64,000 nt of DNA. Origin: Tubiluchus corallicola (taxonomy: Eukaryota > Animalia > Priapulida). Positions 1 to 64,000 of this stretch are shown one piece after another; positions within the stretch are counted from its first letter, which is position 1; each line of letters opens with the position of its first letter. The notes under the pieces are model-generated. The model was not told the DNA's origin and did no database searches. It saw nothing but the letters and a program-made list of their open reading frames with translations. The stretch spans positions 62,001-126,000 of the forward strand of contig JAQGDQ010000001.1 of assembly GCA_030141605.1 (NCBI GenBank), written 5' to 3'. The position numbers were made by a program, and so were the translations under genes.

Positions 1-264
1 CTTCAAATGCACTAGACTGACTGGCAGCATGTTGTTTGTAATTTATACTTGTGGGAAACTGAGGTTAAACGAACTTAAATTACATTCACTGATTAAAAGA
101 TAACCAAAAAGATAACCAATGTAGAGGTCATGTAATTGCTACTTTACATTTGAAATAAATTACATTAGGAGTTAATAAAAATGTACGCAATGGTAGTACG
201 AAACACGCTTAATAAGAAAAAAATATCTGGGTCCCGTGAAAATCGTATTACCGGGATTCGACTG
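1..264. mobile_element. Right end of a Tc1/mariner-pogo-type MITE (left end probably outside the window)
   Basis: Ends ...tcgtattaccgggattcgactg followed by TA (265-266). The reverse complement CAGTCGAATCCCGGTAATACGA resembles pogo/Tigger-type TIRs. Partner TIR not visible. Confidence 0.4.
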
Positions 265-690
265 TATTTAGCTTAACACAATGCAATACAATATAATATT
301 ATTTGTGGCTTCCATCTGCAGCAAGTAAGATACGAAACCTGAATACGAATACTTTATTACTATACGTTTTTACATATTAGTACTTAGATTCATAACCAAC
401 ATCATTATCATCACTATTCTGCCATTAGGGACTAGTGATTCTGTTATTTTCTGGTGAAAAATTTAGATGTAGCATTTCGCTTTTTGACAGTACATAGTGC
501 TATTCCAATTAAGTTTATAAAATTAAAATACAGGAGTAACAGGACCCATACTTTCTGACATTCTTTCATTAAATAAAAGGTTTAGTAGTGATATAATATC
601 ATTCATGTCTGCTTACATTAGGTAGGTTAATAATCACAAATGCAGTGAATGCATTGATGAGGCCAAAGTAGCTGTCGAATTAATAACAAC

Positions 691-3212
691 CTTTTCATTT
701 GTCTGTCTAACTTCTGCAAGTCTTCTGGCAAGGAATCACACAGCAAGATGTTTAAAACTTTTTCAACTTCAAAATTATAATGCTCCAGACACTTCTGAAA
801 TTAAAAAACGAAGAATACCTACAATTTTAAGGTTAAAATTTACATTTCCAATAAACATGATATAATTTGTCTTTTGACCACATAATGCATACATTAAAAA
901 GAAACATTTAAACAACAGCCTATTGAAAACATTAGCTATTATGCATGTTTTATGAAATACATTAGCGACTTTTAATAATTCTACATACAATAGTAACTTA
1001 TATATGTTACATATATTGACATATTATATTGTCAATTTTGCCAATAATCTTTTACTTAGATCTAAACAACTTTTAACATATAGTAACCATCATGTACAGT
1101 ACTAACGTTTATATCAAAACCATTTTCGTGTAGGATAATATTTTAACACTTACCACAATAAATCCTTCTCCAAAATCAGGTAAAATGTCTTTTACCTGGG
1201 TAACTAAACTTTCAAGTTCCACTGCTGATGGTACCACAGAAGCTGTTGCTCCAAGCTCACTGTGCAATAAACTATCCTGTAAGCAAACTTTGTAATTTAG
1301 GTGATTGGCACATAAAGGTATTTCTGAACTAAAATAAAAAGGAAATAAAAAATAAAAGAACATTTTTAAAATAGAAAAATATTCTAAAATGCATTTCTGC
1401 TCTAAACAGTTTTTCCTAGTTATTTTATTTTATTGAACTTCCTGTTAACAAATTATGGTACAATTAGCATCCTGTTTAATTATCTAGCATTTGCCTGGAA
1501 CTCAATATCCACCATTGTCAATTAACAACTAGCATTCCACCTTCATTGTAATATAAGCAAGCTCACGAGAGATTGGAACAATGTTGAACAACAACACTCT
1601 TTCGTAAACAACACGATAACAAATGTCTAATCAGCAGATAAACCGAATGTTTTTTGTAAACAAAAATTTGTAGAGCAGCAGTTATTTTTATGCGAAATTA
1701 AAACTTCAAGTACCCAATAAATGGCTTCACAATTTAAGCAGAAAAAGGAGCGACAGTTTCATTGAACTACAAAATGCATAGATGTGAGTGCCTTACTGGG
1801 TCATTATCATAAAGGAACTGAGCCAGTAAGCTTAGCTTTAAGACAACTGGCAACAAAAATATTTACTGAAGTCTCTCTTGCCGTTGAACAATTTGAACAT
1901 ATGAACTCATTATAACTTGGATATATTTGCAAGCCTTTATCCACTTTTTGTATCTTTCTAACAGTTTGTTATGCCATGGAAATGGAATGATTGTTCCATT
2001 CCACAAACGATCCTTATATCGACTGTCGGAGTTGCATACACCCCACTATTACATACTAGTGTCCTAACTACAATTATATAAACTTAATAAGGGAAAGAGA
2101 GAACTTTATAGGTTCTGACAAACTAATTTACTAATGCGAAGACATTTCGTACATACATTATTTTTTAGATAGATTAAATTTTCAAAAATTCTCTCAAATA
2201 ACACAAAAATCATTATGTCCAGCTGACGAACCTCAGCCGTAATAGTGCAATTTGGGTCCATTTCCTTCTCAGTTTGGTAATCCTCTTCATCTTCAGTATC
2301 ATGAGATCCATGTAAAGCATCTAGAATGTATTCAACTTGCACAGAACCGAGGAAGCATCCTGCCTGTTTCAATAGTTCCAAGTCCTCATTAAAAGGGTAC
2401 AAACTTTCATAATCCATGATAAAATTATGCTCTGACAAGCATTCGGATATCACTTGCAAAAACTCCTCAGCTAAAGCTACACTAGCTTGTGACCTGTAAT
2501 TGTGTAAGAAATCAGTAATGTGCATTTAAATATGTTAGCTGAGTTTAGTTATTACAAGCATGTTATCTAACACATGAAAATACTTTTCATTTTTCAATAA
2601 TAGTGAACATCAACTCTAATTTTTAAACAGCAGTTAACATAGAAAAACAAATGTTACTAAACTAACCTGTTTTCTAATATGGGATTCAAGCAGCTTGTGG
2701 AAACAATGTTACGAAACAGTTTAACGAAGCTCAGGCGCGAAAATGACAAGTGCTTTTTCAACTCTGTGACCAAACTATAAACAGAGAAACCTAGAAGTAA
2801 TTGAGTATTAGAAGTGATGTAAAAACTAACCCGGAAAGCAAAGCATTGGGTTACTCGCTTATTGAGTCTTTTCTGTCTTGATCTGCATTGACTGCAAAGT
2901 GTTAAGTACTACTATGATAAAGTGTTCTTGTACCAAATTTCAGCTTCCTAGCTACTTTATAACCTGGGCCCGATTCACTAAAGTTCTTACAAACAATTTA
3001 CTCCATAAGTTTATGAGTGCCAACTTTTTGGCGCTAAGCATGAATTTACTAAATCAGTCTTCGTAAAAATCTTATAAAATTTGTTTGTTAGTTTATGCAA
3101 GGATAATAGAAATTTTATACATACAGAACATATTTTTTGCAATAGATTAGAATTAAATCTTTCAAAAGAATGTGATAAACGAACTACAGTCCATGCAGCA
3201 GACTACAAGGAT

Positions 3213-3252
<40 letters not shown>

Positions 3253-6200
3253 ATGCACACTCTCCAACTCTCTCTCTCTCTCTCTGCCTGTCTGTTTATC
3301 TATCAATCCGTCTGTCTGTCTATCTATCCATGCATTTATATCTACTACTACTACCTGCCTACCTAACCTAGCTATCTGCCAACTGACTGGCCAATGGACC
3401 GGTTGACTGACCTGACTGCCTATCTATCTATCTGCCTACCAACCAACCTATCTACTAACCAGCTTACCTACCTACCTACTTACCTATCCACATACCTACC
3501 TACCTGAATATTTATTAATCTACATTTTTGTCTTGTTTTTGATTCTATTTTTAGTTTCATTGGCAATTTGAAATGAGAGCAGTTTCATAACATTCAGGAA
3601 AACAGAGCAAAATAAACTTGTCCTAAACTTAGTAACATGAGCCTAGAAATGTTTGCTTGCGGGCAAGTAAGAGAATGATACGTCTAGTACTAAATAACCT
3701 ACTACCTAATGTTTATAATGTGTTCACAGTATCTGAGACAGTATTTATGTCTGCACCTCTAATACTAAACTCTATTAAATGGTCCCCCAAAGTTAGTATA
3801 GGCTGGCAAAAGAGTCAAGAGAGTGTTACTTGTACTGTAGTGCTATAATTACGTATCAAAAGTGGAGCCGATAAAACCTCTTGTGCCCATGAAGATTTTG
3901 GCCTTGGCTAATTTTTAGCAGCATAAGTTTTTGTATTAACAAAATAGATAAGAACTTCGTTCGAAGTTTCTCTGATTACAACTTGCGAAAGTTCGTATGC
4001 ACTTCTTAAATATTTTCGCACAAAAGCTCTTATGAACTTTCTTACAAACATTTTAGTGAATCCCAGCTCTGAGCTACAGTCCTTTGTTAAAATTAATTTA
4101 TCTAAAAGCCAAGCCTGCTCTATTGGCCACACATGTACACAGGTATGTAAGTACATACTGTGTAGTACCTTCTGCTCGATCGCATTTATAAAATGTACGA
4201 GCTACAGTAGCATACTATGTTTCGGATGCCACTCTCCAGTCAGTTCCTTTAAGCCACTTAACAGTATTTCAGCAACAGTGCTTTACTGTGACATCACAAT
4301 ATTAAAAAGCATGTACACCACACGGCACCATCCACACCTGTTCATGTCACTGCAACTGTAACACAAAAACATTTTGCGCAATGTTGAAACTGCGTGAGAT
4401 GACACATGCTAATAAATCCATCCACTTATGGTCAATAATGTGCAAACATATCAACATAACCTTTACTTTCTGATCTGGTGATTATGGCAATAATGCACGA
4501 ACATTCTACATAGTCCTTTTTGTCATAGATTCAAATTTTTTTGAAAATTAGTACGTGGATAAAATAAACTAAAATTATAATTTTTGTTGGTGATAAAAAT
4601 GCAGTAATGTTTTCTCGCTGATAAATGTATTTAACTCAGTTAAAATGAGAAGTTGAAAATGATGACAACTACATTTGTGGTGAAGGTTTAAGAGCATGTT
4701 CACATAAACCAGGCAAACTAACTCGTAAGGATATAGGTAATTTTTTTAACACTTTCAAATGTGCACTAAGTCTGGCAGCCTGCAAGGTATCAGGATCTAA
4801 TGGTAAAGCCAACTTCAGGCAGATGATTGCAACAGGATTAAACACTGCTCATTATAAAGATAATTTTCTAAAATTAGATAATGAACTAACGGAGGTGCTT
4901 GCATCAAAGTTTAGATGCACACATGTGCTTTCTCAACTAAGGAAATAGCCAGGAATAATATACTGTAGTGCAGCTATAAGGAGAGGGGAGCAGTGTGCCT
5001 CAGGCAGCAGTTTTGGTTCAGTGACTGAAAGAATTGTTATTAAGCCGAGACAGTAGAAGAGCATAAAAAGCCCAACAATATAATTTTTCAATGAAAATGC
5101 TGCTTATTTCCGAATATAAAGGTTGTATAAAAGACAATATGAAATATGAAGATGGCATTTGTGATTACCACATATATTTAAGCATTTAGTTCTACTGTAA
5201 ATGTGTTTATTTAATAAAAAGAGAAACAATAAACGGGCTGCACAACTTCTAGTTATGTCATTGACCAGACAAAGCGCTGCTTAACTTTCCGTCTAAGTAC
5301 AGCCTGACCACCCAGATATACAGGTATTTTCACGTTTATTTATATTACAAAGCACAAGCTCTATTGATAGTGACACTAAAAATTGCCACGTGATTAATAA
5401 ACTCAATGTTTAAACAAGTTAAAGCTTTAGAAAAGAAATCACAGTGCCTAAAAATAATTTGCAGCTTACCTAGGATCTTTACTTTCATAGTTCTTGCATT
5501 CACTCAATAATGCCGTTAGAGTATTTTCCACAAAATTTGCGATTTTTAAAGGAAGCAGGTTCCAGAATGATTCAGCAGCTGGGGGAAATATTTCTGTCAA
5601 CCAAAATAATGTTGCACTGCTGTCGACTACATACATAACCAAGTCAGCAAGTGAAAGTGAACAGCTTTGATCAAATTTATCTACCTGATGAACTGCAGTT
5701 TGGTTCAATGCAGACACTTTTTGATGTATATTATCCAACACCTGAAAAGACAAAAAGTGAGTAAATCTCATTTATCATTGCAATTAAAGTACTGCTGCTT
5801 AATTAACGATTAAATTATGCTTCAAGCTGTATGTATCACAAAATACATAATAAAAGGAAAAATTGGAAAACCAGTTTTTCTGACTAATGAATATGAAAAT
5901 TGATTCAGTGAAATTTGACAAAAATGTAAAATGGTCTCGTATCCATAAAACCAGCTTTTGTAAAATAATGCATAGACATTTCAGTATGAGGTGCCATTAT
6001 AGCTTTTTACTGTTTAGAAATTTAACAAAAGGCACATAATGAACAAATAAATATTATCTTTGTGAGTTTAAACACACCTGTATTAATGTTGGGACAGCCG
6101 TGCAAAGATCGTCTAAGTATTTTGGCTGTTGTGTGAATATGTTAGTGATCATTTTGCGCAGTAACTCTTGATTGCCTTTGCCATACAAAACACATATATC

Positions 6201-9142
6201 CATAAGCTTTGGAATGTCAAATATAAACTTTTCGTATATGATCTCACCATACACTGTAGGTGTTATATAGGTATCCTGGAAAAAATGTCATTTTAACCAC
6301 ACATATAACTAAGAATATATACAATACAAAGATGAACTGATTCATCCCATCTAGTGTAAAGATTAAAGATATCACTAAGATAAATTTTGTCACTTTTTGC
6401 CAATATTAGTTATACTAATGAGAACCATACATTTTCAAAAAGTCACGAAGAAATCTTAGTTGCATCCTATTTGTGCCAAATGTTTTACATCATTAACTAA
6501 AGTCCTAAAATACACTTAAATTAATGCGACTGAAATAATCAACTGATTATTAGTAAGATGTTTTCCCGCGAGTGTACAGCACACAGATGACGTAATTACT
6601 GCTAGGTAATAGCAAATCTGTATTTATGTATATTTAGGTAGTGAAAGTTTCATTCCAGGGCCGTAACTTTATAGTTCAAAGCCCATGGCGCTATGATTCA
6701 TTAGGACCCCTACTAGCATTAGGAGCCTGTACCACACGGTCCTCGATTTTTGAAAACAGAGTCATTATATATTACAGTAATATAATTATACACAGTTATT
6801 TTTTGTCGTTTCGATAGCAGGATATATCGATAGCGATATATTATAATTAGTATAATACTACACAGTTTATTTGTTGTCATAGTAGACTTGTGTTTAAATA
6901 AATTTAGGAAACAATCACTTATCTTAACTTTTTTATTTTAAATTTAGTGATCAGGATCATAAACAAAACGTTTTATCATTGTATTCCGAGCAGTTCAGTT
7001 TGTTCAAACTGTAATAATCTGGGCAATTTAGGTAGATCTAATTCTCGCTGCTAATATTGGAATTGCATCAGAATATTCTTAGACTGGGGTTTTTTAACAT
7101 GATGGTAGTACATTGTTCGGTAATGCATGAACAACTGTCAAGAACTACCTAAATTGTATGGGCATAATCTGAATTAAAGTTTTTTGCAACTGGTCAACTA
7201 ATTCAAATTGAGTTAATATTAGAAGGAAAATTTTTTGTGCTTAGCTTGCAGCTTTTGAAATAATATTTGTTAATATCCTTTCCTTGGCCATTTCATTTCT
7301 AATAGATGTCATATCTAAATTATCAAGATAATCTTGGTGTAAATAGTTTTAGTTAACCTACAAATCTTTGAAAATTACATTTTTCATCATTTTATTATCA
7401 TTCCGAGAATAAAAAAAAATAAATAAAGCAACATTTGTTGCAGTTTGCACAGAAGTAGCCCTAGGCTTTGAAAATGGCACTCACTTCTTGCGATTTCAGC
7501 ATTAAAGTGTATTATTATCATAGCGAGAAAAGTGTGCCGATAGCAACCACCACCGCAAAGAAAAATGCAGGAAACTGTGCAGTCACAGATGCTTGGAGGC
7601 CCTCCCGATCTGCCAAGGGGCCGGCATGGTAGCTGTGGTCCTGTTCACGTCCTTAAGATGTAAACTTTCATAGTTTTGCATGCCAAAAAATAATAGCACT
7701 TTTTATGGCTGCAAAGAAGTCTTAATCTACTATGCTATCAAAAAGAAATTACTAAAATTTACACTGTATTGAGCAAGGGAATGCAATTATCAAAATTGCA
7801 CAGTTTGAACACTGTTAGAGAATTAGATGCGCATCAGTAAAAAATAATGTTATTCAAAGGAAACGAATCCCTCTTTTAACAGAAAACAACTTATGGGAAA
7901 ACAAAGTTAATTTACTCACCGCAGATTCTTTGTGAGTTGCTAATCGTAAATATGTCATGAAAACTTTTTTATGAATACTTTCCTCCAGCAAACTGACATT
8001 TTGGTTTGTTAAGCTCTGGTAGTGAGAATCATAGTACCTACAATAAAATAAAAAATAACAGCATAAAAACCTGTAAGCTGAGGAAACTTGGCAGTCGTTA
8101 CGGTGTTTATGCACTGAACAAAGCAATGCCAGTAAATAGGTGGGTGACAACTGAGAATATGTCTACAAATTTGATCATGCTCCACGGATATTCAGCAAAT
8201 TTTATGTCTTGCAAAATTGTATATAATAAGGTTCACTAGTTGAGGCAACAGTTGTTATTTTACCGTTTTTATTTAAAATGAAAACAATGTTGCACTCCGA
8301 ACTAGAAAAAATGCACAAAAATATCTGTAATTTTGGGACAACTGTCCAATGAAAATGTCCAATCACTGTTATTAAAACTAAAGGCTACGCTTAATAAAAA
8401 ACAAAACATAAGCATAAATAACCAAACTTCAAAATTAATATGATAACGTTTGGCTTGCATTATTGGTTGGTTAGTGAGTTCTCCATGCACCAACAAAATA
8501 ATTTCTTACGGAAGTAATCAAATAATGTCTTTGTTATTAAAACGAAAATTGTTTTTGCTGATATGCATTGCATTGTTTTTGCTAATATGCCATTAAGTGG
8601 CAACAATGTACTATGAAAAAATACCTGCCTTCGTGCATTTTGGAGGTAAGAAGTTAAACATTTGTGCACAGATCCTTCAAATACAGCTTGACACCAAAAC
8701 TCCTGATGAGACAAGTGCAGCAACCAATTCAAATCTTGCTCAATGTATGTAGTTCTTTGAACCCACTCCTCAATATTAGTTTGAACATTATCTCGAGGTG
8801 GAGGAACATAACTTATGAACTGCCTAGCTGGGCCAATGACAGTTGGCTGCTGCAAAAATTAAACAGCTATATACGCATTTATATGAATGAGATTATCCAA
8901 TTCACATAAAATATATTTAATAGTATTAAACAAGTATTAAAATTTCTAAATTTAATGTTATGAAAGGCAGACAACTTCTAAATCAGTTCTGATAAGCAAT
9001 AAGTGCAGTTCCACCGAGTAAAGGAAGTAAAAAATTTGCTTATCTTTATAGATATACTCACCGAATCATTCACCTTATGGTTGGTACAATGAGCAGCACT
9101 GTTCATTAAAATCTGATCCAATGGCAGATGATTTCCTTCCAT
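691..9142 (-). CDS. ASCC2: Activating signal cointegrator 1 complex subunit 2 (CUE-domain protein); 5' part, 3' exons lie left of the window
   Basis: Frame-compatible exons (minus): 9142-9062, 8849-8629 (probable GC donor), 8037-7920, 6275-6078, 5741-5470, 2774-2667, 2493-2232, 1276-1154, 794-691. Translation has ASCC2 signatures: LPLDQ, YVPPPRDN..DLNWLLHLSHQEFWCQ, FMTYLRLATHKES, FIFDIPKLMDICVLYGKGN..IFTQQPKY, and the CUE domain ESLVTQVKDILPDFGEGFIV|KCLEHYNFEVEKVLNILL. An acceptor AG just upstream of the ATG (9148-9150) implies an unseen 5' UTR exon. Confidence 0.93.
1863..2045 (-). pseudogene. Degenerate THAP-domain-like fragment (probable DNA-transposon relic) in an ASCC2 intron
   Basis: Minus-strand frame reads WGVCNSDSRYKDRLWNGTIIPFPWHNKLLERYKKWIKACK, matching the C-x-W-G-x-C..(F)PFP..W(I)KAC pattern of invertebrate THAP domains. 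No start codon and no C-terminal CxxHF. Confidence 0.5.
2967..4068. mobile_element. PIF/Harbinger-like MITE containing CT/CTAC microsatellites
   Basis: Imperfect TIRs GGCCCGATTCACTAAA ... TTTAGTGAATCCCAGCT, each flanked by CTG (possible 3-bp TSD). Confidence 0.5.
3215..3505. repeat. Compound microsatellite (CT)n / (CTGT)n / (CTAT)n / (CTAC)n
   Basis: Directly visible; explains the SLSLSL ORFs in the track. Confidence 0.9.
6656..7643. mobile_element. hAT-derived non-autonomous element
   Basis: Termini CAGGGCCGTAACT ... AGCTGTGGTCCTG are imperfect TIRs. Minus strand ~7240-7340 reads QDYLDNLDMTSIRNEMAKERILTNIISKAAS, resembling the extreme C-terminus of hAT transposases. TSD degenerate. Confidence 0.5.
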
Positions 9143-9769
9143 GTTATCTGTATAAAAACATTAATGTAATATCGCTACTAGTAAATACTGAAAATCATAG
9201 ACATGTCTTCACTGCTTTATTTATAGCTTAGTTTATCTAACATATATCCATTGTGCAGGATTGTAATTCCCCATAGCCACTAAGTCACATAAGTTTTCAA
9301 AGTGGTAATTGAAAAGTAATTATTAAAATACCCTATTTGTTGTATTGTCAACAACTAACAGAACAGCTCAACGACTGAAAGACTTGCAAAGTAACAGCAT
9401 AGATACCTAAATCATCCCATTTGCATAATGTAGCAGATGAACAGAATATTAGCAAAAGCTGGGTTATCAGTGAATCTGTACTCTACGTCTATGTTTAACA
9501 AGCGTATTTTTACCTTTACCTGATTCAAAGAAAATATCACTGAACAGAAACGTCCTGTCACTAGCAGATTAGCAATTGAAGATTAAAGGTTTTGAATACA
9601 GCCCGAAGAATTCTATTTCTTTGGACATGTATAATGTATTCATATTTTCACCTTTTTACTGTAGTACCATTTCAAAACATGTGAAACACATGCGTAAGCT
9701 GTAAATTGTAATATCAAAGTTTTTTTTAAATCATCAGGATTTGAAATATGCAAATTGCTGTTTCAGTAA

Positions 9770-12630
9770 GGTAATGCTGGATTGGGCATAATTTAAAGAA
9801 ACTAAGGAAAATAGCAGGAAATGGCAAAATCTACATTGCTCCAGACAAGAGAGAGAGGAGGATAAAGTACAAGGAAAGAAAGGGAAAACAGATAAAGCAA
9901 GGGTAAAAGCAACTTGAAAATTAAAAAAAAGGTCAAACAATTTTGCAGGAAGCAGAGGATGAATCTGGGAGTGTTGTTGGAAATAAGCGGAAAAGTAAAG
10001 TGACGACAAGGAGCCGAACTTGGAACAAACCAGCTCCAAAAAAACGGCAGTAACCTAGCAAAAAAAATGTAGATAGTGTAAATAGCATTGTTGATTGTTT
10101 TGGATCTACTAACACTCTAAATACTAGTTGGAGTGGAACTATTCAACACTTATGCGTGTTAAAATGTTTTTCTACTAATGCTTGCAGCATCGTAAATAAG
10201 ATGGATGAGATGGAGTGTTATGTAAAATGGTATAATCTAGACGTAATTATGATCACAGAAACTTGGGAACACGATTCAACTGAAGACGTTACCTCAATGT
10301 TAAATGATTATTCATTGTTCAGGACAGATAAGAGTGAAAGGCGTAGCAGTGGATGTATGATGTATTTTAAGAAAAAAATGCTGGTTACACTTGATGAGAA
10401 ATTAACAGCAACTGCTAATACTGAATCTGTTTGGTGCAATGTAAGAGCGAACTGCAGTAATATTTTGTTAGGTACTTGCTATTTTTGTCCACCCACGGCC
10501 ATGTCATGAACATGAAGCCGCTTTACATTCACTAATAAGAGAAGTGGTGAGAAATTTATTTGTGGTGATTTTAATCATAGAACAATTGACTGGAATACAC
10601 TGTATGCTGACGGTGAAGGTGAAGCTTTTGTTGATTTAGTGCAAGACTGTTTCTTAATCCAATTTGTTGACAGGCCTACTTGAGGGGAGAATGTATTAGA
10701 TCCAGTATTATCATCTAATGAAGCACTAGTGGGGAACAAAAGTAAAGGAACCGCTTGGTGCAAGTGACCACAAGATATACTGACATTTGATGTGTTAGTA
10801 CAAGTCTAGTTAAAAATTTGGAAAACTTAGTATCTAGAACTTTCATTATACTAGAATGCAGAAATTTTTAGCTGACTGTGAATGGAATCTGACACTGGTA
10901 GATATGGATGTGGAAGATCAATGGAAGGGTGTGAAATCTGAAATTAATTCAGCCATTAGTAAGTTTACACCTAGTAAAAGCACAGAGAAGAGGAAGTCTA
11001 CTACAGTAGGTGCCGCTTAATAGACTCACTTTAGGACGGAAGTGTTTTGACCAATTTAACCGACTGAACCTATTAACTGATCAGTGTAATATTACTGGTA
11101 TAGAAGTATGAGTCACCAGCTTACTATGCACTGCAAAGGTTTTTAATGAATTTTAGAAACAACGTAATGCCTAAATTGCTTTGTGCAGTTAAAAATGAAT
11201 AAAATATATTTTAAAATATTAATTTATATAAGTGAATTAGCAATAAATTAAAAAGTTTTCTAAATCACACAAGTCTGCTTATTTGCAAAAATTATGAAAA
11301 GTCGGCTGCTTCATTTCATCACGAAGAAGTTGGCTCACAAAATTCTCATAATGATAAAAACGTTGAAAATCTGTTGCATGATGCACAAATTCTTGTAAAA
11401 TACTTAGTGCCTGGCGTGCTTAAACTGTTGGTGGTGCCCGTGTTTCCGTGTAAGTGTAGCATCTGTTGTTTCACCCAAGCTCCCGCTTGCTATTATGACG
11501 CACTCACTGTACTGTACCTGCGTCCTTGGCATAACAGCAACATTTAGCTGATTAAACTTTCTAGCAAAGAAAGCCAGAGTTTCAAAAGCAAATGGCTAAG
11601 CAAGTGATTAAATGTTTAGCTTCCAGGAATTCTTGGGTAACGAGGTTAATTGCAGTGGACGGGCGGGTCAAAGCAAACCATTAGGCGAGCACATTAGCGT
11701 ATGATAAACATTCCTGCTTACAAACAAAAGCATGATTGTTTCTACGTATATTATAGGACAAAAGCCAACTAAGATGATATAAAAGTCATAAAAGCTAATT
11801 AGTCACACGAAAGTGTCTTATTGAAGCATGTGAAAAAAAAATATTGAATCAATTATGCAGAGTTATTTGAGTCAATTACCCACAGTTTTTATGTACAGTA
11901 ATATACCAGGCATTTTTTGAGTCAATTAAGCGATTGAGTCTATTAACCGTGAGTCTATTAAACGGCGTCTACTGTATTTGGTACAACTGGCATGTAGACA
12001 AAGCAAGAAAGTCTAAAGTCAATCATAGCAAAGGAAAAGTTGAGTAAACTGCAAAAGGCTTTTAAGAAATACAGAAGGCATACAAATGAAAGAAGATAAC
12101 CTGAGAAGGTTCATTTTCATTTTAACAATATGCATTATGATTACTTTATGGGAAGACATGAGATTGGAGAGTACTACCGAGGTCAAATATTTGGAAATGT
12201 TAATAAAGTCGAGCAGTCAATGTGCGGAAGCAGCTATGAAGGCTAACAGAATGTTGGGCATGATAAAAAGGTCTTTTATTAACAGAGGCAAAGATGTAAT
12301 TGTAAAACTGTACAATTTTGTTAAACCAAACTTGGATTGCTGCATGCAGGCATGGAGACCCTATGGTGGAAGATATTAGGTTGCTGGAAGGTGTACAAAA
12401 GAGAGCTATAAACTTGATTGAGTGTTCTAGCTTTTGCAGAGTTAACATATGAACAGAAACTGAAAAGATGCAGATTAATGACCCTCAGCTGAGAGGGAAG
12501 CTGACTGAAGTTTTTGGAATTGTGAATGAACTTGAGGGTCTGGAATGTAATGACTTTGTTGTTGTCAGTGATGACAGTAGAACAAGAGGTCACTCCAAAA
12601 AATTAGCAAAGAGAACGTCTACTGCTGATG
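9770..12630 (+). mobile_element. Decayed CR1-type LINE (ORF1 tail, APE endonuclease, RT C-terminal part; RT core missing)
   Basis: LKCFSTNACSIVNKMDE..LDVIMITETW..YSLFRTD (APE endonuclease), GDFNHRTIDW, then KYL..SSQCAEAAMKANRMLGMIKRSF..VKPNLDCCMQAWRPY and RTRGHSKKL. Many stops and frameshifts. Confidence 0.88.
11004..11974. mobile_element. Tc1/mariner-pogo-type MITE inserted into the CR1 LINE
   Basis: TIRs CAGTAGGTGCCGCTTAATAGACTCAC ... GTGAGTCTATTAAACGGCGTCTACTG, with TA on both sides (11002-11003, 11975-11976). Confidence 0.85.
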
Positions 12631-13189
12631 TTAGATTTTTGTGTGATCTACTTATCTATAATTGTATTCTGCTCTTTACTATTTTATTGGATAAGTTTTT
12701 TGTTGAACTCAGTGACGAGCCTTTCCCAGAATTTAAGGTTCCTAAGGTGGGTAACTAGTTCTGGCCTCTTACCATTGACTGCCATTTTGACTTTTGTTTT
12801 GCAGACTTAAATTACTTGTAGAATATCGACCAGGTAATTACTTTGTAGTGTTAGAAACATTGTTGTACTGGGAGTTAATGTTGATACGAGTAGTAACAAG
12901 CATAATTCCAGTACTGAGAGCAGTAAGCCTTCTCACAGTCGTAGCAATAGAAGTAGTAGTTCTCTGGCAATGTAACAACCTGTCTAGCTAATCCAAAAAA
13001 TAATAATCATCATGATGTTGATGCTGTCTAAAAAAAGCCTTGGTGAGGAAAAAGGTCCTATCAAAAGCCTGCCTGCAAAAAGGAACAAATAACAAAGTCA
13101 GCCATGCAGCCTTCTGTTTCTCTGATTAGCAAACATTGTCAGCTGTCTGCTAGTGATGAAATGATAAATAATAAATCAACTACTGATGA

Positions 13190-14000
13190 CTATGATAGTT
13201 GTTGTGAAGTATATCGTTGCGTAATTTTCAGTAGTACCTGTGCCATGCAATCTGATTGATATCATCTTTGGTTTTGTACTTCTTGCCTTAATAAGGATGA
13301 TGCCACTTATCATGCCCACTGTACTCTAGACATGTCAAGGTCTTGGCTCTGTTCTGAGTGCCATCCCAAAGACCTCAAAGCTATTGCTACTGATAAGACC
13401 TTTGATGACAAAATGCAGGAGCTGTATAAAATGATCGATATTAAGTTTGAAGCTTTGAAATCTGATATCTCATCCAAAGCTTCTGCTGGTGAGGCTGCTG
13501 TTTTGAGTGCCAAAGTTGATCATCTACCCACAAATGTAGAAAAGAATGTCTTCATTGCAAAAAGGTCTTGTACCTATAGCAGAGAAGATTGAATCTCTGG
13601 TAAATGAGCCCAATGAGAAGCAAAGACTATCTAAGAATATTATTTTAAAGTGTGTACACAAATCCTCACCTGTTGACCCTTCTATTGCTGTCACAGACGA
13701 CAAAGCCAGACGTTTGCAAGTTCTGAATATGCTTGATTGTTCTACTGAACCTGTTGTAGTTAGACGCCTTGGGGCTAGAAAACCAGAAGTGATCCGACCC
13801 TTCTTCTTAGGATTTAACTCAGAATCTACAGTGTCTTAGCTGCTACAGAACAAGCAACATGTTCAACATGTTTCAAAAAGAAACAAGCAACAAGCAAAGA
13901 TGTTGGTTCCTGGTACAATGAAGTCTTGATTGGATGGCCAGAGAGTAAGTAAAAGCAGCTGCAGCTAGAAGTCTCCAAAATGCAATAATTTTGCAAATTG
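13190..14000 (+). mobile_element. Decayed LINE ORF1 (PHD finger, coiled coil, CR1/L2-type C-terminal domain)
   Basis: HLWFCTSCL..WLCSEC (PHD-like), then RLSKNIILK..VRRLGARKPEVIRPFFLGF, typical of CR1/L2 ORF1 proteins. Confidence 0.7.
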
Positions 14001-14799
14001 ATCTGTCAATACAACAGTGATCACAAGACCAGAATCACCCACTCTGTAGGTCAGTGTGATGACAGCCATATAATTGGGAGAAATGGTCGAGTCATCCCCA
14101 CACTAAGATGTAAGCACGGCATTACTATTAGCATCAGCAAACCTCCTAATCCCAACAGCTTGACTGATGTTGGTGTTGATGGCACTGAGAAGTCGTGTCT
14201 AGCGATGACATTAAGCAACACTTAGAAAAGGTGTTACGAGAAGGCTAACTGCTCTATATACCATACTATCAACCATCTTACTGTATAATCCTCTGTTCGT
14301 TCTTGCAGTGATGTTGTTTCCTGTAAACCAGTTAATGTTGCCATCAGTTCTAAAAACTCAGTGAGAGCAATCGAATAAATCAAGAATCATTGTAAAGGTG
14401 TATCAACTAGAAAACCAGTAGCACTGGACAATAAATGGTTTGGTTAATTGCCGTAATAAAGTAAAATCCAGTATGGCGGATACGGTCATTACTCGATGAA
14501 AAGAAGAGATATGGACAGGAAATTTTCTTTGACAGAACAAAAACAATTGAAATTCATAGAAAAGTGAAATGCTAACATCTTTCTAAAGGGAATTGGCTAT
14601 AATAGACAGGCAGTAGTAATAATACTTTTCTAAAATAGTATTTCACAGTAGAATAGTAATTGTGGAAAACAATAGTTAAATCGTGGAATCTAACATTGTT
14701 TAGACTAATTGATAGTATATAATTATAGAAAAAAGTAGCAAATAATTGGTAGCTGCCTAAATTGGCACATTTTTTTTAAGCTATAGGTTCAAGTACCCG

Positions 14800-17700
14800 G
14801 TGGTCGCAAAGTGTAAGGCTAGTTAGCACGAGGGAAGTACTAATACTGCGAGGGAAGGTGCCAATCCAAATTAGAAGAGTCGACTATTAAGACAGCGTGG
14901 AAGAAGAGATAAGTAGGCTGATACAGTGTGGGGGACTGTATGAAATGGGTACACAAGAACTGTACAGGAATACCGGAACACCAAATGAAATTGCATGAAA
15001 AACAGAAAACAAGCAAGTATATCTGCAAGAAATTTGCTGTAGAGAAGTATAAGGTAGAATTAAAAGAGGTATCAAAAGAACAAGGAAAGGAAGAATTGAC
15101 AAAAAACGATGAGTATAGAAGTGAAAGAAGAAAACAGAGAGTTAGGTAAAAGGACTCAAAGTCAACAAGAAAAGAGAGCAGAACTGTCAAAGAAGAACAG
15201 AATGTTAGAAGCAGGAAAAGAGGAAACAGAGAAAAAGAATAAAATAGAAATACAAAAAAAATTTACGGAAGTGCTGAAACTAAAGATGGAAGTGGTTGAC
15301 TACAAAAAAAAATACGAAGAGGGACTAGCAAGCTTGCTGAAAATAAGAAAACATTAGGAAATCTTAATTCCTATTTAGCAAACTTAAAGGCAGTAAACAC
15401 AAGGCTAGAAACAAAAAATATCGAATATGAGGAAAACAGGAGAACTTTGAAACAGAAGGGTAGTATAATTACAATAGCAGTCGGATAGTGACAAAGAAGA
15501 AATGGCTGATAGAAATCACAGGTGAAAATGTGTTGGTCTATGGAGAAAACAGGTTTTTGTAAATTTGGGGATGTGTAAACTTGATCACGGAGTGGTAGGA
15601 GGAAAGGAAAAACAGCCACGACAGAAATAAAAAATACCTGAAAATTGCTGGAGTTTTGAAAGAGACGTTGAGTGCAGGTATGGGCCAAAGTGCAAATATG
15701 AACAATTGAACATAGAGTGAGAACTCTGTGTAGTAAATATGACAAAGAAAAGAAGTGCAAGTTTGGGGAACACTGCAAGTTCCGTCATTATTACAGTGAA
15801 AACGAAAAAAAGGTGTATAGTGAAGGGAAGTACAGGCCTGTCTACAGTACACAGAATTGGGGTGAACCTACAGAGATTAGGTAAAGATTATTTCAATCAA
15901 GGAGAGCAGAGGAACCAGATTTAGAAGACATAACTAGTAAGGTGGACATCTTACTAGAAAGAATAGGGGGAATGTCAACCTAGGATAGGAATAGATCTGA
16001 GAGCAAGTTATGCTTAGTATTATGGACACCAAAGCAGAAATGAGTATAAGACGGGCTACTCTGACAAGGAAGGAAATAGACAATGAATGTTAAAGAAAGG
16101 AAACAAAAAGGAAGCAAAGGAAATAAATAAATGTTTAAATAAAGAATGTGGCATAAAAACTGTTACAAATAAAAAAATAGGAAAAGAAAACAACTTGGTC
16201 AATTAAAGGAAGAAATAAATATAAAAATTTCCAAGTCCTGTATGTGAATGCAAGGGGAATCAAATCTATAAGTGACTTATTGAAGGAAATAATAAAAGAA
16301 GTAAATCCATTAATTATAGTAATAGTAAAAACACACTTAATAGGGCAAGAAGATGTTGATATACCAGGGTACATATCAATTTTTACAATAATAGAGAAGA
16401 AGGAAAAGGAGGTCTATTAATAGAAATAAGTAAACATAAGCCGGAAGAAAATTAATAAAATTAATGAAACAAGAAAAGTTAATACTAGTAAATAATTGCG
16501 AAAATACAACAGGGTTGTGGACAAGAGTGGAGGGAAATCAAAAATCTGTAACTGATTATGCATGGAAATATACGGAAACAATATTATGCAGTTCAAAAAA
16601 TGATAATCGATGAGAACAAGGTGTATGGTCTATATGGAATAAAAAACAAAGGAAATTAAAATCAAGAGATCACAATACTATATGGTTAACACTTAACTGG
16701 AGTGAAATGTATATAAAAATCAGGAACAAAAACCAAAAACGAAAAAATATTACTATACACCCAATGTGGATTAATCAAGCTTAACAGATTAACAGAAGAT
16801 AAACACTTTGTGAAGGTATGGGAGAAGAATAAAGAATTGATTGGCAAGAAGAAATTATGAATATAATGAAGAAATACTTTCAATCAAGGATGAGTAAAAA
16901 AAAAGAAAAACGAAACTAGAGAAATTAATAAATTATTAAAAAATGAAAAGAATGATAAGAAAAGAGAGGAAGCAAAGTGATAATTTAAGTCAAATAAAAT
17001 TGTTGAAAGTAAAAGAACAATTAATTGATGAAATAATATATAATAAGAAATAAGAAGACTGCAGAATACATATCGAAGAAAATATTCATAATATAAGAAG
17101 TGAAAAAGGTATTAGTGCAAATGCATTCTGGGAATTTAAAAAAAAGAATAGATAAAGGTATAAATATAGTGGTAATGAATAATGACTGAGGGGAAACAGT
17201 CGAATCATCAGAGAAATAAAAATATTTACAATGTATTACAAAGACTTGCTAAAGCCTAGAAATGCAGAATCTCAAACGGAGCAAGAAATTGAAGCAAGGG
17301 TTAATACCTTTATACGGCAATTACAAATAGTGGGTAAGGAATTTGAAACAGAATTAATAACGGAACAAGAAGTTAAAAAGGAAAGGATCAAAGAGCCCAT
17401 TCGTATTGAACAATTGTGAAACATGGACGAATATTAAAAAAGATGAATGGGAGAGTCTGGAAAATGTAGAAAAAGAGACTCTGAGAAAAATTCTGAATCA
17501 AAACAATTAGTACTCCATACTGGGGCAGGTTAGCACAAACAGGTTCGTGGCCTATGTAAAAGAGGTTGACCATAAAAAGACTATGTTTTATTATTCACTG
17601 ATGAACTCAGATGGAAACAAATTAGCAAAACAAGTAGTAACTGAGTAAGAAAAAAGAGCATGTAAAGATTGTTGGTATTCAGACATAAGTGAGATTATGC

Positions 17701-18110
17701 ATAAATCAAGCAAATAAAAAATGGAGAAATTACAAAATCAACATGGAAAAGAGAAGTGAAAAAAAGCTATAAACCAAGAAATATTACAAGAACATAAAGA
17801 TAAAGAACAGAGGATGACAAAATTAAGATTTCTTGATGGTGAAAGATATGAGAAACAATGATATTCAGAGAGTGTGATCTTGCAGACATAGTAAAATTAT
17901 ATAATGGAAATTAAGTTAACTACGGAAGAATTAAACTGCAATTACAAAACAAATAGACGGGAAGATTTATTATGTTCTAAGTGCAGGACTCAGGAGGATA
18001 CAACAGAACGTGCATTAAGTTATGAAAAATCGGAAAGAATAATAAATGAGTATAATGTAAGGACAGAGACTATTACTATATTTAGTACTATTAATTATTA
18101 TTAAAACAGC
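14800..18110 (+). mobile_element. Decayed A-rich LINE (ORF1 with PHD and CCCH fingers; ORF2 endonuclease; C-terminal Cys motif; RT mostly deleted)
   Basis: DCMKWVHKNCTGI..YICKK (PHD), K/E-rich coiled coil, three CCCH fingers at ~15529-15790, KFQVLYVNARGIKS..IVIVKTHL..DIPGY (APE) at ~16225-16400, LCSKCRTQEDTTE near 17970. Confidence 0.75.
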
Positions 18111-18340
18111 AGAAATAGATACCCTTCAATGATTTGTAAGAGCATTTACAGAAATTATGGAATCAAGAGAAAATATATAGCTGTTACAAGGAAATGCAAT
18201 AAATGGGAAGGATGAGACTCGTACGCAGAACAAGGAATAAACATATGATGACGTCAGAAGAAACTAATCTGCTCTTGCATACTTAGGTTAAGCTGATTTT
18301 GGAAAAGGGAAAGCGAAACCAGTGAAGCAGTGAACCAGCA

Positions 18341-19840
18341 ATGACATTAATTTTCAGAGTCTTTAGCTACGGAGACATTCCCAGTGATTGGAAGTTATCT
18401 CGCATTAGTCCGATTCATAAAAAGGGACCTAAAAATAAACCTGCAAACTATAGGCCAGTTGCAATTACAAGTACTGTTGGCAAACTGCCAGTGAGGCATG
18501 TTGTCAATACAATACTTGTCTATCTGCAGTCTAACAATTATTTAAAAAAGATCCCAACATGGGTTTCTCAAGAAACAGTCAGTGACAATCGAATATGTAT
18601 TCTCTACACTGGATCACGGCAGTCCTCTTGACTTAGTATACCTAGACCTAGCAAAAGCATTTGACAAAGTCCCACATAGAATATTGCTGCTCAAACTTGA
18701 GGCATATGGTATTCAAGGACAGCTGGTTAACTAGATAACAGCATGGCTAAGTGACAGTTTCCAATATGTCGAAGTCAAGGGTTGTGCATTTTCTACTGTC
18801 CCAGGTCTATCAGGAATGCCACAAGGACGTGTCCTCGGACCTCTGTTATTTCTCATCTCCATTGCCGACATGGATGATAATGTAGGTAGTCGGCTTCTCA
18901 AGTTTGCTGACGATACCACATTAGCTTATCCAATACGCTCTTCTATGCAAGTGAGACAGCTGCAAGAAGATTTGCACCAAACCTGTGCATGGGCTGACAA
19001 ATGGCAGATGGGATTTAACACACTTGATGGTAAATGTAAGGTGATGCATGTGGGTAATCAGACCAATCCAGCCACATACAGCTTTGGTGATGTCGATTTG
19101 CCTGTAGTCACTGAGGAGGTGGATCTTGGACTGTTAGTAGATAGCAAACTAAACTTTTGCAGTCATGTCTCTAAGAAAAATACGAACTGTAACAAGATCC
19201 TTGGATTAATCAGTAGAACCATAACTTCCAAAAGAGCTGAGATAATTCTCCCACTATACAAATCTCTTGTTCATTCTCATCTCGAAAATGTCAGTCAGGT
19301 ATGGGACCCTTACTATCGCAAGGACATCCGTGCTCTAGAACAGGTACAAGCACGAGCTGTGGACATGATCATAGGTCTTGAAGGATTCCCATACTTTCAA
19401 AAGCTGCAAAAGTTAGACCTGTATCAACTCTCTGCAAGAAGACGTAGGGGAAGACTAATTGAAATGTTCAAGATTCTTAAGGGATTTACTGACATCAATG
19501 CAAACCAGTTTTTTTACACTCAATAGAAGCATTACACGTGGGTATAGTGTTAAATTGTACAAGCGTAGGGTTAATACTGAAAAGTATCGGCATAGTTTGT
19601 CACAAGCCAAAGTAACTGTGGAACTCATTACCGGAATCATTAGTAAGTGAGTGCAAATAATGTAAATAGTTTCAAACATAAACTTGATTCAGAACTCCGT
19701 GCGAGAAACTTCCTATTTTAATACCAGTCGGTATATTAAGAGGAGTAAATCAACAACGAACAACTGGACAATGATGTGCTTTGACAGCTATTCTGTGGAT
19801 GAGAGATCAGGGTTTACTCACCACGAAGGTGAGTTTAACC
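18341..19840 (+). mobile_element. CR1-type LINE reverse-transcriptase region and 3' end
   Basis: PSDWKLSRISPIHKKG..NYRPVAITS, YLDLAKAFDKVPH, PQGRVLGPLLFLI..KFADDT, KCKVMHVG, LYKSLV..QVWDPY, TRGYSVKL. Terminal stem-loop at 19811-19840. Confidence 0.92.
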
Positions 19841-19959
19841 GCTGATTTGCGCAATATTCACCTTTTAAAGTAACCAACACTCAGAAACTCTCATAAAGGA
19901 TTGTGATTTCTCAAATCTCAACTCCCAGTCACAACGTTTATTACTATTAGCAAATCGCG

Positions 19960-21050
19960 ATAAGTCAAATGCAATGTAAGCAATCTTTTACAGGCGTTTT
20001 TAGTGCGACAAAATATACTTAACTGATTACCCATCTTGCTCACAGCGATTTTAATCATATAGTGAACTGGCTTAGAAGTGTCTAGTTTTTTTGCTAGATT
20101 AACTCAATTCACCAGTTGGTGAGCACGTTATGTATTGATTACTGCTGTGGTTACTTGTCTTGAGGGCATATTTCTTTTATTTTATAGTTCTGCCTGCCCA
20201 ATATCTACAAAGTGACAAAATTATTAAATGAATAAATTATCTGAGTTAATGATATTCAAGCAATTGGTGAAACGTAATACTAGTAATAATAGGCATAATT
20301 TATGATAATGATGATGATTAGTGAATGATCACAATATCAGCCTTTCAGTTTTTACTCTTAGTATACGTGCAGTTGTGTATGTAAGGGGTTGAGACACTTC
20401 ATCTAAAGTAGGACATACTAGTTACTACTCAAGATTAATACGTAGTTATTGCTGTGTTTATTTGCCTGCACGGTTGCACCATCCATGTAGCTAATTATTT
20501 TAAGTAGCAACTCAATTCAATTTCGTTTATTGCTCAAATACATTACAAACACACTGGCAATCAAAGAAAAGTACTTAACACTAAAACTACAGTAGCAACT
20601 AAAAGGATATACATACTAATAACTGTTTACAAATAAACATGAAAGAAAGAAATAATGTAAAAATGAGGATTGAATATCTCATAATTAATATTATTTTTAA
20701 AACACTGATAAAGTAACCATATCAATATTTACAAAGAGAAGAAAAAGAAGCATTCTGTACATTTTTTGGCAACTACTGGACTTGGAAATTTTTGGCCATT
20801 GCTGAAGAGTCACAATTCTTCGCTTTTCCTTTCTTATTTAATTATATACTTATTAATCATGTCAAAGTAACTGACTGGGTTGCAGCAATACGGTCCTGAA
20901 CCCTCAAGCAGTGTTGAAAAAGCTAATTGTTTATGTTGATGCGTTCACTATAATAGTTGCCAAAATGTAAGGAATCATTTTCAAGAGTTTTTAGTGCAAT
21001 GAAATACGATAGTTAACCGATTACCAATCTTGCTCACAGTGATTTTAATA
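19960..21050 (+). repeat. Two diverged direct copies of a ~100-bp sequence (about 19960-20060 and 20955-21050)
   Basis: Shared core gtttttagtgc..ttaac(t/c)gattacc(c/a)atcttgctcacag(c/t)gattttaat. Confidence 0.7.
20067..20212 (+). repeat. Dispersed repeat, second copy at ~62886-62987
   Basis: ctggc(t/g)tag(a/c)agtgtctagttttttgct..gattactgctg..ttctgcctgcccaat(a/g)tctacaa is present at both loci; this copy has a ~40-bp insertion. Confidence 0.75.
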
Positions 21051-21526
21051 ATTTTTGGTCCATGTTGAGGCGAATTTATGACAATTTTACTTTAGTCTAG
21101 ATAAGCTTTAGTGAGTTCACAAGTTTCATGACTCAAATGACAAACTTTAACTTTTTAAACTTTTTAAAACTGGATTGAAGTCAGCAAACTTTTGGCAACA
21201 ATGGTAAACACATGCATTTGCTTGGCAGCTATTTAGGAAAAACTTTTGGGGCATATATAGTGAAACTGGAACTTTCGGGGAGTTGTCATTGTCTCGTGAA
21301 GCCTACTCTTTAGCACCATTTGGAATTTGGTGTATAAATTTACACTTAAAATTCTGTGAATCAGTGTCAACTCATTATTAGTTGTTTCTGGTTTACTTTA
21401 TAAAATATAAAGACAATAAAGATATTATATGGAAATATTATGTATGTTAACAGTTAATTGAACATGACCACTGTCTCAGCACCATTACTTGGTCAGAATA
21501 TTGGCTCACTGTCTTGGTTATTAAAG

Positions 21527-24500
21527 ATGGGATGTTTATGTGGTAAAGACTTAATTACTGTGAATGGGAGGCAATTTCAAGTTCGAACTCAGCTTGGAGA
21601 AGGGTATGTACAATTATGAAATTTTTTGGAAATTTCTGAAAAGAGTTACTTTTGAATTATGTTTGCCTCTATTATTGTGAAACTATAAAACATAAAACGA
21701 TATATTGGTTCAGATAGTTCTAGAACTTGTGTGTGCTATTCTAAAAAATTACATGTGCAAATATATAGTTCATAATCTTGTTTTACATAATTTCGTTTCT
21801 AGTGTTGGGTAGTAATACCACTACTGTAGTTCTACTAGTAAAATTAGTAGCGCTCGATAAGTATCTCCACTTTGAAAATGAATAGTGTTAAACTAAATTG
21901 TAATTTCTCTGCTTTTTTAAGTAGCGCTATAATTGCATTACATTTAATTCTTTGGGTTGACAGTTAATGTCTGTGTAATGAACTGTGTTTGTCGTAGCAG
22001 CTGCAGACTCCTACAGGTTTTTTCAGCTGTGTAACTGTTTCTGTGGTTGTAATGATTTCAGCCACAGTGAAGCAAGACTTTTACTTAATTTAAACATACT
22101 TATTTTATAACCTTTGTACAAAACAGTAGAACTGATACAAAGTCCTTTGGTTACAGAGATAATACAAATACAATACATGGAAGACAAAGTGCAGAATTAA
22201 TATTTACGTAACATTTAAACAAGCTTATTAATTAATAAAAAAGACAGTCGCAATCTAATGAATATTAGGCAAATGCATAAACAGTAATATAACATTGTCA
22301 ACTTAACGTATTGAATTTAGCTTAGGTTAAAACATTTAATTTATCTAATATAATTGTGTACAGCAGTAAATATCCTACAGTTTAATGAGTCGTTATTGAC
22401 CTAAAGACCATTTTGACTTTATTTTTCAAGTTTTCAAAATTTTCAGGATCTTCATTGAAAAAGTTGCTCTTTAATGCACCCACTTGCTCCATTGGTCATT
22501 GTTATTAGTGAGTCTTTTGGAGGTTTTGGGTATTCTGCCCAAAAGCGAACAGTTGCTGCTTAGTAACAGCTACTTCAAAATATTAATATTTTAAGCAAAT
22601 AAACATGTTCAAAGTTGAACAGTAGTTTACCACATGGCATAAAATAACAGTGTCATGTGAATAATATTGTAATGAATAATTTACATACTATTATGTTATG
22701 ACTGACTTGTAAGTGTCTGTTTAAAATCATAAACAAACTGCTTAGTAAGACCCTTGATACAATTTGATGCAATTTGATGATGTGTTTGTACTAGGGTTTC
22801 TTTAGCTGCTTCTTAACGACTTGATTATCATTATTAGCAGGCTGTTCTAAAGTGCCACTTACATTTTGCAGTGTACTATATCAACGATTCTCAGAAATCA
22901 GAAGTCGTAGCCAAACTGAAAGTAGTGGCTATTGTTGTAACACTACTTTCATGCTATAATTGTCTTTGCAACAAGTATTTTTTTAAAGTAATTGTAGCAG
23001 TACTGCCACTATTTCTCAGGAGAGTAATTATACTTATAGTGATAATACGTTTTATAAGTAATTGACCCAGTACTGCAGTTGTTGGTTTTATCTATTTTCA
23101 AATCGTTTTTGCTAGTTTACTGGAGACCGATAAGTCAGTAAGGTGCTTCGTGTTTTTCTGTAGAGGCTTTAGCTACGTTGAACTTGTTGAAGACATCGGG
23201 ACACGTCGACTGTATGCACTGAAACGAATCTCTTGCCAAACTCCAGAGGATGAGATTAAGGCCCAAAAAGAGGTTGAAGTTCACGCTGCTGTTCAGCATA
23301 AGAATATAATTGCATGTGAGGACTGGACGTTAATACAAGTGAGAAATCCCGCTAAGAGCATCATAAGTGAACTGCTTCTTGTGCTGCCGTATTACCGCGT
23401 ATGTTGGACAAGTATATTTGGTTTACTTTTTTTTCAGTTGACTAGTAAATATTTTTTATAGACATATTTATTTTCCATAACCTTTGGTATACAGAAGAAA
23501 ACTGAATAATATACCTTGGGAATTGGTCTGTAATACAAAGTTGATACATTTACAATTAGATATCTATAGTTTAACAGTGACAGTGCATCAAGTGTAGTCT
23601 AATGGTGAAAAATGTTAAACTAACATTTACTGAATTGGCTAGAAGCTTTCGTAAATTCCTGCATTGTAGCAAAAATAGTTTTATTTTGGTCAAGATTGAA
23701 AAGTAAGTTACCATGTACTAAAGTATGGATTTTAGTTTCGGTGTTTAATTCATTAATTTTAACTGGGAGAAAGTTTGAATTATACAGGTTAAATAAACTT
23801 CACTCGAGCACCCACTGCTCCCAGCGTGCAATGGACATTCCAACATTCATAGTAAATATTCACACTGCATTTAAGGCCTTCTCTAATAAAATAGTTAAAA
23901 TTGTACCAACACGTAATGCACATTTTTTCAGGCATTTGGTGGATCATACCTTGCCTAAAATCTAGATGCAGAGCCCATTTAAGATGCACCAAATTAAGCA
24001 GATTCTGGAAGTTAAAATTAATTCCCTCTTACCACTTATGTAAGTGGAATACAGCTTGACCACTTCGAGACACTAATATATTGCGTTAATAAGTAATACA
24101 TCATCATTATGGCAGGTGTCATGGTTATAGTGATAAGCATAATATATATATACACACCCAAATTTCAATCTGCTGTATTTTTAGCATAGCGGTTTTGAAA
24201 AGGCTGCACTAGCTAGCAGTACTCAAAACTCTTGCCATACTTGCTGCTCCTAATGTGAGATAATTCTTCTTTCATATTATACTTTTTTAAGCTGGATCTC
24301 AAGATAAACAAATCAGAGATGAAAGTAGAATGTGGCTTTGCTCTCATTAAAATGATTTGAAATATTTGTGTTTAATTGGCAACCTTTCAGCAAGGAGAGA
24401 TAAGGAAGATGGAAAACTAAGGCATGCACACTTGCTCACTCTTGCTCTGGCTTTGAGTTTTTTGTTAAGAGACTTCTATAGGCAGTGATTATACATGTAC

Positions 24501-27500
24501 AGACAAACCACTTGCATTTTAACTATAGAACTAATTTGCAAATTTGAATGTGGATGCTAGCTCTTACCTGCTACAGTCATCTCAGTGATACTGTTGCAAG
24601 TTTTTTCAACAAGGCCACAAAAATTTCCTTCTAAAGAAAAATCACAATTTACAAAAGACTACTGCAGATTACAGCATGCTACTATAGTTTTTGGCATTGT
24701 TTCACTGTGTTTCACATTGATTAACTGTTAATCATTGTTAATTTTATAGAGGGGAACTTTAGCAGATGAACTAATGATGCGTGCTAAAACCAAAGCTTTT
24801 ATGGCCGAATACAGGATATACAAGCTTTTTCATGGTGTTTGTGATGGAGTGCGAGCCATGCACAGATGTAAACCAGTAGGCTTCACTCATAGGTATGTAG
24901 TGTAAGCTGAAACAAAATTTGAATTATAGTAGTTGTGCGTGACAATTTTTTCTCAGTAAGGAATGTCAAAGAATTTATAATCTGAAAAATAAAAAATTTA
25001 GTCATATAACTTTCCCAATTTCCAAAAACTATTACCTTCTTTCAGGTAAGCACCATCTTTTAGCCAGTAAATTATTTTAGTTTTACGGAAAGATATTAAA
25101 AATTATTAGTTTCAGTACACATACTAAGACATAATAATCATTAGTCAGCTATAATGAATTATTTACATTCAAATTTAAGTCATTAGTCAGCTATAATTAA
25201 GATTTTGCTCTAGCAGAATCCTACTGTTTTTCATTGAGTTATTATTTGTTTATTCTCCGCAACTTTAATGCTTAATAATTCCTAAGGCTTGTAAGCTAGG
25301 GTTACCAAACTGACAGGGTTGGTAGCCCTGGGCGGGGGACCTACAATAGTGTAGCAGCCAGTGACCATTGGTCAAGGGGGTAAGGGCAGTGGATGCCAGT
25401 CAGTTTTTCCTTTAGGTCGCATCTCCTCCTAGGGCTTTTGATTTATTTGCAAGTATTTGTGTACTGTGGGGTAGATGTGCATCTGGGGTTTTAAAAAGCT
25501 GGCAAGTTTTAAACGCCCGAGTGAGGGGCCAAAATGGAAAATTTTGGGGCCTCCAATTGGTGACCTTTTATATGCTGAAAGCTGGGGACACAAAGCTCAC
25601 AAGGTACACTTTCTGGACAAAGTTATCTATGCATACATGTGACCCGAGTTCCCGGGTCAAAGATCACGGAGCGGGCGGGTCTTCATTTATTTTTCTTTAG
25701 GATCCATCTGCTCCCATACTTTTTGAGCTAGGGTGACAATATTTGGTATGTGGTTAGATCGGTCAGGTTGTTGGATATGGCAGAATATTGGTCATTTGGA
25801 GGGGGGAAAAGTTTTCCGATATGAGGCAAAAACCAAAAAATGGGGGTTGGTAGCAGAAATGCATCAAGTGTCTTGGAATATTACCTTGGAGCATATCAAA
25901 TGAAAAGTCTCTATGAGCCAAGTCGAATGGCATAGGTTACAATGAGAATATCTAACCCATGACCCTGCTAGGGGCAAAAACCAAAAAATGGGAGTTGCGA
26001 ACTGAAGAGCACTGAGTATTGAGCAATGATCCTTGTAGCATATCAAATGAAAGATCTTGATGAGGCAGATCGAATGGCATGGGTTGCAACAAGAATGGCT
26101 AATCAGCGAGCCCGCTAGGGGGCAAAAACCGAAAAATGGGGGTCAGGAACAGAAATGCATCAAGTGTCTTGGAATAGTACCATGTAGCATATCAAAAGAA
26201 AGGTCTTGATGAGGCAAATTGAATGGTATAGGTTACAGTGTGAATCATTAACCTGTGACCCAGTTATTGGGCAAAATAGGGGTCGAGGAAACAAATACGT
26301 TCCAGGGTCTACCATATGTAGGTTGTTGTATATCAAATGAAAGGTCTCAATGTGACAAACTAAATGATATACGTTATGCCAAGATTGTTTACCTTTGATC
26401 CGTGGGTGGCGGGCTGAACAGTTAAATGCTGAGGTTTCATTGTGAAATGCACTTTCCATGTATTCACGCAATTCAATAAAAAAATAAGCATTTTCAAAAA
26501 AGGCAGTCGTCTCTTCATTTTTAAGACTGAATTTTACAACTATTGTTTGCAAAATCTTCAATTTCTCACCGCGTCAGAGACATTGTCAACTACTGAATTA
26601 TTTACATTCAAATTTAACAACAATTGGCATTTGTGTAGGTCTCTCTAATCTTAACAAGAAAAAATATTTGTTGTCTATTAGTAATAAGTGCTTTAGTAGT
26701 TCTAAGTATTTTTGTTTTGCATTTGCAGAGATATCAAAGCTGCTAATGTACTTCTCACGGATGATGATATCCCAGTATTAATGGATCTCGGTTCTGCAGG
26801 ACCGCTTAGTGTTGATGTACGGTCAGGGTCACAAGCACTTAGTTTACAGGTAAGATCATGGTACATGGGTTGTGTGGTCACTTTGATGATCACTTTGAAA
26901 ATTTCTGCTTAGTTAGCTTGCTGGGAGCATTATGAAAAAACTTATGTTGATTAATTGGTGTAAGTGTGATAATATTTTTCTTAATGTGTGTCTGGTTAAC
27001 CTTCAGAAAGGTGCAGTCAACTCCCACTGTTGAGTGTATTCATTATAGTGAGGTATCATTCGTTGGTTGTTCGGACTGTTTGTGTACTGTTAGGACGTGT
27101 CTTCAGATCAGCTTTGTTATGTTAAGTTAGTAGCTCAAATGGCAAATCATGTGCCCTGAAAGCACAAGCTTCTGGGTTCAAATCTTAGTCTACGCACAAT
27201 TTTTGAGTTCCTTCTTCAGTTAATTAGTTATTTAACTAATCGTTGTAAGCAGGATGTCTTTCTTAGTATGTGTCTGTGCGTGAAGGTGACTGCATGTGTG
27301 CAGTAATACGTCTTAATTACTTTACAGAAAGTGGTAGAGTTAAGTCAACTCCTGGTGATGAGTGCATTCAAAAGTGTGTGCTGTACCATTAGTACCAAAC
27401 AGTAGGGCTGTGTCGATACACTTAAAGCACAAGAAAACCTTCAGCTTACATAAAGCTTAAAAAATTTGTCTTGAAATTTTGTACCAGTTACGTACTGCCT

Positions 27501-30500
27501 TTTCGTATGTTAGACTTGCGTCGGCAATAATGCTGTATAAAACATGCAAATTTATACTTCAGCGATAACTTTTAAACGTAGTCATTTTGACGACAAGTCA
27601 CTTGAAACAAGTTTAGATAACTTTTCGTAAAGTTTGAAAAAATAATCAGAGCATTCGTAGTGCACACGTCACTAGCTAAGTAAAATTTAAAATTACTGTA
27701 TCTTGTCAATAAGATTAAAAATACGTTTTTGGTTAATGAGTGGTGCACCCTGGAAGGTGAGTTAGCGACAGTTTACCAATTGGTGAAAGCATTGTAATTA
27801 TTTAATAATTTTCTTTTCTAATTACATATTTCTTTCAAGCAGATAAGCGAAATGTTAGGTAATATAATTTTGCATGGAAAGTTTTTTGGGATATAGTTTA
27901 ACATGTACTTTTCTTCCTGTGATTTGCATTTGCGTAAGTGACGTCATGTAATGGTGCCGTCGTAAGAGTGTCGCGAGAAGTTTAAAATGAAAACAAACAA
28001 AAAATCCTTTCATCGCGAGTACGATATATGCATAAAATTGCTATCAAGTAATATAATTAATGCAATTTTTCTTAAACCAACTTTAGGCACCCCTTTGCTT
28101 ATGCTTTAAGTCCACGGTACGATGGTAACCTCACGATACATACTCGACAAACTGTTTGAGTTTTGTTTATTATTTATGCACTGTTTATATCGTAAGTCAG
28201 GAGAAAAGCAAACCAGTTCAATATTATTTAATTAAAAGTCGCTGCAACATTTTCTAGTTTACTAGTTTGTTGGTAGCCATTTCACATACTTTTATGCAAA
28301 AACCCGAAAATGTAGTTAGCCCACTACAGATTATTATGAACACATTGCAGTTTTAACCGCTTCGGTTGCTAGCAGGAAGTCTACCTGTACCAAGTTTGCT
28401 AATTAATAGTGCGTTCATTGTACTGTTTGTTACATATCTGCAGTACATTCTACAATTGCAACTTGAATAATTTTACACTGTTAGCACACTATCAAGTAAA
28501 TGCTAAATTATGCTGTTCAGGTTATTACGATACAGGTGCATTTTCATGATATGCGTTTCGTAATAAATGATATCGCGATGCATCGATGTATCATTATAGG
28601 CTTGCCATATAGGCAGCTCTGTTTGGATAGTGCATTATTACGATGAAATTTCAGACCTGATCTGCTGTCATGGGCAAATAGCTAAAATAGTACAAGTTGA
28701 AATTACAAAGTTCTAAGTTCAATTTCTGGTTGGTCTGCAGCACATTTTTTCAATTAATTAGACTGCGATTAATTGTTGTAAGAGTATGATGTCTCTTTTG
28801 CATGTGAATAAGTAAAATGCAAATATAAATATATATATAAATAAGTTGTGATATTTATGTATAAATGTATAATGTGTATATAGGTAAGAAAATAATGTAA
28901 TTTTATTTTTTTGGTTAATTTTCAATGCAATGCTGTCAACTTCATTTGTTTCCCCACAGTACTATTACTTGAAATAAACTAATGGTTTTTTAACTGGGCA
29001 AAATAATACAGACGACAAAATAATAACAGTAGCAATCTATTTGGTATTTGTTTCTGGTATTGGAAATCTAGTGGTAGTACCATGGTAACATCTATTATGT
29101 ATAATTAGTACTTACGAGTACCTCAAGTAGTAGTTTACTGTTATCTGTCTTTATACATTTTGGTTTAGGATGAAGCTGCAGAAAAATGTTCGATGCCATA
29201 TAGAGCCCCAGAACTTTTCCACGTTGAATATCAAACAATTGTGGATGAAAGAATAGATATTTGGGTAATCCATTATATGTATTTTTTAAAATTTCTAGGA
29301 GTGAAAACTGTTAGTGAAGTTAGGTCCTTGAGTAACCTTTGCCTAGGTTAGGAACCACTTTCCTAAGTTGTTTAGGAAAAGGGCAGATGGAGAATTATTT
29401 ACATTTCCCCTATGAGTCTGCTGATGAAAATTATACGATGTTTTAATTAGGAATTCTGACGTTTTAAATCTGTTAAGTCGAACATATAAAAATTAGTTTT
29501 CTTCTATTTAATTCTAATGTGTCTAAAACACAAATAAATGTACTGAATCTTGTTACAGTCGTTGGGTTGTTTGCTATTTGCAATGGCATTTTTCAAATCT
29601 CCGTTTGAAGAAATATATGAGAAGGGAGGTAGCATAGCTTTAGCTGCTGTTGGAGGAAAGATTAATATTCTGGAAGAACACCCGTAAGTGCTATTTTTAC
29701 ATACAGTTTGTCAGTTTAATTCTGTATAATAATTTATAAGTAGGTATTAGTTAGATTTTAAGCTACAGTGAAATTAATGAATAGTAAATTTAATGGAGGT
29801 AAATGATCTGAGAAGTATTTCCCAAACTATTTGTACATATCTAAATAATGTAGTGGCGCCTTTGGTGTGTGGTGTTGGTGTTATCTTTGTTTGTCTAGTA
29901 TAATGTGGTGCAAATACATTTATGTATTGTGGGTTCATAAGTAAGCCATTACAGCACATTATAGTGAGTTGTTGCGTGTGACCACAATTCAAAATCAGAG
30001 TTGCTTAAAAGCAGAGTCAGAAATAAATTTTACAGTTATATTTTTCATCCAAAAAGAACCATGATAGACAGTTATAACATGGCCATGTTTATTATCTACG
30101 AATGTTCACTTTGGTACACTTGATTTTGTGTCCTGGATACTAATACTGTGCAACTCAAAGTGGAGAGTTTTAACCATCTAAAAGATCTGTGTGTCATTTA
30201 CAGGTCACACAGGTGGTGGGTGTCTCTACATAAAAATTATTTTAAGCAATAAATGTGTTCTAAAATTATTTTAACATTTCACAAGTTTCTTTATAATGTT
30301 ATTGAGGAAGTAAAGTAATTCTTTACAGAAAATGCATGTTGTAGCTGTGGTTGTGGCAACATGCTTAAGATCTCTGTGCGGGCTGATTTGCAATTGTTTC
30401 TATAGTCTTTTTTCTGTGTTTCTATATACATAATGAACTCTTCTGTGTGTTAATACTTTTAATAAAGTTTGAATTTGCATTATCTTCAGATATTCCAGTT

Positions 30501-30673
30501 CATTAATCGAGCTTATCCGAGAGCTACTGAAAGTTGACCCACAAGAAAGGCCATTTATAGAGCAATTATTAGAAAGAATAAAACTGTTAGACATTCCAGA
30601 GGAAGGATCACCACCAAGTTGTTGTCCTGGTGATATAGAAGTTGAATTTAGACATCCAGAAAATAGAACGTAG
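21527..30673 (+). CDS. STK16: Serine/threonine-protein kinase 16 (MPSK1, NAK family), 326 aa
   Basis: Exons 21527-21603, 23164-23398, 24750-24892, 26729-26849, 29169-29264, 29559-29683, 30490-30673; all GT-AG and in frame (981 nt). N-terminal MGCLCGK (myristoyl/palmitoyl-type motif), LGEGGFSYVELV..YALKRI, HRDIKAANVLL, VLMDLGS, QDEAAEKCSMPYRAPELF, DERIDIWSLGC, GGSIALA. Confidence 0.95.
21800..23075. mobile_element. hAT-type MITE in STK16 intron 1
   Basis: Imperfect TIRs TAGTGTTGGGTAGTAAT ... AATTGACCCAGTACTG with agt/act-rich subterminal motifs. Confidence 0.5.
25198..26594 (+). mobile_element. Helentron/DINE-like non-autonomous element with internal ~145-bp tandem repeats
   Basis: Subterminal inverted repeat AAGATTTTGC (25199-25208) / GCAAAATCTT (26549-26558), 5' hairpin gattttgctctagcagaatc, 3' stem-loop at 26560-26584, and four units with core (g)catatcaaatgaaag(g)tct at ~25892, 26038, 26187, 26329. 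Confidence 0.65.
26975..27390 (+). mobile_element. tRNA-derived SINE-like copies (partial copy plus fuller copy; related relic at ~28670-28800)
   Basis: Pol III A box TAGCTCAAATGG (27131-27142) and B box GGTTCAAATCT (27175-27185), followed by a body (ttctta..tgtgtctg..agtcaactcc..tgagtg(c/t)attca) that is duplicated at 26975-27050. Confidence 0.55.
27422..28109 (+). mobile_element. Kolobok-like non-autonomous DNA transposon (TTAA target), copy 1
   Basis: TTAA|AGCACAAG ... CTTATGCT|TTAA. Body is colinear with 52812-53504. It appears nested in an hAT-like MITE starting TAGGGCTGTGTCGATAC at 27403. Confidence 0.75.
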
Positions 30674-30940
30674 CAATTATGCTGCGTCAGAAAAATGTAC
30701 ATACATGTATTTTATATTCCACTTTACCTATGTTACATAGTAAAGGCATGTGCATAGAAGCATTTAGTAAATTGTTTGGATAATTTATGGCTTGTTATGA
30801 TTAGATTTTCTTGATCACTTTACCAATGGTTACTTAATACAAGGCCACATATTAATTATTCCTTTATTTGTCCAGAGTATGAAAGCCTGCATTATCCTAT
30901 GAGATGTATTTTAGCCATAAATTTTTGTGTTCATGTTATA

Positions 30941-31361
30941 TAGGGTTGTCCAGAAAAAATATTCCTCTGCACGCACTAATTCGACCTAGTCGAAGCATTT
31001 CTAAGAGGGACCTTCATCACTTTTTCCCGGTTTCTCCTCTTTCCAAAATGCTAGGAATTTCCTCCAAAGAGCCACACTACGTCGAAGTACAGCTGCCGTT
31101 TTTTCTACATTTTTTCTACATGGAGTGCATCTTGGAAAGACGTATGGAAATCTCCAAAAATGGCAGTTTTTTGTCATTGCTAGAACACTTTGAATAAAAC
31201 AACGTCCTAGCAGCACTTGGAGTAGGTCTTGCAGAGAAATGTACCACTCTTTGGAAAGAGGGGAAACCATGTTACGTAATGATGTAAATCTCTTTTACAA
31301 AAGCCTCTATTGGGATAAAGGGTTACCAGCTTATTTGGGAACCTTTCTTTGGACGACCCTG
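30941..31361. mobile_element. Long degenerate palindrome, probable Tc1/mariner-type MITE just downstream of the STK16 stop
   Basis: AGGGTTGTCCAGAAAAAATATTCC versus reverse complement of the right end AGGGTCGTCCAAAGAAAGGTTCC. Internal arms also match (both strands translate to KRDLHH..PL.K). Confidence 0.65.
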
Positions 31362-34300
31362 AAAATAGCATTGTGACGGGAACACAAAGAATTTCCTTCA
31401 TAGCATATGGTGTTCTCAGAAATCTTTATTTCTGTATATACAAAAAAAATGAAAATAATAAATTTGACTGCTTTTCACTGCTTACAAATGTGTAATAATC
31501 TGATTATTATAATTTAAGATAATAAAGTAAATGTTACTCACATCGTGCGGCTATAACAACTTAATAGATCCTTGAAACGTCATACAGGTTAACAGCAAAT
31601 CAGGTAGAGACGCTATACTTGAACATTTATCAAACATTACTTAACATTTGCTGAGCCTTGTGTGAGCGTGTTTAGCGAGGCACAACCCAATTTACAACTT
31701 CACAGGTAAAATTACAGGTAAGTTCACATAGGTGCTGCCACCTACATGTTAAGGCCAGAAACTGACCTTAACAAGCATGTTGCTATACATTTTACATTTT
31801 CTATATTTTTTAACAAACAAAACAAAATGTTTGAAGGTTAGTAGAAAAATCTAAAGCCTTGGCCAATTCTTTTAGTCAAATTAGACAAAGATCTTAAAAG
31901 AACTACTGCACTTGTCTGCTTTGCTATTTTCATTACCTTCTTCATGGACTTAAGAGCCTCAGAAACCAATCACATGGCAAGTTATGTGTATTATGTTGAG
32001 AAGACCTCTTGCAGCCCGTGAGTAGTGAGGAAGGGCTGCACCTTGTTGAAAACCTACATTTTTAACACTGAGAGAATATACTGTGGTCCATACGGTGCTC
32101 TGATTTTCCATTGTTGAGAACTACGCCAATATGGCATATCTCGAGTTAAAGTGTTTTTACTCTGTTTAAATGGATCTGCCCTTGCAAACTGGTTCTTGAA
32201 TGTAAGCATTCTGGCCACATAATTAGGTTTCTTTTACAGATCTATGTAAACTAATTTTTCTGTGCCAAATGGCCTAGCTAGCCAGGAGTCACATAGCACT
32301 GACAATTGTTATGCTGCTTCTTTGCTCATTATCGAGGATGATCATGGACACATTATAACAGGTATGTCTAAAGTCTTTTTGTATTAGACGTAACTTACAC
32401 ATTTAATGTAATCTTGTCATAGTATAGTTATATTTTCTCTTTACTAAAACATAGCATTAAAACGTGGGTCTCTTATAATAGACCAGTAACCTTTATTACT
32501 AAACATGTGCTAATTACTCTTGTTTCATTGTCATTGTAAAAATGTAATTTTGCATATATTTTGATTACTTGTTCTTGTTTTCGATATAAAAGTAAAAGTA
32601 CATACGTTTAGAACATTTCTACAAATTAAACTCATTTCAGAATTTGTTTGCGTCGATAATGCAAAAGTCATTGAATGCAGGCATTCGGTTGCCCATGTTT
32701 TGCTTTCCCACAAAAATTCAAATTCTTTACATAAAGTTGAAAACATTCGAATCATCGTAATAAAATTAGGCGTTTTCGACACCGTTAAACTTCACTTGGT
32801 GAATGATCAAGCGTTTTTCTTCACAATTGATTTTTTCCTCAGATGTTATTTTTGCGCAGCTTAATTAATTAACAGCTTATGATTTCTAGTATAAAATTTT
32901 ATGGTTATGGACTTATTGTATTGTAACCTGCCTGTAAATATTTTGTTAGTACACATATTTGCAATGTTTTATGTAAATTGATCAATCGTAGGAGTGTATT
33001 TGCCATGTAAGTGCTACTATTGACCTAAAAGTCTAAAAATCACCTTTTTCTCAGACAGCATGAGAAAGAAAGGAGTAAACATTTTAATTAAACCTGTCTT
33101 GAAATTTATAGCACTTGCTGTCTTATTGCACAAAGGCTTCGTGTTAGCAGTAACCCTGTATAAAACTTGCCTTTCCAAGCACTTGTGTCTTTGAATAGGT
33201 AAGCTCACCATATGGACAGTCACTAAGATACTTCTGTGGGTTCCTTAGCTTGTCTCATCTCAGAGGATTATCCCTAATGAAAGTTTTCTGGGACTTCCAG
33301 TCCCACATATCACACAGCCATCAACCTCTGGATTAAGCTAATGCATGTACACCAAGGTACAACAGTTAGTACAGTATTATACCTGTTATGACCGGGCAAT
33401 TGTATAATTATGACAGTTTTACGACATGTAGGTCTATACGGAGAAACCTGGAAACAATTTTAAATTGTTAAAAAATTAAAGATATTTCCAATGAAATTCT
33501 TGAGTTCAGCCGAATTCTGTTTAAGAAGATGTAATTAAAAGACATCAAAGCGAATACTTTCATTCTTTGACATTTTCCTACTGTGGCAGTTTCTCTCTCT
33601 CTCTCTCCTCTCTCTCTGCATACTGCTTCATTAACTAGTAGTAGTTACTTAGTACTGTAAGTCTATTGCATATTAAGCTGATAGCCACTGCGTGGCATTT
33701 TTGTACTGTGGTTTTAAACCATTGATGCGGATCCAAACGCTTGAAGATCACGTGTATTAGTATCAAAGATTGTGTCTTTGGTGCAGGGAGCAAGGGAAAC
33801 ACTAGCCGAACTAGGACAATAGGCCTACATGGGCTAGCTTAGTAGCAAAGAATATATACCACAGAAAGTAGGGAATATACTGCGCAGTAGTTCGCGCAGT
33901 TAGTGTCGCCCTAGCGGCAATTCAGTACGGACTGTTGTTGTCAGGTACGAAACAGCGCAAGCTGTGGGTACTGTAGCAGATGAATTGATGAGACCATCAA
34001 AACCAGGCCGGTTAACAGGCGCTCATAAATTGCTCAGCAGTGAGTTGCAAAAACACAAATAAAAATATCTTTTTAAATTTCGCAAGGATGCAGCCAGGTA
34101 ATTATAATAAAATGTTAATTATAAAACAGTTTTGTAACTTTTGTTACAAGTTAAATATTTTGTTCACTAAGCAAAGACTGCAAGGCCTACATCCCTCTTT
34201 GGCGATTTATAGCAGCTGTTATATTTTTGAATATTATTTAAAGCAAGCATAAGGCATTAAGAATAATTAGTAGTTTAAATAAAAATTATTATAATCATAT

Positions 34301-36010
34301 CTCATAAAAATTAATAGGCTTATTTACAAAAGTTAAGAAAGTTTATCAAAAAGAAAGTTTGCAAATACCTGGCTCATGTAGTATTCGATTTCTGGAGAAA
34401 TATTTTTTCTAAAAAACATTCCTATTTAATATGTTCTTTTCAGGAAATATAACTTGAAGAAATATTAGGCCTGAGTTTCATGTGTAATACCTTTCATAGA
34501 AAAAAATCGATTTTTTCAGAAGAGCAAATAATTTTCCAGAACAAAACTTAATCTAAGCATCTGCATGTTTTGTTAATTCCAGTTAAAAAATGTTTAAAAA
34601 GTGTATAATCATACATTGGCCTTTGTTATGAGTTGGAGTTGGCTATAAAATGACGTTGAACACACAGAGATGCATTTACGACATTACTCCTCTTTTTTAT
34701 TATCAGTGAACAAAAAATAACTGAACGAAACATCAGAGCTGTCATCCTAAGCAGCCGACATTACTTCCCCGTCTATAACAACCAACTAACTAGGTCAAAA
34801 TCTAGTTACAGAATTCAGGCGAGAAGCCAACCTGGCGCATAAATTAGAATCTGCACGCGTGTCATTACACCTTATATATCATGTGCAGACATTACTTATA
34901 TTTAGCCTAATTTTTTAAGATTCAGATAGGCTTACATCAAAATAAATGTTCATTAAATACAGTTTGCTTACGTGTAAAAAATGTACTTGTATAAACGTAC
35001 TAATAAAACACCTGTGGCTAAATCCACTGACAAGTCTTGATAAATATTATTTATTGATGGGCTTAAATCAATTGATTTTATACAGGCCTAGGTGCCAAGG
35101 GCAATCATTTTATATAGTTAAATATATAGGTGCAGCTTCATAGAATCTAATTTTCGGTATTTGACTCAAACTTAGCTGATCTTATTTGTTTTTCTTTTGT
35201 TTTGTTTATTAATCAGACTCTTTAGTTATTATTTTACTGCATGTATTTTGCAGCTTGGTTCAGTTCCCTATTTGAAAGTTTATTTAAATTTCTGTTTGGC
35301 TAGCTTGCTTTTCATTTTATTTAATTTGTTTTTTATTATTTTTTATTTAGTATCATTGTTGTTATTTTGCATGTTTTTCTCATATTGAGTTATGCATGAA
35401 CGATATGACAGCTTGAACTTTGATCATTTTTTATTCAATTGTACCACATTATTTGGCTTTTGCTTACCATTGCTTTTTGTTTATCATTTTCCTGTATGTT
35501 TAGATATCTTTGATTGCATTTTCATCCTTCAGTTATTTAAAGTTGATTACAGAATTTTAAACAGATCAAGTTGCTAAGTAAAATATTAATAATGTAATTT
35601 CACTACTATCCATGAGTGAAATAGTTACAGTGTCATCCCAATAATCACATACATCCATTGAAGGATGGCATGACTAGTTGACCCTCTTTGTCTTTCACCA
35701 TCGTATTTCCATTGTGAAAATTAAATACATTTACTTGCCTCAGTTATATCATGAATATGGAAATAAATGCACGTTTTGAATTGAATTGAATATATGGAGC
35801 ACTGTATCATGCAATTACTTGTTGTGTGCATGCGTGTGTGTGCGAATTATTTATATACAAACCTACAATATAATATATGTGTAATTATATAGATTAATTG
35901 CAGGGCACGTAAATGGGTGCAATTTTTAATGTGCCAAATTCATTACCTCGCATTGGAGTAAAATGACCAAGAAACAAATGGCAGAACCTTCAACAAAAGG
36001 AAAAGAAGGA

Positions 36011-36170
36011 TCTCTCTCTCTCTCTGTGTGTGTGTGTTTCTGTCTCTCTCCCTCTCCTCTCTCTGTCTCTCCCTTTCTTTCTCTTTCCCTCCCTTTCACC
36101 GTTTCTCTTCCTCTCCCTCTCTCTTTCTCTCTCTCCCTTCCTCTCTTTCTCTTTTAGAGAGGGAGGGAGA
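36011..36170. repeat. CT-rich microsatellite
   Basis: Directly visible (CT)n / (GT)n tract. Confidence 0.9.
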
Positions 36171-37054
36171 GCAATCAATTAATCAATAAAAATGCATTAC
36201 TTTTTTACATAGTAGGCAGCCCATCACATAGTCAGCTAGCCTCTTTCCTTAGGAAAAACAATAAAATTTTACTTACAAGAAAACTGAAGAGGCATTTGCA
36301 AGTACATAATACAAACTTATTGCTACAATTTTTTTCCTTTTCGTGAAATGTTTTCAGTTGTTTTAAACTAATAATTACTTTTAATTGAGATGTTTTGAGT
36401 TCTTTTAAACTAATAATTGCTTTTAATTGAAATATACTTTTTTTATTAAAAACGCAAAAGTGATTTTGGCTTATCAAAATTGAGCGTATGCCAACAATAT
36501 TGGTGAACTTAAGAATATTATTATTACAGTCAATGCGTCGCAAAATTTTTTTTTACTGATTCGCCGTTTGATGCCGCCAGCATAGCCGCTAATCGCAAAA
36601 ACGAAATATGTAACACTACTCGTTCGTCACTTCCTCTTTATACACTTTGCTAGTAGGATGCATTGTACATGGGCTGCCCAAGTAGGATATATTAGAGTAG
36701 AGACAAGTCACGAATTGAGTCGTTAGAAGTACTGGCAGCATCCGACGTCTTTGTTTATTTAATAATAATAATTGAAAAAGCCAATACACGTTCAATAATT
36801 CAACAATAAAAACTGAAGTTCGGTTCGATTCGAATTCGCTTTCTGGTAGAGAATGCTCACCTCTACACGGAACAGGTGATCAGTTTCACTACCTCTTGGA
36901 CAAATAATTGTTTTCTGCTGAGTAAACGGGCTAGCAAGCTATCCATCATTATTATGAAGTTACTTTTTTCTAGTTTTAGTTTTATTATATCATAATTCTC
37001 GACAGAAATCGTCAGTGTCTTACTTTTTCGCAAATTTAGCACATGCACACTTTA

Positions 37055-37095
37055 GCGGAAGTGTCGTACTTCGGCTAGTGGCGTACTTCCGCCCT
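37055..37095. promoter_or_regulatory. Probable LARP7 core promoter with ETS-like sites in both orientations
   Basis: GCGGAAGTG (37055-37063) and ACTTCCGC (~37085-37092) lie in a locally CpG-richer patch ~280 bp upstream of the ATG. A polypyrimidine+TAG acceptor at 37240-37242 suggests a short 5' UTR intron. Confidence 0.45.
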
Positions 37096-37365
37096 ACATT
37101 GGTTATTGTTTAACGTCGAAAACACATTTTCAGGTTTTCATAAATGGAGTATGTACGGAAATTGTGTTACAAGCCACTCGCGTAGCAGTGTTTAATTTTT
37201 TGTTGGATTAGTAATTGTGTTTACCCTTTCTTTTTATTTTAGACGTAATGGGTATATAATAATGAAATAGGCTGATTGAAAAGTGGAATTTTATAATAAT
37301 TGCACATGGTCAAGTCTTAAGTTAAATGAAATGTGACTCCTAAACAATCAACTGATAAGGGCAAA

Positions 37366-39144
37366 ATGGAGGACACAGCTGATAACGATCTCGAACTTAA
37401 AAGCTCGAAAACGAAAGAAGACGATGGCGTCGATGCAATAGCTGCAGAGGTCGAGATTCAAAAGTCTAGTCTTGTTAGTAGTAAGAAGCAGCGAAATCGT
37501 AAAAGAAAATTACTGAAAGACATACGTGAGCAAATGGAGTTTTACTTTAGTGATTCTAATCTACACAGGGATAAATACTTGAATGAGAAATTAAAAGAAT
37601 CAAGCGATGGATTCATTCCTTTATCAGTTTTTGCTAAATTTAACAAGATAAGTGCTTTAACAACCGATGTTTCGGTTCTTGCAATTGCTTTACAGGCATC
37701 ATCTTTTCTGCAAGTTAATTCAGAACACAAAGTTAGACGCATTTCAGAAATAAAAGAACTCACCAATGCAGATGACTGCACTGTGTATGTAGAAAATTTA
37801 CCGAAACATGTAACCCATAATTGGGTTAAGAAGATTTTTAAGCGCTGTGGAAAGGTGACTTATGTTAGTTTGCCAAAGTACAAAAAAAGTGGTGACTTCA
37901 AAGGATTTGGATTTGTGGAATTCAGTTGTCCTGAAGCAGTAACCACAGCATGCATGGAACTGAACATGCCAAGCACTTCGAGAGATGATTCTGAATTGTA
38001 CAGTGAACATTCTACTGATGATGAAGAAGTACAAGAATACCACGAATCTCTTTTGAATCGTCGTAGTCACAGCTATCGAAACAACATGATGGGCAAAAAA
38101 CAAGATTGTAAGGATCACACAGTCAATAGCCATGAATCAGGCAATCACAAAAACCATCATAACAGTCATTCTGTGCATTATGAGAGTTCTAGTAAAGACC
38201 AAAATAAAGCAGAAATACATCATTTGCGTGGCCGCCACTATAACGACCATCGCATTCAACATATTGATGGACAGAAGTGTGACACTGACAATGAAAATAG
38301 TAAAAAAGACCAAACAGAAGCTGCAAAATTGGTTGTTTCGCCAGTTAAACGTAAAGTTGATGAAGATGGCGATACTAATCTGACAAATCCACTTTTCAAG
38401 AAACTTAAAACTGATCATGATGACAGCAATCAAACAAAAGAGCCAGAACAGGATAAAAAAACAGTGGGTATTTCTATAATGTCTAATAGTAATGACAATG
38501 TTACACTTGATTCTAAAGCCAAAAGAAAGCCAATGCGAAAAAGGCGAAGACATCGTAGAGACAATGTGGCAAGTTTGCATCCACTTCATGTAATGCCAAA
38601 AAAACAATGGTTAGAATTGAAAGCGCAGTATAAAGCAATTCAAAAGGCACATGTAGCTGCTATAAAACAGAGTTTGTTACTTAGTGATGCTTCTTCCTCA
38701 AGTATGGTGCACAAAACCTTCCCTGTTATTCAAGAAGTTAAGCCATTGAAAGAAAATCAGACACATGTGTGCAGTCAAACAATGGTACCAGGAGTTATTA
38801 TAAAGGTATTTAGTAAGGAGCCAGTAAGTAATATCAGAAAATTGAAAGATAAACTTAAGGAAACAGGGTATGTTGCTTATCTTGATTTGAAAGATGGTGA
38901 CACTGCTGGCTTCGTTCGATGTAAAAATGCAGAAAGTGCTGAGAAACTGCTGAAAGTAGAAGCGCTAAAAATGTTTGATAATGATATTTTGTCTGGAGAG
39001 GCTGAGAAAGAGTACTGGAAAAAAATTGAAGAAGATCGCAAGGAGAGATATGCAAAAAAAAGCAAAAAGCGTGGGAAAGTGAAAGTTGTAGATCAAATTG
39101 ACAAGTTGGCCCAAGAAAAAAACAAGCATATCTTCTTCGATTGA
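37366..39144 (+). CDS. LARP7: La-related protein 7 (La motif, RRM1, xRRM), single coding exon, 592 aa from the first ATG
   Basis: IREQMEFYFSDSNLHRDKYL (La motif), TVYVENLP..VSLPKYKKSGDFKGFGFVEF (RRM1), LHVMPKKQWLELKAQYK, GVIIKV..VAYLDLKDGDTAGFVRCK..EKEYWKKI (xRRM), C-terminal KHIFFD. The track ORF begins at a GTG (37333); first in-frame ATG is 37366. Confidence 0.95.
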   Translation: MEDTADNDLELKSSKTKEDDGVDAIAAEVEIQKSSLVSSKKQRNRKRKLLKDIREQMEFYFSDSNLHRDKYLNEKLKESSDGFIPLSVFAKFNKISALTTDVSVLAIALQASSFLQVNSEHKVRRISEIKELTNADDCTVYVENLPKHVTHNWVKKIFKRCGKVTYVSLPKYKKSGDFKGFGFVEFSCPEAVTTACMELNMPSTSRDDSELYSEHSTDDEEVQEYHESLLNRRSHSYRNNMMGKKQDCKDHTVNSHESGNHKNHHNSHSVHYESSSKDQNKAEIHHLRGRHYNDHRIQHIDGQKCDTDNENSKKDQTEAAKLVVSPVKRKVDEDGDTNLTNPLFKKLKTDHDDSNQTKEPEQDKKTVGISIMSNSNDNVTLDSKAKRKPMRKRRRHRRDNVASLHPLHVMPKKQWLELKAQYKAIQKAHVAAIKQSLLLSDASSSSMVHKTFPVIQEVKPLKENQTHVCSQTMVPGVIIKVFSKEPVSNIRKLKDKLKETGYVAYLDLKDGDTAGFVRCKNAESAEKLLKVEALKMFDNDILSGEAEKEYWKKIEEDRKERYAKKSKKRGKVKVVDQIDKLAQEKNKHIFFD

Positions 39145-41039
39145 AAATAATTAAATTTAAAATAAGATGGTCTGAAAAATTACCTTTTCGTCATTCAGTG
39201 GAAACTACATTCTCAGTTTTGCTATGCAGCAATCTTGACTCTTCATGTTTTATGTTTACTGATTTGCTATATATGTATATATATATATTGAACTTGCTAT
39301 GTGTTTACTTGACTCTTTCCTGACTATGAGTATTTAACCACGTTTGGGTGGCTGCATTTACTGTATAAGAATGTCAGTACCATCTTTATTTACTACATTA
39401 TTTAGCCAATGGAAGTAGTTTGTGAAAGGCAGTTAAATTTTCATTTTAGAGTTACTAATTGTATCAACCAGTGTTTTATTAATTGTGGCATACGACTAAG
39501 CCTGGTTAGTTTCCACGTAATACATTTTTTCGAACTCTGCTGCATAAAAATTGTAAATTATTCTTTTCTAAACAAATGCTAAAGGAATAGTTTAAAATGG
39601 ACAAATGTTACAACTTTTTTTAGCAGTTTTAATGTTAGCTCATCGTTGTCTTTCCTCTGTGAGTGAATAAAATGGTTGTTGCGTGTGCATCAAAACATGC
39701 AGATGGCAACTATACTTGCTAGCCTGTTTTGTAAACACTACAGTAGGACCCAACATTTTATCACACGAATCCGTAGTCAATATTGGTTATTAAAGAAAAA
39801 CCAGGCCTATTGTTAAACCATAGTTCAAAGTGATGTAACTTAGAAAATATTGATTTTTCAAAAATCACTTGCATGAAAGAATTATTACCATGGAAATTTA
39901 ATTTCTCACTTGCGCTGTTAGCTTTTGCTGTTACTTGCATTTCTCCATTTGCTAGTTAGTTGGACAACAGCGCCAGTGACTTGGAAACACAGTGCACAAA
40001 AATAGGTGCTGTATCTCTCAGTTCAATTCTGACAAGGCACACACTTGTGATGAAGTCAGATGTTGGCGCAATGATGAACTTGAAATTTAAATTTTAAACG
40101 TAAAATTTGTGGAGTTGGAGTAAATCATAGCTAGTGCTGTACAGTTTCACTATTTCAATTTTTGCTTTTGCAAGCATGTGCAACACGCTTGTGGCATGTT
40201 TGTGCCGTTTCAAAATTATGTTCTGTTGTGATGTCATAGCTTGCTGTTCTCTGTGCTCTCATTGCTTGCTGTTAATTAAATTTTAAGCTATTACTTAATT
40301 ACTGGAAACACTTTGGCATTTTTATAGGCACTAAAATGTATATTCTATAGCATACTTCAAAATGGGTATGATATGAAAAATCATCCAGTTTTCCTTTAAT
40401 TTTTATGATTAAAAAATGTCGTAAACAAGTTTATAATGTTTAAGAGTTTAATAAATACATAGTTCAATAAACTATGTATCAAAGGTAATGCAATATAGCC
40501 ATCAAGCAACGAAGTATAATGGAAATGGATGTCAAATTTTACAACTATGAAAATTGGCAAATACGTTTCATTAACATATAACTGAGAAGGAAGCTATCTA
40601 GCAGACAGTATTAAATAAGAAAGTGCACTATCTCGCACCTGAGAATATGCTTCATCTGGAAGTAGTCAATTATGTACAACATCAAACATACACTGTTTTG
40701 AGAACAAGCTTGGCATCGTAACACAACTGTACACATGTGATCATTAGTATGTAGTATGCGTTAAATCATGTATCACAGGATTCAAGCTTGTATACAAAAG
40801 TAAAACATATTTATTTCATGACAGCAAATACGACTTACAAATTTGAAAATGCACACGTGCGAGGATATTTTAGTTCATGATTTCCAGTACATGTAGAAAA
40901 TATGTGTGAATGGTGCCCTCTGACAGTGAAAAGCATGTACAATTACGTAACTTTCAACAAGATTAAGCGATGAATAACAATTATGCAACAGCTAGCAACT
41001 ACAATTATGTTTATAGTAACAACCATAACTTTCCATATA

Positions 41040-41962
41040 CATTATAATCTACCCGGTACTTATAATGAATTTCAAGGGACCATGAAAAATTGCTCTCTAT
41101 AAGCGAGTCTCGTTATAGCCGAAGTTAACTGTTTGTGCGTACGTAGACGATAGAAATGAACCTATAAGGTGGATATGATGCAACAATTGAGAGCATTTTC
41201 TTTTGAGACAGGCAATTGTTTCTTACATGACTGCCACTGTTTAGCAACTATTTTATCACGAAGGGGTAAAAGTATTTTATACAATAAATTTCTGCATAAA
41301 ACGGACTCGCGATTTGCTTTTTCAAACCTGCTGTGATTCATTGTGACATTTGCTGATAGCCGAGTGTATTTTGCATGGGTACTGTAATCATTTAAATGCC
41401 TGCACAAGATCCTGGACGTCTGGTGGGGGGAAAACATGGCTGTGCGGTCGCATAATAATTTATTATAATGAGCATTGCACAACTTTATTCAAGCAGCTAT
41501 CAAGTTTTGAAAGCACATCATGAGAACACGCCATCATCAGTTGTTGGTGATGACTTAAAAATTGTTGAAGTTTAGCAATAGTTCAACAGCGTCATTTAAT
41601 CTAACTTGTTGACAAACTGGTTTTTTGTGTCCAACTCATCATACCGACTTTCGTAGAGCAATACACATAGCTGCAGACTCACCAGTACATCTGCATGTGT
41701 TGTACCTGATACATATTTTATGCACCGTCCACAGTGATCTTTTTGCCCTTACTGAATGATAGTCCTTTGCCTATTGTTTTAAAACACTCGTTATATACAG
41801 GGGAAGTACAGTCACGAGGGTGGCTAATTTCCTTGTAATAAAAGCAAAAACTCATAATATCGGACCTTGTTGTAAGCAAAATAGATTTGGCGAGATTTTC
41901 AAATTTCCTCGTGATAATGATAACCAGACGCTCATTATAACAGTTATAAATGGATTATACTG
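41040..41962. mobile_element. Tc1/pogo (Tigger-like) non-autonomous element
   Basis: TA|CATTATAATCT ... GGATTATACTG|TA termini with ttataa/cgttata-rich subterminal motifs. Confidence 0.6.
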
Positions 41963-42063
41963 TAATGGGAAATAACCAGTATTGCACACACATGGACTAT
42001 CTACATTCTCGTGAAATATAACATATTTACTGATGCACATACATTCATCAGTCCATTCTGGTA

Positions 42064-43303
42064 TTACAAGTTTTGTACAAAACTGTTAGCAGCTTGATCT
42101 TCTGGTGTATCTAATGCTATCTGTTCAGAGTCCATGCTTTGCTTGAGCAAAGATATGGTATTTAATGATTTGCCATTTCCAATGGTCAGATATTGTAACT
42201 CTTCTTGATGGTTGATTGGACTGTTGTGAGTTTTTGTGTGACTTTTCAGTTGATACAATCGTGAGAACGACTTTCCACATACCTCACAACTGTAAGGCTT
42301 TTCCCCAGTGTGAATTCTTATGTGTTGATTGAGTTCTACGGACTGGCGGAATGCTCTTCCACAAGTCCCACATGTGTATGGCTTTTCACCAGTATGTTTC
42401 AAAAAATGTCGCTTTAAGTCCCACGATCTGCGAAATGCCTCATCACAAACTGTACAATGATAAGGTTTCTCCCCAGTATGAATTTTTTGATGATCTTTGA
42501 ATAAACTGGATCGTGCGAATGCTGCATCACATACTAAGCACCTGTATGGTCTCTCACCTGTAAATGAAATAAAATAACTACAAAGGCAGTTGCAGCCTTT
42601 TAGTGCGAGAACTGAATAGCAGTCTCGACGAGCCAATTCCTAACAATTTCAAATAAGTGGTAGGGATTATTAGGGATCCAGATTTGAATGCCTATTTAGA
42701 CTGTACAGTGACCAGCTAGTTTCGGGTCTATAACAAATTTAAAAGCCACATTAAAAGATCATGCTGTTTGAAATGTCTAGATCAAGTCGAATATTACTTA
42801 GTACGTGACCAAGTCTTATAAGATCACACATCATTAAAAACTTACAATAAAATGCATAAACATTAAATTTATAAAGGCATTAAAAAGGCAAAAGTTGAAC
42901 GCTCATTAGGATTTACATTGAGATATGAATAGCAAAGTAATAACTTGTAATTAAATCTTGTTGAAACTTAAATTGCTAAACCAGGTTCAGGAACAGTCTC
43001 ATTATTTGTCCCTTATCGGCCTAAACTTGGTGTATAATCACAGTTTTAACAGTTAAGTCCACTACCTCATTTATACACCACTTATTACTCACCTGTGTGC
43101 ATCCGAATATGTTGTTTCAAATGTGATGACTGTGTAAATGCAGAATCACACTGGTCACATGTATAAGGACGCTCACCACTGTGAACTCTTTGATGGCTTC
43201 GTAGTTTACTTTTCGTTATAAATGCTGCATTACACTCGTTGCACTGATGAGTCTTTTTAGTGCTCATAGCGGTGTTGTTGTTAGGTAACACCTCAACGCT
43301 CAT
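42064..43303 (-). CDS. C2H2 (Kruppel-type) zinc-finger protein with six fingers; 5' end uncertain
   Basis: Exons 43320-43093 (ATG at 43303, frame open back to the acceptor) and 42557-42064 are joined by a phase-1 GT-AG intron within HTG|ERPY. Six CxxC..HxxxH fingers with TGE(K/R)PY linkers. Upstream exon(s) not identified. Confidence 0.88.
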
Positions 43304-44339
43304 ACTAGCTTGTATAGTGACTGTGGAAAATAACACAAAATCTATCATTATGTAGTTCAAATCAAGTGGATCCTAATTTGTACTAATTCTCCATTGCCAC
43401 TGATTATGCTACATAAAATGAACACTGCACGCACATTACAACAAAAGTCCAAACCTCAGTAAAGTAAACTTGATTAAAACACATGACATAATTTTTTTAC
43501 TAAAGGAAGCACCTTTAATGAATCAATAACTTGTATAGGTTAGATTGTCATTTGAGTTATCCCAATTTATGGCTTTATTTAGTATGTGAATAGTTTTTAG
43601 CTTGGAATGGTTCAGCAATAATTAGACCATAATGAAGAGTGCCCATATTACAGTTTTTATCAGGTAGTTTTTATCACATTCTGATACCTTATCCAAAGAA
43701 ATAAGGACCTAGGTGGTAACTATCTATAAACGTTTCTCTCTCATATGCCTTTTGAAACTCAACTGATAAAGCAGTGATAGATGATGATGAAAGATGATTC
43801 CATGGTTGAACTACACTACCCAAAGTGCGATCTGATATTGGTTCTAGCTGGTTTCATAAATAACTTAGATTCATGACTACGAAGAACTCTGTGAGGCCTG
43901 AAAAAAGTCTGCCTCAGTCAGAACAGTATTTCCACTAATTATTTTGAAGCAGTTCACAAGGTTTACAGTTTCACACCTTTGTTCAAGAGTAGAAATTGAA
44001 GTGGGATCCAAATCAATAGCAAGACGAGTACATCAATCCTTTTTAGAGCATTCTTGAGAGTAGCGTACTAGGGTGACCATACAACGATGCATATTCCAGA
44101 ATGGGTCGAACAACAGTTTATAGAGAGAAACAATTACTGTTGCATTTCTCGATATCACACACTGCTTAATCATGCCAGTACAATGGTTTGCTTTTGTAAT
44201 GATAGGATTCACATAGGAATTCCATTTGAGGCATTAGAAATCATTACTTCCAAGTTTCTGATACAACTTTTTTCAGCTATTTGAGCATTATTTAAAAAGT
44301 AAGGTGAAATATAGGCTGCACTATCACTACATACAGTGT

Positions 44340-44862
44340 AACACTAATGTTAGAAAATTTTCTATTAAATACAATGGCCCTTACATATGGAATTCAATTG
44401 CTCCAGCTATTAAAAATGTCAACTCGCTTTCCATATTTAAAAAAATATATAAATTAAACTTACTCGAAACATATAACTGATGACTCAATCATGATTTGTT
44501 GTTTTCTTTTTCAAAAACTGTATAGTAAAATAAAATTTTTAATACTTCCCACCCGTATTTATATTTATATTTGTATATATTGTAATGTTGTATCTATGTT
44601 GTATATGTAATGTTGTATATTGTAATGTTGTATATTGTAATGTTGTATATTGTAATGTTGTAATGTTGTATATATTGCAATTTTTTTCGTAATTCTAGTG
44701 GCCTACCATAAGCTAGCTTCCTAGGTCTCTAGCGCAGTATACATGAATTTTATCATATTTTTGTATTAACAAAACCTGATGCACATGTAATGTAATGTGA
44801 TGTATATGTATATGTTTAATGCGAAATAAATCTATTAAAATCTAAAAAAATCTAAAAATCTA
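44340..44862 (+). mobile_element. 3' end of an L2/CR1-like LINE with tandem tail
   Basis: FSIKYNGPYIWNSIAPAIKNVNSLSIFKK then stop, AT-rich 3' UTR with (tattgtaatgttgta)n, AATAAA and (aaaatct)n tail. Confidence 0.65.
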
Positions 44863-45365
44863 GATTTAGGGTGTATTCTAAGTAAAGCACATTTACTGGG
44901 TTTAAGTGTCATCACCCATTTACTGCACCAGTCTAAAATTTCATCCAAGTCGTGTTGTAAAATATAACGATCAAGATCGTCTCAAATTGGACGAAAGGGC
45001 TTTAAATCATCAACAAATAATGGGATGTTCGTCCCTGGGGAAATACAATTGGTAATATCATTTATAAAAATAAGGAAGCAGTATGGGCCACTCAAGGTTC
45101 CTTGAGGGATATCACTTATAACGGGGCACCATTCAGTGGTTATACCGTTAAGAACAATACGTTGAAAACGATGAGTAGAAAGTAACTGAACCACTTAAGA
45201 AGCTTACCTCTTATACCAGAATACATTTTTGAAATCAAGATAAAGTACATCGATACCAGGCAAAGCAGGATCATCCAAGAAACAAGTCCACTGATAAAAA
45301 CACGATAACAGATTAGAGACAACTAAACGTAGAGGAAGAGAACCATGTTGGGACTTACATATTTG
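44863..45365 (-). mobile_element. CR1-type RT fragment
   Basis: QRIVLNG..WCPVISDIPQGTLSGPYCFLIFINDI..LFVDDLK, then LQHDLDEILDWCSKWVMTLKPSKC. Confidence 0.8.
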
Positions 45366-47339
45366 TTCAGTTTGAATAAGAAAGACTAGAATCTAATTGG
45401 GAGTTAGAACGGTATTTTACTGCTTCATCCTGATCATTGCTACATGCCAACAAACTTGTGATTGCCGGCAAAAACTTGATGGTTATTTAATTATTAAATT
45501 GGTGTTTTGATTGTTTGTATCGTTGCTTAAAATACAACAAAAAGTTATAGATGGCCATTGCTGATAAGTTTCAATGCATTACTCCATGTGAATACTCCCA
45601 GAATTTTTTACATGTTGAATAGGTATTGTTAGATAAACTAAATGTCTAGAAACAATTAGGTTTCATTTACCCACTTGTTTGAAGCTCAATTCTGTAAAAT
45701 CAACTATAAAATATCACAGTAACCAGATGACTAGAAAATCAACCAGACCTAAAATTGTTTTTGCAGTAAAGAGCAAAAGAGATTTTTAGTGTTCTTACAC
45801 ACAAGCCATACTCATTAAGTTTTTTAGTTAATTATCTAATACTAAATTATAATACTTAATTAATAGTGAGTTAATAGAAAAAAATTAAATTCCAGTTTGA
45901 CATTGAAAAATGGAAATTCCCCAAAATGTGTAACACTGGCGAAAATAATAACAACGCAACGAGACAAACAACATTGCTGGTCTAAGCTGACAAACTTTGA
46001 AATTGGAAAATGCAAGTAATAATAAATAGTTACTAACTAGCCAAACTCTACAAAAGAAACTATCTTCCAGTAAGGGACACTATTTTTAAACATGATTTAA
46101 CACAGCGCATGGCTTAAATACCTTACAGCACAATGGAGTTATTTAGTGGAATAGTGTGCCCAAGACAACCATTTCCTCTCCTTTAAAAATAGCTACCAAG
46201 CAATATAAGATATTTTTAATTAGTAAATATTCAATGGCGTAGAAGACCCAGAGGTTTTTTCTCTTTTTTATGCTCGTGTGTCTTTTTGCACTAGGTATCT
46301 TTACGACTTTTGTTACTTTATTAATAAAAGGTATAAATCAATTAAAATGAAATTATTCATTCATCGCAGCTTATATCTGTATCTGTTTCCACTTGGAAAA
46401 TAAGCACTTGAATGCTCTTAGCTTATAACCAGAGTATTTGCTTCATTAGTTGACCAATTAATTTATGTGAGAAAAGTATCATTATCATTCACATAGTATA
46501 ATCGAATATATTATTTTAGTTTTAATTTCGATTACGAATCATACTTTGCCAATGAATGCTCCGCTCCCTTCGTTATACATAATATTATATGCATATTATA
46601 GTATTGCGATTGTTCCTAATAGCCATATTTATAAAATAATTTGGTTATAACGACTTATAATATAACCTCTCTTTGCCCACATATAATCAACATTATTTTC
46701 CTCATGATACAAAAAATTTTGAATGTATTATTGTAGCATTAATTTTGCTAATGAATCACTTATATTCTTATAATTTGCCCCCCTCCCCATAGCCCATCTT
46801 TAATGGTTATGATGGCTAAATTACTACCATCAATTATATTTAAATGTTCTATACAATTATAGTTATTACTACAAGTATAATATATAATTTAATCTCTTCT
46901 CCCCCACTTAAATTTGGGTACATATATGTGTATATGTATATCATTGTAATACAAGTAAGTGGTGCATTAACACATACTCACATAATTCAAATTCGTAACT
47001 ATTTAAACTTTTTTTTCAGTCTTTAAGGCTCACTCAAAATCGTAATTACATATTATGTTTTCCTTTCTCAACTTTCAGGTTTATAGCTCTTATACCATTG
47101 CTATTATTACATCGTTTACTTCATACTTATTTACATTAAGTTATCTACAGAAGCCTGCATAATTATAATCATTTTTTCATTTAAGCAAGGTGACTGTGTT
47201 AATGACCGTATGGTCGTACACTCACCTCGCACTACTCAAATTATTTTATTTAAAATTTATTAATGTGTTTGATATTTTGAAGTGTGAAATAAAATTCATA
47301 GTTCATAGTGTTCTACTAGGGCAGCTTATGTAGGACACG

Positions 47340-47395
47340 TACTACTTGGGCTAGCCCATGTACCCCAATTGTCCTACTTCGGCTCTAGCCGCTCC
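47340..47395. repeat. Short dispersed repeat; related inverted copies at ~33800-33846 and ~36650-36688
   Basis: Reverse complement gccgaagtaggacaattggggtacatgggctagcccaagtag matches gccgaactaggacaataggcctacatgggctagc and agtaggatgcattgtacatgggctgcccaagtag. Confidence 0.6.
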
Positions 47396-50300
47396 CAACT
47401 ACTCCGATAGCCTACTCCGCACCTAACAGGGCTATCGAACCATTACCAGCACTACCCTCGGCCAATTCCTGATCTCTAGAAATAAGAGGTATAAGATTTG
47501 CAAAAATAGGCGAGAACGGCCATTTTTGGAAGTTTTTTAGTCCCCCGTTTCTCCCGGTGGCCCCAATTCAAAAAATAAGCACCTAATGTTGAACGACTGG
47601 GTCGAGACTTTTTGTCTGATGCATAGATCGCGGAAAATTATGCCGTCCTCGAATCTTATATAATACCGAAATTAATATAATTTTTATAGAAATATCCGCG
47701 AAGATACGAAAACCTCCGAAGTTACAGCATTTTGTAATAGTTCACCCATTTATCACGCACGTCGGACTATAAATAACGACCGTGGAAACAACCATGAAAA
47801 GTTGGAAACAAGTAAGACTAGAACGGTAGATTAAGCAGGCATAGATACGATAGGCCAAAAACTTACAGAAGACTGCTCCTGCCATCTGCAGAGCGTTAGG
47901 CGAAAAAAATAGAAGCCGTTTCCCATAGATAACCGTTCCATATGGCCCGTACTACCGATGGTTCATTTTGTTTGTGTATGACTCTATACCCATACGAATA
48001 AGTCATCAGCCAACAAAAAATAAAATAATGAATAAATTGAATAGAGTGCAAAACAAAGAGTAATTAACCGTGCAAAACAATGTGGCAGCCTCGTGCACAT
48101 CGAGCTTGCTTTATTGGAGACTTGAAGGGATCTAATCTGGTTGCAGCCAAAGTGAGATTCACAAGGTTTTCACGCTGAGTATAAGTATCAAGAATTGGAT
48201 AGAGAAACTACTGATTTAGCAATACTTTGATATCAGAAATTGTCTTGCGCTGTAGACATGAAAAGCTTATAATTACACGTTATGGTATGCAATGTAGCCC
48301 ACGTGTAATCAGCATTTTTCCAACTTGACGAGAGAATATTGTTAATGATATTATTATGATTCACATAGTTTGTTAATAATTCTAAACGATTTTTTCTTGG
48401 GACTTTAAGGCACTGTGATACACACGCATGCGTGCGCACACGCACGCACAAACACCCCCCCCCCTACACACACACACCCTGGCAGGCTAGCATCACAGCT
48501 ACAAATTACAAACACAGAAATGTGAACCCATACTTTAAAAGAGGTGCTTGACTGTTATAAAAGTCAACAAAGAACAGTACACATTTTGATTATTGAGCAT
48601 CTCAAAGGCATTAGGCAGGGTAACTGTTTCAAACTTTTTCAAAGCCTTATCAATACTGGCCTACTAAAGGCAGTAATAAGACTAATAATAGGAACATTAT
48701 TATTGTCGTTGTCGTTATCATTATTATTATTATTATTATTACTAGTGCTACTATTATTATTATAAAATTAATAATAATAAGAAGAAGAATTTACTGATCA
48801 TTAAAAGTTACATTAAAAATCATACAGAAAATAGTTGCGCAATCTAAATCAAAGATGGTGTAACTAAAACACTTTCATGATAAAAAAAAATCATTAAATT
48901 AAATTACATTTATGTCTAGAGGTGAACTGTGAACGTAACTACTTGTTGAACTTTGCATCTTTTGAATAATTGCGAGAGATAATTAATGGTCCACGTAACA
49001 ATAGAACAATACAAATTAGAATTTATAAATGGATAATGAATTAGTATAAATCAAAACACTCCCTAATAAAGCTAGTCAACATTAGGATCACATTTAAACA
49101 AGTCACCAATTGATGTGAAATCGAGTGTTGGATGTTTACTTCTTAACTCCGCGGTTTAGGTACAACAACAGAAAACATGTTCCTCGCTTTGAATCGAGGA
49201 GTTATCACAACTGACGTCAAGCATATTAATTCTGTGAATTAATTAATGCAGTGCAAATTCTGTAAAAAAAAACATCACTAGGCAACTGCTTTAATAAGCG
49301 TATTAATAGATGTATAAACAATAAAAAAATAGGAAACAACTGGATAGAGAATTTTGTCTCATTCAAAAGTTTTGACGAGGGACGATAGCCTAACAGGCCC
49401 TAACTAATTCTTCCAAAAGTTTTTGACGAGGGACGAACAACATAAATTATGTTGATCAGATGGGGTAAATTTAACGCTGATAGTTTTACAGCTGGTAATG
49501 GGATTCGTCGAAATAGTAATAGGTAAGCTGGTAAGGTGGCAAAATTCTTCACTGTTATTCAAATTCTATTTTAAAAATCAGCGGTGAACTTGCCAACTCG
49601 GTGTAGGTTTTCATATTGCGGAAGATTGCATTAATCATTTGGTGTATACTGATGGCATAATAACAGTCTTTTGGCAACAACCACGACAGGTTTGCAGAGA
49701 TTGGTAGATATTTTTAATAAATTTTCTAACAATTGTGATATTTTTGTAAATGTGGATAAAACTAAACTTGCCACGTTTCTCTCTACCCATTTGGAGCAGT
49801 TTACCTTTGACGTAACCGATCTAAGGTTTAAATAGTGCAACGTGGGCGAGATCTTTGTCTACGTGGGCAAGGGGCAGGCATCACTTCGCGCTTCCTGAAG
49901 AGAATGCTGCAACAGGGAACCCACTGAGCGAAATCTCCAGCCACTGCTACCATACTTAGCTATTGGAATGTCTAGTCTGCTTTGTTGACATCAGCGCCTT
50001 TGCCATTTTTTTCGCCTTCGCTAAGGTAACGAGAAATTCAGAAAATGGACCATTAAACCCTGTCGCGTTTTGTATCGAGATTTGTCTAATAATACTTTCC
50101 CTATCATGTTACATGGCTTATTAAATATGGTACTGTATATGGCAATATATATTGAATATTGTATATGGCAATACACCAGTTACTGAGCAATCATACTTTT
50201 GTATAACTGATATGATGATGTACATTGATAAATATTGTTTCTGGTATCGCTTCTGTACTCTATGGGCTTTGTATATTTCAATTTTAAGTGTTAACTATTG

Positions 50301-51493
50301 AATTACTTGTGTTTATTTATGTGTTATGAACAAGTACAAATGTGACAATTGCAGCTAGACTTATACAATGCTGTAAAGTAACTTTGTTTGAATTTTATAT
50401 GCTTCAGTTTCGATTAACAGTTTACTATAGATGAGTGTTTAGCTAGTATTATGAATAGGTACTGTAAGTACTGCCGGATGGGAAAGCCATACACCTGCCC
50501 TTCAACAAGTGCATAAGTTGGAAAGTAGGTTGTCGAACTATTTTATTTCGACGGCTTCATTCGGTACGTTTTTGCTATGACGTAAAGACGTTTGCTCTGT
50601 ACGTTTCACCTGGGGACTATGTAATTTGCTACAATTTGGCATTTAGCATTTTTAGAAGTGGGATTAGAGTTAAAGGACAGCAACATTTCCGGGCAGTCCA
50701 GATATTTTATGATGCATTTTGTGTACTATCGGAATTTACAGCCAAATGGATACTTGGGACAGTTTGCTTAATCCGTTATGGCATTACTACTGTTCACGTG
50801 GAAGGTTGGACTGAATATCATTGCATAAATTTACCTGACTATGCCTCGTATTTATTTTTCTTCCATATCTGGTAAACAACACTATGTCTAAGAAGTTTTG
50901 CAATAATTTGAAAGTTTGTTGTCCAAAGTTATAACATGATATAGGTTTGTTTTATTTAAAAATAGCTACACTCTAAAGATTAAGTATAGTCTTGTTGTCT
51001 GAGAGACCGTCTTTAGAAGTACTTTTAATTTAAACCAAAACGTAGTGCAGCACTCTGTTTGATTTTGAAAATATCTTTTGATCATCACAAATTTGTTCAT
51101 TAAATTTTGATCGTTTCTATACCAAGAATGCGTCTTTGGTGTGCGTTTTTTTTGCGGAATAAAAAATATTATGAATAATTCATACTTTGTTTGCTAAACA
51201 CAATAACAGCAACTCAAAGCCGACACTTAAGATCCCACTCGTGATTCAAGCCCACATCATTTGTCTGAAGGTACGGTCCGTAGAGGTGTGGGTGTGTGGG
51301 TGTGTGTGTATATGTGTATATGTGTATATATGTGTTGCATGGCTTTATCGGAATTAAAAAGATTTTCCTGGTATACAGCTCATTAAATTACTTTCACTAC
51401 ATGTATTATTATTCATTTTTCATGCATAGTACTCAGGTAGGTCAACTATTATACTTTTAATTTCCATGAATTTTAATAAGTCGAACTCAGAAT

Positions 51494-54400
51494 CTAAAGG
51501 TCGTTTATTATGCAATCGTCAGAATTGAACGTAAACACGTTAAGTTTCCCACATTTTCCCAAGTGATTGTTGGAGGCGTAAGGCGATATTCCTCCAGCAG
51601 ATCCAGTACAACTGATTTGATTCACGTCTTTTTCCCAGAATCCAATGGTCCCTCTCATTAACACACCCTGTTACAAAAGAAAATAATTTAATTCTCTAAT
51701 TCTCTAAATAAAATAATTCTCTAATAATTTAGCCTCATCGGTGATCGATTACTACACTTTTATTATGTATAATATGTACAAGTAATATTTTGGTTTATAC
51801 TACAACAAATGACAACAACAATGACAATAACTGTGACAGCGGTAGCTAGACAAAGGCTCTGAGTGGGACATCTACAAAGTAAACCACAAATGATACCGTA
51901 GCGGCCAAATAAGAAACTTTAAATTACCAGTTACTAGAATTAATAACAATTGCAAATACAAGAATCTCCTCTTTGTTCCGAGCTACCTATAGTGCGAAAG
52001 CACAGCTAACTCAAAAAGTCCTTTGGAAAGCAAGAGAGTAGCAGCGTACCACCTTTAATACGAGAAATATACACACAACACCTCAAACCCGACTTCTATC
52101 GTGACAAGTTAATTAATTGCTGAGTTTTGTCATTTAATTTTGTAATTGTAAAACCGGAAAACCCGTTCTGACTAATTTGCTACGATTGAAGATCCGAAGA
52201 TTTCAGTTAGCGAACTTAGTTGAGTGCTCATCAAACCTGGTGCGGCGAAGATAGTCTAAAGATAAAATTGTTAAGTTCGTACGCAGTGTTGCGGTATGTA
52301 ATATGTAGTACACCTTGGAATTACGGGCCTGGGCCAAACGCGCGAGCGATTCTAAACTAAAGACTTCGAATCATTTTACTTCGAATTTCTATTACGTCCG
52401 CCGCGTGTAGGCAGAGTGGCTGCATATAATTTTGTGATTCTGAGGTTTGTTGTCAGTTACCTGTCTGTTGGCAGATCTGGAGACATTGATCCTATTATTA
52501 AAAATAATCGAAATTCTGAACCAAAAACGCTAACCTAAGCGTATGGACTATCTGATAAATATACAATACCTAGCTGTAAGCATGGTCGGATTAGCACTTT
52601 GCGGGGCCCTATCTCAGCTGGGAGGTGCTACGATCCCTTCCCGCAATAATGTTCGGAAGTATAAGCCTGAAAGGCATTTCTGTTCTTTCATAACTTCATA
52701 ACTTCAACAAGTTATTGAAAATGTAGGGTGCATTAATTGTATGAGTGCAGGTACGGGCGCGGGGTCCTTCTAGAACGCCTGACCTAGTTGGCCTATTCAA
52801 TAATCCGCCTTTTAAAACACAAGAAAGCCCTCCACTTACATAAAGCTTAAAAATTCGTCTTGAAATTTTATAAAACTTAAACATTACCATTTTGCATGCA
52901 GGGCTTATGTCGACAGTAACGCTGTATAAAATTTGCGAATTTTGCGAAAACTCCCGCTGTGACCGTCAGGTGCAGCCATTTTAATGGTAGGTCGTTTGAA
53001 ACAAGTTTAGATATGTATTAATTGTATTGACATTGCGTGACGTTTGAAAAACATAATTAGCGCATTCGTAGAAGACACGTTACTATATAAGTAAAATTTT
53101 AAATTACTGTATCTTATCAATATGATCAAAAAAAAGTTTTTTGGTTAGTGAGTGGCTCACTCCGAGTGAATGATAGTTTACCAATTTGCATGAAAATTTT
53201 AAATTATTCTAGTAATATAAGTCTTTCAAGTAGACAAGCGAAATGCTATGTAATATAGATTTACGTGGATAGTTTTTTTGAGACATAATTTAACATCGTC
53301 TTTTCTTCCCTTGATTTACGTTTACGTAGCGACGTCATATAATGGCTCCCGCCGGAACAGTATTGCGTGACGTTTAAAATGAAGACAAGCAAAAATTCCC
53401 TTTAACGCGAGTATGATATATGCATAAAATTGCTGTAAAATAGCAACATTTTTAAGGCGAACTTTTTGAAACCTATTTCAGGTATCATTTTTCTTGTCCT
53501 TTAAGTACGCATCTTTATGCTGTTACCGTATAGGCCATTTACATAAACCAAAACTCTCCTGACTTCAATCTTTTAAATTCTAACCTTTACTTCAAACCAC
53601 CCATCTTCTGTTTTGCTACAGTCAATTTCTATTTCCAACATCCAGTAATGATCTCCGAATGAGTTCCAGATCTGGAAACCGTCGCTTAGGGGGTCATTTG
53701 TGGTCCACGCCAGTGGAGATCCAAGAGGATGTAAACCACTATAGCTGCCTACAAATATGTAAATAAAAACTGTAAACGTCTGTTGTACACATATACGGCC
53801 TAATTTTACTTCAGGTGCATAGTAAGCTTATAAAGCAGGATCGTTAAATACGTGAAAGCGCCAGCTTGTAGGAATCTATGCCCAATAAACATGTTTATAA
53901 TACTGGATTGCTTGTAATAATTTAATTTAAGCAATTTAATGCGTATGATTGATATCAACCAATACGCGTATACATGTAGACGTATATTGTACGTACACAG
54001 TTACTGTGAAGTAATTTAAAGTAGCGAGCGAGTTTTTTGATAGTTAACAAAATTTCAAGAGTTTATCAATTAGTTCAGTTAGAAAGCCGCTTATCATTTA
54101 TTCGCTTATCCTCTCATTGTTTGAGTGGATGAATGCTTTAGCTAAATGCGCCGCGTTAAGAATGTGTAGTGTAGATGAAAGATAGTTTGATGGTTTACAA
54201 ATGCGACTGCTACAATAGATGTGGTCGTAATTCAAAAAATGGATGGCTGAAATTTAGGGTTAGACCAGGGAGTTGCAAATTCAACAATGAATATAATCTA
54301 AACTATATACTGCTACTGCTACTACTACTGCTACTACAGCTACTACTGCTACTATCAGCTTTCACCCCCCCTCTCGGCCGCATTCTGATTGACTGATGTT

Positions 54401-57400
54401 AGTAATCTACCATGTCTGTTACATGTCATAAAACCTTGGCTTAATTAGATGTTCGCATGCAGGTATAAAGAAATCAATCACAATTGATTAGTACCACCTT
54501 GATTAGGCTCTGCTCCATACCAGTCTAGGTGATTGTCTTGATGCTTCCACGAATGATAGGACACGTAAGATGAATGGACGTCTCCAACGTGCTTGATTGG
54601 AATGGAACATTGGCTCGTATATGCATCATTTGTACAACCTGTTAGTAAGATTAATTTTTTAAGTCATTACAGAACATTTCGACGGTTATTAATTTATTAT
54701 CGGAGCTCGAGTTATATTGCATCTAGAATCGATCATGCTTATTGTGCACGTGTGGTGCACCAATGCTAACAAAAGAAATCGGCACTAAACAAGAAAACCA
54801 CTTGTATTTGTACAGAGCACAGCGCTTTTCTACTCTGCATTTCCTACGGTGTAATCAGCCATTCATTAGAAAAAAGAATACAGTGTTATTCATCCGTGTT
54901 CAATTTCAGAGCTTTTCCTGCTCAACATATTTTATGTCGCGATTATTAGTGATCTTTGGCTTGAGTTTGATCTCAGTCTAGGAACTTCGTTTTGTCTCGC
55001 AATATTAACTTTACATGCGTGATGGTATTTTTACATAAGAAGAAAGCTATAGATGAACTTGACCTCAAATAATCTGTCACATTGTATGTCCGTAAAACAG
55101 AGTCGAACCCATTGCCTCTCGGGTTATGTTTTTCATGCCTATTTTGGAGTAGTTTAAACTGGATCAAGAGTATCAAAGATATTTTAGTTTTAGTTGATCA
55201 ATGGAACCAAACTTCAACAATAATAATTATCAGAAATAAGTAATTTTTTTAGGGGGGGGAGTCAAAAAGCAGCAGATTTACCAAATAGGATAACTTCGTT
55301 ACTGGTAAATATTTGCTACAATGATAGCGGCCGAGGGTGTGCTGACACTTATAAATAATTTTGTAATTGATGAGAACACTTCAAGTAAAAATGTAAACTT
55401 AATAAAACTCGGCAATGTCCTCGGCAAAGGATTGTGTATTTTCAGGGACAAAGTCAATGATGTGGCAGCTCTAGGTAATATGATGCCCTAGGAAAGTATT
55501 TTTAGCATCCCCTTTTCAACGGGTATTAACTCTGCGATTCCATGCACCACACCCTCAAAACTGAATTTTTGTTGCATAGAATAATGCGTAATGGCACCTG
55601 TGTGCTAGACTTATAAGTGTACTAATTAACTGAAGTTAACTACCTATCTACGATTGATTTCATTCCAAATTGAATGTATGACCATATAGTACTGGGTCTT
55701 CAAGAGAAATAAGAATTTCTACAATGTCTGCTGTACACATTTCATCAGGTGCATACACTTGACTGGATTATCGCTCAACCTTTTCTTCAGAAAATTTTTG
55801 AAACACTAATTCTTTTTCGCGTACATCCATTTCACTACTTAGATCGTCTTTAAAACAACAACTTGCAAATAGTTCATTAGCGTATCTTTTTGTTGTTCAG
55901 TGTCCAACCGCATGCTTTTTTCATTTCGTTTTCTTTATTACGCTCCTGAGGGCTTCGATTGTTATAGGTTTGTCCGCTATAATTAGATAAATTATACACC
56001 TAGAAAACAACTTTTTATTAGCGGAAGGAATTACTTTCTCTGCTGTTTTTTGTGTACAATATAAACAGGATAGCGCGTTTAGATGAAATGATGTAATATT
56101 AGGAAGCCAGGTACAGTAAAACTAGATTGTTTATCTGAGGATGAGACATTCGTGTTAGCATTAACGAATCATACATTCTGACAGGCAAGAAATTCGTTTC
56201 GTTTCAGTTACCTGAAGTATTATGCACACATACAATTACACATAGACTATGTTATGTTAAACTTAAAAATGGATTACTTCTAGAATTTGGCGATCCCCCA
56301 AGTGGTAGAGCTAGCGTTTGACTCAAACGAAATGATTAAATTACCTGGTCGTATTGCATGATCAATTCCTCCACGTGCAAAAAGGTTCTCACCCGGAACA
56401 GATTCATATTTCATAAAGACTACAGTCCGTGTACCGAGCAATCTACAAAACAATGAAATTGCCGCAAGTTTTCGGATACTCGTTTGCGATATAACTCTCG
56501 TAATTTTGTATATTTTGACTAACTAGCTAGTAGCAGAATAGCAGTATACGGCATATAATTTTGATATACATGGTGACTGTTTTCGACATAGAGGTCTTAC
56601 TTCATTTAAAAGGTATACGTACAAGTCAGTGCTTGATTTAAGCCAGCTCAGATAATTGCTTATTCTAGTAAATACTGTAGGTTGACCTGGTGTTCCACAG
56701 CCGATACCCCAGGACACAACTCCAACCAACGTCGTCTTATCGTTGAATTCCACTGTTAATGGTCCACCCGAATCACCCTAGAATAATTCAGAATACATGT
56801 GTGACGGCGTAACGGGGTCGGTTCTTAGGGTGAGGAAGTACCCGAGACCTGACTACTAGCCGAGTGTGATAAGGGCTTATAGCTACGAGGGGTTCTCACG
56901 CTGCTACTCCTTTAGTCATCAGGCATCGATTACGTCTTCATACATAAATAGCAAAAGAGTTAAGCTTAGGTTCAACGATATATTTTGACATGACAATTTT
57001 AACAAATTAAGCTAGGTTGTAATACGATGCAAACACGTAAAATGCACATAACGTATAGCTACCTCATTAATATTAGTGCTCTAGCTAAATACTCATACCG
57101 TGGCGCCATGTAATGGGAGAAATAATGTACAGACGTCCGGTTGGCCGGCAGGTTTCTCAACAAGTCCTGTTCACCACAAAGAGTAAGAAAGGAGCTCCTG
57201 ACGACTGGTATCTGTCGCTCACCACCAGCGTACTCCCACCATTGGTCCTCGGAACTCCAAGCGTCACTTATGGCTGACTCGTATGGGAATCCTCTTAAGC
57301 AACGACTCTAATAACTCGAAGGCCGACTTCCATTACTACGATGGTCTCACCAGGTGTGGCTATCCACCAGTCCATCAAATACGGCCACTAATCACCATTT

Positions 57401-59918
57401 CACAGCGGGTGTACCCAGTTCCTCCATAACAATTACACTGCAACTAGTTCTTGCACCTAGCGCTTCATTCATTAGTGTAATTTGGAACAATAAAGGTTCA
57501 AAGCATTAAGCTGCTGATAATCATTCTACGTTTGTCTGGACTAGTTAAAAGGTGAAAGCATTTCAACCACTTCTGACATGTATGTAACTGAGCGTCGTAT
57601 AGCCCATGCTGACTGTCTATTTCCACACAGGTAACGGCGATCAGAAAATAGGTCAGTGTCAAGCAAGTGCTTCATAGAATAAGCGATTACCACTGTAAGG
57701 GGGAAAGAGCTAGAACAAACTAAATACCTATTACTATCTATGCTCAAACGAGGTAGCTATAAACAGTAGGCTACTATGAGGTAGTTATGAGCAATAACAG
57801 TAATAACAATAGTGGTGCAAGGGCAAATATAGCTCAAACTAATGCCGGTATTGAATTGAGGCACCATAGACCTATGGGGCCGTCACAACATACAACATGT
57901 GTGAGCCATCTGTAGCGGTCTTTTGTATATTGTTAAGCTATAATTAACATAGTCAGATATAAAATTAAAATAACGCGGAATCATCAAGCTTTTATTCACT
58001 AGAGTCAAGCAATGCTAATTCATTGTTGTAGTTAAGCCCATATACTACACGAAATTCGTAATTCTAATTTCTTACCCCACAAGCAGCGACTCCACCACTG
58101 ACGTCGCCAGCGCAGATCCACACGTCGGCATCAACTGGAGCATAACCTGGTGCATCATTACATGCTTTTGCTGTCCATATAGGCATATTAACCATTTTCA
58201 AATTCACAGATGTGGAACATCCTGTATATGAAGAAGTCGTTATCTTTATAAATTAGTATAAGACTGAACAGTTTGAGTGAGTAGTTTTGAAAGCATTGTT
58301 TATATTTAATGCAACTATAATTACCATGACCAATTAATTTTCAAAAAATTGCTGGCTTAACAAACTCGTTGTCATATTGCTCTTAGACAGTAACAGTTCA
58401 CAAAGGTAAATGTATCACGTTACCATTAGGTTAACATTTATTTCATGATAGTAAGTCCTTCTAAATCGCGGTGTACCGCGCGAAAACGTGTATCCGAAAA
58501 ATGTAAAATGTATTATTCCGATAACAAAGGCCAAGAAAGGTGATGTTGAAATAAAATATTCAAGTATATAAGTATTAGCAGTTAATTGTGACCAAACTGC
58601 ATTTTTATACGATCATATAGAAAAGTGACGGCACGTGTTCCATTTATTATATACTTTTTTGACGACTTTTCCAGCTATGCGTCTCTTATCTTGCGTGACT
58701 TTCAGCATCAGCAGAATCTGACAGATACCAAGAGAACACAACAATCGTAAACTTCAGTGTTTGCACTATGTTTATTACCGAAATGTTTATGCTGTCGATT
58801 CAGTGCGAAGAGCTTCTCGTTTTCATCTTGTATGTACAGTATATTCAAACTGACGAATTTCACTTTGTAATTAAGTGTACTTTTTAAAATGATTTGAGAA
58901 ACTTATCGGGCTACTACTAGAACTATATCTGTTTTTTATGCTTGAGTAATAGTGATAAATTTATTCTGTTGATGGGCAGCAGTGATTACAAAATTGTTAA
59001 AATAATCGTTAGCTATGTTGATAAAACCTATAGCAATTAACGTTTCAAATACTTGACTAATAGTTGTTTTATGATGTATTAAATTACTAATGGGAACTAG
59101 TTTGAACCATAGAATGTTTTAAATTTACTATTAATTTTTTAGTATGTCTCATTCTTTGTTTCCATGTGTTGATCATATTTCATGAATTGAAATTATAAAT
59201 TTGTATGTATTTGTTTATGTTTAATTGGCATAGTAAAGGTTACTAAAAGATATTATTTAGATTAATATTAGCAAAACTGTAGCTAAAATAGCTGCATGGC
59301 ACTGGCTATGTTATACCCTCACAGGTGGCGCCCCATCCTGACGTTGTCCCAATGTAAGTATCAAAGTTTTCTTCGTGATTATCCGGTAGCTCAACCGGTT
59401 CAATAGACTCAAGGTGCGTGTTCGCTTCTCCATTCATTTCAATAACAGCTAGATCGTGGTAGCCAGTTGAAGAAGTGTACAGTGGGTGTATTATGATTCG
59501 TGATACCACCAGTTCCTGGACAGGGCTAGTCAGCCGATCGAGTTGACCCAGTTGCACAGTAAATCGTGATGGATACATGTCAATGCTAAAATTAACATTA
59601 TTATGATAAGGAAAAGATTTCAGAATAGTTTCTAATTGGTTATATTAACGTAAATATGTCGTGCACAAGGCTATGTTTGATTTAACCAAAGGTTGTATGA
59701 TTTATACATGCGTAAAGTAGGTCACATTGTTCATTGCTCTTTAAATTTGATGACAGACAATTTTGACTCTGAACTAATACAGAAATGTTTTAACTAATAC
59801 ATGTTTGTACTACTTAACAGAAAAGAAAACTGACTGAAGTCAAACTAAAATCAAAGCAAAAGAGTAATAGATTTTAGTACCTTTAATTTAACGAGAGGCG
59901 TTTTGTGTAACCAAATAA

Positions 59919-59961
<43 letters not shown>

Positions 59962-61157
59962 ATACCTTTATATGCGCATTTTTATACAGGTACAATAAAA
60001 ATGTATAACAACACGTCAAGACAACATGAACGCTGTTCGCAATAATAAATTGTATAAGACAGAGGCTTACTTTCTAACGCAGTGCGCCGCAGTTAAAGCA
60101 TATCGTTTACTTAACAAAACGCCACCACATAACTGTCCTCCCAGATAGGTGACAGCAACGGTATGAGGAACGTCTCCAAGTTTCGCATTTGTGCCTCCTA
60201 CAATTCGAGATGTCGCCTCATAAGCTGAAAAATAATAAGCTGCACACTTGTAAACTTTATCTTGCGTTATACATCATTAAGTTATCTCTCGTTATACATT
60301 TTCAATTACGTTTAAATTAATGAATGAAGTACATGTAATAATTAATTGCATGCCCCATTAAGCAATTTTGCCAGTACATAAACGCAACCATTTTACCTAA
60401 ACGTGATTATGACACCTGACTATAATATCACATGATGTACATCGTTGGCGTTATTATAGGGTTCGCCCTTTAAAATTTTCGCAGAATATTTTCTAATTTA
60501 CAGAAGTTCGCTCATACAAGCGTGTGATCTAAACACGGATTAAACGCAATCAGTTTGTTATGCCTGTCTCCTACTGTAATAATAAATATTGAATATTAGC
60601 TCAGAATACTGAAGCAAGTTTATGATTAAATTTAATGAGAAAAACAGAATGTAGTAGTTCAGCAAGTGTTTCAATAATTTGGTACTTCAATATCAGGGGT
60701 TAGGCAACTCAATAGCCGAATTACTTACAGACAAGCACTTGAAAGGAATTCGTTACTGATTATAAGACTATTTAAGAGCAAAATCTTTGAGGAGTTTTCG
60801 CTACTAATAAATAATATTTATGCTTTAACATACTCCATAAAGTCATTATAGTTCATGCATGTAATTATTAAACATGTTCAGATTCGAATGTACAACGAGA
60901 GATCGCCGTTGAATGATATATTTCTGTACATTAAATTTCTGTACATTTCTGTACATTTCTGTACATTAAAATCTGCTGTTTGTTAGCATCTCTTTAAAAA
61001 ATATGTCATAAATAGGCTAAAAATAGCACATTATTTGAAATAAAAAAACGGCTAAATTACAATTATTTTTGCAATTTGTAGACCAAGTGTACCTGTAATA
61101 CTTACCGCACAGAGATCCCAATAAAGTCCACAAATATAGGAGCAAATAAAAATTCAT
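51494..61157 (-). CDS. Secreted S1A (chymotrypsin-fold) serine protease fused to a ~190-aa alpha-amylase C-terminal-propeptide-like domain, 450 aa
   Basis: Nine GT-AG exons, all phase-compatible (1353 nt): 61157-61106, 60224-60071, 59585-59317, 58221-58076, 56777-56623, 56442-56345, 54638-54498, 53748-53585, 51667-51494. Signal peptide MNFYLLLYLWTLLGSLCA, activation site R|IVGG, triad TAAHC / HDLAVI / GDSGGP, SWG. Tail: [95 protein letters not shown]. Confidence 0.9.
52812..53504 (+). mobile_element. Kolobok-like non-autonomous DNA transposon (TTAA target), copy 2
   Basis: TTAA|AACACAAGAAA ... TTTCTTGTCCT|TTAA; colinear with 27422-28109. Confidence 0.75.
56800..57887. mobile_element. Probable solo LTR in protease intron 4
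   Basis: TG...CA termini with a perfect 9-bp inverted repeat TGTGACGGC / GCCGTCACA; flanks ACATG / ACATA (5-bp TSD with one mismatch); GC content above surroundings; no internal gag/pol. Confidence 0.7.
59923..59957. repeat. (TA)n microsatellite
   Basis: Directly visible. Confidence 0.95.
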
Positions 61158-61775
61158 AATTTAGTAAGAGAAAAGCTCTAAATTTCCAAGAGCACCCAAC
61201 ACTTGTGACGTCTTTTTAGATGTCAAAAAGCTGTACAAAAATAATTTAGTGTGAATGTCAACATCTGTTCTGTGCGCAGAATATGTGAGGCGGATGCAGT
61301 ATTTATTATCATATAAACCCTTTCCGTAGCTGAACTTTGCTGTACACAACTCTGATGGTCCTGCCTTGCGCCGGGGTTTATCACCCTTGATCTTATCTTT
61401 TTTTAACTAAATAAAATGAACTTCTTGCCCGGTGTCCTACACTGCTTGCTTGTAGCCGAAATTTACGTTTATCCAAAAGGTTACTTCGATCAGTTTGATG
61501 GGGTCTGCCAGCGTTTGAAAGATATTTCTGTATAAAAGACGGTCGTTCTGTTAAATTTAGAGTAAGGCAACGCATCAGTTTCTACGTTTCATGGCGAATC
61601 CAATGATATATGACATGCCTTTGTACGGCTTATGGCTTGTTTCACAAAGCGTTTAAAAATTATATTGTCCCATATATTAAGTATAGGATCGACGTAGGTA
61701 TGAAAAACGAAATATAGCCATCATACATATATATATATATATAAATTTAATTGTATGTTGTAGTATTTTTAATAA

Positions 61776-62090
61776 CTACTGGCGAAACGATAGACTGTCG
61801 AAATGAAGTACGGGTGAAAAGATACACTGTTGAAGTGATGCACTGGCGAAGTATACTACTATTTAAATATTTTTTGCACTATTACTTATATCAACTGGCG
61901 AAATATTAGATTGGCTAAATGACGCATGGCGAAAAGGTAATCTGACAAAGTATGCTACTATCTAAATACTTTTTGCAATATTTCTAATATTAACTGGCGA
62001 AAAATTAGGCTGGCGAAGTGTACTACTATTTAAATACTTTTTGCACCATTTCTATCATGAACTGGCGAATTGTGCCCTGGCGAAACATTA
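61776..62090 (+). repeat. Degenerate minisatellite with recurring CTGGCGAA and tactactatttaaata motifs
   Basis: (C)TGGCGAA recurs about eight times, and tactactat(t/c)taaata(t/c)ttttgca-like units three times. Confidence 0.7.
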
Positions 62091-63442
62091 TGCAATCGCC
62101 ACGCTACGGCTTTTTTTCGGTCACGGGTTAGCTTATACTTAATGGCGTCAACATGACAATATGTCCACAAGTCCATGTTCTGAAAGTAATTATTCATATA
62201 AAAATCGCTAATCATCCAAACTGCCAAGAACAAGTAAAATATTACGTTTTGGCTATTTGACCCTGTTATAACCGATAATGTAATAGCAAAAAATTAACTG
62301 ATAATGTAATAAAAAACTTAACGTATGATATGAAACGTCCAAAACGTATAATGTAATAACTAGCAAAATAGATGTTACTCGGTACAATTTATTGTACATT
62401 GTAGAATAATTGTTGATTTTTTTGGAATATGAATATAAATACTTTTATACTGAAGACTTAGTGAGCATTAGCGTGCTCACTGGCATCACAGCCCTTCTCA
62501 ACGCATTTTCATCAGCTCAATGAGTCAATGACGAATGAAGGTAAAGGTGACACTGGCAAAAATGACACAGAAAAAATGCAAAGTAAAAATGGTACGGAAA
62601 AAGGGCACAAATAGAGAGTTGGGAAAATGGCGCATATCTAAAACTAAAATGCACTCAGTAGGAGACAGATACCCGCCAAAGCCGAACAATTCTGGGCAAT
62701 ATCATGTTAGTCTGATTTCTTTGATAGAAAAAATAAAACAAAGATGAGCAGGCAAACATATAAACATATATAAACCACTAATTTTTGCTCAGGCTAGCAA
62801 AAAAAACAACAAAATAATTTGTTCCTAAAACAGAATTATAATTTACCCTGCACGAATATTTAAGGGAAGTGGTGCTGACAAGTCACTGGCGTAGCAGTGT
62901 CTAGTTTTTTGCTGGATTACTGCTGCGTTTACCTGTCTGAAGGCAGATTTCTTTTATTTTAGAATTCTGCCTGCCCAATGTCTACAATAGACGTGACGGG
63001 CGTATGATGATGATGATACATGCAAAAATAAATATGACAGCGAGCGAAATGGAATCAGGAACTAATTCGTAAAAATTTGTCCTGGCGGAGGTATTTATTA
63101 CCTTACTCTATATCTTACCTCTATCTTATGGCCAAGTTCTTCCTCTTTCCAAAAAGCTATAAGATTAAATAATTATTCCTAGGAGTACATAGGACTAAAT
63201 AACCCGAACTCATATTTTATTAAGTACCATTTTTCCTATTTTCCCATTTACAACTTTTTATTGTGCCATTTCTACCGTTCACCGACACATCCAATTATGG
63301 CTCACTTGCCCAACTAACCTCTTTGCTGCGTATGTTGTGATGATATTGTTTTTTTCCGTTTAGTTGTGTTTCTTCTCTTTGTTTTGTTGATTGTTAATAA
63401 TCAATTATTACTGATTCACTGACGTATCAAGTACTTAACCCA

Positions 63443-63540
<98 letters not shown>
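63443..63540. repeat. (TTA)n microsatellite
   Basis: Directly visible, about 32 units. Confidence 0.97.
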
Positions 63541-64000
63541 CTCTAGCCAAACAAGATTTCTGCCACTAAAATTTGTCTAGCAGTAATACAGAGATGTTAT
63601 AGTGGTGAAACATTGTGCGTAGGTAATAGTTGTGTTGTAGAGCAGCGGCTGGAAAAGTTAGAAAGAGTGAAATTTATAAGTTTCTGCAAGCCAAAAAACT
63701 CAAACAAACCTGTCACTGGATGAAATCTCTCCCAGCTTGGGAGACAACACGAATTGAACTTTTTCACTTTAACAAAAACCTTTCCGACCCTAGATAATTA
63801 GTTTCCCATTTTTTAAATTGAAGTTTTTGTACTGTTACAAGAGATTGCCAAATACTCTACAGCATAAAATGACATTAACTGTTGAAGTTGAACGTCCAGT
63901 ATTTGGCAGACCTCTTAATTACTATCACACTGTTTATCTGGGGTAATTAACTTTTATTGTTTAAACATATATTGCTTACATAAGTCTTTTAGATTGGTTA

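Follow-up and report, generated by a model that had tools for sequence, protein, structure and literature searches.

An S1 protease gene with the extra C-terminal domain of alpha-amylases as its predicted tail, a module whose models resemble starch-binding domains

In the window (the whole 64,000-nt stretch of DNA that was analysed), nine exons on the minus strand joined into one frame of 450 codons whose sole stop was terminal. The encoded chain consisted, from N to C, of a predicted signal peptide, an S1 protease and a 190-aa domain, which confirmed at the DNA level the fusion of an S1 protease with an amylase-type tail. We hypothesize that the product is a secreted chymotrypsin/elastase-type protease held on alpha-glucan food particles by a CBM20-like starch/glycogen-binding tail, a reading to which we give a slightly better than even chance. 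As the predicted folds of the module's relatives resemble those of starch-binding domains, the enzyme would probably attach to starch or glycogen in food. No description was found of a starch/glycogen-targeted protease as a digestive enzyme type.

Gene model and protease

All eight introns had GT–AG borders and fitting phases (1, 2, 1, 0, 2, 1, 1 and 0), and the GC content was 0.42–0.49 in exons 2–9, compared with 0.27–0.42 in introns. The initial annotation had extended the protease by four exons; their coordinates, splice sites and phases were all correct, they contained no internal stops and they added approximately 190 aa. Every motif that it had quoted for the tail was present, at residues 264–433 of the nine-exon translation.

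Exon 1 (61106..61157, minus strand, as all features below) contained the start codon and a hydrophobic N-terminus (11-residue Kyte–Doolittle mean up to 1.95), from which a signal peptide was predicted at aa 1–17. Exon 2 (60071..60224; aa 18–69) encoded a short activation peptide ending at the zymogen activation site Arg24, the IVGG motif from residue 25, which would begin the mature enzyme, and the catalytic His65 (TAAHC). The catalytic Asp113 and the middle of the S1 domain were encoded by exon 3 (59317..59585; aa 69–159), and Cys179, Cys195, Ala204 and Cys206 by exon 4 (58076..58221; aa 159–207), also part of the S1 domain. Exon 5 (56623..56777) completed both the S1 domain and the triad with Ser210 (GDSGG) and contributed Gly231 and Thr241. 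Pfam Trypsin matched three of the four protease exons scanned (exon 2, E 7e-11; exon 3, E 7e-7; exon 5, E 8e-12). Exon 4 had no Pfam match when scanned alone; it aligned inside the S1 domain of P0258, a second fusion described below. Exon 5 also matched S1 proteases in the PDB (E 2e-13). Judged by triad, motifs and Pfam matches, the S1 protease should be catalytically intact, as had been proposed.

Numbered by motif count, Ala204, Gly231 and Thr241 correspond to Ala189, Gly216 and Thr226 of chymotrypsin, and thus differ from the signature of trypsin proper (Asp189, Gly216 and Gly226). These pocket residues predict a protease of the chymotrypsin/elastase type. With invertebrate digestive S1A proteases of these types it shares the short activation peptide, IVGG, the triad and, by sequence, three standard disulfide pairs. 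Whereas invertebrate digestive S1A proteases (MEROPS S1A) are normally single-domain enzymes, the protease in the window carries an extra 21-kDa accessory domain behind it.

The tail domain, its family and its partners

Exon 6 (56345..56442; aa 259–292) encoded the end of the linker and the predicted strands 1–2 of the CBM20-like domain. It was followed by an inserted region with Cys293/Cys302, Trp322 and the invariant Trp331 (exon 7, 54498..54638; aa 292–339), by predicted core strands with Trp353, Trp374, Cys382 and Lys393 (exon 8, 53585..53748; aa 339–393) and by Trp404–Glu405, the animal-type pair Cys413/Cys445, Asn427–His428 and the stop codon (exon 9, 51494..51667; aa 394–450). Two ATTAAA hexamers (51456..51477), 17 and 33 positions past the stop, are candidate polyadenylation signals.

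Residues 264–448 were identical to the C-terminal domain of the Scylla paramamosain amylase at 97 of 188 positions (52%; E 1e-60), an alignment without any frame break and much better than chance would produce. The best-matching amylase tails of crustaceans, chelicerates, brachiopods and hemichordates were 48–55% identical, and the Pseudoalteromonas domains 35–41.5% identical over approximately 200 columns (E ≤ 6e-34 at all 26 loci tested). By sequence similarity the tail is therefore a member of the amylase extra C-terminal domain family, of the animal type, and the initial assignment to the extra domain of Pseudoalteromonas and invertebrate amylases stands (35–55% identity). The domain was reportedly described by Feller et al. 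in 1998 as the C-terminal 'propeptide' of the Pseudoalteromonas haloplanktis TAB23 alpha-amylase (GH13_32), represented in our comparison by other Pseudoalteromonas loci. Its occurrence on invertebrate amylases is stated in an excerpt of PMC3096672. In these amylases the domain follows a GH13 catalytic domain, whereas the copy in the window follows an S1 domain. The linker also differed, with approximately 8 residues in the window and, in the amylase of Scylla, approximately 35 that are rich in Thr and Pro. Unlike the Pseudoalteromonas 'propeptide', the window's tail has the animal-type extra cysteine pair, which was found in 57 of 217 domain copies. Across these 217 copies, W331 and E405 were conserved in all, K393 and N427 in 216 and W404 in 210, and many invariant residues fell within the insertions of the domain.

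In Pfam scans of the four tail exons and of 10 family members, the domain was not assigned to any family; a match of exon 7 to DUF4815 (E 0.0068; 15.2 bits, below the cut-off of 30) and an MPN match in one of the 10 members (E 0.15) were dropped as noise. With exon 8 and a 10-sequence profile as queries, the PDB gave no match at E ≤ 10. A search with exon 8 alone returned a single candidate, an amylase, so the window's own protein appears to be absent from that collection.

In a quick tree, which assigns the window to no phylum, the window's copy was placed outside the bacterial clade (SH-aLRT 98). This placement and the animal cysteine pair led us to reject a recent acquisition from bacteria. 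The intron positions of two genomic animal contigs (L010 and L024) differed from those in the window and thus did not point to a common donor gene that bore introns. Most likely, the gene arose by exon shuffling that placed the tail of an amylase-type animal gene behind a digestive protease.

At 50% identity, the family formed at least 719 clusters. Besides amylases, its carriers included several peptidase families and proteins that are not enzymes, with the domain at either end of the protein. This diversity bears out the earlier proposal of a mobile module. Among 150 cluster representatives, from which partners and positions were counted, 26 had an alpha-amylase partner by BLAST and a further two by Pfam; an alpha-glucan enzyme or a CBM20/21/26 was present in 42, and the partners in the other 108 were unannotated or unrelated to starch. 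The domain was C-terminal in 120 representatives; in the other 30 it was N-terminal or internal and had more than 100 residues behind it. Up to six copies were found in one protein, and the domain also occurred alone behind a signal peptide. Bacterial peptidase carriers belonged to S8, M12, M4, M64 and C11; further partners were phospholipase D-like, phosphoesterase, esterase, galactose-oxidase-like and GSDH domains. Animal carriers included LPMO_10, MAM, EGF, PAN and mucin-like proteins. A plasmid search gave two Pseudoalteromonas records without annotation. Records without an amylase domain were found to carry the name 'alpha-amylase' on account of this module alone.

No S1 fusion was found among 56 proteins or among 166 domain-bearing frames from 160 loci (80 of 217 and 80 of 198 loci kept). 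A second one was found in the P0258 cluster, as contiguous, transcript-like Logan and JGI contigs of 1764–1828 nt, two of them labelled 'alpha-amylase'. As in the window, a single chain combined a signal peptide, the domain and an S1 protease with an intact triad and a non-Asp189 pocket. The order was reversed, however, with the domain preceding the protease; the proteases were 32% and the domains 42% identical, and the two were not sisters in the quick tree. By sequence, P0258 is an independent fusion of the domain with an S1 protease, unannotated as such and mislabelled in public sequence collections. It contains a cysteine that, by the rules for S1 proteases, would keep the domain linked to the protease after activation. 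The initial annotation had known of no description of the window's architecture, and no printed account of it was found; the pairing with a protease as such is not unique, given the bacterial peptidase carriers and the reverse-order S1 fusion.

Predicted fold and relation to CBM20

The structure models used were AlphaFold models of two homologues, approximately 53% (by the closest named relative) and 37% identical to the window's tail, with pLDDT values of 94.7 and 95.7. A VIA search of 48,161 chains gave as best match the CBM20 of 2z0b (rmsd 2.6 over 96 of 111 residues) at a Z of 8.3, a moderate value; best scores of 7–8 are typical of models without a clear match. The second match was the CBM20 of STBD1 (8x8k; Z 8.2, rmsd 2.7, 91 of 97 residues). 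The top 20 rows were alpha-glucan-binding modules throughout, four of them presumably so by our own assignment, and the first other row had a Z of 5.0. The Pseudoalteromonas-type model agreed (Z 8.2, rmsd 2.3, 95 of 111 residues; first other row 4.7). With Foldseek, the top rows for both models were CBM20-bearing chains (best E 2.4e-3 and 1.7e-3), and no match reached E 0.001. The homologue models superposed on CBM20 as an Ig-like beta-sandwich and covered 86–94% of the two best chains at 2.2–2.7 Å. The domain is thus predicted to be a beta-sandwich like those of starch-binding modules, CBM20 (PF00686; CGTase domain E, glucoamylase, STBD1 and GDE5) first among them.

Sequence links between the domain and CBM20 were weak, with small CBM20 profiles (9 and 14 sequences) as the basis of comparison. 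Pfam PF00686 matched none of the 10 family members at E ≤ 1 and none of the four tail exons. HHalign gave a probability of 1.6% (E 0.031) over 22 columns; relaxed gap costs raised it to 75% with a shredded alignment, which was rejected. In our own profile alignment, strands 1–2 and Trp404–Glu405 matched CBM20, whereas Lys393 and the first Trp did not; its z of 2.4 against 120 shuffles was not significant, as the shuffle maximum (27.7) exceeded the real score (23.8). The domain further differs from CBM20 (approximately 90–110 residues) in its length of approximately 190 residues and in its disulfide-tied insertions. On homologous scaffolds the two can occupy the same position: at 3 of the 11 CBM20 loci examined, a true CBM20 stood in place of the domain, on a GH13 (44% identity over 493 aa), a GH31 (45% over 500 aa) and a protein without a name (37% over 515 aa).

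Proposed function and alternative readings

By the rules for S1 proteases, the enzyme would be secreted as a zymogen and activated through cleavage behind Arg24 by a trypsin-like activity, and Ala189, Gly216 and Thr226 suggest a preference for medium hydrophobic residues at P1. The tail would probably remain attached after activation, because it is C-terminal and separated from the protease by only approximately 8 residues. According to the two homologue models, it would form a CBM20-type Ig-like beta-sandwich with large insertions tied by disulfides. Site 1 of CBM20 is given as Trp-Lys-Trp in an excerpt of PMC9920598, and Trp331 (or Trp322), Lys393, Trp404, Glu405 and Asn427 are candidates for a similar sugar platform. 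Proteolysis would then probably be concentrated on proteins coating starch granules or glycogen, beside amylases with the same module.

The most serious alternative, which we consider unlikely, is that the fusion is real and the tail is a more general anchor, with insertions that attach it to a different glycan or to a surface (mucus, the gut matrix, or particles that are chitinous or microbial) and a CBM20-like core that no longer sets specificity. The peptidase and further partners, the animal carriers and the stand-alone secreted copies listed above are in its favour, as are the many invariant residues in the insertions. However, a single Cellvibrio genome has true CBM20 on equally non-amylolytic scaffolds (galactose-oxidase-like, DUF2341 and PKD/CotH), so odd partners are compatible with starch binding; the exclusively alpha-glucan-binding top 20 structural rows and the exchange with CBM20 on homologous scaffolds also argue against it. 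We regard as improbable that the tail lies outside the main product, with the four exons a minor isoform or remnant. The join of 56623 to 56442, across the phase-2 donor at 56622, was deduced from sequence, and intron 5 (56443..56622) at this fusion joint contains a second GT donor at 56600, which would not keep the frame of exon 6 and scores like that at 56623 (6 of 9 consensus positions each, by hand count). Read-through of the intron reaches a stop at 56525–56523 after 33 extra codons, so a tail-less isoform is possible. As a main product it is opposed by the frame and canonical sites kept across four exons spanning 5 kb, by tail exons that differ from the family consensus at just 10 of 53 listed columns and by the contiguous record of P0258. 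Furthermore, the intron is only 180 nt long, has neither AATAAA nor ATTAAA, in contrast to the two ATTAAA hexamers past the stop in exon 9, and is too short for a separate start with a signal peptide, the frame upstream of exon 6 having no Met and no signal-like stretch.

Modular invertebrate proteases with recognition domains are known, for example horseshoe crab factor G, and the protein might likewise sense glycans in innate immunity or in the remodelling of matrix, with microbial glucan bound by the tail serving to localize the protease or to trigger its activation. The N-terminal accessory position of the domain in P0258 and the MAM, EGF and PAN carriers fit such a role, but the window's zymogen has a short, digestive-type activation peptide, a non-trypsin pocket and a C-terminal domain, and we hold this reading to be very improbable. 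Marginally less probable still is that the tail is a genuine propeptide or secretion aid, which helps the protein to be exported or to fold and is later removed, as first described for the Pseudoalteromonas amylase. Such removal is described for P. haloplanktis only: according to a passage of PMC1766363, a secreted protease there cleaves the domain off at a Ser-Ser-Thr linker. This tripeptide also occurs at 255–257 in the window's linker, where three residues may match by chance, and the domain is mostly C-terminal in the family. The same source, citing Tutino 2002, states that the domain is dispensable for secretion in the source strain. The label, which the initial annotation had mentioned, fits poorly with this, with the 30 of 150 representatives that extend more than 100 residues beyond the domain, with its multiple or solitary copies, with its position and probable linkage in P0258 and with homologue models that are compact, soluble sandwiches. 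Beyond its signal, the window's protein has no strongly hydrophobic 19-mer (maximum 1.07).

Returning to the starch/glycogen-tethered protease, a wider and more tentative proposal, to which we give somewhat less than even chances, is that the 'propeptide' is an unrecognised, widespread CBM20-clan module, interchangeable with CBM20, which animals fused to S1 proteases at least twice and in opposite orders, yielding starch/glycogen-targeted proteases. The name 'alpha-amylase' on records with the module but no amylase domain is flagged here as an annotation error. The domain lacks a Pfam model and a solved structure, yet many invertebrate phyla have it on their amylases, and hundreds of proteins secreted by bacteria carry it. 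If the proposal is true, a domain without a convincing role since it was labelled a secretion helper would gain a testable function, the starch-binding modules would gain one more family, and animals would direct proteases at carbohydrate particles.

Gene structure and the protease–tail joint

The nine-exon minus-strand model of the initial annotation (61157 to 51494) was borne out: it gave 450 codons with a single, terminal stop, and all eight introns were GT-AG with matching phases. The N-terminus of the protein was hydrophobic and was followed by a short activation peptide up to Arg24, with IVGG from residue 25. The S1 protease was intact as claimed (His65, Asp113 and Ser210); of four protease exons scanned, three matched Pfam Trypsin individually, and exon 5 matched S1 proteases in the PDB (E 2e-13). 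Because specificity positions 189, 216 and 226 (numbered by motif count) were Ala, Gly and Thr, and S1 specificity rules set chymotrypsin/elastase-type enzymes apart from trypsin, the protease is predicted to be of the chymotrypsin/elastase type, which excludes trypsin. The 140s loop held an extra Cys-x-x-Cys (residues 157–160, exon 3/4 boundary) in addition to the cysteines of the three standard disulfide pairs. Intron 4 contained a GC-richer stretch (57062–57600; intron GC 0.416 versus 0.27–0.36 elsewhere), possibly a mobile-element remnant, with an 82-codon frame that had no match in a Pfam scan.

Fusion of protease and tail in one product is very probable on the genomic evidence. The four exons 3' of the joint (56623/56442) held frame across 5 kb, and the domain began five residues past it. 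Intron 5 was 180 nt long with no polyA hexamer found in it, and neither a Met nor a signal-like stretch was found in the frame 5' of exon 6; ATTAAA occurred twice downstream of exon 9. Of the 53 columns with ≥90% uniformity across 217 copies, 43 had the family consensus in the tail; two of the ten differences were one-residue insertions.

Neither the S1 domain nor the tail domain had another copy within the 64-kb window. Intron structure, neighbouring genes and the tree of the tail domain point to an animal as the source. An intronless plus-strand frame of 604 codons (37330–39141) matched La, RRM_1 and RRM_3 in Pfam and is presumably LARP7-like; because it is intronless amid intron-rich neighbours, a retrocopy or intron loss is suggested. 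Pfam also identified a C2H2 zinc-finger gene with at least two exons (42067–43372, minus strand). Several exon-like minus-strand frames (1112–8858), which we take to resemble ASCC2, gave no Pfam match at E 1e-4 in the four frames scanned, nor did an exon-like plus-strand frame (23066–23458) that we take to be similar to an STK16-type kinase N-lobe. LINE-type retrotransposon fragments were present on the plus strand (10054–10506 and 18326–19523), with an RVT_1 match at 18735–19523; the remaining parts presumably represent endonuclease and RT pieces.

Identity, fold and candidate sugar site of the tail

As sole query, exon 8 retrieved one protein, a Scylla amylase, whose last 188 residues were 52% identical to the tail. 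With this C-terminal region as the query, 56 proteins were retrieved, nearly all alpha-amylases from invertebrates and marine bacteria; all aligned with the tail at 35–55%, and no S1 domain was found among them. All 26 Pseudoalteromonas loci tested were 35–41.5% identical to the tail. Because the tail matched both amylase and Pseudoalteromonas domains, its proposed identity as the amylase C-terminal extension was right. A quick tree of 63 copies put the ten bacterial copies together on one side (support 98) and the window copy among the animal copies, without finer placement. The Cys413/Cys445 pair of the tail was shared with 57 of the 217 copies.

No Pfam model matched the domain, and a sequence search of the PDB gave no solved relative. 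AlphaFold2 models were obtained for two homologues, the animal-type L001 (pLDDT 94.7) and L110 from Pseudoalteromonas atlantica (95.7). With Foldseek, neither model had a match at E ≤ 0.001, and the best rows for both were chains bearing CBM20. CBM20 also ranked first for both models in VIA-align against 48,161 chains (2z0b, Z 8.3 and 8.2; 8x8k, Z 8.2 and 8.0; rmsd 2.2–2.7 over 90–96 residues), Z values that are moderate by the tool's own caution. It was followed by CBM25, 26, 41 and 48 modules. All top 20 rows in both runs were alpha-glucan modules, as we take 4rkk, 3nme, 2qlv and 5yn2 to be; the best-scoring rows of any other kind reached Z 5.0 and 4.7. A CBM20-like fold in the models is argued for mainly by the consistency of this ranking and by alignments that span almost all of CBM20. 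Sequence comparison hints weakly at kinship: HHalign gave 1.6% against CBM20, and our own profile alignment (z 2.4) aligned only strands 1–2 and Trp404-Glu405.

Trp331, Lys393, Trp404, Glu405 and Asn427 were conserved in 210–217 of the 217 copies. They follow the order expected of CBM20 site 1, given as Trp543, Lys578 and Trp590 in PMC9920598, and may be equivalent to it. The domain likely works like a CBM20. It was not filed under CBM20, because it had neither the Pfam match nor the size of that family.

Spread of the module and exchange with CBM20

The claim that the domain is a mobile module held, with partners spanning amylases, several peptidase families and other proteins, and it is widely shuffled. 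From 160 loci, 166 domain-bearing frames were obtained, of which 137 encoded alpha-amylases, 3 beta-amylases and 26 other proteins; Pfam scans of 25 selected frames identified partners of the S8, M64, galactose-oxidase-like, GH31, CBM21 and lectin types. In one bacterial locus (L065:323–6516, plus strand), the domain closed each of three adjacent genes, encoding an unnamed beta-propeller-like protein and S8 and M64 peptidases. A profile search gave 719 clusters at 50% identity, and the following counts cover the 150 listed. By BLAST, 26 matched alpha-amylase and 2 beta-amylase; of the remaining 122, 121 were scanned with Pfam (P0076 was omitted). At E ≤ 1e-7, the peptidases were 8 S8, 4 M12, 1 M4, 1 M64 and 1 C11, and the carbohydrate-related partners 2 GH31, 1 further GH13 and 10 with CBM20, 21 or 26. 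Rescanning 44 at E ≤ 1e-3 added one GH13, one M12, one M64 and a bacterial S1 domain in P0146. More than 100 residues lay C-terminal to the domain in 30 of the 150 representatives. Animal carriers had the domain alone after a signal peptide (Palaemon) or paired with PAN domains, EGF (Patella), MAM (Daphnia) or LPMO_10 (Petrolisthes); P0205, from a parasitic nematode, had tandem copies. Pro/Thr-rich, mucin-like spacers separated the several copies in P0205, P0059, P0061, P0064 and P0058, all animal-type. Public records named 'alpha-amylase' fell in seven clusters (P0281, P0282, P0063, P0295, P0296, P0290 and P0292) whose representatives lacked an amylase domain; this label apparently stems from the module alone.

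A profile search returning 415 proteins gave one with a trypsin domain among the 120 listed. This protein, P0258, comprised a signal peptide, the domain (about 29–225) and an IVNG protease in which the triad is intact and position 189 is Ser. Its cluster had three 513-aa members on contigs of 1764–1828 nt, two labelled 'alpha-amylase', and the fusion was contiguous in its record, needing no splice model. In contrast to the window protein, the domain order was reversed; the proteases were 32% identical, and the two domains were not sisters in the quick tree. By these comparisons, the pairing with S1 arose at least twice. P0146 (JGI contig, bacterial-type domain), with the same module fused to an S1-like domain without catalytic His and Ser, is a third, catalytically dead pairing.

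Eleven true CBM20 loci, nine from two genomes also holding the domain and two from a 121-genome sample (L166 and L173 omitted), were compared with domain-bearing proteins over ≤500 residues N-terminal to each CBM20. In three, one scaffold was continuous up to either module: GH13 (L171/L106, 44% over 493 aa), GH31 (L172/P0190, 45% over 500) and an unnamed protein (L168/P0085, 37% over 515). Two (L169 and L167) had the catalytic part in common with other modules intervening; the rest comprised one weak GH13 similarity, three with accessory modules only and two without a match. In the Cellvibrio genome, CBM20 itself occurred on non-amylolytic proteins. Given the shared scaffolds, CBM20 and the domain behave as alternatives.

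Novelty and proposed role

Da Lage et al. (2004) reportedly treated the shuffling of these domains, set them apart from the starch-binding domain and may include non-amylase carriers. In a search of openly accessible papers, neither an S1 fusion nor a CBM assignment of the domain was found. Relative to that literature, the new elements are the animal S1 fusion, the independent fusion in mirror-image order, the diversity of partners and the exchange of position with CBM20.

A tail acting as a general glycan or surface anchor is a less likely alternative role. It is improbable that the main product lacks the tail; here an alternative GT at 56600, which would put exon 6 out of frame, and intron-5 read-through to a stop after 33 codons count against the fusion. 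A glycan-sensing protease seems more doubtful still, and least credible is a secretion helper that is cleaved off, since the domain often lies elsewhere than at the C-terminus and was dispensable for secretion in P. haloplanktis, according to PMC1766363.

We lean slightly towards a digestive role for the fused protein. The protease would be made as a secreted digestive zymogen and activated by a cut after Arg24; the tail would stay attached and is predicted to bind starch or glycogen, so that proteolysis may be concentrated on the proteins that coat starch or glycogen particles.
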